The notes under the pieces are model-generated. The model was not told the DNA's origin. It saw only the letters and a program-made list of their open reading frames with translations, and did not search any database. A DNA stretch of 64,000 nucleotides from Anthoceros angustus (lineage: Eukaryota > Plantae > Anthocerotophyta): positions 1 to 64,000 of the forward strand of contig MU008150.1 in assembly GCA_010909165.1 (NCBI GenBank), given 5' to 3'. The translations under genes and the position numbers were made by a program. Positions 1 to 64,000 of the stretch are shown in pieces (positions within the stretch are counted from its first letter, which is position 1; the number at the start of each line of letters is the position of its first letter).

Positions 1-2749
1 GGTGTGTGTGAAGGGTGACCGCGATCCGCGGCTTCGTCCCGGAGCCGCGGTCCCACACCCAACCTGACCGGAATGCGGAGCTGGAGGAACCCGGGAGGGT
101 GTAGAGCCTGACGAGAGGCCCTATGGAACGACGAGAGGTCCCGGATCAAGCAGAACCGCGCGCTTTTTCTAAGATCAAGAGTGTAGCGGAGAGAGAGGAA
201 AGGACTCGGATGCGAAGGATGTATGGAACCATAATGACGCCAACGGGTCTCAAACGCTTGGCACATACCGGCCCTGTCACGGTGAACGTTAGCTAGGTGT
301 GTAGTATGTGTATGTGAGTTGGGACCGAACGTAGCGCCAAGGACTAAGAATCACCACAACGCAGTGGCAAACTTGGTATCATTATCCCTTGGGAGCGGAC
401 TTCTTCCACTAACGACGACGGGATTATGCAGGCGTCAGCCCGCCGGGCGAACAAAAGTCCGTCAGTGGCCGACACAAGCCAGCGCCGGCCTCCTCTCTCC
501 CCTGCATGGCCTCCTATTTGGTTCGACCAGGCCAAGGAGGAACCCCATACATGCAGCGGCCACGCCCTTCCACTCCCCCGTCCGCTGGCGTAATGCCCTT
601 CCCCGCCTGCCAAGGGCGCCGGCCGGCCACGCCTTCAGCCCCCTCCTCCTTGCAAACCCTATGAACCGCTTAGGGTCTCAAGGCGCAACTCGGCGAAGTC
701 TGGGACAGGGCGCCACGCCTGACCGCCTCTCCGCCTCAGAGGGCTCACATACATCCATGGAATTTGCACAACATATTCCATAACAGCCTGATCTCCTCTT
801 CACCGTGCATCCAATACACATCGTCATCATCCGAATGGCCTAACATGTCCGGATCGCCCGTCTTCATCGATGGACCAAGCTCGCTTCCACCGATGTCTCA
901 TCATCCTCCATTTCCCGCTCGCTATCCGAGAATAGACATAGCCGCCTATGTGCTAAAACGCTTTGTGAGCTCAGCAGAGACAGTAATGAAACTTTTGCCC
1001 ATCTGCCTCAGCAAACCAACATGGATGGACAAGATAAGCCACACCAGATGCACATTACTTAGCCGTAAACCCAAGAACATGCCACCCAAATGCACTCACC
1101 GATGTCTCTTGCCGGCCTCGAATAACTCGATCAAGCGTGAAGGTGCACATTTCTTAAAGATCAACCGCAAATGTCACGTGGAACAATCAGAGGCTCGGGT
1201 TTGGATGCAATGTCGTGAAGTCTTGCGGCTTCCTCACCACAAGGAGTTGTGCTTCAGCCGCCACCGGTCATGTCCAATGTTGCCCAAATCACCCCACCCC
1301 CGCCGCTCACGATTAGGCAAAGCATCTTTGTATCCCACCACCCACAACTTGAACAGAGGTGTCCAAACGCATCCTCGCCCCTCCGGTTCCTCTTCCCCGC
1401 AAATCATCCAATTCTTCTCAACAACGCGACACATACCGCCACCTCCTCACAAATGCATAGTCTCCTCGAGTTGAAGGCGATTGAATCGAATCGCATCGGC
1501 GCCGCACACTTCTCTCTTCATCACCCCACCTACGCCTCGTGGTGCTTGCCTTTCCCGAGTTGTGGTCAGTGAGCCTCCCACCACTCGCCTCCGCCGTGGG
1601 GAATTCGCCCGATTTGCGAGGTTGCTCATCTCGCCGCCCGGATGCACTCGCCTTGTGGCGCACTAGGCCGCACCACATCCTCTGTGTCGCCGTCCGCTTT
1701 CGCTTCCTCTCCCTTCTTCGCTTGGGCAAAGGGAGGTCCTGCTCGTGCTCAAAGGCATTCTTCTCCTTCCCGCTACGCCGATGCCATCTCCCGATTCCAG
1801 CGATCGCTCACCGTCCGCCGCAAATGTAACGAGTAGCGGGTTAAGGGAGACAATGCGAGACAGCGGCCCCTCCTTGCGATCAAGCACACACCTCGATCAC
1901 AGGCGCACACACACGGAGGCGCGGGCGCAACTTCCGAGAGTGAACAAGTGGAAATGAATTCGACTCAAGGGCCCCCCGCCGAGATTAAGTTGGCTCTCTT
2001 TTCGTATTAGGGCTTGCGGTTTTATAGGCATAAGGGTGATATATGTGATATAAGGCATAGGTATATTTGTCCCGATTGATATCCGGTGTATTTGCATCGG
2101 ATCGTAAACCACATCCAGGATTCCCTTTGCCATGTGCGATATTAAACACCGATGTCGTGGCGGCCGCGAAAGGCTATTGACGCCGCACACAATCCCGATT
2201 CGTGTGCTCATACATCTTTGTTCTATAAGGCGGACATTGGGGACCTCCGCAGTAGCTTTCTTCAACGCGCGGTCGCTATTGTTCCATTGTCTGCGGCGTT
2301 CTCCATAGCGCCTATTCCCCGCCGAGTTGTAGCCCTTGATGTTACAGCGACGCACACCGAAGACGAAGAGGTCTCATTACCCGTGTCATTGAAATGCACA
2401 TGTGCACGCCATTCAATCCATACACGCTAACGGTTGGGTGTTTGGGTGGAGAAGAAGCGAGATGGCGGCGCCCACCACAATCGAGGCGCACACTTCCATA
2501 TATGGCATCCGGACAACCCATCCAGCCGGCAATGTTGGTGGAATCGCACCCACCTGGAGGTAAGGTTAGGCGTTTGGGTTTCATTGGCATATGTTTTCCC
2601 CAACTTTTCTCATCACCGTGGTGGGAACCATGCATGTAGGTAAAAGGAGTGGAGGTGGAATTCCACTTTTGAAGCCGGTGGTATCGCCAACTATCCTCGT
2701 GCCACCGACCACAACCTTAACTTATATGCAATTAGGAGAAGTCCTTCCG

Positions 2750-5500
2750 TGGAAGATATGGGGAACGACCATGTAGCGGACCCAGACAAAATGGCGGAAC
2801 CCAATCGCGAAGACGAGGATTGTTCCTCCACGACGGAGATCATGAGGCGAAGCATTGCACCATGAAGATGAGGGCAGCGATGTCTTCCGTATGACACGAT
2901 CGTGGGGAATTCCCTCCGCTATTACATTCCAAGCAAAACCTTTGAGCGATTCATTGCGGAAATCGCGTGGAAGATGCATGCGAGGAGGAGGGCTTCCGGC
3001 GTGCCTTTGCGAAGAAGTGATGTGGCATCTGGAGAGTTTTAAGCCATGCGCAATCAAATGTGTGTTCGAAATTGACAAAAGAAAAATTCCAAGAACATCG
3101 GTATAGGTTCCTACGCATGGGACGTCAAGAGCGAGACACACCTTGAGTCCTTAAAGGTGGTAAGTGATGGCGGAGTTCATACAAAGGTTCAACCCCACCT
3201 TGTTGGTGCGACATCTGAGATGTTGCCTCGAGCATTTAGGCGGGTTTTACGTATTGGTCATGTTTATAGAAGAGCGGTGCGTGCAGCAACTCGCCGTGGG
3301 ATAACCGAGACCAAATCCATCACAATCGCCGATCATCACGGGATGCACTTGCGTGGATGGACAACGTTTTCATGTCCATGGCGGAGCGGCTCCCCAGCAG
3401 TATACAATCTTCCGGACACGCATAACGGCCGGAGCTATGGGCCCGGTACAAGCGACAATGTGAGCGGTCACAAACAAGGGCTATGACATATGCACGGTTT
3501 CTAAGGCTCGAAGGTGCACTTCAGTGTTAAGATACCTAAGTCCAACAGTTTTCTACTGCGATATGCGCAGGTTAAAGGCAACCATTGAACACTTTTCAAA
3601 GGTGGATCAAGGTATGGCATCCCTTCCCACCATTCCCTTCCCTATTTCGCTGTTGTGGCGTTGATGTCAAGATAGCCATAGTTGGGAGAGCGCGCCGCCG
3701 GCCGGCGCCTCCCAACTATGGCTATCTTGACATCACCGATAGTGTGCGCGCAAGGAATGGTTTAAGGGAGGAGGCGGCCGACGGCGCCTCCTCCCCACGG
3801 AGAGAGGAGAGGGAGGGTTTAGAGGGAGGAGGCGGCGCCCTCCTCCCTTCGGAAGTTGATTGTACCAGCATGGGCGGCTTGTAGATGCTAAAGAAATGTA
3901 CATTGTTTGGTGCAGAGAAATATCAACATGCGCTTGAGGCACATCGCGAGCGGTTATCAGCAGAGCGTGCCAAAATGGCCAAACACCGGACGAAAAGCTA
4001 CGTTGAGCCCCACAAGTACATGTTACTCGCTATTGATGGGATGGACCAAAAGAAAACGGAGATCCCACATTTTTACGGTGGCCAAAGAATTTAAGTGAGG
4101 AGTGCCGCATAGCTGTACATGTGGTGGGCTGCATGGTTCATAACTATACATACAAAGCGACAGCATATTTGCACTATGCAAACCTTCGGAACGATGCAAA
4201 CCTGACGATATGCATCATCCAAGATGTTCTGCACAATTATGAAGGGATATTGCCTAAAGTCTTGTACTTGCAGTTGGACAATACTTGTCGAGAGAACAAA
4301 AATCAACTTCTTTTTGCATATCTGAATATGTTAGTAGATATGGGTACATTTCAGAAGGTGAAGGTGGGCTTTCTGCTAGTGGGGCACACACACGACCAGA
4401 TTGACCAGATGTTTTCACGGTTTTCTGAAAGCCTGAAACACAAGGAAGCGCACACATTGCACGCGCTATCTGATATTCTCGGAAAAGCATACACACCAAC
4501 TCCGGCAGTGAAAATTCTCACCGAGGTCCCGGACTTCAGGTCATATGTGTGGCCCATCAAGAGGAGATGGTCGGCTGTCGTACACAGCTGCAGTCCGGAA
4601 ACTGAATAACCTTTCGTTCCAACACCAGTTTAAGATAACACGGGAGGACAAGGCGGAGCGAGGTCTAGTCACGGTTATTCGAAGCAAGCAATATTCGACA
4701 TCTCCGCTATGGGAGGCGAAGGAGGCTTGGAGTTCTTGAAGTTCGTCTGCCTAATGACATCACAGATCACCTCTCCTAGCACGCGTCTAGGGACAAAAGG
4801 CTCACTTCCGGGTTTAAAGGCAACAGAGGTGTGGCCCATCTTAAAGAAGGGCTCTCGGCTTGCGTGCATATATTGCAGCAGATGAACATTTGTGGTGGGA
4901 GGCCTTCAGGAGGACCAGCATGAGATTGCGGTTATCGTGGAGAACAACATTGGCTGGCGCTCAAAAGCCACGGAAATGGTTTTCTAGGTCGGACGTTGAA
5001 GATCTGACCTTTGCGCTTACCAAATGAAAGCCTTACGAAGCATTATTGAGGGAGCTTCCACGGCGTGATATGTACTTGGGGCTTACCGCAAGTGGCTCGA
5101 CGAGCAAGAAATGGAGCGATCGAATGGCGATGTGGTGAGATTGGAAATGGAATGTTCATCGCAATTCCATGCTCGAGACACGCACAATGAGACCTTTTGG
5201 ATCGGAAGAGTGGTGGAAGTGAAACATGATGCTTTCCGTCCGAGTCTAATGGTCCACTGCACAGTGACGGAACATCTTGGCGCTTTCGAAGGCGATATGT
5301 TGAGGAGTACATCGTCCATGGACAAGGGCCCAAGCATCGGGAGAAGTCATCAAGGCAAGGGTCAAAGACCGTGTTCCCCAAAAACATACAAGAGATTTAC
5401 ATCAATGATACGAATATTGTACTATGGTTTCAACCTTACTACGGAAGCATTTATACGCCAACGACAAAAGGGCTATAAAGGAGAAGCTAAGCGAGATCTG
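2750..5500 (+). mobile_element. Decayed DDE-type DNA transposase pseudogene (Sola-like / DUF7869-like); boundaries approximate, termini not identified
   Basis: Frameshifted ORFs 3885-4094 (LLAIDGMDQKKTEIPHF) and 4121-4609 (VLYLQLDNTCRENKNQ...FLLVGHTHDQIDQMFS) carry the D..DNxxxxNKN..GHTHxxxD pattern of this family. Upstream pieces (CLCEEVMW..CAIKC; AFRRVLRIG; AWMDNVFMSMAERLP) fit an N-terminal region. Many stops and frameshifts. Confidence 0.6.
3620..3850. repeat. ~220-bp GC-rich foldback insertion with three hairpins, flanked by a TCCCTTC direct repeat
   Basis: Perfect 26-bp inverted repeat 3663-3688/3709-3734 (GATGTCAAGATAGCCATAGTTGGGAG). 11-bp IR 3766-3776/3785-3795. 8-bp IR 3824-3831/3840-3847. 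TCCCTTC at 3620-3626 and 3844-3850. Confidence 0.8.
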
Positions 5501-6336
5501 GCTTGATTGAACGGCCGGTGAAGGCGTGTCGGACAATAGCGATGAGGAGGAGGCGGATATTGACAACATGGATGATGTTGATGGAAACGTAATCGGAAGA
5601 ACCCTAGGCGAACATGACTTGACATTGTCTTTGTTTATGGTTGTTGTTCTAGAAGGGAATAATAAAAACGTACATACATCCATGACCGGCGACTCCTTTC
5701 TTGTCTTTTCGTTTTCATATGGTACACCACACTAGTGGTCATGTCATGTCGCAACAACACTAAACAAAAGGCTTCGATAATTGTGTTTCGATTGAAACCA
5801 CGGTTGGAAGTTTGACAAGCGGCAAAGCGGCGCGAATCTCACCTTAATGCCGTGATTGCGACTATCAATCGCCGGGTGGGTACAACGTCGCCGCTGATGT
5901 AAGCGCCGGCCGGCGCCTACCCTAGTAATGACGCCCATAAAATGTGAAAGTTGCATATATAGGGATGATTTCTACCACCCTTTCCGTGTCATACCCTCTC
6001 AAGTTTCACAGTGCGGCGGGACATGATGCATAGGGTTTGAGGCCCACCATGGTGTCAAATTCTAGAATGACCAACTCTTTGTTCGATTGACCTGACCGGG
6101 AAGTTAATGGGCTCTATTTCGACACTTCCACGGTGTCGCCTTTCCTAATACCATGCACACACCAGGCGGGTCCATGAAACCGATGCTTCGGGTGCACACC
6201 CTACTTTCGCAGAATTGAAGCCTGTGATCACGATTCCCAACCCATTGGAAACCCCCTTTGGTGTATATTGTACAGAAAACCCCCTTCCTGTATATTCACC
6301 CCCTTGCAACTTTATCGTGTTTACAAGCCATGCCAA

Positions 6337-6532
6337 TATTCCTTGTCCCAATAACATGCAAGCTTCTAGGGTTTGAGCCTGTGTCAAGTCTAGATCATTA
6401 AGGCCATGGAAATTTCACAGAGATTTACTCTTGGCTCGTCAAGCGTTGAATTGGAACGCTGCATCCCATATGTACGTGATTTCATAGAAGATTCTCAATG
6501 CTCGCGATGAAGTCTCAATGACCGCGGTTTGA
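6337..6532 (+). pseudogene. Remnant of last intron and last exon of the BAG-domain gene
   Basis: 6450-6532 (LERCIPYVRD...EVSMTAV*, frameshifted) aligns by eye with 13306-13392 (ALERCIPDVCD...EVLMTAS*). 6337-6405 matches intron sequence at 13070-13280. Confidence 0.75.
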
Positions 6533-6960
6533 AGAGCAATGTTATGTTCATTTCGTATGTTTATAGAACAATCTCGTACATTGTTCATCATGTCCAACTC
6601 CTCCTGCGTTAAAGGAATCTCAAGCTCAAAATACCCTGAACCGAATGGGAGATTTGATTGCACCCCTTGAACCGAACGGAAGATTTGACGGACCCATCTA
6701 TGTACCGAACCTCCTGAACGGAATGGGGTGAGTGCGTCTCTGTCTCTCCTATTTGATTAAAATTCTAACGAGTTGAAATTAGAATTGATTCTTAAAATTA
6801 GTTATTATTGATTCCTAAAATTAGAACTCACTCCGTAAAATAGAGTAAATGGAAAAACAGAAGTGATTACGTAATAACGTAGGTTAGAAACTCCTCGGTA
6901 CTTCCTACCACTAAAGTTCAAGGACATCAATTTCCTCCTAATTGGCCTTCGCCGTCCGTG

Positions 6961-7265
6961 CTCTATCTCCTAGAAACAACAGTCCTTGGCCTTCGGGGTT
7001 CCTACCTACTCTATCTCGTATAAACAACAGTCCTTGGCCTTCGAAGTTCTTGCTCTATCTCCTAAAAACAATAGTCCTTGGCCTTCGGGGTTCCTACTCA
7101 ATCTCATAAATGCAACATGTTGTCTTGGGCCTTCGAAGTTCCTACTCTATCTCCTAAAAACAATAGTCCTTGGCCTTCGGGGTTCCTACTCTATCTCCCA
7201 AAAACAACAGTCCTTGGCCTTCGAAGTTTCTACTCTATCTCCAAAAAACAATAGTCCTTGGCCTT
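6961..7265. repeat. 44-bp minisatellite, about 7 units, alternating two variants
   Basis: Unit CTCTATCTCCTAAAAACAATAGTCCTTGGCCTTCGGGGTTCCTA starts at 6961, 7009, 7053, 7097, 7145, 7189, 7233. The core alternates CTTCGGGGTT / CTTCGAAGTT. Confidence 0.95.
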
Positions 7266-7535
7266 TGGTCACCCTAACCTCTGGCGCTGGCTATATATGC
7301 TAAGTATTCCTCTACTAAACACCTAAAACTAGGTGCCTACCCTCCTGCTGCTGGACCAGAAACGTCTAAGTCCCCAAAGGTCTCCTACCATTAGGCTAAA
7401 AACTCTAAGTATCCTACCTTCTACCAAGTTCTTCCAACGGACGCGTCTTGAGACGCGGTCTAGGTGTGAAAGCTCTATTCGATAGGCAGACCAAATTAAT
7501 ATAAACCTATCAAAATACAATATAATTGTATATCC

Positions 7536-9120
7536 ATGGGGATCACGGATCCTATTTCCACTGCAGGCCCCTCAGAGGAGGACATAAAACAAACAAAGGA
7601 GCTGGAAAGCTATTTGGGCTCTGCGGGAGTGTACGAGAGTGAAGAGGAAGCTGCTAGGAGGGTGGATGTATTGGGACAACTAGATTATATAGTGAAGCTT
7701 TGGGTGAAGGATGTCGCTAGACATAATGGCTTTGGTGAGGAGGTACCGGTGGTAAAATATGCCAATGCAACGATCCTCTGCTTCGGTTCATATCGTCTTG
7801 GAGTGCATGGACCTAGAGATGATATTGACATCTTATGTGTGGGCCCCTCTTTTGTTACGCACAACGACTTTTTTGGTCACTTGGTTCACATGCTAAGTGA
7901 GCTGGACGAAGTGACCGATCTCAACCCCATTCCGGATGCATTTGTACCTATTATAAACTTAAAGTTCAACAACGTTTCTATCGACCTTCTTTATGCCAGG
8001 TTTCATGAAAGTATCGTGCCTGAAAACTTGGATATATGTGAGGAATCTATATTGAGAGACATAGACGAGGTGAGCAGAAGAAGTCTCAATGGCTGTCGGG
8101 TGACAGATTCTATCTTCAAATACATTTCAAATATCCAAAACTACCGCACAACTCTCCCATTAGTATTATAGGAGGCGTGGCGTGTATTCTAATAAGATGG
8201 GGTTTTTAGGAGGGGTGAATTGCGCGCTGCTAGTGGCCCATATATGCCAGCTTTATCCCAATGCTTTGCCGAATAAACTAATCGCTCGTTTTTTTTTCTG
8301 CCTCTCTCAATGGAAATGGCCGAGTCCTATTATGCTCTGCCCTATTGAGCACGGCACACTAGGTCTTCGTGTATGGGATGCACGGAAGAACCATAAGGAT
8401 AGAGCTGACGTGATGCCCATAATCACTCCGTCTTACCCTTATATGAATTCTAGCTATTCCGTTTCAATAAGTACTTTGCATGTTATGATCGAAGAATTCA
8501 AGCGCGGCAATGAAATTTGTGGGGGCCTGGACATGACCATACCCACAGACTGGGAGAAGCTGTTTAAGCCTTCAGCGTTCTTTGAAGCTTACAAACAATA
8601 CCTACAAATTGATATATCGACAAAGGACGCAAATGATTTGAAACCATGGAAAGGATGGGTCGAGTCTCGATTGAGGCACCTCATTCTGAACCTTGAGAGG
8701 TCTTCATGTGGAGAACTTCAATGTCATCCACATCCCCATGTATTGGTGGATGAATCAAAGAAAGGGAAGCACTCATCATTTTTTATAGGTCTTCGGCTGA
8801 AAGAGGGTGTTCCGAAGAAAGTCAAGAGCTTCAATATATCTGCGACGGTTGACGAGTTCAAGCAAATAGCTACCAATCAGTATTTGATGTGGAAGGACGG
8901 AACGCATATTGCCGTGTCTCATGCTAAGACGAGACATCTTCCTAAATATATATTTCCGGAGGGAGTTCGATCACCTCGTCCTCCAAGTTCAAGGTTGTTA
9001 GGCCGAGGTCGTAGGAGAGTAGCAGAAGATCTTGAAAGTAAACAGGCTAAGAAGAATTGCAGTGCTGCGATGTTCAACACGGATAGCCGGATGGATGTAA
9101 ATAGCTACATTTATACATGA
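7536..9120 (+). pseudogene. PAPS: Intronless nuclear-type poly(A) polymerase, copy 1, frameshifted
   Basis: ORFs 7536-8171 and 8182-9120 give FGSYRLGVHGPRDDID, SIDLLYA, GFLGGVN, WKGWVESRLR. At ~8157-8170 a 14-nt segment replaces the 22 nt present in copy 2, causing a frameshift and TAG. Confidence 0.9.
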
Positions 9121-9274
9121 AGTTTGTTTTGTTATGGTGATTCGATTGAATATTTATGATCCTTACATGAAATTTGTAGGCTATCCTCACTTGTTGTAAA
9201 TGATATTACTCAATATAATAAAATATAAAAAACTGATTCTATGTTTTTCCTTTAAGTTTTGGATTTTATGAACT

Positions 9275-9480
9275 AGACTAGTGCTTAAATGGCACTTAGG
9301 GCACAGACTGAGTTAGTTGTGGTGCTTGTCGGCGTCCAATTTGGGCACGGAAGTCTTTGCCCGGTGGTCTAAGTGGGGATTGGCCAAGTTGGTTCCAGGT
9401 AGCCTACGAGTCCGCGTGCAAGCTAGCAAGTACATAACCTGGGCGCAAAGCCGTTCTGGATATGTGGAGTTCGGATCCAT
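9275..9480 (+). repeat. Paralogous upstream segment of the BAG gene (copy after PAP1)
   Basis: Aligns with 17450-17640 (GGCAC..AGGG.CA.AGAC.GAG...GGGCACGGAAGTCTTTG) and partly with 11270-11320. Confidence 0.75.
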
Positions 9481-9685
9481 CGATAGCTAAAATATTATGT
9501 ATGCTCAAATGGAGAGTTAAATCATTAAGTTCAAATCAAGAGTTAAAACCATAAAGATAGCTAAAAACATCATGTTAAAATTGAAAGCTAAAGTATTAGG
9601 TTAGACTAAATCCAATCCACTGCTTCCAATGTTCCCGATCACCTATTTATCCCATTTTTTTCGGCACCTAACTTCCATGTCATGC

Positions 9686-10123
9686 AAGGAGGCCAGCAAC
9701 TTCCTCAATGAAGTAGAGACAACAACTGATGGAAAAGCTTGAAAAGCATTTTAAGTACTTTGCTAATTCTGCCAGGTTTTAATATCACCACTAATGCTTG
9801 AAATTTGATTACTATATTGATTCCCTACTAGGTTATGGGCTCATTGACTAATCAATGAAGCTGTGCAGTTGCCATTGCCTGTAAACGGTTCATGGTTTTC
9901 CAGGTTGTATGCATGCACCTTTGGCGGGTAGACGCCGTAATGCTTCTGATTCGTAGCTCGTGACGCAAGTGCAACTGGAGATTGATGTTGGCTATCGAGG
10001 TCAATTTCTATGAACGCTGGCTCAACGTTGGCCTACGAATGCTCCTCTGTCTCAGTCGGGATACACATTGGATTTTTCAACTAGCGAGTAACTAAAAGCT
10101 TCGGTGCGTCTTTAAGGTGAATG
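9686..10123 (+). pseudogene. Decayed internal exons and introns of the BAG-domain gene
   Basis: Colinear with 12525-12972: KEASNFLNEVETTTDGKA* vs EEAGNFLKEAGTATEEKLEK, and GTGACGCAAGTGCAACTGGAGATTGATG vs CTGACGCAAGTGCAACTGGAGATTGATG. Confidence 0.8.
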
Positions 10124-11399
10124 TCACGACCTGGAATTTCTACATTCAGATCAATCAGACTTTGAGTTTCAAGAATGGCTGCCCCTTTTCTCTTACGAAC
10201 CAGTCTTATACATTTGTGGTGGTGCGGGCCAACAAAGGTACCAACCAACTACCTTTGGTGAACAGAAATAAGTTTTGTAGTTAAACTACATAGGATATTT
10301 CAGCTAATTACTCGAATTACCTAGATTACTTCTATTTTCAAATTACACGAAATAGTGGTATACGTCAAAATATATTCAAATTTTATCCAAATTTAAGATT
10401 GGGCAGAAGAAATAAAATGCTTGCTTGATTGTGCAACGCTTCGACCCTGGTTACGGCACATAAATCCGTTTCAAGATTAGAACGGTTCGAGCAACCTGAC
10501 TACCTATGGGGGGAGCATATACTGACAGGGCATGTTTGTGCCACTTTGTGGCCACGTTGGTCGGATCCCCACATGGCTGTAGGCCGGAGAGGGGAACCCG
10601 CTTACAGGCAGCCTACCTTTTTTTTCGACCGCGGTCTTAACCGCACCGAAGGAGGAAAGCTCGAGCTTACCTATCCCGATAGTTGCCCGAATCTCGTATG
10701 CAGTTTGACACAGCTTTGACCATGACAGCAGCCTATCGGGCTAAGGTTACCAGAGGCCATGCAGCTTTGTGCTTGTTTCTCACCGAGTCGCTTGGAAGTT
10801 GGACTTGCCAGCACATCCAACGTCGGTTCGAACTCGCCCAAATATGCAGCTTGCCGCAAGTTATATAGCCTCCCCGGCCTAGGTTACCTCAGGGTATGGC
10901 CAACACATGTATCGCTCATGTGTCAACCAGCTCCGAATCCCATGGTACTAGGGTTGCCTTTCACCACCAGAGGCTTGCCATGTTCGAGTGGAAGCGAAGA
11001 ATCAAGCATCCAGGATCCAAAACTGCGAGGACATGATTTCAAGCCAACAAGGACTATCATAGCACAGATTTCCAGCGTCTGCCGTTTCCGGAGTTCACAG
11101 AGGAAAACGATGGACTCCTGTTCATTCACTGGAACTTCCGGATAAGCATCTGGAGCGGCTACATTCAAGTGCCAAGCCAAGAACCGACTGCAGAACAGCC
11201 TTCCGGACGAGATCCGCGTGGTCGTTGCCGCTAATCCTAATCCACCCACCGCTCTCGAGCCCTGATGAGAACCGGCTAAGTCCGCAGTTCCGGGTAGCCT
11301 ACCCCGGTGTAACCCAACGGGCACGGGGTCCCACCCCGAGGCCGCTCTTGCACCAGCAGCAGGCTGCAGCCTGTTGTTGCCGTCAAAGACGACCCCAGC

Positions 11400-13392
11400 A
11401 TGAGGACGGTGCAGAGCACGGAGGCTCTCTCACGCTGGTTGGCTGGATTGACGGCCCTCAGGCCCGCCCCGGACGGGATCGCCACAAGTTGCCAAAATTT
11501 GCTGTTCGGCTGCCGAGCTCGGTGATGAAGTAGGTCTTGGCGTGACCCCAGGCCCAAGGAGGGTCGCCGGAAGATTATCTTGCGGTACGACGTCGCGGGC
11601 TTGCTGTTCAAGGCTCATGATCAGCTGGGGGCATCTTGTGGTATCATGGATAGATTTATTGGGCGTTGTTTTCATTTCTTTGCCTACGTTTCAGGCGGTG
11701 CAGGATGAGGAACACCACTAGCTTCATGACAGGCAGCCGGAGGCCATCTGGTGTGCACAGGCGGGCCATCTTTGAGGACCGTGCCAAGCCCGTGTGGGTG
11801 AGCCTGCCGTTTGTGGCAGTGGCTGCTGTAGCCGTCTTCCTTTTCGGCCACTTCGTGAGCTCTCGCAGAGGTGAGAGTGGAGATAGCAACAGACGTCGTT
11901 TTAGGATGGCTTCCTTCCTGTTTTATCCAGCGTACTTTGAGACGGGGGATTGCAGTCAGACGGGGAGTGTCATTGGCTTGGATTCCTAGGATACGCAAGG
12001 GTTGAGGTCACGAACAGCATGGATGCAAGTGGAAAGGCTTCATTGCCCGGAGCTGAATGAATGCTAGCTGTTACACCGCCAAATGATCAAACTTGTTTTG
12101 CAATCATAGGTCGGCAACTAGGGCGGGATACTAGGACGGGGAAGAAGACTGACAGAAGGGATCAGGGTTTGGACTCGGATACTCTCGGGTCTCGGATTGC
12201 CAATCAGCCTCTGAACCTGGCAGACCTCAGAAAGCTGCGCGCAGAGGCTGCGGAGGCGCGTTCGCGGAAAGGCACTGCTGGCAAGAGCGATGCTTCTACT
12301 GCTCAGCCTACGCCTCTTGGCATGGTCCTTGCGGTGACTCGCAAGGTCCGATTCTTGTTTCAATCTAGGTTTGCAAATTCTGCGCAGACGTTCCCAAACA
12401 GGAGGAAGGAGTGAATTCAGCATACGTTGGAGGGAGGCACTGGAGGTGAAGCAAGAATGTGTCTGAACTTTTTCCTGACTTATCCTCTCGCCCGAATCCG
12501 CATCTAGGTTGATAAGCTTGAGGAGGAGGCCGGCAACTTTCTCAAGGAAGCAGGGACCGCAACCGAAGAAAAGCTTGAAAAGCAGAAAGTACTTTTCTTC
12601 TGCCAGGTTTTGATATTCCACTGATGCTTGACATCTTTTTGCACTCATTCTTGATTAGGTTATGAGCTTATCCACTGATCAAGGAATTTTGTGAATTTCC
12701 CATTGCCTGTTAATGGATCATGCTATCAAAGTTTGTCATACAGTTTGTATCCAATCTGTGTATCTCATAATGTTTCAGCTGTGTATTTCATAATGCTTCC
12801 AATTCGTACCTTGCACAGGAACAATTCAGGCTTTTGGAGCTCCTGACGCAAGTGCAACTGGAGATTGATGCCATCAAGGTCAATTTCTGTGAAACGTTGG
12901 CTCTCTTCTGTCTTAGTTAGGATGCACATTGAACTGAGTAAGAGTAAGCTTCGGTATGGCTTTCAGGTGAATGAAACTGTACGCCAAGAGAGGAAGATAC
13001 AGACAACTCGCGTGCAATCTTTGATCTCGGTAAGTAGTAATCAATATATTTATTTTATCTATACTAATTTTTCTTGTCCCAATAACAAGATTCTAGGGTT
13101 TGAGTTTGTGTCTGGTCTTACCAATAGGCTTCCTGCCTTCTAATGTTCGATGTTCAGTTCTTACCTTCTAATATTAGATTTTCAGGCTTCTAGGGTTGGA
13201 ACCTAAAGCTTTCAATGTTCTAATAATAGATTTTCAGACTTTCTAGGATTCGAACCTATATTATGTCTGGATCATTAAGGCTGGTATTTACTTGTGGCTT
13301 GGCAGGCTCTGGAACGCTGCATCCCAGATGTATGTGATTCCACAAAAGCTCTCAATGGTAGCGGTGGTGAAGTCTTAATGACCGCGTCTTGA
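11400..13392 (+). CDS. Seven-exon, ~274-aa protein: transit-peptide-like N-terminus, single transmembrane helix, C-terminal BAG (Hsp70 nucleotide-exchange) domain
   Basis: Exons 11400-11521, 11695-11870, 12110-12345, 12508-12588, 12819-12878, 12967-13029, 13306-13392. All introns are GT-AG and phases are consistent. TM: PVWVSLPFVAVAAVAVFLFGHFV. BAG-like: LGMVLAVTRKVDKLEEEAGNF...RLLELLTQVQLEIDAIKVNETVRQERKIQTTRVQSLISALE. Exon 1 is the least certain. Confidence 0.8.
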
Positions 13393-13566
13393 AGACATAC
13401 TATATTCCATTCGTGTGTTACAGCAATCTTGTACATCGGTCATCAGTCCAGCTCTTCTTGCAATAAAAGGTATCTAACAATGCAGAATACCCTGAATAGA
13501 ATGGGAGGTTTGATTGCACATCCTGAATTGAATGGAAGATTTGACGGCACTCCTTGAGAGAAATAT

Positions 13567-13808
13567 GGCATGCCTTGAACCAAAAGATAGCACACCCTGA
13601 ACTGAAAGATGGCACGCCCTGAATCGAAAGATGGCATGCCCTGAATCGAAAGATGGCACGCCCTGAATCGAAAGGTGGCACGCCCTGAACCGAAAGGTGG
13701 CACGCCCTGAACCGAAAGGTGGCACGCCCTGAACCGAAAGGTGGCACGCCCTGAACCGAAAGATGGGACGCCCTAAACCGAAAGATGGGACGCCTTGAAC
13801 TGAACAGA
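13567..13808. repeat. 22-bp minisatellite, 11 units
   Basis: GGCACGCCCTGAACCGAAAG(G/A)T at 22-bp spacing from 13567 to 13787. Confidence 0.95.
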
Positions 13809-14240
13809 AGACTCGACGACCCTACTTATATAGAATGAAAATTTAATGAATCTTAATAAATAGAACGAAAATTCGATGACCCCTAATAAATAAAATTAAA
13901 ACTCGATGAACCCTATGTGTATACGGAACGCAAGATTCAACAACCTTGTTTGTATAGAACAAAGATTTGATGAACTCTATTTGTATGGCACAGAACCCTA
14001 TATGTATAGAATGGCAGATTCGACAAACCCTACTTGAACTAAGCGGAAGATTTGATGGACTCTATCTATATGGAACGGAAGATTCGACGAGATTCGACAA
14101 ACTCTACTTGAACTAAGCGGAAGATTTGATGGACCCTATTTGTATGGAACGGAAGATTCGACGAACCCCTATCTGTAATCTGTATAGAACCTCCTATCTG
14201 TATAGAAAGGAAGATTTGATGGACCTATCTATATAGGATG
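13809..14240. repeat. Degenerate tandem array (~30-bp motif AGATTCGACGAACCCTATTTGTATAGAACGGA)
   Basis: Recurrent GGAAGATT(C/T)GA(C/T)G and CCCTA..TGTAT motifs, related to single-copy sequence at 6640-6720. Confidence 0.75.
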
Positions 14241-14710
14241 CCCGAACGTGATGGTGCGAATGCATTTGTCTCTCCTTCATGATTAAAACTTGTTGCGAGT
14301 TAAAATTAGAATTGACTATTAAAATTGATTCCTAAAATTAGAACCGACTTCCTAAAATATGGTAAAATAGAAGTGAGTACAAAAGAAGCGAATACTGTCA
14401 TGATCGGATTTACTACCTTCCATCGCTTAGTCTTGAGCCTGAGATTGATTGTCCAAGTGAGCCTCAAAGAATAGCTATCCATTTTTTCTCAAGGTAGCAT
14501 CTTGCACATTTATAGAGATGTAGGTTAAGAAGGCACCCAACCACCTATATTAAATGGGATTTATTATTTTTAATTGATATGTATATCAGAATTACTTTGA
14601 TAAATAGGCTACTTAATTAATTAAATAGTTTATATAGATTATTTTTATTTTTCAATTACAAAAATGCATATCCAAAATACCTTGATACTTGTTCAGACTA
14701 GGGCTGTGAG

Positions 14711-15073
14711 TATGGATAAAGGACTTGCCCGCGTTCATGTTGCTTCCGACCACAGTCACCGTTATGACAAGTACGTATTAAAATAGGTTGGAGAATGGAC
14801 TAGAAGTGAGTACCTAAAAAAATAGGTTGGAGAATCGACTGCAAAATTAAAAGAAATGATTACCTAATAAAGTAGGTTAAAATGGATAAAAGACTTGCCC
14901 GCGTTCCTGACTTCCTGTTGCTTCCGAGTCGGAAGTTCCGACCACAGTCACCGTTATGACAAGTACGTATAAAAATAGGTTGGAGAATGGACTAGAAGTG
15001 AGTACCTAAAAAACAAAATTTAGAGAATCGACTGCAAAATTAAAAGAAATGATTACCTAATAAAGTAGGTTAA
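14711..15073. repeat. Two-copy direct repeat of ~170-190 bp
   Basis: 14711-14880 and 14881-15073 share GGATAAA.GACTTGCCCGCGTTC...CCGACCACAGTCACCGTTATGACAAGTACGTA...GATTACCTAATAAAGTAGGTTAAA. Confidence 0.9.
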
Positions 15074-15425
15074 AGAATTGATGGAAAAATTAGAAGAAAT
15101 GATGACCTAATAAAGTAGGTTAGAGAATGGACTACAAAATTAGAAGAAACAATTACCTAATAAGAAATGAGTACTTAATTAAGTAGCTTAGAGAATGGAT
15201 TGCAAACTTAGAAGAAATGATTACCTTATAAATTAGGTAAGAGAATGGACTGCAAAATTAGAAGAAACTATTATCTAATAAGAAATGAGTACCTAATTAA
15301 GTAGGTTAGAGAATGGACTGCAAAATTAGAAGAAACTATTACCTAATAAGAAATGAGTACCTAATTAAGTAGGTTAGAGAATGGACTGCAAAATTAGAAG
15401 AAATAACTACCTAATAAAGTAGGTC
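15074..15425. repeat. AT-rich tandem array, units up to 68 bp
   Basis: GAGAATGGACTGCAAAATTAGAAGAAAC... recurs at 15241, 15309 and 15377 (68-bp period), with variant units upstream. Confidence 0.9.
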
Positions 15426-15673
15426 AAAAAGTCTGTATAAAATGCAAACCAAAGCCTTACATATAATCTATGCAAACCAAAGCTTAAGAACTTCCATTTT
15501 ATTTCATAAAGGACTTGATCTTTATTTTCAAAAGTTTTTATTTCGCTCCTTTATGAAGGGAGTAACTTTTTTTCATAAAATTTTTTATTTTACTTCATAA
15601 AGGGTCTAGGTGCGGAACCTCTATTTGACAGCGAGACCAAATTAATACTTATCAAAATACAATATAATTGTAA

Positions 15674-17173
15674 ATGGGGGTCATTGCGCCTATTTCCATT
15701 GCGGGCCCCTCAGAGGAGGACATAAAACAAACAAAGGAACTGGAAAGGTATTTGGTCTCCGCGGGAGTATATGAGAGTGTAGAGGAAGCTATTAGGAGGG
15801 AGGAGGTATTGGGACAACTAGATTTTATAGTGAAGCTTTGGGTGAAGGATATCGCTAGACATAATGGCTTTAATGAGGAGGTGATAGGATATGCCAATGC
15901 AACAATGTTGAGCTTTGGTTCGTATCGTCTTGGAGTGCATGGACCTAGAGATGATATTGACATCCTATGTGTGGGCCCCTCTTTTGTTACACACAACGAT
16001 TTTTTTAGTCACTTGGTTCACATGTTAAGTAAGCTGGACGAAGTGACCGATCTCAACCCCATCCCGAACGCATTTGTACCTATTATAAGCTTAAAGTTCA
16101 ACAACGTTTCTATTGACCTTCTATATGCCAGGCTTCAGAAATGTATCGTGCCTGAAGACTTGGATGTATGTAAAGAATCTATATTGAGAGACATGGACGA
16201 GGTGAGCAGAAGAAGTCTCAATGGATGTCGAGTGACAGATTCAATCTTCAAATATATTTCAAATATCCAAAACTACCGCACAACTCTCCGCTGCATAAAG
16301 TTGTGGGCGAGGAGGCGTGGAGTGTATTCTAATAAGATAGGGTTTTTGGGAGGGGTGAATTGCGCGCTGCTAGTGGCCCATATATGCCAGCTTTATCCCA
16401 ATGCTTTGCCCAATAAACTAATTGCTCGATTTTTCTTTTGCCTCTCTCAATGGAAATGGCCAAGTCCTATTATGCTCTGCCCTAATGAGCAGAGCGCACT
16501 AGGTCTTCATGTATGGGATGCACGGAAGAACCATATGGATAGAGCTGACGTGATGCCCATCATCACTCCGTCTTACCCTTACATGAATTCTAGCCGTTCT
16601 GTTTCAACAAGTACTTTACGTATTATGACTAAAGAATTCAAACGCGGCAATGAAATTTGTGGGGGCCTTGACATGACCATACCCCCGGACTGGGAGAAAT
16701 TGTTTGAGCCTTTCGCGTTCTTTCAAGCTTACAAACAATACCTACAAATTGACATATCAACAAAGGACGCAAACGATTTGAAACCATGGAAAGGATGGGT
16801 CGAGTCTCGATTGAGACAGCTTATTCTGAACCTTGAGAGGTCTTCATGTGGAGAACTTCAATGTCATCCGTATGCCCATACACTCGTGGATGAATCAAAG
16901 AAAGGGAAGCACTCATCATTTTTTATAGGTCTCTGGTTGAGAGAGGGTATTTTGAAGAAAGGAAATTGCTTCAATATATCAACAATTATTGATGAATTCA
17001 AGCAAATAGTTACCAATAAGTACTTGATGTGGAAGGACGGCATGCATATTGCCGTGTCTCATGTTAAGACCAAACATCTTCCTAGCTATGTATTTCCGGA
17101 GGGAGTTCGATTGCCTAGTTCTCATGTTAAGACCAAACATCTTCCTAGCTATGTATTTCCGGAGGGAGTTTGA
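15674..17173 (+). CDS. PAPS: Intronless poly(A) polymerase, copy 2; 499 aa; catalytic, central and RNA-binding domains present, C-terminal tail lost
   Basis: Uninterrupted ORF. The catalytic triad context is intact (FGSYRLGVHGPRDDID; SIDLLYA). The stop lies in the second copy of a 63-bp duplication. Confidence 0.9.
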   Translation: MGVIAPISIAGPSEEDIKQTKELERYLVSAGVYESVEEAIRREEVLGQLDFIVKLWVKDIARHNGFNEEVIGYANATMLSFGSYRLGVHGPRDDIDILCVGPSFVTHNDFFSHLVHMLSKLDEVTDLNPIPNAFVPIISLKFNNVSIDLLYARLQKCIVPEDLDVCKESILRDMDEVSRRSLNGCRVTDSIFKYISNIQNYRTTLRCIKLWARRRGVYSNKIGFLGGVNCALLVAHICQLYPNALPNKLIARFFFCLSQWKWPSPIMLCPNEQSALGLHVWDARKNHMDRADVMPIITPSYPYMNSSRSVSTSTLRIMTKEFKRGNEICGGLDMTIPPDWEKLFEPFAFFQAYKQYLQIDISTKDANDLKPWKGWVESRLRQLILNLERSSCGELQCHPYAHTLVDESKKGKHSSFFIGLWLREGILKKGNCFNISTIIDEFKQIVTNKYLMWKDGMHIAVSHVKTKHLPSYVFPEGVRLPSSHVKTKHLPSYVFPEGV

Positions 17174-17182
17174 TTGCCTAGT
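17057..17182 (+). repeat. 63-bp in-frame tandem duplication at the 3' end of PAP copy 2
   Basis: TCTCATGTTAAGACC...GGAGTT(C/T)GATTGCCTAGT starts at 17057 and 17120. CGA in copy 1 is TGA in copy 2. Confidence 0.95.
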
Positions 17183-17449
17183 TCTCCGAGGTCGTAAGAG
17201 AGTAGCAGAAGATCTTGAAAGTAAACAGGCTAAGAAGAATTGTAGTGCCGCGGTGTTCAACACGGATAGCCAGATGGATGTAAATAGCTACATTTATAAA
17301 AGAAGTTTGTTTTATTATGGTGAATATTTATATTCCATACATGACATTTGTAGGCTATTCTCACTTTTTTAAATGATATTATTCAATTAAATTTAATATG
17401 ATATAAGGTATCAAAAATAGTTTTATTTTGTGTTTGTTTTGAATTTTAT

Positions 17450-17720
17450 AGACTAGTTTTGTAATGGCACATTAGGGCAGAGACCGAGCTGGTTGTGGTG
17501 CTTGGCCGCCGTCCAATTGGGGCACGGAAGTCTTTGTCGGGACCGGCTAAGTTAGTTCCAGGTAACCTACCCGCGTGTAAGCCAGGTACATATTCCGGGC
17601 CCAAAGTTCGGGATCCATGGAGTCTGAATTCAGCTTGTCCACAGGATCCTGGCATGAGCAGGGCGCAGAGCACGGACTCTCTCTCCCAGTGGTTGGCTGG
17701 ATTGACGGCCCTCCGCCCGG
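17450..17720 (+). pseudogene. Remnant of upstream region and exon 1 of the BAG-domain gene
   Basis: DPGMSRAQSTDSLSQWLAGLTALRP (17645-17719) vs DPSMRTVQSTEALSRWLAGLTALRP (11391-11465). Homology ends abruptly at ~17720. Confidence 0.75.
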
Positions 17721-18042
17721 GGATCGGATCACCGCATCCTGTTTCGGGTTTGAAAAGAGCGAGAGCGGGAGCCGGAGTGGCGTAGCATTCGCCGGGGCGG
17801 AGGGGGTTTCGCCACCCGCGACTCGCGCTGATCTCTGAACGCTCTGCTCTGCTCTGCTGCGCCCAGCTCCCTGGGCCTCTCTCTGCCTCGCTGCAAGCTC
17901 TGGCAGCCAGCCCAGATGAGAGAGGCTTCGCCCCCTCGAGCGCGATTGTCCCTAACGCGTTGCCTGCGCACCGCGGCTCACCTCTCCTCCCATTTCCGCT
18001 GCTCATCGCCGGACGGGCCCTTCCACAGCGGCAAGCAGAGAC

Positions 18043-18410
18043 ATGGTAGAAACCGATTGTGCTGCTGCGTGATCCGATTCTTCGGCTTCATTCTCTGCTT
18101 GCTTCGTGCTCGGAATTCGCCTGGTTTGCAGTCAGTATGGAAGTGGCATTCGGAATTGGTGCTGCTGCGGGGGAATTCGTGGCAATTGCTCGTTTGGTGC
18201 TCAATTGTGGTGGCTGTACATGTGCAATGGTAGAAACCGATTGTGCTGCTGCGTGATCCGATTCTTCGGCTTCATTCTCTGCTTGCTTCGTGCTCGGAAT
18301 TCGCCTGGTTTGCAGTCAGTATGGAAGTGGCATTCGGAATTGGTGCTGCTGCGGGGGAATTCGTGGCAATTGCTCGTTTGGTGCTCAATTGTGGTGGCTG
18401 TACATGTGCA
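18043..18410 (+). repeat. Perfect 184-bp tandem duplication covering the PLATZ ATG and intron 1
   Basis: 18043-18226 and 18227-18410 read identical. Confidence 0.95.
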
Positions 18411-19643
18411 GGTGGGATATGCTATCACTGTAATGCCTCAAAGGCCAGACTGGTTGGAGGCGCTGCTGACGGAGAAGTTCTTCAGTCCCTGCCTCAAGCA
18501 CGCCGCTGCTAAGAAGAATGAGAGGAATATTTTCTGTCTGGATTGTAATGACAGCATCTGCCCGCATTGCCTCTGTGCGCATCGGACGCACCGTCTCCTC
18601 CAGGTAGGGAGTTAGTCAGTCTTCTCCGTTCCGGCAAACTCGTGCTCATGGCAAATTCTGCGTTTTTTGCTTTGCCAGCTTGCTTGCCGCTGTTAGATCT
18701 GGGAAACGTGTCAATTGCTCAGAATTCAGATCCGGGATTTGGTAGCCGGTTTAGCTGACTGCCATGGCTTCCGAGCTTCTTGACTCAAATTTCGGAGTCT
18801 GCTTTCAGATCCGGAGATACGTTTATCATGATGTAATTCGACTCCAAGACATCCAGAAATTGGTTGACTGCGCGTTAGTGCAGGTATGAAGTCGGGAAGC
18901 TCGCGTCAGACCTTCTCGGATCTCCAATCTATGAACTCAGGCTCTGTTTCAGAGAGTGAGAGGGAGCTCACGATGCAAGATTTAGTGGCTGATTCCTCGG
19001 ATTCTCTCTGTGCTTGCAGACTTATATCATTAACAGCGCGCGAGTGGTGTTCCTAAACCAGAGGCCTCAGCCCCGACCTGCCAAAGGACAGGGCAATGCG
19101 TGTGAAACGTGCGATAGGAGTCTGCAAGACGCCTACCGCTACTGCTCCGTGGCCTGCAAGGTAATCGCAATGGCGGAGTCTTATGCTTGCTCCACTTCAC
19201 AGAGCGCAGCGTGAATTGAGGTCAAATCCTGAAATTAGATGAAATGTGCTCTGTGAACTGTGTTTCAGGTAGATGCCGCGATCAACCAAGGGTTGGAATT
19301 GGCGGGGTTGCTGCCTAGCTGCAACAGTCTGCCCTTTACAGACTTCTGTCCGTGCTCGCCGCCGGACGGCGATAAGACGGGCAAGGTGGAAATTGAAGAG
19401 GATTCGTCTCCCAATTCGGTGTTGGACAAGCCGCAATCGGAAACCTCGTCGGCTTCTACTGACCAGGATGACAGCGTAGGTTGCGGCACTGTGACGTCCA
19501 CCGCTACCCCAGTGCCTCCACTGAAGAAGAGAACAAGTAGTGAGCCCTTGAAAGCCGCTGCTCCTGCCTCTCCCAAGGATGTCATTTTTCTGCCCTCCGT
19601 CAACAGAAGGAAGGGCACACCTCACCGATCACCTAGTTACTAA
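18043..19643 (+). CDS. PLATZ: PLATZ zinc-dependent transcription factor
   Basis: Exons 18043-18045 (ATG only), 18412-18603, 18809-18883, 19020-19160, 19269-19643. Motifs: WLEALLTEKFFSPCLKH...FCLDC...CPHC...HRTH, IRRYVYHDVIRL, TYIINSARVVFL, CETCDRSL...CSVACK. Confidence 0.93.
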
Positions 19644-20546
19644 CCGTTCCCTGGCTTGCTGCGTCCTAAGGAAGTAGCTTGGCCTGATGCAGGGTATTAT
19701 AGGCTTGTCCTCCAAAACAAGATGGAAGCCCGTTCCTTAGTATCCCTACCTGCTGCCTCTGTGAGTACTTTTTCTGCTGCTTTGACCTCTTGTCGCAGTC
19801 CTTTCAGGTTGCATCGTCTTCCTGATGGAGCATTCCTTCTGATTCACTGCCCTTCGTAGCATCTGATGCTTGTCCTTCCTTTTTTACATTCTTGCTTCCA
19901 ACTACTGCTCCTCCTGCGTGGGCGCAAGGGTTGCATTTTTCAGCAGACAGTTACCAGAGAGGGTGAGTCTGGCAGGTCTTAACTTAACAAGTACGATCTA
20001 ATTTCAGAGTTCTTAGGGTTGCGATTCATGGATACCTATGTACAAGTAGCAAGGCTGCAGGAGATCTAATTTTATTCATTTGGTTCGTTTGTGGGAGAGA
20101 TCACATGCATTGGTATCTTGCTTTTCCGCACCATGTGGGCATAAAGATGCTTTCTCTGACGCGTCAGCCTGGAGCAATCGAGCAATTTCCGCCTGCTCAC
20201 GAGGCCCTGTGTGTAGGCTGCCTTATCCGATTCGTCCCACGCGCTTTATTTTGCATCTCCGGGGCAATTAGTAATTCCGCTTTAACGTGGCAGTGTGCAG
20301 GCGTCTGAACGAGATATCTTTGCCAGGAAAGCTGTGGTACACTTAAGAGACTGGTGTGGCCTGTGGAAAAAGACGCAATGGGTATCGGCTCCGGCCAATG
20401 GATGATTGTACTTTATGGAAACGATCACGTCTGACAGCCTTTGTCCAAGGGAACTTTCTCATCCAGCTATAACGGCCGTGCACTCAGCATGAGATTCAGG
20501 CACCTGAAATAACGTTGCTGGAAGACCTTTCTTTACAATATGTACA

Positions 20547-23174
20547 TCAAGCCAGGTTGTTAACTGTGACATAGAACGTGGCGATGAAGATGAGGACTCC
20601 AAAGCCGATAATCACAGAGCCCAAGAAAATTGCAAGCCAGTTGGAAAAACTGCTGACATGACCACAAGTCTTATCTTCTACGTTTATATCAGTGCCAGCC
20701 ATCAACTTAGACAGCTCGTTTCTTGACCCTTGCTGTATTAGCAACAATCCCGGAAAGACAAAGATCACCATCACCCCTCCTGTTGCGCCAACAATGGAGA
20801 ACACCTGGCAAGTAGGAAGGAAAACAGCAGTTGGTTGCTACGAAGACACCAGCTTAATATTAAAGCATCTGTAATCGAGGAAAGAGAAGGAGGGCAAAAG
20901 TTTACCATTCCAAGGTCAGTAAGCACCAACGCTGTCATGAGTGACAGCAGAAAGAAGGACAATGTCAACCCTGCATGGCGCTCAACTACATAACTCTCGT
21001 CTGTCAGGCTGAACGTGTGTTTAATGGCATCATCCATAATGGATCTTGCTGGATGGTTGGCCAGTGGGTAACAGACCATAGCAACCTGAGAGTTTAAAAG
21101 GCGAGTAAGAGACCGGCGAGCATGGACCAAATTTGATGTAACTCTAGAATACATACAACGGCCATGCCAATTGGCTGCAACCAGAATACATACCACAGCC
21201 ATGCCGACCCGCGCAACATTCATAGGGAAGTTGTCGTTTCCAAAACTCTTGAGCAGATCACCCTCAACGTCTGGAAACATCAAGTAACCCACTTCACCGA
21301 CCTAGAGTGGATGCTATCCGATGAATCACTCATGAACGTGAACCTCACATTAAAACATGACAGCACATTGAGTTGAAAGCTGACTACTTACCACGCAGTA
21401 GCCAGTGACACAAACAAGCATCGAGCACACGATGACTTGATCCATGATCTGAATTCGGGTACTAGTTCTCGGCTTGCCATTACTTAAAAGCATCTCACTT
21501 CCATCACCAATTGGTATCAATTGCTCGGCATCCTCCACACCCACAATCTCGCTTTTGACTCCAAACAGGGGGTCTGGGTTTTGTGCTAACTCTGCGAATA
21601 TTGGAAACACCTGACAGCACAGTCGCCTGATCAACATGCAGATCAAAGTTATGAGGAATGAATGGCCTGCAATAATTCTCGACAGACAAATTGTTAGCTA
21701 AAACAATCATGCTGTCTCTCACTGACCTTGGTATTTAGACATGACAACTACTTGATACAAAGTTCACACACTTGCAGCCTAGCAATAAGACCCCATAAGG
21801 GAAAATTCAGCAATCAAGTCTAAGAAGGTACCTGAATGTGACAGTGAAAAGCAAATACAACGATGTCCATCGCTATGAAGGCCTTTGTCCCTCCAGTAAA
21901 CACATTCACCTGATACAATATACGGCAAACACCAAGCAGATGTTAAAAGCTGGAAATTGTGCAAACAAAACCCTGCAGCACTAGTGGTTCTCTTGGAATC
22001 ACAATCTCTGACTCTCGGCCAACAGCAGCCTTTTTGTGGTTAGAAGCCTACTTTTTCTGGAAGACCTTCCTTAGAAAACTTGGCTGCTCCAGATAAAATT
22101 AACACCACCGTTAAGTACAAGAGTATTCCCACCTAAAGCGCAAGACACAAAACGTTGTTCAGAGAGAAGGATTGTTGGTCATGGAATTAAGCCCTTATTC
22201 AAAAGGGAAGAAATCAAACGAAGTAAGATTCGGGCTGCATTTACCGACAAAATACTGGTGAACTTCAAATCCTTCAAGTTCCTCTTCCATGCAAGAGGAA
22301 GAACAACTAAAGTCCCACATAGGATAATGACAACTCTGCAGAGATGGACAATAATAAGTGACAGGGACCACTAGGTCCAACACCACGCACATATGAGTCC
22401 CTTTGTCCATGACCATTGATAGCGAAAAACATTTCAGCCTCCATTTACCTTCGATCGGCAATTTTACTTTCCGCCCCGAAGACCACAGCAAAGATGGGCT
22501 CAAACACATCTCCTGCTACAGCAAGCTAGATCGTTCAACGACTGTGGAAAGCCCTAGTGAGATTTAAAGACTGATTATGAATGAGCACGAAGTTCTCTTA
22601 GCCTAAGAAAGCGAGGGTTAGCTCACCTGTGATGATGAGGTAGGAAATTAGACCTCCGATCAGGAAAACCATCATGGTCACAGATGTGATGACAGCCATC
22701 TTGGGACCGAGTGTAATCTGCACAAGTTGCTGCAACAGAATTGCCAAGCTCAGACCTTTCGGAAGCGAAGTAGTTCAAAGTACAGATTTTGTTCGACATT
22801 TCAGACTTAGCCCGGTACCTGATAGCTCTTGGCGTTGTAAGAGTCGGCTGCGCGAACTAGGAGACACAAAGCCGCAACCTCCAAGAGCCATATGAGTCCA
22901 GTGAAGAAAAGGCCCCCCACAATTCCTGTTTGCCTGTACAAGAGACAGTAGCCGATTTGCTTTCTTGATTCGACACGCTGTTATTCGTCAAGAATTCCAA
23001 CAAGCATGCTTCTGCAGTTGTGCACATTTGTTACCTGAAAGCAAAGGGAAAGGACAACACACCAGCCCCGATTGCAGCATTGCAAAGATTTAACACAGAC
23101 ACCCAGGGCGAGAAATTGGTTCCTCCGCTAGTGCTCTGGCTCTGTTGTGGGTGACCTTCCATATTCTCAGCCAT
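20547..23174 (-). CDS. Multi-exon amino-acid transporter (Aa_trans; AVT6/SLC38-like)
   Basis: First exon 23174-23035 contains SVLNLCNAAIGAGVLSFPFAF. Later exons contain GYLMFPDVEGDLL, VCYPLANHPAR and hydrophobic TM segments. Stop at 20547. Confidence 0.88.
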
Positions 23175-23936
23175 GTCTTCAAACCGCAAATTCAGATGAA
23201 ATTCCCTCCCGGCGTACCACAATCCATGAAGCAGTGTAGACTAAAGCATGCTTGTATTGAATTTCGCTATATCACATACTTAGGCGACGAGCGTGCGATA
23301 AGTTTCCAATTGTCGCCCTTCCTCGCTCCATAAGAGAGGGACAGCTGTCCGCTGCGGCCGACGCGGATCCGGACTGCCGAATTCAAGCTCCCCAGCACCA
23401 GCATGACAGGCTGATCTGTAAGGCGCCGGTGCACAGCAAAACACGCCCAGCCTGCTTTGTAAGGCGTCGGCGCACAGCAATTCAGGACCACAAGAACCTC
23501 TATAATCGCGTGGTATGTTGAGAGGTTCGCGCTATGTGTAGAATTGCAAACGGGAACATGGACACAGGATGATTCCGTGTGTTGCACATGACAACCATCA
23601 AAAATAGTAATATTACAAGAAAAATGTGGACTAAAGGTAGCCTCTGGCGTACTTGGTACCCAGTTTCCTGCTTGCGTCGACGACTAGATCACAGACCCCA
23701 CAGCACGTTGCCACTCGCCAACAACAAGGGCTCGACTGAAAGGCTACAGTACAAAAGAATGAAGAGGCGGGATTCGAGAAGGGGCACATGCATTATCATA
23801 AGAGTTGTAACGGAGAGCTAACTCAGGGACCATGTATACGCAGCACAGCGGGGCAGGTCCGACGGCACATACCCTATATAGACAGCCCGGAACAAAACGC
23901 CCTTTGGACCGGCAGCCAAGAGTACGCCACATTCCA

Positions 23937-26900
23937 CTATTGGTCCTGGCTCAGAGCGGCGGAGTTGGACGACGTCGACGAGGACGACGAGGCAGCCCCA
24001 ACAGCAGCAGGCCTGAACCTCAGAGACCCGCTTGTTATCCCAAATTTCCTGTCAGAATCCTGTTGAAATTCCGGAGTCAAAGCTACATCCCCCCCTACGG
24101 TTTTCTTGCCTTTGGCTCCGATACCACCGCTTACATAACCCAGAGATGAAAGATTGCCCGCTGTAAAACTGGGCACAGGGGATGCGCCCTCTTGCACCAT
24201 AGCTCCTTCAGACAGAGGCTCTGCAGCAGCCGCCACAATTGCCCCCTCTTCCGCGACTCCAGGTTCACCCCTTCCACTGCTTTCATGGGCAGCTTGTTCA
24301 CTGTTACCACGAACTTTCTCCCCAAAATTATGCAGCCGCCTCCCAACAAGATAGCGATCATCACGAATGGAGTTGTGAAGATCCAACAACCATACATGCA
24401 GCCTCTTGCCAACGCACCACAGTATGATCATCACCAAGCAGCCAAGCCATGCGAACCGGCTCACGGCGGAGTCCACATTGTACCCAAAGCCCAAGAGTGG
24501 GAAAACCTTTTGCCCAAGAACATAAGGAACCCCAAGTGCTACGAGAAGATAAAGCAGAATAGGGCCAATAATCTCTCGAATTACCCAGACGCCACGTAGT
24601 CTGGCGAAACCATCAGCCTTGACCTGCTCAAACTTCACACGCCAGCTATCATCCCACAAAGGTCTGACTTGCCCGCCCAGCATGACCTGTACAGGTGTCA
24701 TCAGGTTAGCAAGCAGTGGACAAGTCCATCAGAACAGCACCTCAGAAACTCATGACTCACCAGCCTCGTCCAGATTTTGAGAAACACCAGCCCTAGAGCC
24801 CAATCTTGATAGAGTAACAGGACAGGACACTCATTGATGGGCACACGTATGGGAACCAGTACAAGGAGCTCAAAATACAGGCCAATCAGTACAGGTATGA
24901 CAACAATCTGCAATAGAAACCCCACCATTAGTTAGCTCAAGTGTTGCTGGAGACTTTAGTTGAAGGATTGAGGTAACTGGTTTTAGAAAGCCACGCGTAG
25001 CAATAAAGTAAAAGTCACGCTCACCCAAAGTGTCAAGAGGACAGCGCTCTTTGCCACAATTGCTGACCACTTGAGGATCTGCAGCATTAACACCTTGACA
25101 TTATGTGTCTTCAAGTAGTCAGCCGCATAGCGAACAGCTGCAGCAGCTGCCCAGAGCAAATAGCATCCAATGTTGAAAGCGTACAGGTCTGCCATCAACA
25201 CCAGGAAACACATTGAAGAGAAATTCCAACAATACAACCACCACCCTTTAGAAACTGGTGAAAACTACCACCATACTTCTTTCAAGTACATACCATTGCA
25301 TTTGGCACCCCTAGTAATTGGTAGTCGTGACACAGAGGCAAATAGTCCTCTACCCAATGATATAGGCAAGACGATCACCGAAGAGTTGAACAAAAGAAGA
25401 GTGATCCAAGCCCCAAAAAGCAACAAGGCAATGCGCACTGCAAAGCGGTACCTGCATTGGATGTAAGGTACTCATTAGGTCATTCATTGTGATTTCCAGA
25501 AGCTTAGGATACTGAAATGATTTCACTTACTCTTCAGAGTCTCCGTCTTCCTCAGAGTCATCTGTGATATCAAAAAGTCTGTCAGCTGCTAACAATGGCC
25601 CTGTCTCTGCAAGGTTCTGGATGGCAGCGGCTGGTTCAGCAGCTCCTCCAGGATGGGCAGCCAGTGGTCTGACTACTTGGTCAGCCTCATGGTTGCCAGC
25701 ATTCCCTAACCTGTTGTTATCCTCTGGACCAGGCAGTAGGAACTCACAGAGTCCCAGCACCCAACCAACAGCAGAGAACCAATGGTGGAGAACAGTTTTG
25801 ATGGTTGCACGCGGTCGGAAATGCTCCACTGCGAAAGGGATGCAAATGTGAAACAGAAGCATATCAGCTGGAATCTCCGTAAACGGGTCTGATACTCTGC
25901 ATGATTCCAACATCAAAGCAATCAGAAACCGTGTTGTGGGTCACTAACCCAATCTTGCTACAATAGCAATGTTAATTTCTGCTCACCTCAAATCCAGGGG
26001 AAACATAGAAGGAGCAATGTAAACAGCTAGTTGCACTGGAAGGAAGACCAGCATGACAATCAAACTTCCATAAACCAGTACAGAGAGCAGCACACGACGA
26101 GCATGCTTGTGAATAGGGTCATCAATCAGATCTCGAAATGGGTTGTAATTGGGATCCGCAGGGTCGCGCAGAAAATATAGCACGCCAGGTTTAAGAACCT
26201 GGAAAATCATAAATGCACAGGTTAAGACCTAAACTAGATAGAGGAAAATGGAAATCCAACAAGAAAGGCTGGATTGACATACCTCGCGCAAGAGACTAAC
26301 AAAGATGCTTATATGTAGCATGTAAACGATGCCAACCAGCCAGTGGAGAATACAGCTTGTCAAAGGGGCTGACCAGAAGAAGACAACCCTTTGAGCTATT
26401 GTCGAATCAAACATCCCAAGTGTGCAGATGTCAAGCCACCATCCACATAGAAGAGGAAACAACCCTAGCTCGATAACAAGGAGGAATGCAACCTTCACCA
26501 TGGTTGCCAGATACGTTAGACCTGCCATCATTTGCCTTGCCACGGAAGGTGCGGCCTCAGCCATGGATGCAACTCCATGCATCCTTGTAACCCTGAGAGG
26601 TTCCCCTCTGCCATACCTTATCAAGGCCATGAGCCCAAGGTACAGACCCAATGCTAGAGCAATTACTCCATACCCAACAGCAACCGTTCCAGCATCCGAC
26701 AGCTGTAATTTCCCAATCATTGCCACAGTTACAGACTCAAGGCCACTTTCCCAGACATTTGTAGCGTCTGCTGTCAGACCCCCAGCAGCTGCAATGCTGT
26801 CCATACTGTTATTGGGTTTTATATCAGTGGCAGCAAGTGAAAACAATGCAGCTGGAAGCGTTACAGAGTTATTGACAACTGGGCTTGAGCTATTCAGCTT

Positions 26901-28374
26901 CTGGCTCTCCATGAAGTGGTTGACCCCCAGCGTGACAGCAGATGCTCCAACCAGCCTAGAAGCGATCCACAGGATCATGCGGCCAATTGTGAATGGAATC
27001 AAAGCCACAACGCCAAGGAAAATGGCATTGCTGGCTAAAACCTGCACACACAAATCAGCCGGTTACAGCAAGGCATACATTCTCCTTAGAGGCCGAAATG
27101 GATAACAGCTTAACAATTGCATCTAATTGTGGAATAACTTACAGTGATGGCATTTTCAACCAGATGAAACACAGGACCTTGCATCCCTACAAGCTCATCA
27201 AAAGGTACATCTTCAGCCCCATCAACATCCTCGACAGCATCAAACATTTGCTCAACATGAGCTTCAAGACGAGCTGCTTGCATCTCCAAGCGCGCAGCCA
27301 CATTCTCTGCATTCCTCCGTATAAGCTGCCCAGCCCCAGCAGCAAGGCCTTGACCTCCAAGTGCAACATCAGCGTTAGCTAGAGCAACGGGCTGAGCTTG
27401 GGCAGCAGGCTCCACAGCCGCTCGGCCAAATGCACCCCCACGCCTCCCTGCCCTGCCGCCAAACTGCCTATCTACTGCATCATCCTCACGATCATCTTGA
27501 CCCGCAAGTTCCCTCATATGACGGAAGTATTCTCTCAGAGAGGTGACGCCCAAAAATATGAAAACAATCCCCGCGGAAAGAAGAAACCCGTGCAGACAGT
27601 CTGCAAGCAGCAGACTGGGGACAAGCCGGCTGATGAACAGCCTGTGTGCCCCAGCAAAACTCCTTACAAAAGTGAGCCGCCAAATCCAAAACGTGGTGAA
27701 GGGGATAAAGAGAAGCCATACTGATAGAACAAAAGCCAAGCGGAAGAAAAACTTGCATCCTCTTCCAGCTTTCAGGGCCATGCCCAATAAAAGTTCCTGA
27801 AAAGGGAGCCTTGCTGGCGCGTTCTCGGCATATACAGGGGAGAAGGAGAAGGCATGCTTGCATACCTGAAAAGCGTGCAACAGCGAGGGGCCTAAGGTTA
27901 AGAAGGGCAAGCTACCCCAGAAGAAGAAGAAAAAAAAGAAGAGCTCAACTGGAAAGCAGAAGGAAACGAGGAGAAGAAACCACTACACGAGCAGCTCAGG
28001 TTATTCCCTAGTAGCGCTACGTGCAGTAATCCCAAGGTCCTGGGACAAGGAACAGCTGGTAGAATGCACAAACAAATGAGGATAGCACTCACTTCGCACT
28101 GCCGTGCATTGCTGTGGTTGAGCCACTGTAATAGGCACTCCTGATGCACGTACTTGATGCTGCCACTGCATGCGCACGGGTAGTAGAGTGGAGACTCATC
28201 GTTTCCAGGGTTCCGGCATATCCTACAAACATCCTCCTCGTCATCGTCAGCGTCCTGCGGCCTTATGGCCCTTTCCGCCTCCTGCTCCTGCTGCTGCGGC
28301 TCTACTTCCCTCAGAACCCCGCTAACTGCATCCGGCCGTACACCAGGAGGAGCTCCAACCACATCTATCTCCAT
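23937..28374 (-). CDS. SUD1: RING-CH polytopic membrane E3 ubiquitin ligase (SUD1/DOA10/MARCH6 family), multi-exon
   Basis: CRICRNPGNDESPLYYPCACSGSIKYVHQECLLQWL RING-CH. Also EDVPFDELVGMQGPVFHLVEN, PLLCGWWLDIC, LRPGVLYFLRDPADPNYNPFRDL, YQDWALGLVFLKIW, IRDDRYLVGRRLHNF. Confidence 0.95.
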
Positions 28375-30225
28375 CTTGCCGAGGCCCTCTCGTGCTGCCG
28401 CAACCTCCTGATCCCAACCTACTCAAACCATGAACGGGCCCTAACGAATCTACCCGAGAAAACCACAGTCCCAGCACTGGCCCCCCTCTCGGTAGCAACC
28501 AGAGCTCGGGGGCAGACAAGTGTCACCGGCGAGCTCACAGTGAAGGCACGATGCCTGAGAAGTGCATGCGCGGTAGCGAGAGGCAGTAATTGCCGGCACC
28601 CTAGCCAAGGCAGCAAAAAACCCGGCTTCCAGACTCAGCGCATCCCCTGCAGTCAAGAAGCGGCGGTTGGGCCTGGCGCGGCCCCGCCCTGAGCCGGTCA
28701 GCCCCGAAACTGTTCCTCCAGCAGCCTCCGGTGCGAAGACATAACAGCATCCGAGAGCGGCAAACCCTGGGCGGCCCCAGGCCCGGCGGGTGTCTGGAGA
28801 CGTGAATTCTGCACCGCCCTGGAAACCGAGGGCAGGGCACGCCTCCGCGGGGCCCGATCCCGCAACACCCTAGGAGCTGCGGGCCTTGGTGCCTAAGCCT
28901 CGCTGCGTCGCTGCGCTGCGCTGCGGTCGGGAGCCTTTCTTCTCACACCTACTTGCGCTCTCGCCTTCCGCCTTCCTGCGTGCTTGACTGGGCGCAACGC
29001 GATCAGGTGAGGAAACTTGGTTGGTGAGCGGGAGCCCGAGCTCCGCGATGCGTCGACGATGGCGGGGCGTGGGGAAAGAGAGGAGAAAGGAGACTCGGGC
29101 GCCAACCCGGGAGCAGGAAGGAGATAGGAAAAGAGGGGGATAGCGGCACGCCCCAGATCTTACCGTTCCCGCGGATTCCCCTTGCTTCTTTTCCTGCTCC
29201 AGCGCATTTCTAGGCCTGGTGGGCAGGCGCGAGCAGCAGACCTATCGCTTCCCCTTGCTGGCACACGGAGCGGCAAAGGCGGGAATGGGGAGATTTAGGG
29301 CGGGTGCAGACTACAAAATATACGCGGGAGGAGCGTCGGGTTAATTAGTCATCACCAGGGTTAAGCATCGTGAAAGCAAGTACGAGGCGGACGGTGACGG
29401 AAATTCTTCCTGTCCCCGACTGCCCAACGGCAGCCACGTGGGTACAAGAGATATGCATATGAGAGCGTGCAGCTGCAGCGGGACTCAAGGGATGGACGGG
29501 TGGGGGGAATTTTCGCTTACACGGCCTATAGTACAGCGTAGTGTGACGACGACCATTTCAACGGCCTTTGCCAGACACTCTCGTTTCGCAGCATGCGATG
29601 CCACGCCAGGGCCAGGCCGAGAGATGAGACGAGGAATCGGAATCCTGATCTCGTCTGGATTCCTGAATCGTCTCGACTCGTGAGTCGTCTCTTCTGATGC
29701 CGCCGACTCGTTCTCACTTCTGGAGCGAATGACCTACTACATCGTAGTCTTGTGAGGGTGCAGGGCCAGGTCCCGGGCCCGCCGCAGGAGCATCTGTTTG
29801 TGTATGCATAATAGAAGCATTGAGAGGAGGAGGATGTTTGGACAGCATTCAACAGTCCGCCGTGCATCTCCATAGTGCAGGTACAGTGACACGTCAAAAT
29901 GAAGGCTAAAAAGTCGGATGAGAAATGATGTCTCTTTCCTCCTTCAAGATGCTTCTTGAGAAGTGCAAAGACTCCTTGGACACAGTGCCACAGGGCGTGC
30001 TGCATGCATTAATCCATGAGAGGCATCCGCTGATTGTGCGGGACGCGGCCGGTCAGATCTCGCTATGCCCGTCCCGAAAGTGGTTGGTGGACCAGGCGCG
30101 TATGGCGCTTAAACGGAAAATCAAAGATATGCAGACACATCAAAGGGAAAAACAAAGATCTGCTGATATATCAAACGGAAGCGAGCAGGGCAAGGCAAAG
30201 CGAAGCCTGGAGCCTGGAGGGAGCT

Positions 30226-31164
30226 ATGGCGGAGGCAGGCAGAATTGGCGGGATCTTCATCTACCCGGTGAAGTCGTGCCGTGGCATCGCGGTGCAGCGG
30301 GCCAACATTTGGAGCAGGGGATTCCGCTGGGACCGGGAGTGGCTGGTAGTGGACGGCAGGGGCAGGATGCAGACGCAGCGGGTGGAGCCGCGGCTGGCGC
30401 TGGTGGAGACGGGCCTGACGCCGGGGGCGTTCCAGGAGCCTCTGCCGGCCGGGGCAGCGCTGCGCCTCACAGCGCCGGGGATGGAGCCGCTGTACGTGCC
30501 GCTGGAGACCGACAGTCCCAGGCCGGCGGTAGAGCGGGTGTCGGTGTGGGGCTGGGCCGGGGGAGCTCTGGACGAGGGACCTCTTCCCGCCGAATGGCTG
30601 TCGCGTTACTTGGGAAAGCCCGTGCGCTTGGTGCGCTTCGACGAGGCCCGGGTGGCGCGGTCCTGCGGGGAGGAGGCGCCGGGATTCACCACCGGCTTCG
30701 CTGACGCCTTCCCCTTTCTGGTCATCTCCAACGCGTCCCTGGAAGCGCTCAACCGGAGGCTCCCTTCCACTCCGCTGCCCATTAACAGATTCCGTCCCAA
30801 CCTGTTCGTGGAGGGGGACGGGGTGGAGGCCTTTGAGGAGGATACATGGAGGAAGTTCAAGGTCGGGGACCTGACCTTCTACGGGGTTAAGCCCTGCTCG
30901 CGCTGCAAGGTGACCACCATCGACCAGTCTACCGGGCTGGGGGGGGCCGAGCCCTTGGTGGTCTTGAGGACTTTCAGAGCCGGGCAGCAGCTCGCTCCAA
31001 CGGCTGCAAAAATGAGGAACCAAGTTTACTTCGGGATGAACGCCGTGTGCGAGGATTCGCGCAAACTGGGGTCACGGCGTGTTGTTTCCGTGGGCGACCC
31101 TGTCACAGTGTTGGAGAAGGAGACCGACTTCGGCTTCAGCTTCAGAATGGAGTCCATGGATTGA
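30226..31164 (+). CDS. Intronless MOSC_N + MOSC domain protein (mARC-like molybdenum-cofactor protein), 312 aa
   Basis: IFIYPVKSCRG, WDREWLVVD, FADAFPFL, PINRFRPN, GVKPCSRCKV. The ATG at 30226 is chosen by homology to the family N-terminus. Confidence 0.9.
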   Translation: MAEAGRIGGIFIYPVKSCRGIAVQRANIWSRGFRWDREWLVVDGRGRMQTQRVEPRLALVETGLTPGAFQEPLPAGAALRLTAPGMEPLYVPLETDSPRPAVERVSVWGWAGGALDEGPLPAEWLSRYLGKPVRLVRFDEARVARSCGEEAPGFTTGFADAFPFLVISNASLEALNRRLPSTPLPINRFRPNLFVEGDGVEAFEEDTWRKFKVGDLTFYGVKPCSRCKVTTIDQSTGLGGAEPLVVLRTFRAGQQLAPTAAKMRNQVYFGMNAVCEDSRKLGSRRVVSVGDPVTVLEKETDFGFSFRMESMD

Positions 31165-31177
31165 GCTTCTCATGCTC

Positions 31178-35949
<4,772 letters not shown>

Positions 35950-38900
35950 GGCAAAAACCCTTGGAGAAGATCACACTTGCCGAGCACAAAACCCAAGGCT
36001 TGACTTCGGCTAGAAATCACGTGGAGGATGAGGCCTGAAGAACGCCACATTAGCACACAACAAAGCCTGAACAGCTCACTGTGCCACCGTCACTAAATTG
36101 CGGGGAAGCTTGTCTTTCAAATTCCACGCCTGGTTTTGCAAAACAGCTGACACACCTACATACTCGCCACTTGAGTGGACAGTCGCGCCACCGAGGCGGG
36201 GCACAATGCGGGTACGTATCATGAATCGTGGATCAAGTAGCCTGTCAGGAGACTCCGACCAGGGAGTTGAACCAATGTAGCCTCCAGTGTTCCCGAGAGG
36301 ATTGTGAAGTCGGACGGGAACGCGTGATTATGCTTCCCGCCATCCCCTTTTCCACGGACAGAAACTTCCGATTCACACGCGATATCGATTCCACGAACCG
36401 GATACGGCCTGTGGAAGATGTACGGGTGAAGTTCCCGCGCTTCCTTCGTTCCTTCGATTGTGGCATTCGGTTCTCCTGCTCGTCGTGGCACTGTAGGCAC
36501 TGGCGAATGCGGTGGCTGGAGGCCCGTACTCCTTGGTTTCATGATGGTCAATATAGATTACCAAAAATTCTTCGAACCATAAGTGCTTGCGGCCATCGCC
36601 TTTCGGCTGCATATTTGCGTCTCCGCGTCGGAGTTCGAATCCCTCAGGCTCCGTATCACTTCTGATGTAAGAGATGATGGCGACCTATATTTTCATCTCA
36701 ACAGCAAATACATTTGAGGTGGTGGAGGTGGTAGTCTTTGTAGAGAGCTATCTATTGATATAAAAGCTATTACAAAAATATAAGCAAGATGTTAGATAAT
36801 TGATCTCATTTTTATTTTTTGATGAAACAATATTTCCTTGTTTCACTTGGTTTCGGAGACTCGTATCTTTTTTTTTTGCTTGTCCTAGACTATGATTTGT
36901 ATTTAGAGATCTATTTTTGAGATCTACAACCTAAGTTAGTACAGAAAAGCCTAAACAAATGATATTCATATGGGTAAGAAACTATCAAACAACCTCAAAG
37001 AAACTTAGGAGTTTAGGAAAGAAAATTATGATTTTGGAGAAAATGATTATTTTAGACTCTCTTTGAAAAGCTGACCAATTGTAGTTAGAAACTCTTAAAA
37101 GACATAAGAAACGTTTAGAGAAGCACATAAAAAGGTGTAAGTTTCTATGGTTTAATTAGGTTTTGTTAACTTTTTTCAATGAAATTAATATTTAAAAAAA
37201 TACTGTCATATACAAAGTGACTATTGGAGTAAAATTATGATTTTACTCAACCTAAAAAACACTATAAAAGAACCATATTTAGTAAAAACTACCCTCAAAT
37301 TCTCAATTCGAGCTCCTTGACTATTCTGGGGTTGCGTAGCATCCTACCAGTTCATAAATCGTAAAAAATGGTTACACACTTTTAAGTAGTGCTTGAGCAT
37401 CTTTGCAAATTGAAAAAAAGGCTCTAGATAAAATTGTAGGTGGTCATGAAGTCATACCTTTTAAATAAGAGGCCTAGTGCTCCCAAGAGGGATTAGATGT
37501 TGTTTTCTCCAACCGAAATATATGGCTCTTTGTCTATCTCTATTTAGATAAATTTATAATTTCTTTGGTAATTTTATTTTTTTACAGTTTTATTAATTAT
37601 CATGGATTTAAGAATCACTTTCTAGTTAAGCACTTCTTAGTTGTAGGAGGATGTACTAGGTATATATAGACGACACGAGATCTTCTTTGACTAAGTATAA
37701 TTATTTAGCAAAGAATATAACTTAATATAGCTTGTTATGTTAGAGTTTCAAGCGCAAATAAACTTGTGGATTTCTTCCATTATGACACATCACAACAAGT
37801 GGAAAACAATACATATGTTTTTTCTTCTTCTCCAACCTCTATTGTCTTCTACACCCTATATAATTTTAATTTACAAACTATTTGGGTGTTGCGCGGATGG
37901 TGTTGGTTTCACAACAAGCTATTTATGTGTTGCTAAGATGGTGTTAGTCTGACAACAAGCTATTTGTGTGTTCCTAGGATGGTTTCGTTCCACAACAAGC
38001 TATTCATGTGTTTTAACTCCTCGCTTCAAAAAATCCTCCCAACAACAATGTCTGCGCAATATTGGCGGATTCCGTTGAAATGGACTGCTTGGCAAAAGGC
38101 AGTAGACTTTCGCATCATCATATCCAAAAAAAATCGTGTCCCAGAAAACCATGTACGTTATTGCGGGTTTTGAACAAATGTGGCATCCACGATTCGACAG
38201 CACCGCAATAGAACGTGGAAAAATATATTATCGTCTTTGAATTCATTCCTTCAAATCTTCAGAAAATGTGCGGGGACCGGAACTGGTGGATGCGTTTGAA
38301 CTTGCGTCGGACACGCCGTTCTTATCATGTGTTCTAATAAAAAGAAGAACGTCCATCTGGATAGAGATACGGTTTTGGCTAATATGGTGTTTTTTACTTC
38401 AATTGGCTCTTACTTGTCATTAAATATCGCTTTTTTTTCGCTGTTGGGAAATCCATTCATGCCATTTGCAAAAACAAGGCCAATGTACTCTAACATAATC
38501 GCAATTTCTGTCCTGTATCGTCATTTTGTGTGCTCAGGATGTGAACTTGGTTATGTTGTTTAGGTCCATGGCAGAACGCACAACCTATGGATAAGAGAAG
38601 TGCGCCAGTCAGCCGGCGCACACCTTGCCCACAATCCACTACTAGTTGGAGTCCTTGGTCAACTGAAAAACTAACTCGTCTGTACCCCGTGAACCATTTT
38701 CATCAAGGGTTTCAAGATCTTCGCCTTCTGATGCGACAGCTTCTGCCACGCCATCATCCGCAGCGTCACTTCCTTCCATATGTTCCGGAGCTTCCTCCTG
38801 CACAGAGCGCAAAACGTACATGTTTTTCCGTATTATGGTTCTGGTCCTTGCATTTAATTGCTTCTGTTTTGTTAGAGAAAGCCCGTATGCTAAGATGAAT

Positions 38901-40259
38901 GTGTCTGAAAGAAGCAATTTGTCGACGTGTTTCCGCAACCTCATGCTCCGACGTTGAGAGCGACCCCCACGATTGGCGCGCGTTGGTGGCTGATCAGGTA
39001 AAATCTTCTCCTCTAGGTACCTGCCTTCAAAAGTGCCAAGAAAAGGATGGTATAATGACTGATGAACGTGTTCATTGAACCTTCCGTTGCTGCTATTTCA
39101 GAGCCTTTTTAACGTAACTTGCAGGTGTTCAGGCTTTATCGTAATCCCGTTGATGCAGTTCAAATGCTCATATTTGATTTCCGGATCCGCCGAAGCTCGA
39201 TCCTCGCCTTTTTCATCAAGCGTTGAAGGATCTGGATACGCATTATCCTTCTTCCTCACCCCAACTTTCCGCACAGAGGACTTTGAAGATTGCATGATGG
39301 TGATGGCGAGGACGCTAGGGAGCAACAAGCATGCAGAGGACGATCCTCCGGCCGCGTTAGAGGCCCCGAAACGCATCAAGAAGCAGCGGAAAAATGCAGT
39401 TGCGGCTGCAAGAGCAGCAGCAGGACCAGTGTAAGGGTGCGTAGCGGATGAGGGGATGCAGAACCCCGCGAATATGGTTACAGTAACCCCACCCGCGATC
39501 ATGCAAATGAGGGAATCCTCTCATGGTAGTGTCCGGGCGTCCACCTCAAAGGGTAGTCAACGGAAAGTATATGAAGACATGGAAGGCCAACGAGGGAGTA
39601 CCAACCTCAGTGGAAATGCAGGAATTGCGATTCCTTATGCTTTTAACTTTGTGGAGCAGCTGAAGGTGAAAAAGCTCCAAGATTCTCTTCCGAAGCGGTA
39701 CAACACCGACAAGGAGTGAAGCGTTATTGCAGAAGAAGAACCGGATGATCCAGGTCTGCCTTGGATTCTACTACTGGCCTTATGGATTAACGGTTATAAT
39801 GGTATTGAGGGGGATTCCCAGGCAAGAGCTGGCTGGATTCTTTGTGCAACAGTTGACAGGATGGGCGAAGATATGCACATACAGTTTCTAGTCCCCAAGA
39901 AACCTCATTTGCACATAAACGATGACATCAACACACATCTCCTCTTGATAATGGATGCTGCCAAGATAATGCCTCGGCATTGTGAGCCATCCAGTTAAAA
40001 TCTGCCTTGCGCGAGTCCAAAAGTGTTCAAGACGTAAGTAAGTTGTATTTCAGTTCTGTATCACTTCCCAAATTCAGTTAGGGTTTCGCCTCATGCTGGT
40101 CTACTAAACTTATTCTGTATATAATGAGCAGGGGGGAGAACAATTTTGCCCTCGCTACGCCAAGGTGTCAAGAACAGTAGAGACGCTACCGGAGATCGGG
40201 CCGAGAGGCGGCGTGTGCAGCTGTCGGAGGCGGTGGGCGGTGTTGAGACTGAACTGATG

Positions 40260-41653
40260 CCTAGGACCATGCAACCAGAGATGGAGGAGGACGAGGTCCC
40301 CGCAGGCCAGGCAGAGCCGAGCTCTCCGGAAGAGGAGGAGCATTCTCCAGCATCAGGGTCGGATGCGGAGGCGAGCCTGGACGAGGCTGTCCAGGGCTCA
40401 AACATGTCCAAATTTTGGGCTCTTCGGACTCTGAGGAGTTTGAGGAAGAGATCACCCCTCCTCCTCTGAAGAGGACCCGCAAGCGCGCACGACAAGGGAA
40501 GAAGAAGAAGGAATCCATACCGGATCTCCGTTGGAGACGAGAAGGCGATTGGCTGGTAAGTTTCATACTGAGAATCCATATGCCCCTCAGCAAACTGAAT
40601 GCATGGAGAAGTTGAAGCAACTTGTTATGGACTACCATGCAGAGTGCACACCAATCAAGCGCAAGAGGAAGGCAAGGTCTCAGGCCGATGATGGAGAAGA
40701 AGTAGCAGGAGGCCGGAAAAAATCAAGGAAAGGGAGGAAGCCTGCAGAAGAAGATCACTGATGCTGAAAGACTTGAGCTCCTGTCACAGGAAGATGACTA
40801 TCTGGAGATGGTTCGTACTCGGGCTTATAAGAAGCGGGTTCAAACCATCACTTTTGATATTCACATTTCATTTCTACGTCCTTCTTCTTTTCTAACGGCA
40901 GATGCTTAGATAAGGAAGGTGGATGAGGCATGGATGAAGTGCCTAGTTAGGCAGATGCAAACAGGTCCTGTGAAGGAAGGAACGCTCCCGCTTTTGTGCA
41001 TGATTGATCCAGCACAGTGCTTAAAGAAGGAAGATGCAGACCCGGAAGAGATAAGAGCCTAACATTATACACTAAGGGTCCTAGGAGGGAACCATTGCTA
41101 TGCCGCCATGCAGACCCTGTCCGAAATGTATCCGGCGGAAGATAAATTTCAATGGCTCGAGGGCCATGTCTATGCAGGCTTGACAGACGAAGAAATGAGG
41201 GTGCTAGCAGTGGATCATAATGTGTATGCAGACAAGAGGAAGAAGCTGGGTTTTATTGAATAAGCTTGGTATATACACGATGAGCTAGAGATTTGGCACC
41301 GGACACACCCCACTAGAAAACCTCATGTGCATTGGAAGTTCAATGTTTATAAGTTGCTGGGGATGCTAGAGGAGGCTGGAAACTCAAAGGACACCGATTA
41401 TGTCCAGAAGATGGTGGATAGGAAGACTTTACCATTAAGGATTACGAGATGCAAAGGTAAATTATGGGAGAACGTGGACACCATTTTCAGAATGTGGGAG
41501 AAGTGCGAACTCCCAGGCGAGGCGGGGACATCGCTGTCGAGACGGCAGGCGGAACGAAAGCATAAGCCACAAGACCCTCATGAGGCGGTCGATCCACACT
41601 TGATGCCCCCCCTCATCCGGCTCCAATGCTGGGAAGGGCATGGCGAGCATTCC
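40260..41653 (+). pseudogene. 5' part of a decayed gene: acidic/basic low-complexity region, then a ParB/sulfiredoxin-like domain
   Basis: One frame from ~40775 reads IRKVDEAWMKCLVRQM...VLGGNHCYAAMQTL...WLEGHVYAGLTDEEMRVLAVDHN (GGNH at 41084-41095). It has three in-frame stops and is cut by the CACTA terminus. Confidence 0.6.
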
Positions 41654-41667
41654 CACTACTAGGAAAA

Positions 41668-42080
41668 CGGGCCTTTTACTATAGGCTTTTTAGAGCAGAG
41701 ATTCGAGGCTCAAGTCGATTTACAACGGGCTTCATGGTTCATGGATTATTTTCTTGTATAGCCATTCGTGTTACTACAGGGCTCTAGTGTTTTACTACGG
41801 GGTGTATTTAGCCACGCTATTCGATGACGTGGCATAGCAAGCTACTTTACTACGAGGGCTCTTGGTTGCAACACGCATAGATCCGATCAATGACTTTACA
41901 ACAATGAATGTCTTGTTTACGCACGTAGTAAACACCATCAAATGCATTTACAACGATTTTCTTTTACAACGGCCCATGGTCTACTTACAATGGGAAGTGG
42001 TTTACAACGCATTGTCAAGTTTTACAACGGGCTTTTACAGACATACATACCTTACAACAACACGCGGTTTACAATGAGGA
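41668..42080. repeat. CACTA left subterminal repeats
   Basis: Many TTTACAAC(G)/TTACTAC motifs. Confidence 0.85.
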
Positions 42081-44949
42081 TCAAAGGTATGTGAGCATTC
42101 ATGTGCATATGGTATAGGGTTTGAGGAAGGGTTCAGAACTCGAATGAAAAGGTGGCCGCTTTATTGAGGCGTGCTCACCCAAAACTATGGGTCGGTCACC
42201 AAAACAAACACAACATCAACACGAACTTCGCACAAAGCGGGATGGCGACGCATCTCACTCGAGAATCTACCGGATGCGGGCGCGGCAGTCCCGTCTGCGT
42301 GCATCCTCTCCTCACCCACCACACGCTCAATTCCGTGTTCTCAATGCCAACCACCTTCTCCAATTCGGCCACAAGGAGGTGGTAGCCGTGAAAATCCTCG
42401 GGCTTCAGGCACCAGCTTCCATTTTCGGAACATCTGATTGGCAAACCTCTGCACCTCCCGTGCACGCTCTAGCTTGTCAAGCGTGCTTGTGCACGGTCGC
42501 ATCGGGCACGAGATATTGGTGAGAAAGGGGCCGGGCTTGTCGATAAGAGCGAGCTCTTTCGGTGTCCTCAAAATTGCGCTCCCATGACCGGTGTTGAAAG
42601 CCATAGCGCTAGCTTGGGCGCCGTCTTCCACAACCAGGTGCAAGGCAACAAAAACACAGTGGAACCCATCGATCGAAATGAGAATTGAGGCCGCATAAGC
42701 AGCGCTGCACGACGCAAAAGCGAGTTCTCGGCATGCAACTTTCCCCAAAGCGAGATCTATAACACTACCTCTACAACACTACAAATCGGCACAACCTGGA
42801 AAAACTCATGGTCGCGCACCTCAATCGCGGTAGGACCACGATCTCAGGTGTGGTGAATGAACTCGCTGAACAGGTGAAGTGGCTTGAAGGCAATGCACCC
42901 TTTTGTTGCCGACTAGGGCAAATGAGAGGCCGCCAGGTGTCTTGGACCCTCGAGTACATTCAGCGGCATGCCGCAGTACATGGTCTGGAAGCCAAGTTCC
43001 GAAAATGACTAGTCAGAAAAACTCAACATCAACTTTAGTGGTCATGGCCAAGTACCCTGTCAAAGTTTATGACCAAGAGGATATGTATTTGACCGAGATG
43101 ATATGTATTTGGTATACCATGTTCCCAAGACCCAAGGAACCCTAAACCATGGTCCGAAACTAGAGAAAAGCTAACTCATGTCCCGGAACCCAAGGAACCG
43201 TAAACCATGTTCCCAAAACCCAAAGTGTTAACACTAAACCATTTTTCCAAAACCCAAGGACTACTCAAATCATTGGAGTTTAACTGCTACCAAAACCCAA
43301 GGACAATGGGGAAAACCCATTTCCAGCATTTATAACCGATGGTCACGAACCCGAAATGAAATCATGGCCAATATTATAAATCAAACCCCAAAACCCAAGG
43401 ACATGGGGAAAACCCACAAGCATAGCGTTTCAACTTATCCTTGGGTTTGAAACTCTTGCCAGTAACTATGATTAGGTTAAATATTCAAATACCAAGCTCA
43501 ATGTGCGGGCTATAAATGCGTGAATAATGCGGCAGAAATTAACCTCGAAAAATAGCCCGCTCACACGAGACACCGGAGGAGAAGTGTTCTTCTTCGAGAG
43601 AATGCGCGGGAAATACATGTCTTTGCGAAGATGTCGAAAAGCACCAGAAAGGGCCCCGCACGTCATCTCTGTTTTGCCGATTACCGTGACACGAAGAATG
43701 CAAGACATCTATGAACGCGTCCGCACACCGCTCTCTTGTGGTCGAGGATATACCACGTCCATCCCGCAGCTCGAGGAGCGCAAAGCGATTAGAAGAAGAC
43801 ACGCAAGTGTGGTAAAGGCAAGTTTAGGGTCAAGGTATGTCAGCATGAGGGCGTTGTTCTTTCTCTGTGGGCTTTTCATTCATGTGTTTGTGTTGTTGTT
43901 TTCTCGTGCCGTTCGCTACAGAGCTCCTGTTTTTCACAACCAGCAATGGGTGCAGATGCCAAAAGCCAGGAAGATAGAATGTCATGCCGAGGCGGACATC
44001 GAGACAAGGCGATTAAGCGGTGGCTGGCGAGGATGCGCCGTCGAGGCCCCGGAAGGCTATGACGTCGGACCCAGATGGTTGTGAAAAACAAGAACTTGGC
44101 GCATCTTTGCGATCTTAGGGCGCGCCTCAACACCTAAAAGGTAAGTGGAGTGCGGTGAAGAAGTTGAGGACCTTGAGCAGGAAGAAGACGCCAATGGTGA
44201 CGAGGATGAGCGAACATGTACAGTTGGAAGACATCAGCAGGCAAGAGGTAGCAAGGGGGGTGATCGTGGACGAGCTAAGCGCGCACTACACCATAGTAGG
44301 CGATGTTGTAACGCTTTTGTAGTAACGATATTCCCTGTTTTGTAACAATGCTTTGCGTTTGTAACGTTTTTTTCGGCAATAAACCAGGAGCGGGTTTGTG
44401 AGTAGAATGTTACTCCACGCGTTACATTATCTGGCGTTACTGAGCGATTTTGTAACGGATGTAACCTTTGGTTAGAGATTAACTGGCCCCCTTTCCCGTG
44501 AGCTCTGTGGCCGCCACTTGGCTTCCTCTCCTGCCCGAGCCGCCACGTCCCATCACGCCGCATACGCTACCATTTTTTCATCCCCCGTACTCACATGTCC
44601 ATATCTCTCCTTGCACGGGCATATTTCCCTGCGTATGTATGCGCCACGTGGTATCCACCCCGTTTTCCGCCATGGGTTTATATGTTCTGGAAGAGCGCCA
44701 CATGTCGGGGAGGCTCGCTGTGACCGTACATGCCTCCGTGATCCCCGTTTTCACATGCTGCTTGTGGCCGCACAGGCTCCACATGTCGGCATTCCCGTTC
44801 TGACGCGCCGTACTTCATCCATTTGTGCTGGTTGCAATTCTTTGGTATCCGACCACGTGGGCTTCTCTGCCACGATTGGCGAGCCATTAATGATGCTTTC
44901 CTTCATTACTTTCGATCTATATTTAAAACACTTCATTACGCAATAAGGT

Positions 44950-47300
44950 AGTTTTCAATTGTTCGTCATTCTGATTAGTAATATGTTATTACTAGATATA
45001 CCCTTCCATTTCAGGGCCACACATGTTTGGTCCACTGCCACTCTGTCTGCCTGCATATATAATGTAACCGAGGCATTGTGTCGTTCCACGTGCAAGGGCC
45101 CGGCGAGGTGCGCCATGAGGTGTGGCGATGGATGTATGCAGTCTATGCGTCCTGGACCGGGCCTACCTTTCGCCCCCATCTACGCCCCTATTCAAATGTG
45201 TACACTCCATACCCGCTGACATTGAAATCGCAGACCTCAATAATCTCCAGCGAACGGGGTGCAGGCTCTCGGCGTCGTGTGCTTCCCTTTCCCTTTGTTC
45301 TTCGCCGCGTCCTTTCGTGCAGGGCACCGCCTTTTCTCCGGCCCATGGTCCCGGATGCTTCCGCTCCTTCATAGATTCCGAATTGACTTCCAGCGCACCG
45401 GAGACCATTGCTCTTCTTCAGATGATGCAGATGTTTCAAGTCTCCCAATTTCCACACGCAGAATCAATTTCAAAGTCAACATAAAAGCATGTGTTGTAAG
45501 CGGCATATCTGTTATCACACCTCATCCTCTCTGGCTTTTCTTCCCACGTCCGCGATAGTGGCTTTAGCAGACCGACCTCTCCGCACACGTCCATGCCCTA
45601 TGTTTGCCTCCCCGCCATCCTCTACAGTCCGGAGCGCTCCCTCTGGTAGCGATAGCTGGTGGCTAGTCGTAGCCATCTCCATCCTCTCAAGCAAAGACGG
45701 ACTTTCCAGGCCCCCACAGAATCCACTGCTCGGTATTTGGCAGTTGGGGCTTCTGGCCCGTCCTCTCCACCCTCCTCTCCCACTTCCTCCATACCTCCTT
45801 CCTCTCCATTGTGCTCTGTACAACATCATCCTGGTTAGATTCACACATGGCAGGTGCAAAGGCAATTGCAAAGGCAATCTACTATTCTCAATCTATGTGC
45901 AATCCATGTGCACGAGTTTCCGCCCCTCGTTGTCCGTCATTTTTCCACCGCCCAACCACCCCGTCCATATTTCCGCGGGATGCAGAACACGCAAACCACC
46001 TTACCCAATTCCAGAAAAGTACTTGCCCAAAGCTCTGGCATGTTTTCTACTTAGAACCCGGCACTCTTACGCCCATGTTGGATGTCTTCCCAGCACTTCC
46101 GAAACTTGGCACAGTATCCCTCTCGCCCTTGTCTGCCGTATGGGTTGGGTCCGTTGGTTCCCCTTCCGCTCGACAGCGGCAGCTATGGCTTCTTGGCGCG
46201 TTAAGCACCTCGGCTTCCACTTGCGCGTACCTTGCCTCTTCATCTGTCGCACTTCACCATACATCCTTTGCAATGTTGGGAGGCATGCGCGCTTGCTTCT
46301 CTGCCTTCCTCCCGGCTGCCTTTTGTTGATCACAAGTGCTCTTGCCTTCCTACTGCCCGGATCCGAGATCTTTGTGGCCCATTGCTTGTTCACCTCCCAC
46401 TTGATAAGCCGTGCGTTTTTTGTGACTCTTCTTTCTTGTCCTCCACCAGCTCCCTCCGGCCCGATAGTATGTCCGTTTGCACTAGTTGGTGCACCATGTT
46501 CAACACCGCGCCACTCAAAGTGGGTGAGCCCTCCTCGGCGAGCGTCTAACGAACTTCCGCGGAGGTGCGATCCAAGCACCCCACCACAGTGCTTCTTCCG
46601 GAGAACGCTCTCAAGTGGCGAACCCCTCCTTACCCACGGATGTCAAAATTCGGCGGAAATGGGCTCTACCTCTCCTTCTGACAAAGGAGCCCTTCGGCTC
46701 TGCTGGAGGGCTCCAACTGTCGGCCCCTCTCCTTCCTGTTCTTCTTCCCCACCGGCTACCTCCCGCTCCGCCCATGCTTCCTGCCAGTTTGCTAAGATCT
46801 CTGCTCGAGCGAGGGCGACTTCATCGTGACACCCCGGTCTGAGTTGAGACTCGATGACTTCCTCGTCGGTCGCGCTAGGCAAGCCGTCCATATGCCCTTC
46901 TTCGTCTGCAAGCCCGCCATCCGCTACGGGTGATCCTCGCCCGCGCTGCTGATGGTCACCCAGAGTACCGCCTCGCAGCTCCCAACCGGCGCCATTGCCA
47001 TCGTCACAAGCAATTTGCCGGCAATCTGCTGCGCTGTCGTGTGCTCTCGCCGTCGCCGCTTCAGCCCGCGCCGCTCCCTGCCGATGGTGTGTCCGTGTTC
47101 CCCGTCGCCCCTCGTGCATCGCGTCCACTGCCCGCGGACCACCCTGCACCGCAGGTGGTTTCCCCACCTTCGTCCGAGCCATTGCCGCCGCGCTCCACCT
47201 CTTCCAAGCTTGTTGAAATGTGTGATGTTGTCGAGTGCTCGGCTCCGCTTGCATATCCATGTTCACGCTGGTGATCTTTCTACCACACTGCAAGTGTTCA
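44950..47300 (-). pseudogene. Decayed second ORF of the CACTA element (TnpA-like by position)
   Basis: Long frameshifted minus-strand ORFs 46643-47293, 46067-46579 and 45515-45877 lie downstream of the transposase in the same orientation. No diagnostic motif was recognised. Confidence 0.45.
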
Positions 47301-49099
47301 AAATTTGAATGCCATTAAGCATATATCCGTGCCCAAATGTCCCAGACATTGTGCACATTGTACGGTACCATGCACCCTGATCTTCCAATGGCCTCCCCCC
47401 ACGCGATTCACGAGCCAGCTCCGGCTCTTTGATTGATCTTGTCCTTCCACTGTCGCCGCCCTCTTGTACAGGCGTGAGCTCTATTCGATCCAGCGCCCCA
47501 TAGGCAGCAGTGCATGCGCGGCTGTCCTAGGTTCTATCGTGTGACCCTTCAATGTTCTCACCTCACCAGCGGCGTGGGACGTAAGGTCGGTCAAACCAAG
47601 TGAGTTGAATGGTGGCAGAAGGTACATAGTCTTGGACCATCGCAGCCACGGTTCTTTCCGATACCGCTTGTTTCCTGCCGAACATGGACTCGCAGGCCGA
47701 TGTCCCCAGTTTCTCATTGCATTGGAGCACGGCGCTTTCTGGTGACCCACCGCGGATGGCCAACCCCCGGTGTGGCGTGCGGTGGATGCATCGAGTCTTT
47801 CACACGGCCTGGTGTCGAACGCCTCCACCCGAAGGAGCGTCGCCCGTGTTCACGGTGGGAAATATGACCCTTGACAGGGCCGAGGCCGATGGGGATGGCC
47901 TTCTAAGCCGAACATGGAGAACTCGGTGAGCTTATGGCCGTCGATTGAAGTGCATCATTGTGTCTTTGTCTCCGCCGTGGGATCCGTCATTCCTCACCCG
48001 TTGCTCCCGACATGTTGGGGATGCATTCGAGTGGGACGACATTTGCTAGAAAGGTCCCTGAACATTGCAGTTCTGCTTCTTTCACCACCTCGAGGGAGGT
48101 GCCTTCGCTGGCTTCTCATGTAAATGTCGCGGCAAGTGAACCGCATCATTCGAACCAGGGAAACTTGGTGAATGCTTTTGTGTCTACACGCTGGCAAGAA
48201 CGGGCGGCGCTCGCCCTTTTATTCTGTTTTCCTCTATATGCCCGCAAGGGAGTTGAACAATGCCCAAATCGCAAATCAAACATTGCAGTTGTACCGATCG
48301 GTTGCCGCACGGTGTCCAGACGCTCTTGGGAAGTTTCTAAAGGCAAGTGTCACTCACCACGCGCGTGTACTTCACCATCTCAACTTGCGGAGCCTCGGCA
48401 AGGAGGCAGCGCGATTCCATTCCATGGACCAAGATGGTTATTAGTGACTCACAGGGTGACTATCCGTGCATTTAAGGCCTTTGTCTTCCTTGAGTATCGG
48501 TAATAATATGAGGTCCCCGTACGTTAATCCACCTCACATCGGCATATTCCCTTGATTCCGTAGGGTACTTCACCAAAAATTTTAGGGTTAAGTGATCCTT
48601 GACGGTGCAAAGGGTGGGCACACAACACCTCACATATTTTGAAGGACAAACCTAATTCAATTCCAAAGCAAATATAAATAGGGTAATTGTTGTCTACCAA
48701 AGTCCGAGCGAACATGGGGTAGGGTTAAGAGTCCGGTTTAGGATTTAACCTGAGTTTGTGGTTTGACTGCGCGAATCTTCTTGACCACTCAAGTTCGCGC
48801 ACCATATGTCTGTCGAGACCTTATTGTGCATGTCCTTATAAGGCCGCGGGTTTACATCTACATGTGAGTGCGAGCTCGCCCAGTGCTCCGGCCGCGTGCC
48901 AGACACTCGTTCATGCCAGTTGGGCATATAAGGAGGCATCGCATTCCTAGCTTACCAGGCCCAGTTCGCTTCCTCGGCTGCGGAAATTTCTATTCCGCCC
49001 GGCAGCGATCTTAGCTTGCGGCCTCTTCCTATTCCGATTGCCCTGGCAAGCATCGGCCGTCCTCAAGGAGCTTCAATCTCTGGGCCTTCCCTTCCACGA

Positions 49100-52000
49100 A
49101 GGGTTGCTCCTACGGGTCCGGGCTCAATCGCTGCAAATGTCTGGAGGAAATGGGCCGAGCACCCGGGATGGCTGGGCGGCAGAGTGCCTAGAACTCTACC
49201 GGCAAACCTGGGAGCAGGCTTGGGCAGTTCGGAGGCTTCCAGAGCGCGATCCACACACGTCGAGCGGGCCGGACCGGCTATGGCGCAATCCCTCGGGCGT
49301 TGGATTTCAAGCGTCGGATCATGGAGATGGGGCGGTGCATACTGGAGATTATTGCCCTCTCCGAGGCTCAGGTCAGGCCCGGATCAGGATGTGTCTTCCT
49401 TGGTGGATTGCATCTCGCCACGTCTTAGAGATCTTTTATAGAGCTGCAGCGTTGTGGCAATCCATAGAGGCCCTTTCAACCCGTCTCTTCCTTGAGCTCG
49501 GAAGCGGCTTTGTTCATGTGCTAGCGGATGCCCATTAGAAAGCTTGCGGTAGGCCCTAAATTCGTGCCTTTCAGCGGTTTAGTAAAATAAACCACCGTGG
49601 CTTAGCGCTCTCGTTGTCGTTCTTTGGTAGTATAGGTGCGTTTATCCTATGGTGAAAGGAAGCTGTTCGGCACTCGAAGGTGTCGCGATGGGGCGGACAC
49701 GTTGTCTCGATTCCGCTCATCGCCGTCGTGAGGAACTCCCATTCGCCATTGTGTGAAATGAGGCACAAAGGCCGTTGGCTCGTCTGCTTCCTCCTCCCGT
49801 CTAATCCATGTGCCTTCTCTTATGGATGGCGGCGATGGGGCGCTGGAATGCTTGGGGTCAACCCGCCCATGCCTCCAGTCAAAAAACCCTCCCGTGACCG
49901 GCCGGAAAGCGTGAGTAGGTGCGCCCTGCCCAGGCGCACGGATGGCATGCACTACGGTACATGCAGAATGAATGGTCCTTGTGCATGGGCGGGACGATTT
50001 GATTTCCGTATGCACGCGTGGCAGGTACTATGGGTCAAAAAAACGTCATGTCCCTATGCATCTGAATCTGGATAGTGTTTGGACTGGTAGGGCACTCACA
50101 GACCTCCCATCCACGTTGTGAAGGGAGGTGCGAGGATGAAACAATGCTTGTGTGACTGGCCGGAATGTATGCGGACCGCTTCATCGTCTCCATCCGTGTA
50201 CTCATATTCTTTTACGGTGTCCACCAAGAGGAACCATCATCTCGCATGGACACATTCTCCTCGCATTGGTACCACTTCACCTTGAACACAAATGGCGTAT
50301 ATGCCGCCTGGAGTTGCGGTATTTGTTGAATTCTCCACAGAATATGCTCCGCCGCTTTGTTCCAACCTTCCACATTGAATGACCCCTTGTCACAGGTTGC
50401 CTTCATGTGTTTATCTCCTTTTGATGCGTAATGGTATCCGTAGGCACGTAGTGCGATAGCTCTTGATGCTCGGGCCCCGAATGAGGTCCTCAATTTACGG
50501 TGTGAGGACAAGCCCCTCGTCCCCGGCCAGCGTTTTGTTCATCTCCGCCGGGCCCATGAGCCTCGCCGACACACTTCAGCCAATCGCGATGTGAGGCGGG
50601 CTTCCACCCCGTCTGTACTCCTCAAGGAATAGGCGGAGGGCGTTCTTAAAATATCGAGTGCACCTCGAAGTGGGCCTCTGCGGTCATCTCCTTGTCCTCC
50701 GGTTTCCGATTCCCATATCCTCCTCCGACCAAATTAGGCTCCGTCGTTGGCGCCGATGTCCCGCCATCGTGTATTTCCACCAAATATTATACGCAATAAA
50801 ACATGGCCTCTCTCATGCAATAACCCTCGACCATGCATGCCTGGATGAGCCATGTTTACACCATATCTTTTAAAACTTTCATATACCGTTCTATGAAATA
50901 CATCCAGCAGACGGGGATGCCCCATGTACTTCACGACAGTGCACCACCATGTACTTGGATGTCAAAGAACTTGGGCGGCATAACTCTCTCCAATTGTGCC
51001 ATCGTTTCATGAGCCAGCAACCGCATTGCCTCGATTTCTCGTCTTTCAATCTCCCGCCTCCCCAGCCAGCGGAACAACCTCGCAAGCCCTGCGATGGGGT
51101 CATAGACTTCTCTTGGCAATGCACCGCGCAACACTATTGGCAGGTAGTACTCTAACACCTTCTTCCAGTCATGTGTTTTCAAGCCAGATAATTTGCCTTG
51201 TGTTAACTTCCGCCCTATGTGAGTTGAGAACCACAGCATGGCGGATCTTCATAGCTGGTCATGGACTATGGCATGGCCAAAGCGGGATGACATATTTGAC
51301 TTCAAATGTGGCATCCACGTTTCATCCGGACCACAAATGGGCTTTGGTGCACACCTGGATCCGCCATGTCCCTCCTGCCAAGTCATCCTTTGGCCCGTCA
51401 AGAAGCCATATAATGAGACAACCACGTTTTTGAGGTGTGCATACCATCCTTTAGGTCAGGGAGCAAATTACATGGACGCATCTCCATGCGGAGTAAATTT
51501 CATCATTGCAAGCGATGAAATACAAAAGCGAGAAATCACACATTTTGTTTATGCGAAATCGCCATCCACTTCTTTGTCACGTTCCACGGCTGCGCTCGCT
51601 CCGTTCATCGGTGGCCTCTCCATCTCGGAGGCGAACCAGCGGGCAGGCGGTGGCGGTTTCAATGGCACCATTGAAAAGATGTACGTCGCTCCTCAATGGA
51701 TGGTCCTCTGGTAGAAACTTCGCTCATAGTACACCACCTTGTTCGGATGTGGGAGTACCTTGCATCCAAGTGCTTCCAACACATATGGCATGCCATGTAC
51801 CACGATGTTTGAAGCCCACAAGCACCCCATGCCGGTAATCGGTGGTGTTCCGGACTCGAGCTTAAATGCTCTCATTGGATGCCCAATTGGGTATGATGCG
51901 TCGATGGCATCCACTCCGATCCAAAGCCGCGAAGGTCCTCGTACAATGGCTGTAAAAAGACATCAAGGTTTTCAGCCTTATGTGGGCCGGGTATGATAAC

Positions 52001-53300
52001 GCATGTGATAATGTAATCCTTGCGGATGGTCTTCCACGGAGGAACATTATAGTTCACGAGCAGTACCGGCCACACGCTGTAAGTGGAATGTTTTTGCCCA
52101 AATGGGTTGACCCCATCAGTGGAGAGCCCAAATCGAAGGTTCCGGTCTTCAGCCCCAAAGCCGTCAATCGCATCAAGAGCGGCCCAAGCGGGCGTGTCTG
52201 CCATTATGCTCATTTTGCCTTCATTACTCCACGAGCGGTGAGCCACACAATCACGGGAGGCGAAGGCACCATATACATCCGGCAGCGCTTCTGTGATAAA
52301 TACCACATCACTTTTTCCGCCCATTTTTCTTCATGGTGCCCTTCTTGAATCTTTTCAACCCACATTTCCAACACTTTTATCATTTCATGCTGGCCCCTAT
52401 AGCATACTTGGGGCACGTCGATCTTGTTGGGAACCTAGGCTTAGAGAAGCCATGATCGTGGAAGCTTGATCCTTCCCCGGGCATGGTATTTCCATCCGGC
52501 AATATAGATTGATGCGGCTTGTGATAAGCGTTCATGCCGCATGCGATCACCGTACTGGATGTCAAGCGGTAGCATGGTGGCGGACGGGATCACGAGTTTG
52601 CCCAAGAAACAATGGCGTTTCTACGAACAATCTTCTCCATGGACCGGGCTTATCACCTTCCGCCAAAGGACTCTTCCCCCACGGCGAGGCAGTCATCATT
52701 GTCACGATCGGCATCGAGAAATCCTCGTCGTGCGGCGATTCGGACGCATCCGCATGTTCTTGTTCGGTCGTCGCCGTCCACATCGTCATGCGCATTCGAC
52801 ATGCACATCCGATCAAGGTCGAGTCGTCATGGTCCGCATGGATATGGGAGGGATGGGGTGCCCTCTCGACTTGCATCGACACCCTCACCCGGGTTAGCGT
52901 GCCAGCCGGTGGTCGCGGGGCGATGGTCTAATCCAACATCCGCGGGACACGTTTCCGTTTCTTACAAAATCGGCAAGGGCACCATATGACATGCCCTCTA
53001 TGCATTCCTCCATGCCTGCGGACACACGTGCCAAAGTGGCGTGATAGAGCCCACACAAATGATGACTCGCGGGGCGCGCCTTGTCGATGGTATTGGAAGG
53101 AGACGAGTTCGAGCATCTGGGCGGAGTTGCGTCGATCGAGTTTGGTGGAAGCACAGTGCGGCCGGCCAGTGTTCAAATCCTCGGCGGTGTCGGATAAGCT
53201 CCTTGACACGCAGCGCCAGAACGCCGGGCGAAGTGGTGTTGTTGTAGTCGACGGCCCGCCATCGCGGCAGAGTTCTTCACGAAGACATGGCCACGCCACC
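49100..53300 (-). pseudogene. CACTA transposase (transposase-associated domain, Transposase_21/Tnp2, DUF4218, DUF4216), frameshifted
   Basis: IWCPCRFC...GWHANPGE; RNLRFGLSTDGVNPFG...VWPVLLVNYNVPPW...IIPGP...LDVFLQPLYEDL; GLKTHDWKKVLEYYLP...MPPKFFDIQVH; FKVKWY. The 3' limit is approximate. Confidence 0.9.
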
Positions 53301-56300
53301 GCCTACACCTCTCAGCATGAAAACTTTGGTTCCACGCTAGCCTTGACAGCGGCGTGGCGTGTCCACTCGGAAAATCACGAAGTATCTCTCATTCAGTGTT
53401 GTCGTGCATTGCAATGCGGGAATCTTGAGCGATGGGCGGCATTCACGGTGGCGGCGAGAGGGCAGCCTCGGCTCCGGCATGCAACACAAGGCGCGGCGCA
53501 TGGGAGAGGGCAGGGACAGGCGCAACCCGAAGAGGAGCACAGGAGGGACCGCAGCGGTCCCAGCGTGGTCACCGACGCCGGGGAGCCGATGTTCACGGAG
53601 GACTTCGTCACTGCGGGAGTTCGAAGGTGGGCGCCCGCGTCGGCCGGGCCGGTGGTAAGCACCGCCGGTAGAACTCCTATCCTGTCGGGTTCGGTGAAGT
53701 TAAGCGGCGGGAAGATGGTCTAAGACAAGTTGTTTGTGCCGGTGGTGGTCCTTGATGCGGTTGGAATGCTTAGAAGTGACAACGTGCTCGTCGAGAGGCC
53801 TTCGCCGATCGATTGAGCCATTCTCGCTAGAGAGGCGATCCGTGCAGTGAAGAGGCCAAGCGTCTGCGACTCATGGCGATCATCCGGGACCTTCGTGATT
53901 GTTGATGGCGGTGAGTGGGCGAAGTCTGCGGTTGGACATTTATGTAGCGACTCCTATGCTGAAATTGTGTGTCATTAGGGGTCGAGAGGTGCACGATTGG
54001 CGCACAAATTTATCACGTCCCTTGTTTGCCGAGGCAAAGTATGAAATGGCAACACGCCTTTTCTTTGTGCATTCTTATCGTTTGTGTTCCACGCCCGCCG
54101 GTCCCAATGGCCCGTTCAACCACTTGCACACGGCGAGCCTTTCGTGAAGCACTCATCTTGCGGTCGGTGGCTCATGGAGATCGGCAAAGTGAGGACCGAG
54201 TTGTGAAACATCGAGGGCAGGGGATGGAAAAAAGCCTTACAGCTGGCGATGGATGTCATCCTCCGATCATTGGTATGCACAAAACACATGAAGGCGAAGC
54301 CCGACAACAGGCGTGTCACGCCCCGCCTATCATATATCACGCCGTCGAGGCGGGCCAATGTACGTTTTATGACGGCGCTCGGTGGGTCGTCGCGTGAAAT
54401 GCGATGGAAAATTTCCCGCCCGATTACGCATGTAACATAGGGCGAGGAACGCGGATGTGGTTCACAGCCGGCGACAAAGTATCTTCCAGCATCTTCGTGA
54501 GCTGCTTTCCTCTTCTGAGATTGCCGCGTCCGATGGCGTCTAGCAGCAGCGCTCCCAAAGTTCAGGAGGCGGAAGCCCATTCCACTCCCCTGCCTCCTCC
54601 TCATGTTCAACTGTCGCCACGCATCGCAGCCATCTTCAAGCGAGAGCAGGCGGAAGTGGCCATGTCGGGCACGGTCACCACTGTCCGCATCCCTCTTGGA
54701 GGGGGGAAGTGGACGGAAATCCGGTTCCTCTGAAACCCGTTTCACAACACGCTGTTGGGCCCCATCCCTGAAACAGAGAAAAGGAGGACACCCGCCTTTG
54801 AGCGACCGTTTCACAGGAGAAGAATGAGGCCCGACTCAGAACTTGGTGCCGATGTCACGAACATCAGCCACAGCGATATGGCGGGAGCATCATATCTGGA
54901 CATGATCAAAGCGGGTCAATTCAAGCGATTACGCAGCGAAATTATCCGGCGGCTCAAAGCGGACTCTATTCCAAATGGACATGAAGGTTGAGGTGGACGG
55001 CGCTGAAGGAGCTCCGCCCGGTGTGTGTGGACAAGATCACGATGACGTGCGGTGGGCATGGCGAAGAAGAGAACCCGGGTTGGATAAAATGGAAAGGCTG
55101 CGGTAGCGGGTTCTTCTTCATGCGCTTCTTGCGCAAGGCCTTGCGGTGGATCGGGAGTGGCTTGTGGCGTGCTTGGAAATGTGGACAACAACTCCCATGC
55201 GCTGCGGCATCGGAGCTTGATTTTGCGGGGAGGCGCCAAACAACATCGATGTCAATCTTCGTGGCCTGTTCCATTCAAACTTTGCTACTGTCTAATTTGC
55301 TTCCATTGCAAATTAAGTCCCAACGATGCGTTTATGCATGTTAGTTGCATGGTAGAGCAAAAGGAAATCATTTGCAAAACAACGCAAATCGCACTCACGG
55401 CTTGAGAGGCCAAGGTTCAATGGCACTCGGTCTGAGGCAAACCTCAATTGCAAAACAACGTGCCTTCTCTTATTCTCGAAATGACCAATTGTCACCTTAT
55501 CGAGGACACGCTAAAGCCGAGTGCGCAAGCATAAGAAACCACTAAATTGCTTTCTGTTTTCGCAATACCCTGCATTGTGCCTCGCAGCGCCCAGCTTGGC
55601 ACAACACGAGCTAATTTTGGAAGGTCCGGGCGTGGGCGGAGGGCGTTTGTAACGAGGCCATTAGGCTTGTTCCGGTGTAAAAGTGTATGTGCGGTGTCGG
55701 ACAAGCCATCGGTGTGGTTACGCCATGGGCGAGATGACCGAATGTGGCAGCGCATCACGGTGAAACCAAACCTCGCATGGCGCCCCTCCCGATCGGACGC
55801 CCCGTTTTGTATGCCATGGAGCCGTGCAATGGGATTACCGATCGGACGCTGTGATGGATATCCCCGCGATCCGGACAGAGAGGTCAAGTGTTCGGAGCCG
55901 CCAAAGCTCATAAGTTGTTTCTTAAAGCAAAGTGGGTTCACTTGCACTGCCTTGTAGCGAAACGAAACTACTTTATGGGGTGATGGGTGGTTCACCGCTA
56001 GGCGTTGTGGGGAGGTTGCGAGTTCGAGCAACTGCGGCGCATACGCATCTCTGCGCACAACACATGACATATCGCCCGTCTGACGTGGCTTAAGGGCACA
56101 TAGGGAGCAGCGGGCTAAGGCGAAGTGCACGGGGGAGCGAGGAGATGAGAAGGCAGGCGTGCGAGCCGGAGTTAAGGCACCATAGACCACCCTTGCCCAC
56201 ACACGGTGAGCGAAGCGTGGGATTTTGTAACGCCTTTCAGCCGTGAGCAGGAATGTTACTCCGACCGTTACTAGACCCCCTATCCGATTTGTAGTGGCGG

Positions 56301-58599
56301 TGGCGAGTTAAGGTGACAAATGGCAAGGCAAGCGGCTACCAAGTTCGGTCTTTGGCCTTGAGATGGCAGGGAGCCAATAGGTCGAGTAGGAAAAGCACGA
56401 TGGAGGGAGTTTAACCAAGAGTCTCAAGGGCTGTAACGGATCGGTAAATGCCGGCTGAGGCATTGGGGTTTGAGGTTTTGGCTTCATGTTCGAGAGTCGA
56501 GGTCCAAGAGGCGGCGAAGATGAGGAGGACAAGTTCCACAAGGTCCGGTCGCGCCTTACCTCGATGAAGATGTCCTTCCAACACAAAACTGGGCCTCACC
56601 TATGGGAAATGTGCCACAACGGGGTTTGCACGGTGAAGTTTGCAATGGTGACCTCGGACATCCGCTTGGATTGTCCAAGAGTGGGAAGGCCCACATGCCG
56701 ACATGGGTGTATGCCATGCGAGCTGCCGGAATCCCCGCAAGTCTTGCCGACCTCGAGGCAAGGGCGAAGGAGGCGACCTTAACCAAGGATGCCGTTGAGG
56801 AGGCCGTTGAGAAGGCGGCGAAGAGGAGGTTGGCGGAGTTCATCGGCCGGGTAGGGTGTGATTCGAGGACACCATTGCCCGAAAAGGGACCAGCAACTAG
56901 CCTGCGATCGAAGGTGCCTTCAAGCCGAATACACGGCCAATTCTAGCAGGCCGAATTCGAAGGTGAGCCAAGATGAAGGAGTGGCACGATTAACGTGGTG
57001 GTTTGTGATAGCCTCCGGGATCGTGAGATAGGCGATATTTTGGAAGATGCGCGAGGCGGGAAATGGGAAGGCCTGATGAAGTGGATTCATTTGCTTCTAG
57101 GACACCCTTGCCGCGATTTATCACGGATGATCACGAACAATACAATCACAACCTGGGGTCAACCCCATCATGAGCATCATTGGGGATGCTCATCTTTGGG
57201 GTACATGGCGAAATCCCTATGACATGTATGGACGTTGACTTGAGGGCAACAAGCGGCGTGCACCAAAAGCGGAAGAGGAATTTCGACATCCAGGAGGTTC
57301 TTGTCTCATATGCATGAAAGCGGTAAGTATTCTCTGTGAGGAAAATGGGCGTAGGGGAGCATGGTTGCTTTGCGGTGAGGATCCATGCATGGTTGCTTTG
57401 AGCTGATTCGAGGCGATTACAGTTGGGTTTACAGCTGATTACAGGCCGGGCTTATCGAACTGTAACCCGGGCTGGTGCTCGGGCACGAAGTTCGGGCACG
57501 ATACTTGAGCGATAATTGAGGCTGAAGTTCGAATTTTCGATGCCCTGAGTTACTCACGCAAAAGTAGGCTTGTAACTCCATGGTCATTTAATTTTGGGTT
57601 GAGGCGGATTTCGATCATGAGGTTATGTTGCATGAATGTTCTAAATCACAATTGTCTATGTGTTTTGAATGTGCAGTTACATACTCGTGACTTAGCCGTG
57701 GTTTCACGAAGGATAGGGTGCACTACACAATCCGGCATGTGCAACCACTCGATTTTTGGGCACACTACGATCTTGAAGTGCTTCTTATTGAAAGCACCTT
57801 CGTCAAACAATTTCGGGCCCATGGAGCTTTCATTGTATTGTAGCTCGATTAGTGGCACCCGACGAGGCATTGGAAGAATAACTTGAGAAAGGAGGCTAGG
57901 CACTTCTTACATGGGAAGAAAGGGTCGATAAGTATGTGCCCAAGAGCTTGAAGAAGGAGCATTGGGATGTTCTCTTGAAAGCAGAGAAAGATAAAATTTG
58001 GATGGTGTTGTTGCACCCAACAAAAGATTGCTGCTGAGAGGGAAAAACGTCATTTGGTAAGCCATATTCTTGCTTTGGGTTTGGAGGTCAAAAGCAATTC
58101 ATGGACAGTTCGAGCCAAGTTTGATAGGCAAGCAACTTTGGAGATCAAGGTGTGGGATCTAGGCATGGAAATTGGTTGAACAAGGCGAGGCGCATTGGAA
58201 GGAGACTAAAACCACAATTCCATCCTTGGGTCCTCAAGTGGATTACGAAGGGAAAGTCGATAAGGTGAATGTGGAATCTATTGCATGCAGGATATGAGAG
58301 TGCAGTGTGATGAGCAGTGTGGAGGCAATTAGAAGAGGGTCCGGGATGAAGGTTTCATGGTGGAACATCTTCTTCCCGACGATTGAAAAAGGCTAAGAAA
58401 GCCTCACCATAGTTGGTCGGACAATAGAGCTTGCACTTCCACTTTTGTAATCTTCAACCGTAATTGTTGAAGTTCATCTCGTTATGTGGGCTTTGTTCAT
58501 GCGGTTGTATGTTTGTGAAAGAGGGTTGGCGTTCTTTGTCAAATGGAGGCCTTGTGACAAACTAATCTACTACCGATTGTAGGATGCATGCATGTGTAG

Positions 58600-59231
58600 G
58601 CTTTGCCAATATAGCGGTAGTGGAGTTTTTTTGAGACCTCTGTAGATTTTACAACAAACTTGCTTCATTGCAACGCATTCGATTACAACGGACCCCTATC
58701 TCTACTCCGAAACTTTAGCGAGAGCCTTTTACAACGGGTTTGTAAAATGAAAAGCTACTTTTAAACGAACCACATGCGGTCCATTTACAACAAGGTCCGT
58801 TGTAAAGGTACATACTTATTACAGGCTCGTCAGAAAGTTACGCCGATTACAACCATTCGATTAGGTTAATCATGGTTAACTAACGCCAACTAGTTTGTGG
58901 TAATCGAATCCGATTACTTAACCCCGATTAATAAAGTCATGATACTTAGTATATTAACCATGGTTATTGAAGTTGTAAAATGCGTTGTAAGTGTACCGTA
59001 GTAATGTCCGTAAAGGGGTTCCGTTGTAAAAGTTTAACGATTGTACGGACCACCGGTCAAGCCATACAAGTATGGGTTGGACAATACCGTATTCAATACA
59101 TAATATAGCCCTCGTATGCGTATATACTTTTACTATGGATATTACTAAGGTGTGTTTACTACGGGGGTTTTTACTACAGACTTAGTAAAGGCGTTGTAAT
59201 GCCCGTTGTAATTTCCGTTGTAAAAGTATCC
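58600..59231. repeat. CACTA right subterminal repeats
   Basis: Dense TTTACAACG / CGTTGTAA / TTACTAC motifs in both orientations. Confidence 0.85.
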
Positions 59232-59248
59232 TTTTCCTAGTAGTGTCC

Positions 59249-60950
59249 AAGGAGTCCCAAAGGACGAGAAGGGTGAGGAGATGTTGATAGTAGTGACCCA
59301 AAAGTTCATCCAAAAGGCTATTTGAAAGATATAAGGACATTGATGTTAGCAGCAGGAAGAAGATTAACCTTATCGAGCATGCTTTTAGAAAGGCTATGAA
59401 GTGTGCCCACCCTTTGAAGTCACCAAAGCTTTCCCAAACATACCAAAGCCAAGGCTGGCGAAATTTCAAAGCGACATTCGCGACAATGGTAAGTGAATAT
59501 TCAACTCTATATTGTCGGGTCGGTACGCACTCTGTCTGCCGGTCGGCGGTTACCGAACTGGCTTTGGACCTCTCTTGTTTTATTCCCGATGCTTCTTGGT
59601 CGCGCCATGGCGCCTCCACGTTCAAGTAGGTCTCTGACCACCGTGTGTTCCCAAAACCATTTCAGGATTTTGTATATAGCGCGCGTAATTGGAAATGCAT
59701 GGAAGAAGAGCGCAAACGAATGGCGACAAGGACATGGATGCAGTGGCAGTTCGAGTTAGGGTCTTAGCAAAGTTACATACCAGGTAGTGCATCGCGATAT
59801 TTTGGACATGAAAGGATTCTTGCCACCGAGGAGGTATACTCTTCTATGCGACCTCCCTCGGGTTCTGATGACATGAGAATGACAAGTCGTTCGTTGAAGA
59901 AGAATTGAAAGAGCTCATCAGCTCTTTCAACGAGAAGACCACTAGCAATGTGTTCCGTATAGTTCTGATGCATGGAGTGGAGGGGGTGATTCAAGCTAGG
60001 GAGGCTTTGAGGTCGTGGTGTAGGAAAGGAGTCATACAAACCACGGTATGGGAGAAAACTAACATCCCACCTAACGTTGGTCTTTGTGAAGCAGGGGAAT
60101 ATATGATGGGAGCCTTGGTGAAGATAGAGTCCAATGTTGGGGCTCCTCTTTTGAGGAAAGACAACAAGCAGTGCTCCCAAGAGTTATCCGGCATGGGCTG
60201 TGGTGAAGAAGCTCATTTACCACCGGTTATAAGATGGTCGTATCTCCATATCGAAACCTTTGGGCTTATTGGGCATGTTGGTGAACATGTTCTCCAACAA
60301 AAATGGATTATTGGCCTTTGTCAGGATCGGGGTCATTTTGGTGGCAAATTGATTCAAAGGAGCGTTGTGGCCATTGACAAAAGGCGCATGATGCTCAATG
60401 TATATGTTGCAAAGTCAGCAGGTTGGGCCTGCGGATGAGTTCGAAGAAACAACGGAGATAAGTTTTCGTGGGGCCACAGAAAGTTTGGGCAAAGAAGATC
60501 ATGCGAGCGGTGGCATTGATAGGAAAATGCAAGTGTATAGCTTGCTTGGAAGAAGGAGGTCGAGAATGAAGGACTCCACGGACCTCGGGACGGCGGTTGA
60601 AGATTAGCATTGGCGATATGGGATGAAAAGCGGCACACTACCACCTGAGACAGGCTCCAGCGTTTACATTTTGCGGGTTGAAGGTGATGACTTTGGTGAC
60701 ACGGAAAGGACTTTGGAAAATGTAGAAGCGGTGCAGTTCAAAGGTTAATTTGGTTGAAGTAGATGATCCTTTGGGCGGTCGGGACTTGTAGATAGTTGGG
60801 GCTCTGTCAGGTTAACGGTTCAATTCCGTTTTGACTCTTTGGAAAAGCCACAATTTGATTTGAATGTATCTTGCCTTTTGGATCCATAATCTTTGGCACT
60901 ATGCCCTTTCCACCGGATATACGGCAGAATGCGGACGTGTATCTTGAAAC
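59249..60950 (+). pseudogene. 3' part of the same decayed gene: beta-class N4/N6 DNA methyltransferase-like domain
   Basis: Across frameshifts: VVHRDILDMKGFLPPRRYTLLCDLP (59784-59858), VWEKTN (~60046), KPLGLLGMLVNMFSNK (60254-60301), WIIGLC/GSGSF (60304-60338), RSVVAIDK (60358-60381). Confidence 0.6.
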
Positions 60951-61380
60951 AAAAGTGTGCATAAATTGAAAAGAAACCCTATTTTACTTACATTGTTCTT
61001 AGTAGAACCTACCTTAAAGCACATCTATTTTAAAAACACTTGTTTTGGTTGATATGAGATAGGGGTGGCAACCTTCTCTCAAAGCGCAAAAGGGGCTTTT
61101 AAGAATCGGCCGTTATTGAGAAGACACTGTTCAACGTGCTTGAAGTTCTATTTTAAGGTCTTTTATTCAATTGAGGATTCATGCAAGGCGCTCTTTTCAT
61201 CAATCTCCTATGACTCTAAGAAATTTCTATCTAATAGATCCAAAAGATCTTGATCTAGACCAACACGCTAGTTGTACATATGTCCACTTTAAATACTCCT
61301 CCCATTATGTGTTTTCTTAGTGGCCTCTTCCATGGACCCTTCTTGGGTCACTCTCCAAGGACTCTAAGTTTGTGTGTTTA

Positions 61381-61432
<52 letters not shown>

Positions 61433-61885
61433 TGTGTGAGTGTGTGAGTGTGTGAGGTGTGAGTGTGTGAGTGTGTGAGTGTGAGTGTGTGAGTGTGTGA
61501 GTGTGAGTGTGAGTGTGTGAGTGTGAGTGTGTAGAGTGTGGTGTGTGAGTGTGTGAGTGTGTGTGTGAGTGTGTGAGTGTGAGTGTGTGAGGTGTGTGAG
61601 TGTGAGTGTGGTGTGTGAGTGTGTGAGGTGTGAGTGTGTGTGAGTGTGTGAGTGTGAGTGTGTGAGTGTGTGAGTGTGTGAGTGTGTGAGTGTGAGGTGT
61701 GTGAGTGTGTGAGTGTGTGAGTGTGTGTGTGAGTGTGTGAGTGTGAGGTGTGTGAGTGTGAGTGTGAGTGTGTGAGTGTGAGTGTGTGAGGTGTGTGAGT
61801 GTGTGAGTGTGTGAGTGTGAGTGTGAGTGTGTGAGTGTGTGAGTGTGAGTGTGTGAGTGTGTGAGTGTGAGTGTGTGAGTGTGGA
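61381..61885. repeat. Compound microsatellite: pure (TG)n grading into TG/TGAG mosaic
   Basis: Directly visible. The His/Thr-rich ORFs at 61317-62149 are artefacts of it. Confidence 0.97.
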
Positions 61886-64000
61886 GTTTATGCGAGCTGC
61901 AAGAGTGTGTGCGCATGAGGCCCGGTGTGAGAGCCTATGAGCACACAGGAGCTTGTGAGCCAGGGAGCCTATGAGCCTTGAGCACAGAGGCGAGAGTGCA
62001 GCAGCACAACTGTGAGGCGAGCACAGCAGGCTGTGAAAGCCTATGAGCTTGTGAGGCGGGAGGCGACAACAGAGCTGTGAGGCGGCGGCTGTGAGCTGGT
62101 GAGAGCTTGTGAGCACTGTGTGGAAGGAAAACCCGGGCTTGAGATTCACCCTCTAGTGGCCACATTTATCCACATGCTAAATACAATGGGTTTAGTCCCA
62201 TGAGACTCTTGTTTGTCAGTCACCATCATCCAAGGCACAAACACACACCTCTTCACACCCCCAAGCTCCCTCACAATGGAGCAACCTCAACTCACTCCCA
62301 TGAGACAGCGACCACGCCTCACCGTCTTGCTCAGTCAATCACCTTACCTACTAGCGACACCCTCGACTATAGGTCCACACGGTGGGTCGGTGAGCTACAT
62401 GTAGGGACCCCCTCGTTGCAGCGCGACTTCACCACCCGTGATCTTCCACTATTCCTTTCCCATTGCCTTCCCACAATTGGCACATCCTCAACCACCAACT
62501 CTCGGCGGCAGCGCGCCATGTTGCTCCATCGAATCGCCGCCTCGGGACCTACAACCAACAAACAATTGTAGGGCCTACCCTCCTACCACTTGTAGGAGAT
62601 CTAGTGCATTGGTGGGCGGCACCCTCATTCCTACGTGGGAGAGACACCCTATCCCAGCATGCAGGCGCATCCTACCACGGTAGGGGTCGCGCACTGGCGG
62701 TGACATAGTTACCTCGCCCTAGTTCAAGGCCTCTCCAACTTCCGGCCCCAGCGCTCCAACTACAACTGCGCCCACAAAACTCCACATTGGCGGCCCGACA
62801 CCTCCCACCTTTGCTCAGATCTCGCTCCTACAGCGACATCCCTGTCATAGGTCCGCCCTATGATGGTCCACCGCATGCACATAGGGACCCCCTAGGGCAG
62901 CGCGACTTCTCCACCCGTGATTTTGAGACCTTAGCCCGGCTTCCGGTCTCGGTTTGGTGCGGTTGGGACCCCTCCCTTGGGCTCGACTTGGGCCTTCTTC
63001 TTACTCCTAATCTCTACCTCCTCTACTCAACATTCGCTCCACATTCTCCTCAACACTCACCTCAACTCAACTCCTCATCCTCCTAATCTAACCTTACTTC
63101 AAGCCTAGCTCGCCCTTAGCTGGCGCAGTCTACCTACAAGCTAGCAAGTTCTTCCTTGGGCGGTTGCTATGAGTTTGCACCAGACGGTGAGAACCTCCGA
63201 GTCTTTCCTGTAGTCTACCCTCAAGCAGAGTTCCTTGGGCATCGCCACACCCAAAGCAAAGCAATTTCGCAACCATTCACAAGGAGCAACTGCGGGCGCC
63301 GAGGCGAGCCCTCATAGCGCCGACCATAAACTCCCTCTCTACGGACAACGCGTTAGCTTATGACGCACGAAATTCCTTCACAAGGCAAAGGACTCGCGAG
63401 TTTGGGAGGCGCAAGGCGTGATATTTTCTTCTCAAAACCTGCCTTATATAGGGCTCATATAAGGCCTCCCTTGGCCACACCTCTCCCTTACTTTTCCACT
63501 CGTTCTTCCTCAACCACTATAAACTATAGCGCCTAAAGCCAGCATTGAAGCTACTACTCCACTTGCTTCCGGCCATCATAACAACCAACATAGAATCCTC
63601 CCAAACTCCCTTAACATGATAATTTTTGAAGGGGTGAATAATCTCGAAGGGGTTTCATCGCAAATAATCTCTGAAGGGGGTTTTTGATGGGCCCTAAAAC
63701 AGCGTTTTGAAGGCATTGCGAAAAACAGCTCGAAAAAAGGTGTCATCCGGTAAAGTTACTACTTTCCATCCGGCAATGTTTGTGAATGGTGGTGAAACTC
63801 GAACCTAGAACACGATAATTTTTGAAGGGGGATATCTGACCTTGGTCATCACAACACCCACCTTGTCGAAGAACACCTTACCTAGAGCGACATATATGCC
63901 CTACTTTGATAATGCACACACCTTTACGAGGTCATACCGTGATAAAGAGCGCACTTTCAAGTGAACACCCTAGAATTGGAGCCACGATGGCGTGTGGGCC

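Follow-up and report, generated by a model that had tools for sequence, protein, structure and literature searches.

What a gene with a ParB-like half and a DNA methyltransferase half, lying on either side of a 17,592-bp CACTA-type element, represents in the nuclear genome of Anthoceros angustus is the question raised by this locus. The window analysed here is the whole stretch of 64,000 nucleotides of contig MU008150.1, and the features that bear on the question are collected in Table 1. The locus is very probably a dead, internally deleted, two-gene cut-and-paste DNA transposon of the DUF7869 (Sola1-type) class, whose passenger gene was split by the CACTA element. Specifically, the passenger would have encoded a protein with an acidic N-terminus, followed by a ParB/sulfiredoxin-like domain, then by a helical linker and last by a beta-class DNA amino-methyltransferase domain, and the insertion, of 17.6 kb, would have come later, into the linker at a W-R-x-F-Q-G motif.

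The relatives with open reading frames used in the comparisons below were recovered from a single public sequencing run and a single metagenome. In particular, the close relatives all derive from one sequencing run. Word-index searches for homologues yielded five relatives only, all from run SRR33208241, and a metagenome scan with the ParB-like alignment A5 returned no relative.

Table 1. Features of the locus, numbered from the first nucleotide of the window.
Feature	Positions	Strand	Basis
DUF7869 (Sola1-type) transposase C-terminal tail relic, up to its stop codon	38642..39031	-	tblastn
N-terminal region, acidic, lysine-rich, low-complexity; decayed, with frame changes	40257..40909	+	three-frame reading
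ParB/sulfiredoxin-like N-terminal domain relic, RKVD...VLGGNHCYAA...AGLTDEEMRVLAVDHN	40910..41260	+	L004 alignment, fold matches
Helical linker, to the conserved W-R-x-F-Q-G junction motif	41264..41653	+	collinear with L004 and L002
CACTA-type element	41654..59245	.	14-bp perfect TIR, TSD, subterminal TTACAACGG repeats
Linker exon continued past the CACTA insert	59249..59489	+	QGVPK vs L004 QGIEK
Beta-class amino-methyltransferase domain relic	59639..60475	+	phmmer, frameshift-aware alignments, relatives' PF01555 scores

Domains of the interrupted gene

The gene has its ATG start at 40257, and the composition of its N-terminal region parallels that of the N-terminus of the 488-aa ORF of L004, homology to L004 beginning at 40757. 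The ParB-like region that follows contains the peptides IRKVDEAWMK (40910), VLGGNHCYAA (41078) and AGLTDEEMRVLAVDHN (41174), has in-frame stops at 40907, 41060 and 41261, and is 35% identical to L004:3867-4421 over 185 aa. The 5' part of the linker carries a single frameshift, near 41588, and ends with RAWRAF (41635-41652). In the continued linker exon, positions 59339-59404 match L002 595-660, and a GTAAGT donor-like site was spotted by eye at the 3' end, from which a putative intron would extend to about 59640.

The first reading of this DNA had seen a ParB-like signature in the 5' half, a claim that is backed by fold matches of a low-confidence model and finds no counterpart among sequence profiles. 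Pfam gave no match for ten stop-free pieces of the window, and the ParB_N profile (PF02195) gave none for the window pieces or for the ORFs of L004, L006 and L008. Likewise, neither an hmmsearch of PDB sequences with profile A7 nor hhalign against P1 ParB detected ParB, phages gave no match in a tblastn search with the ParB-like ORF, and an Atlas feature search with a 188-aa piece gave no usable one. In addition, GERRxRA, the arginine-rich CTP-binding box of partition ParB, is absent, and V(L/V)GGNHxxxA occupies that alignment position in the family. In this respect the family may be nearer to Srx and to ParB-like nucleases, with their GCHR/DGHHR variants.

The lack of a ParB profile match by every sequence method tried, the replacement of the CTP motif by GGNH and the low confidence of the domain model would all agree with an unrelated alpha/beta domain, in which the resemblance of VLGGNH and DHN to ParB is convergent. 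We regard this as unlikely, as the structural comparisons argue against it. The top structural matches of the L004 homologue model, a low-confidence one, are ParB, Noc, PadC, sulfiredoxin and KorB folds only, and three structure searches, independent of one another, each draw almost all of their leading matches from the ParB/Srx superfamily (the top 9 of Foldseek, the top 12 of VIA and most of the named Atlas rows). Moreover, language-model features place the 5' domain beside DUF3723 clusters (0.96, 187/256 features), one of which has a representative with ParB_N proteins as structural neighbours, and a sub-threshold HTH_ParB match is present in L006. The 5' domain is thus termed ParB-like on the strength of predicted, fold-level similarity. 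A single-sequence structure prediction, with a pLDDT of 38, was discarded as useless.

In the 3' half, the motif IV area VVHRDILD...CDLPRV (59784-59864, with CDLPRV at 59847-59864) is followed by VWEKTNI (60046-60066), VVSPY/KP (60237-60259), KPLGLL (60254), the motif I elements WIIGLC and SGSGS (60304-60335, split over two frames) and RSVVAID (60358-60378). Motif IV lies N-terminal to motif I in the window and in the relatives alike, and this is the order by which beta-class amino-methyltransferases are defined. A phmmer search with 59872-60435 found P0002 at an E of 6e-4 among 1.8 billion proteins, and tblastn links the window to the family at 8e-11. The top phmmer match, P0001, is a repetitive PKD-domain protein and was judged spurious.

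At the sequence level, the gene is shown to be one of a family with members that pass the N6_N4_Mtase profile (PF01555). Relatives of the 3' half score 30-50 bits, above the gathering cut-off of 26.7 bits: 50.1 for P0004, 47.3 for P0002, 39.7 for P0005, 30.0 for P0003 and 31-37 for L005, L006 and L008. The reading of this half as a beta-class methyltransferase is further upheld by the family profile A8, which takes in two window pieces and which matched solved beta-class enzymes, with CcrM first (5e-7), followed by RsrI (7e-6) and an N4C methyltransferase (4e-4), and with DpnA and MboIIA also among the matches. The nearest annotated sequences are phage methyltransferases, at 29% identity.

The catalytic tetrapeptide departs from (D/S)PP(Y/F). 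The window reads DLPR(V), P0002, P0003, P0004 and L004 read DLPRG, and in the metagenome relatives L005-L009 the motif is D(V/I)PYG, with the aromatic residue kept. The AdoMet loop of the relatives is D(G/M)C(S/A)GSG(S/T); that of the window is not intact, being readable only over two frameshifts. An active 4mC/6mA system formed by relatives of this gene, a prospect raised from the sequence at the outset, becomes less likely because DLPR stands in place of DPPY in the window, P0002-P0004 and L004, and the chemistry of the DLPR copies may be altered or lost. In the DLPR variant the motif IV aromatic is lost, yet open copies keep an intact AdoMet loop and an intact ParB-like domain. It is conceivable, if on balance rather doubtful, that the DLPR copies, among them that of the window and four relatives from one sequencing run, are a conserved non-canonical variant, the intact ones acting in a manner unlike that of a classical 6mA/4mC writer. 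For example, they could bind or read DNA in an AdoMet-dependent way and so shield the transposon, or they could be enzymes that act on a new target. If so, land plants would have an epigenetic device encoded by a transposon, for which no description was found in the literature searched.

The transposase and the host element

The suggestion that the family is transposon-borne is supported by the region upstream. The transposase tail relic lies 1.2 kb from the methyltransferase gene and on the opposite strand, and it matches residues 426-536 of the L004 transposase (29% identity, E 2.5e-5, tblastn) as well as residues 614-662 of the L010 transposase. This is the layout of L004, where a 619-aa DUF7869 protein (1.7e-49) is divergent to the ParB-like/methyltransferase gene, and a DUF7869 transposase adjoins the methyltransferase gene in L005 and L010 as well as in L004. 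The relatives' transposase has the core motifs VDNTxAxNKN and MVGHTHxQIDQxFS in common with that of Sola1-1_Ec32, and this motif comparison, made by eye, suggests that the DUF7869 transposase is Sola1-type. A second transposase fragment, at 3900-5440, has no DNA in common with the element copy described here and no methyltransferase relic beside it.

The catalytic core of the transposase would be expected between 39031 and about 40250, where tblastn gave no match though the core is far better conserved than the tail. Together with this deletion, the copy has accumulated about 5 stops and about 8 frameshifts, of which the left half holds 3 and 1 and the right half 2 and about 7, respectively. 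On account of these lesions the window copy is dead, as had been surmised, and it is incapable of action today.

When the flanks were searched for the terminal inverted repeats of the host element, the best inverted match scored 28 and shuffled sequence up to 31; neither a target duplication nor the borders of the element were found. The missing core and the lack of element termini at the locus would also fit a former host gene, that is, a ParB-like/methyltransferase gene stranded or domesticated from a transposon, kept by the plant, and hit by the CACTA element after loss of its function. Such a history is very unlikely, in view of the transposase tail in exactly the L004 arrangement and of a heavy decay with no sign of earlier host selection.

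The two-gene transposon is the preferred reading, and a proposal can be made for how its intact forms might work. Palindrome or k-mer arrays are absent from the window copy; in the non-coding DNA of L006, CGATGTTTGGATCG occurs 20 times, against 0.01 expected. Passengers of this kind have been proposed to bind the repeats of their own element (PMC12477816; 10.1101/2025.02.11.637652). By extension from these proposals and from the relative, the ParB-like domain of intact elements would recognise palindromes that recur in the non-coding DNA of the element itself, and binding would bring the methyltransferase domain to that DNA, where it would place a 6mA or 4mC mark.

Continuity of the gene across the CACTA element

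The sequence-only reading had taken the segment between the two halves to be a CACTA insertion, and its structure confirms this. The terminal inverted repeat CACTACTAGGAAAA, 14 bp long and perfect, begins with CACTA; the target duplication of 3 bp, TCC, is found at 41651-41653 and 59246-59248; and TTACAACGG-type subterminal repeats are present at both ends. Termini, duplication and repeats are those by which an element is assigned to CACTA (EnSpm/CMC). When an EnSpm-type transposase was sought in the insert, Pfam recognised no family in nine of its longest ORFs, and the insert is therefore probably non-autonomous.

Excision of the insert unites two decayed coding halves, as had been claimed, and RAWRAF then runs on as QGVPK. 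The resulting junction peptide, RAWRAFQG|VPK, corresponds to RVWRSFQGIEK in the relatives (QGIEK in L004). All the sequence features quoted in the sequence-only reading were located in the window, and their similarity to the relatives is well beyond chance. The left half is 34% identical over 298 aa to the open 488-aa ORF of L004, in an alignment that passes through the junction. For the right half, frameshift-aware alignments with shuffle controls gave 37% identity to P0003 over 270 aa, with a score of 260 against 48 +/- 7.5 for the shuffles; the motif IV part alone scored 104 against 29, and the motif I part alone 114 against 38. Since both halves are collinear with single loci in L002 and L004, which read across the junction with the junction peptide included, the left and right halves are one gene. 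Neither of the two outcomes named at the start as speaking against the reading came about: relatives of the 3' half score significantly with PF01555, and the relatives have both halves at single loci.

Gene callers do list the two domains of the relatives as separate ORFs, as would be expected if two unrelated relics, one ParB-like and one of a methyltransferase, merely appeared continuous after removal of the CACTA element. Such a coincidence is highly improbable: the order and spacing of the domains are identical in L002, L004, L006, L008 and L009, the conserved W-R-x-F-Q-G peptide crosses the excision junction, a canonical in-frame GT-AG intron connects the two domains in L006, and the published protein of the brown alga Ectocarpus is a single ParB-methyltransferase fusion of 1104 aa (PMC12477816).

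The domain pair is typical of phages and plasmids, as it would be if the DNA were a bacterial or phage contaminant or if a prokaryotic ParB-methyltransferase had been transferred horizontally in the very recent past. Either origin is scarcely credible. The gene is broken by a CACTA-type element with CACTA ends and a 3-bp TSD, it contains a donor-like intron site as well as an NLS-like stretch rich in lysine, and other long ORFs beside it look by eye like plant genes. Its relatives have spliceosomal-type introns and DUF7869 transposases in Atlas clusters that are 85-100% eukaryotic, and the searches yielded no near-identical prokaryotic sequence, the phage enzymes being only 29% identical.

Related systems and significance

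The ParB-methyltransferase passenger is not a new type of gene, having been published for Ectocarpus in 2025 (PMC12477816). In that alga, Sola1-1_Ec32 is a giant Sola1 DNA transposon with an accessory gene, bounded by AACCG/CGGTT ends, a 282-bp TIR and a 4-bp TSD (PMC12477816). Its accessory gene lies on the strand opposite to the transposase, as in L004. Termini of this type were not found at the window locus, and the proteins are likened by eye. In contrast to Sola1-1_Ec32, the window copy is dead and resides in a plant nuclear genome, its transposase core has been lost, a CACTA element divides it, and its motif IV reads DLPR. The locus would be a further dated record of Sola1-type transposons whose passenger joins ParB-like and methyltransferase domains; they have hitherto been published for algae, and would have colonised a plant genome as well. 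In the copies found with DLPR the catalytic motif is altered. Open copies, if present elsewhere in this genome, would allow a direct test of whether a transposon binds and chemically marks its own DNA in a land plant. A related question is whether part of the reported plant 6mA or 4mC stems from such elements.

A comparable arrangement is that of the Plavaka accessory genes PAG2 and PAG3 of red algae (Bostrychia), in which a ParB-like passenger lies beside inverted-repeat arrays and has been proposed to bind and modify its own element (10.1101/2025.02.11.637652). The repeat array of L006 recalls these arrays. Plavaka differs in that the fusion partner of its ParB-like domain is a 2OG oxygenase, its methylase resides in a separate SET-domain protein and the element belongs to another superfamily.

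Prokaryote-type amino-methyltransferases in eukaryotic nuclei are also represented by MpDN4MT1a/b of Marchantia, the 4mC writers in sperm (10.1101/2021.02.12.428880), and by bdelloid N4CMT; both are likened to the present gene by description, and the DN4MT1 preprint makes no mention of a ParB domain or of transposon linkage (10.1101/2021.02.12.428880).

Phage and plasmid fusions of ParB_N with N6_N4_Mtase (PF02195 + PF01555) agree with the present gene in domain order and in methyltransferase family, and clusters of such fusions are among the neighbours by shape that Atlas gives for the 5' domain model. They differ from the gene described here, which is eukaryotic, intron-containing and transposon-borne and whose 5' domain has no ParB_N profile match; moreover, the fusion enzymes retain DPPY, unlike the window copy.

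Finally, among solved structures A8 best matches two beta-class N6-adenine DNA methyltransferases, CcrM and M.RsrI. These matches cover the second half of the domain only, the catalytic tetrapeptide differs, and the N6-adenine target is that of the two enzymes. Within the matched part, W-x-K-x-N, (H/N)P(T/Y)QKP and the D-x-x-x-G-x-G AdoMet loop are common to the family, CcrM and M.RsrI.

The CACTA element and the gene it interrupts

The sequence-only reading had described a dead gene with a ParB-like and a beta-class methyltransferase part, split by a CACTA insertion and possibly transposon-borne. The insertion, 17,592 bp long, is a CACTA element by its ends, a perfect 14-bp terminal inverted repeat starting with CACTA (CACTACTAGGAAAA / TTTTCCTAGTAGTG), by the TCC duplicated at either flank and by subterminal repeats of the TTACAACGG type at each end. 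As nine of its longest ORFs match no Pfam family, the element is probably non-autonomous.

The peptides quoted in that reading are all present where it placed them, and a single frame (RAWRAF/QGVPK) spans the junction once the insertion and one TCC are taken out. Stop-free pieces of the window alone have no match in Pfam, and relatives were therefore needed to test the reading. A phmmer search of 1.8 billion representatives with a 188-aa window piece (59872-60435) found P0002 (E 6e-4), a 288-aa protein scoring 47.3 bits against Pfam N6_N4_Mtase (PF01555; cut-off 26.7), and the related proteins P0003, P0004, P0005 and P0006 were added by word-index searches. All of these, together with loci L001-L004, lie on contigs of a single public run, SRR33208241; seven more distant loci, L005-L011, emerged when metagenome sequence was searched using the methyltransferase alignment as query.

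In translated comparisons, each window half is collinear with single loci in the relatives. In particular, window 40736-41290 and L004:3867-4421 are 35% identical across 185 aa, and from there the matches proceed in order through the linker, the junction peptide and the methyltransferase part. The junction peptide reads RAWRAFQGVPK in the window, RVWRSFQGIEK in L004 and RVWRGFQGIEQ in L002, and a frameshift-aware alignment of the 488-aa ORF of L004 runs from 40757 to 59262 (34% identity, 298 aa). Both this order and a W-R-A-L-Q-G motif are retained in the distant relatives L006, L008 and L009; in L006, moreover, a canonical intron (2971-3455, CAG/GTAAGA ... CTGCAG/TTC) links the ParB-like ORF in frame to the methyltransferase ORF. 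Judged by collinearity, junction peptide and intron, the two halves are one gene; the alternative of two separate genes, which would have refuted the reading, is very unlikely.

The window copy is dead, as had been claimed: its left half carries stops and a frameshift, the right half is broken by roughly seven frameshifts and by two stops, and to these are added the 17.6-kb insertion and the loss of the transposase core.

Features of the window and their positions
Feature	Position	Strand	Remark
Second DUF7869 transposase fragment	3900-5440	+	
Block present twice	7536-9140; 15674-17323		
Tandem duplication	18043-18410		
Tandem 41-nt unit	37873-37995		
Transposase tail relic (residues 426-536)	39031-38642	minus	E 2.5e-5
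Stops, left half	40907; 41060; 41261		
Frameshift, left half	near 41588		
CACTA element	41654-59245		
Motif IV	59847-59864		DLPRV
Motif I	60304-60335		
Microsatellite	61370-61885		

The methyltransferase and ParB-like domains

For the 3′ domain, the PF01555 gathering score is passed, besides P0002, by P0004 (50.1 bits), P0005 (39.7) and P0003 (30.0), as well as by L005, L006 and L008 (31-37 bits). The family profile A8, which includes two window pieces among its members, matches beta-class amino-methyltransferases of solved structure, namely CcrM (E 5e-7), M.RsrI (E 7e-6), DpnA (E 6e-5), a DNA cytosine-N4 methyltransferase (E 4e-4) and MboIIA (E 2e-3), and matching phage methyltransferases show 29% identity. 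The right half of the window aligns with residues 22-326 of P0003 at 37% identity over 270 aa, with a score of 260 versus 48 +/- 7.5 for shuffled queries, and the motif IV and motif I stretches each lie separately far above shuffles. In the window motif IV precedes motif I, which is the beta-class order; together with the PF01555 and A8 matches, this upholds the proposed amino-methyltransferase identity.

One defining feature of the class fails in the window, P0002-P0004 and L004, where the catalytic tetrapeptide reads DLPR, the motif IV aromatic residue thus being lost in at least these five diverged copies; the AdoMet loop is intact in three of them (P0002-P0004). The metagenome relatives L005-L009 carry D(V/I)PYG. 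Motif IV in A8 parts the family into two clades, DLPRG on contigs of SRR33208241 (P0002-P0004, L004:5635-5895) with the window's DLPRV, versus D(V/I)PYGF on the metagenome contigs.

As for the 5′ domain, Pfam gave no ParB match above threshold in L004, L006 or L008 (in L006, HTH_ParB is matched below threshold, 8.6e-4), and neither a domain profile against PDB sequences nor hhalign against P1 ParB gave a ParB match. In addition, GGNH stands in place of the partition-ParB CTP box GERRxRA. The structure predicted from a ten-row alignment has a mean pLDDT of only 51 (core 55-73). Searched with Foldseek against 350,000 chains, this low-confidence model has only structures of the ParB family or of sulfiredoxins as its nine best matches. 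An independent ESM Atlas shape search returned DndB, ParB_N and ParB_N+N6_N4_Mtase clusters, and language-model features group the domain with DUF3723 clusters (0.96; 187/256 features), one representative of which has ParB_N proteins as structural neighbours. On these Foldseek, Atlas and language-model results, and despite the low pLDDT, the domain is predicted with moderate confidence to be ParB/Srx-like in fold, while its sequence places it outside the ParB_N family: the ParB-like claim would hold for the fold, not for the sequence.

A probable transposon passenger and a candidate binding array in a relative

The suspected transposon origin is supported by DUF7869 proteins. Specifically, L004 encodes a 619-aa DUF7869 protein (1.7e-49) divergent to the methyltransferase gene, and one adjoins the methyltransferase in L005 and L010. 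DUF7869 clusters in the Atlas are eukaryotic, with ISAzo13 and DDE_3 transposases among their structural neighbours, and by eye the relatives' proteins have the core motifs VDNTxAxNKN and MVGHTHxQIDQxFS in common with the Sola1-1_Ec32 transposase (PMC12477816 supplement). In the window, a transposase tail relic lies 1.2 kb upstream of the gene relic's ATG, oriented as in L004. No trace of the core was found there, though it is much better conserved than the tail, and the distance from tail relic to ParB-like domain is ~1.5 kb shorter than in L004; an internal deletion of the host element is therefore likely. Terminal inverted repeats of this element were looked for at the window locus and none were found. 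A second Sola1-type transposase fragment, with stops, shows 57% identity to the L004 transposase across the catalytic core; at the DNA level it shows no match to the copy at 38.6-60.5 kb, and no methyltransferase relic adjoins it.

The same pairing is published for Ectocarpus, where a 1104-aa protein with ParB-like and N4C/N6A methyltransferase domains is coded opposite a Sola1 transposase (PMC12477816, 2025), and the window gene is a broken new representative of this type. Related transposon passengers are published for red algae (10.1101/2025.02.11.637652). An older survey of adenine methyltransferases in eukaryotes reports another fusion, ParB-HTH/Dam-type, in chlorophytes; of the chlorophyte enzymes it discusses, Ime4-like/MT-A70 and chlorophyte-type Dam, it states that land plants have not conserved them (PMC4738411). 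No land-plant report of the ParB-like/methyltransferase and Sola1 pairing was found in the literature searched.

By analogy with the published proposal (PMC12477816, 10.1101/2025.02.11.637652), the ParB-like domain of intact elements would bind repeats within its own element and would thereby bring the DNA-modifying domain to that DNA. In L006 (79-4859 of metagenome contig Ga0066793_10009811), CGATGTTTGGATCG occurs with at most one mismatch in 20 copies versus 0.01 expected, all non-coding (upstream of the gene, inside the intron and downstream), some forming perfect 22-bp palindromes GACCCGATGTTTGGATCGGGTC. This is a candidate binding array, by which one relative supports the binding-site part of the proposal. 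No such palindrome array was found in the window copy; L008 has another palindrome (GGAGCGAGACCCGTCTCGCTCC) at the corresponding place.

Other repeats also occur in the window. Just left of the GC-richer transposon relic start, a 41-nt unit stands three times in tandem within an AT-rich stretch, and on its downstream side the gene relic is closely followed by an impure long GT / GAGTGT microsatellite of ~500 bp. Farther away, a ~1.6 kb block (repeat families D6-D8, D10, D11) occurs twice at 89-94% identity and ~8.14 kb spacing, and 184 bp are duplicated in perfect tandem.
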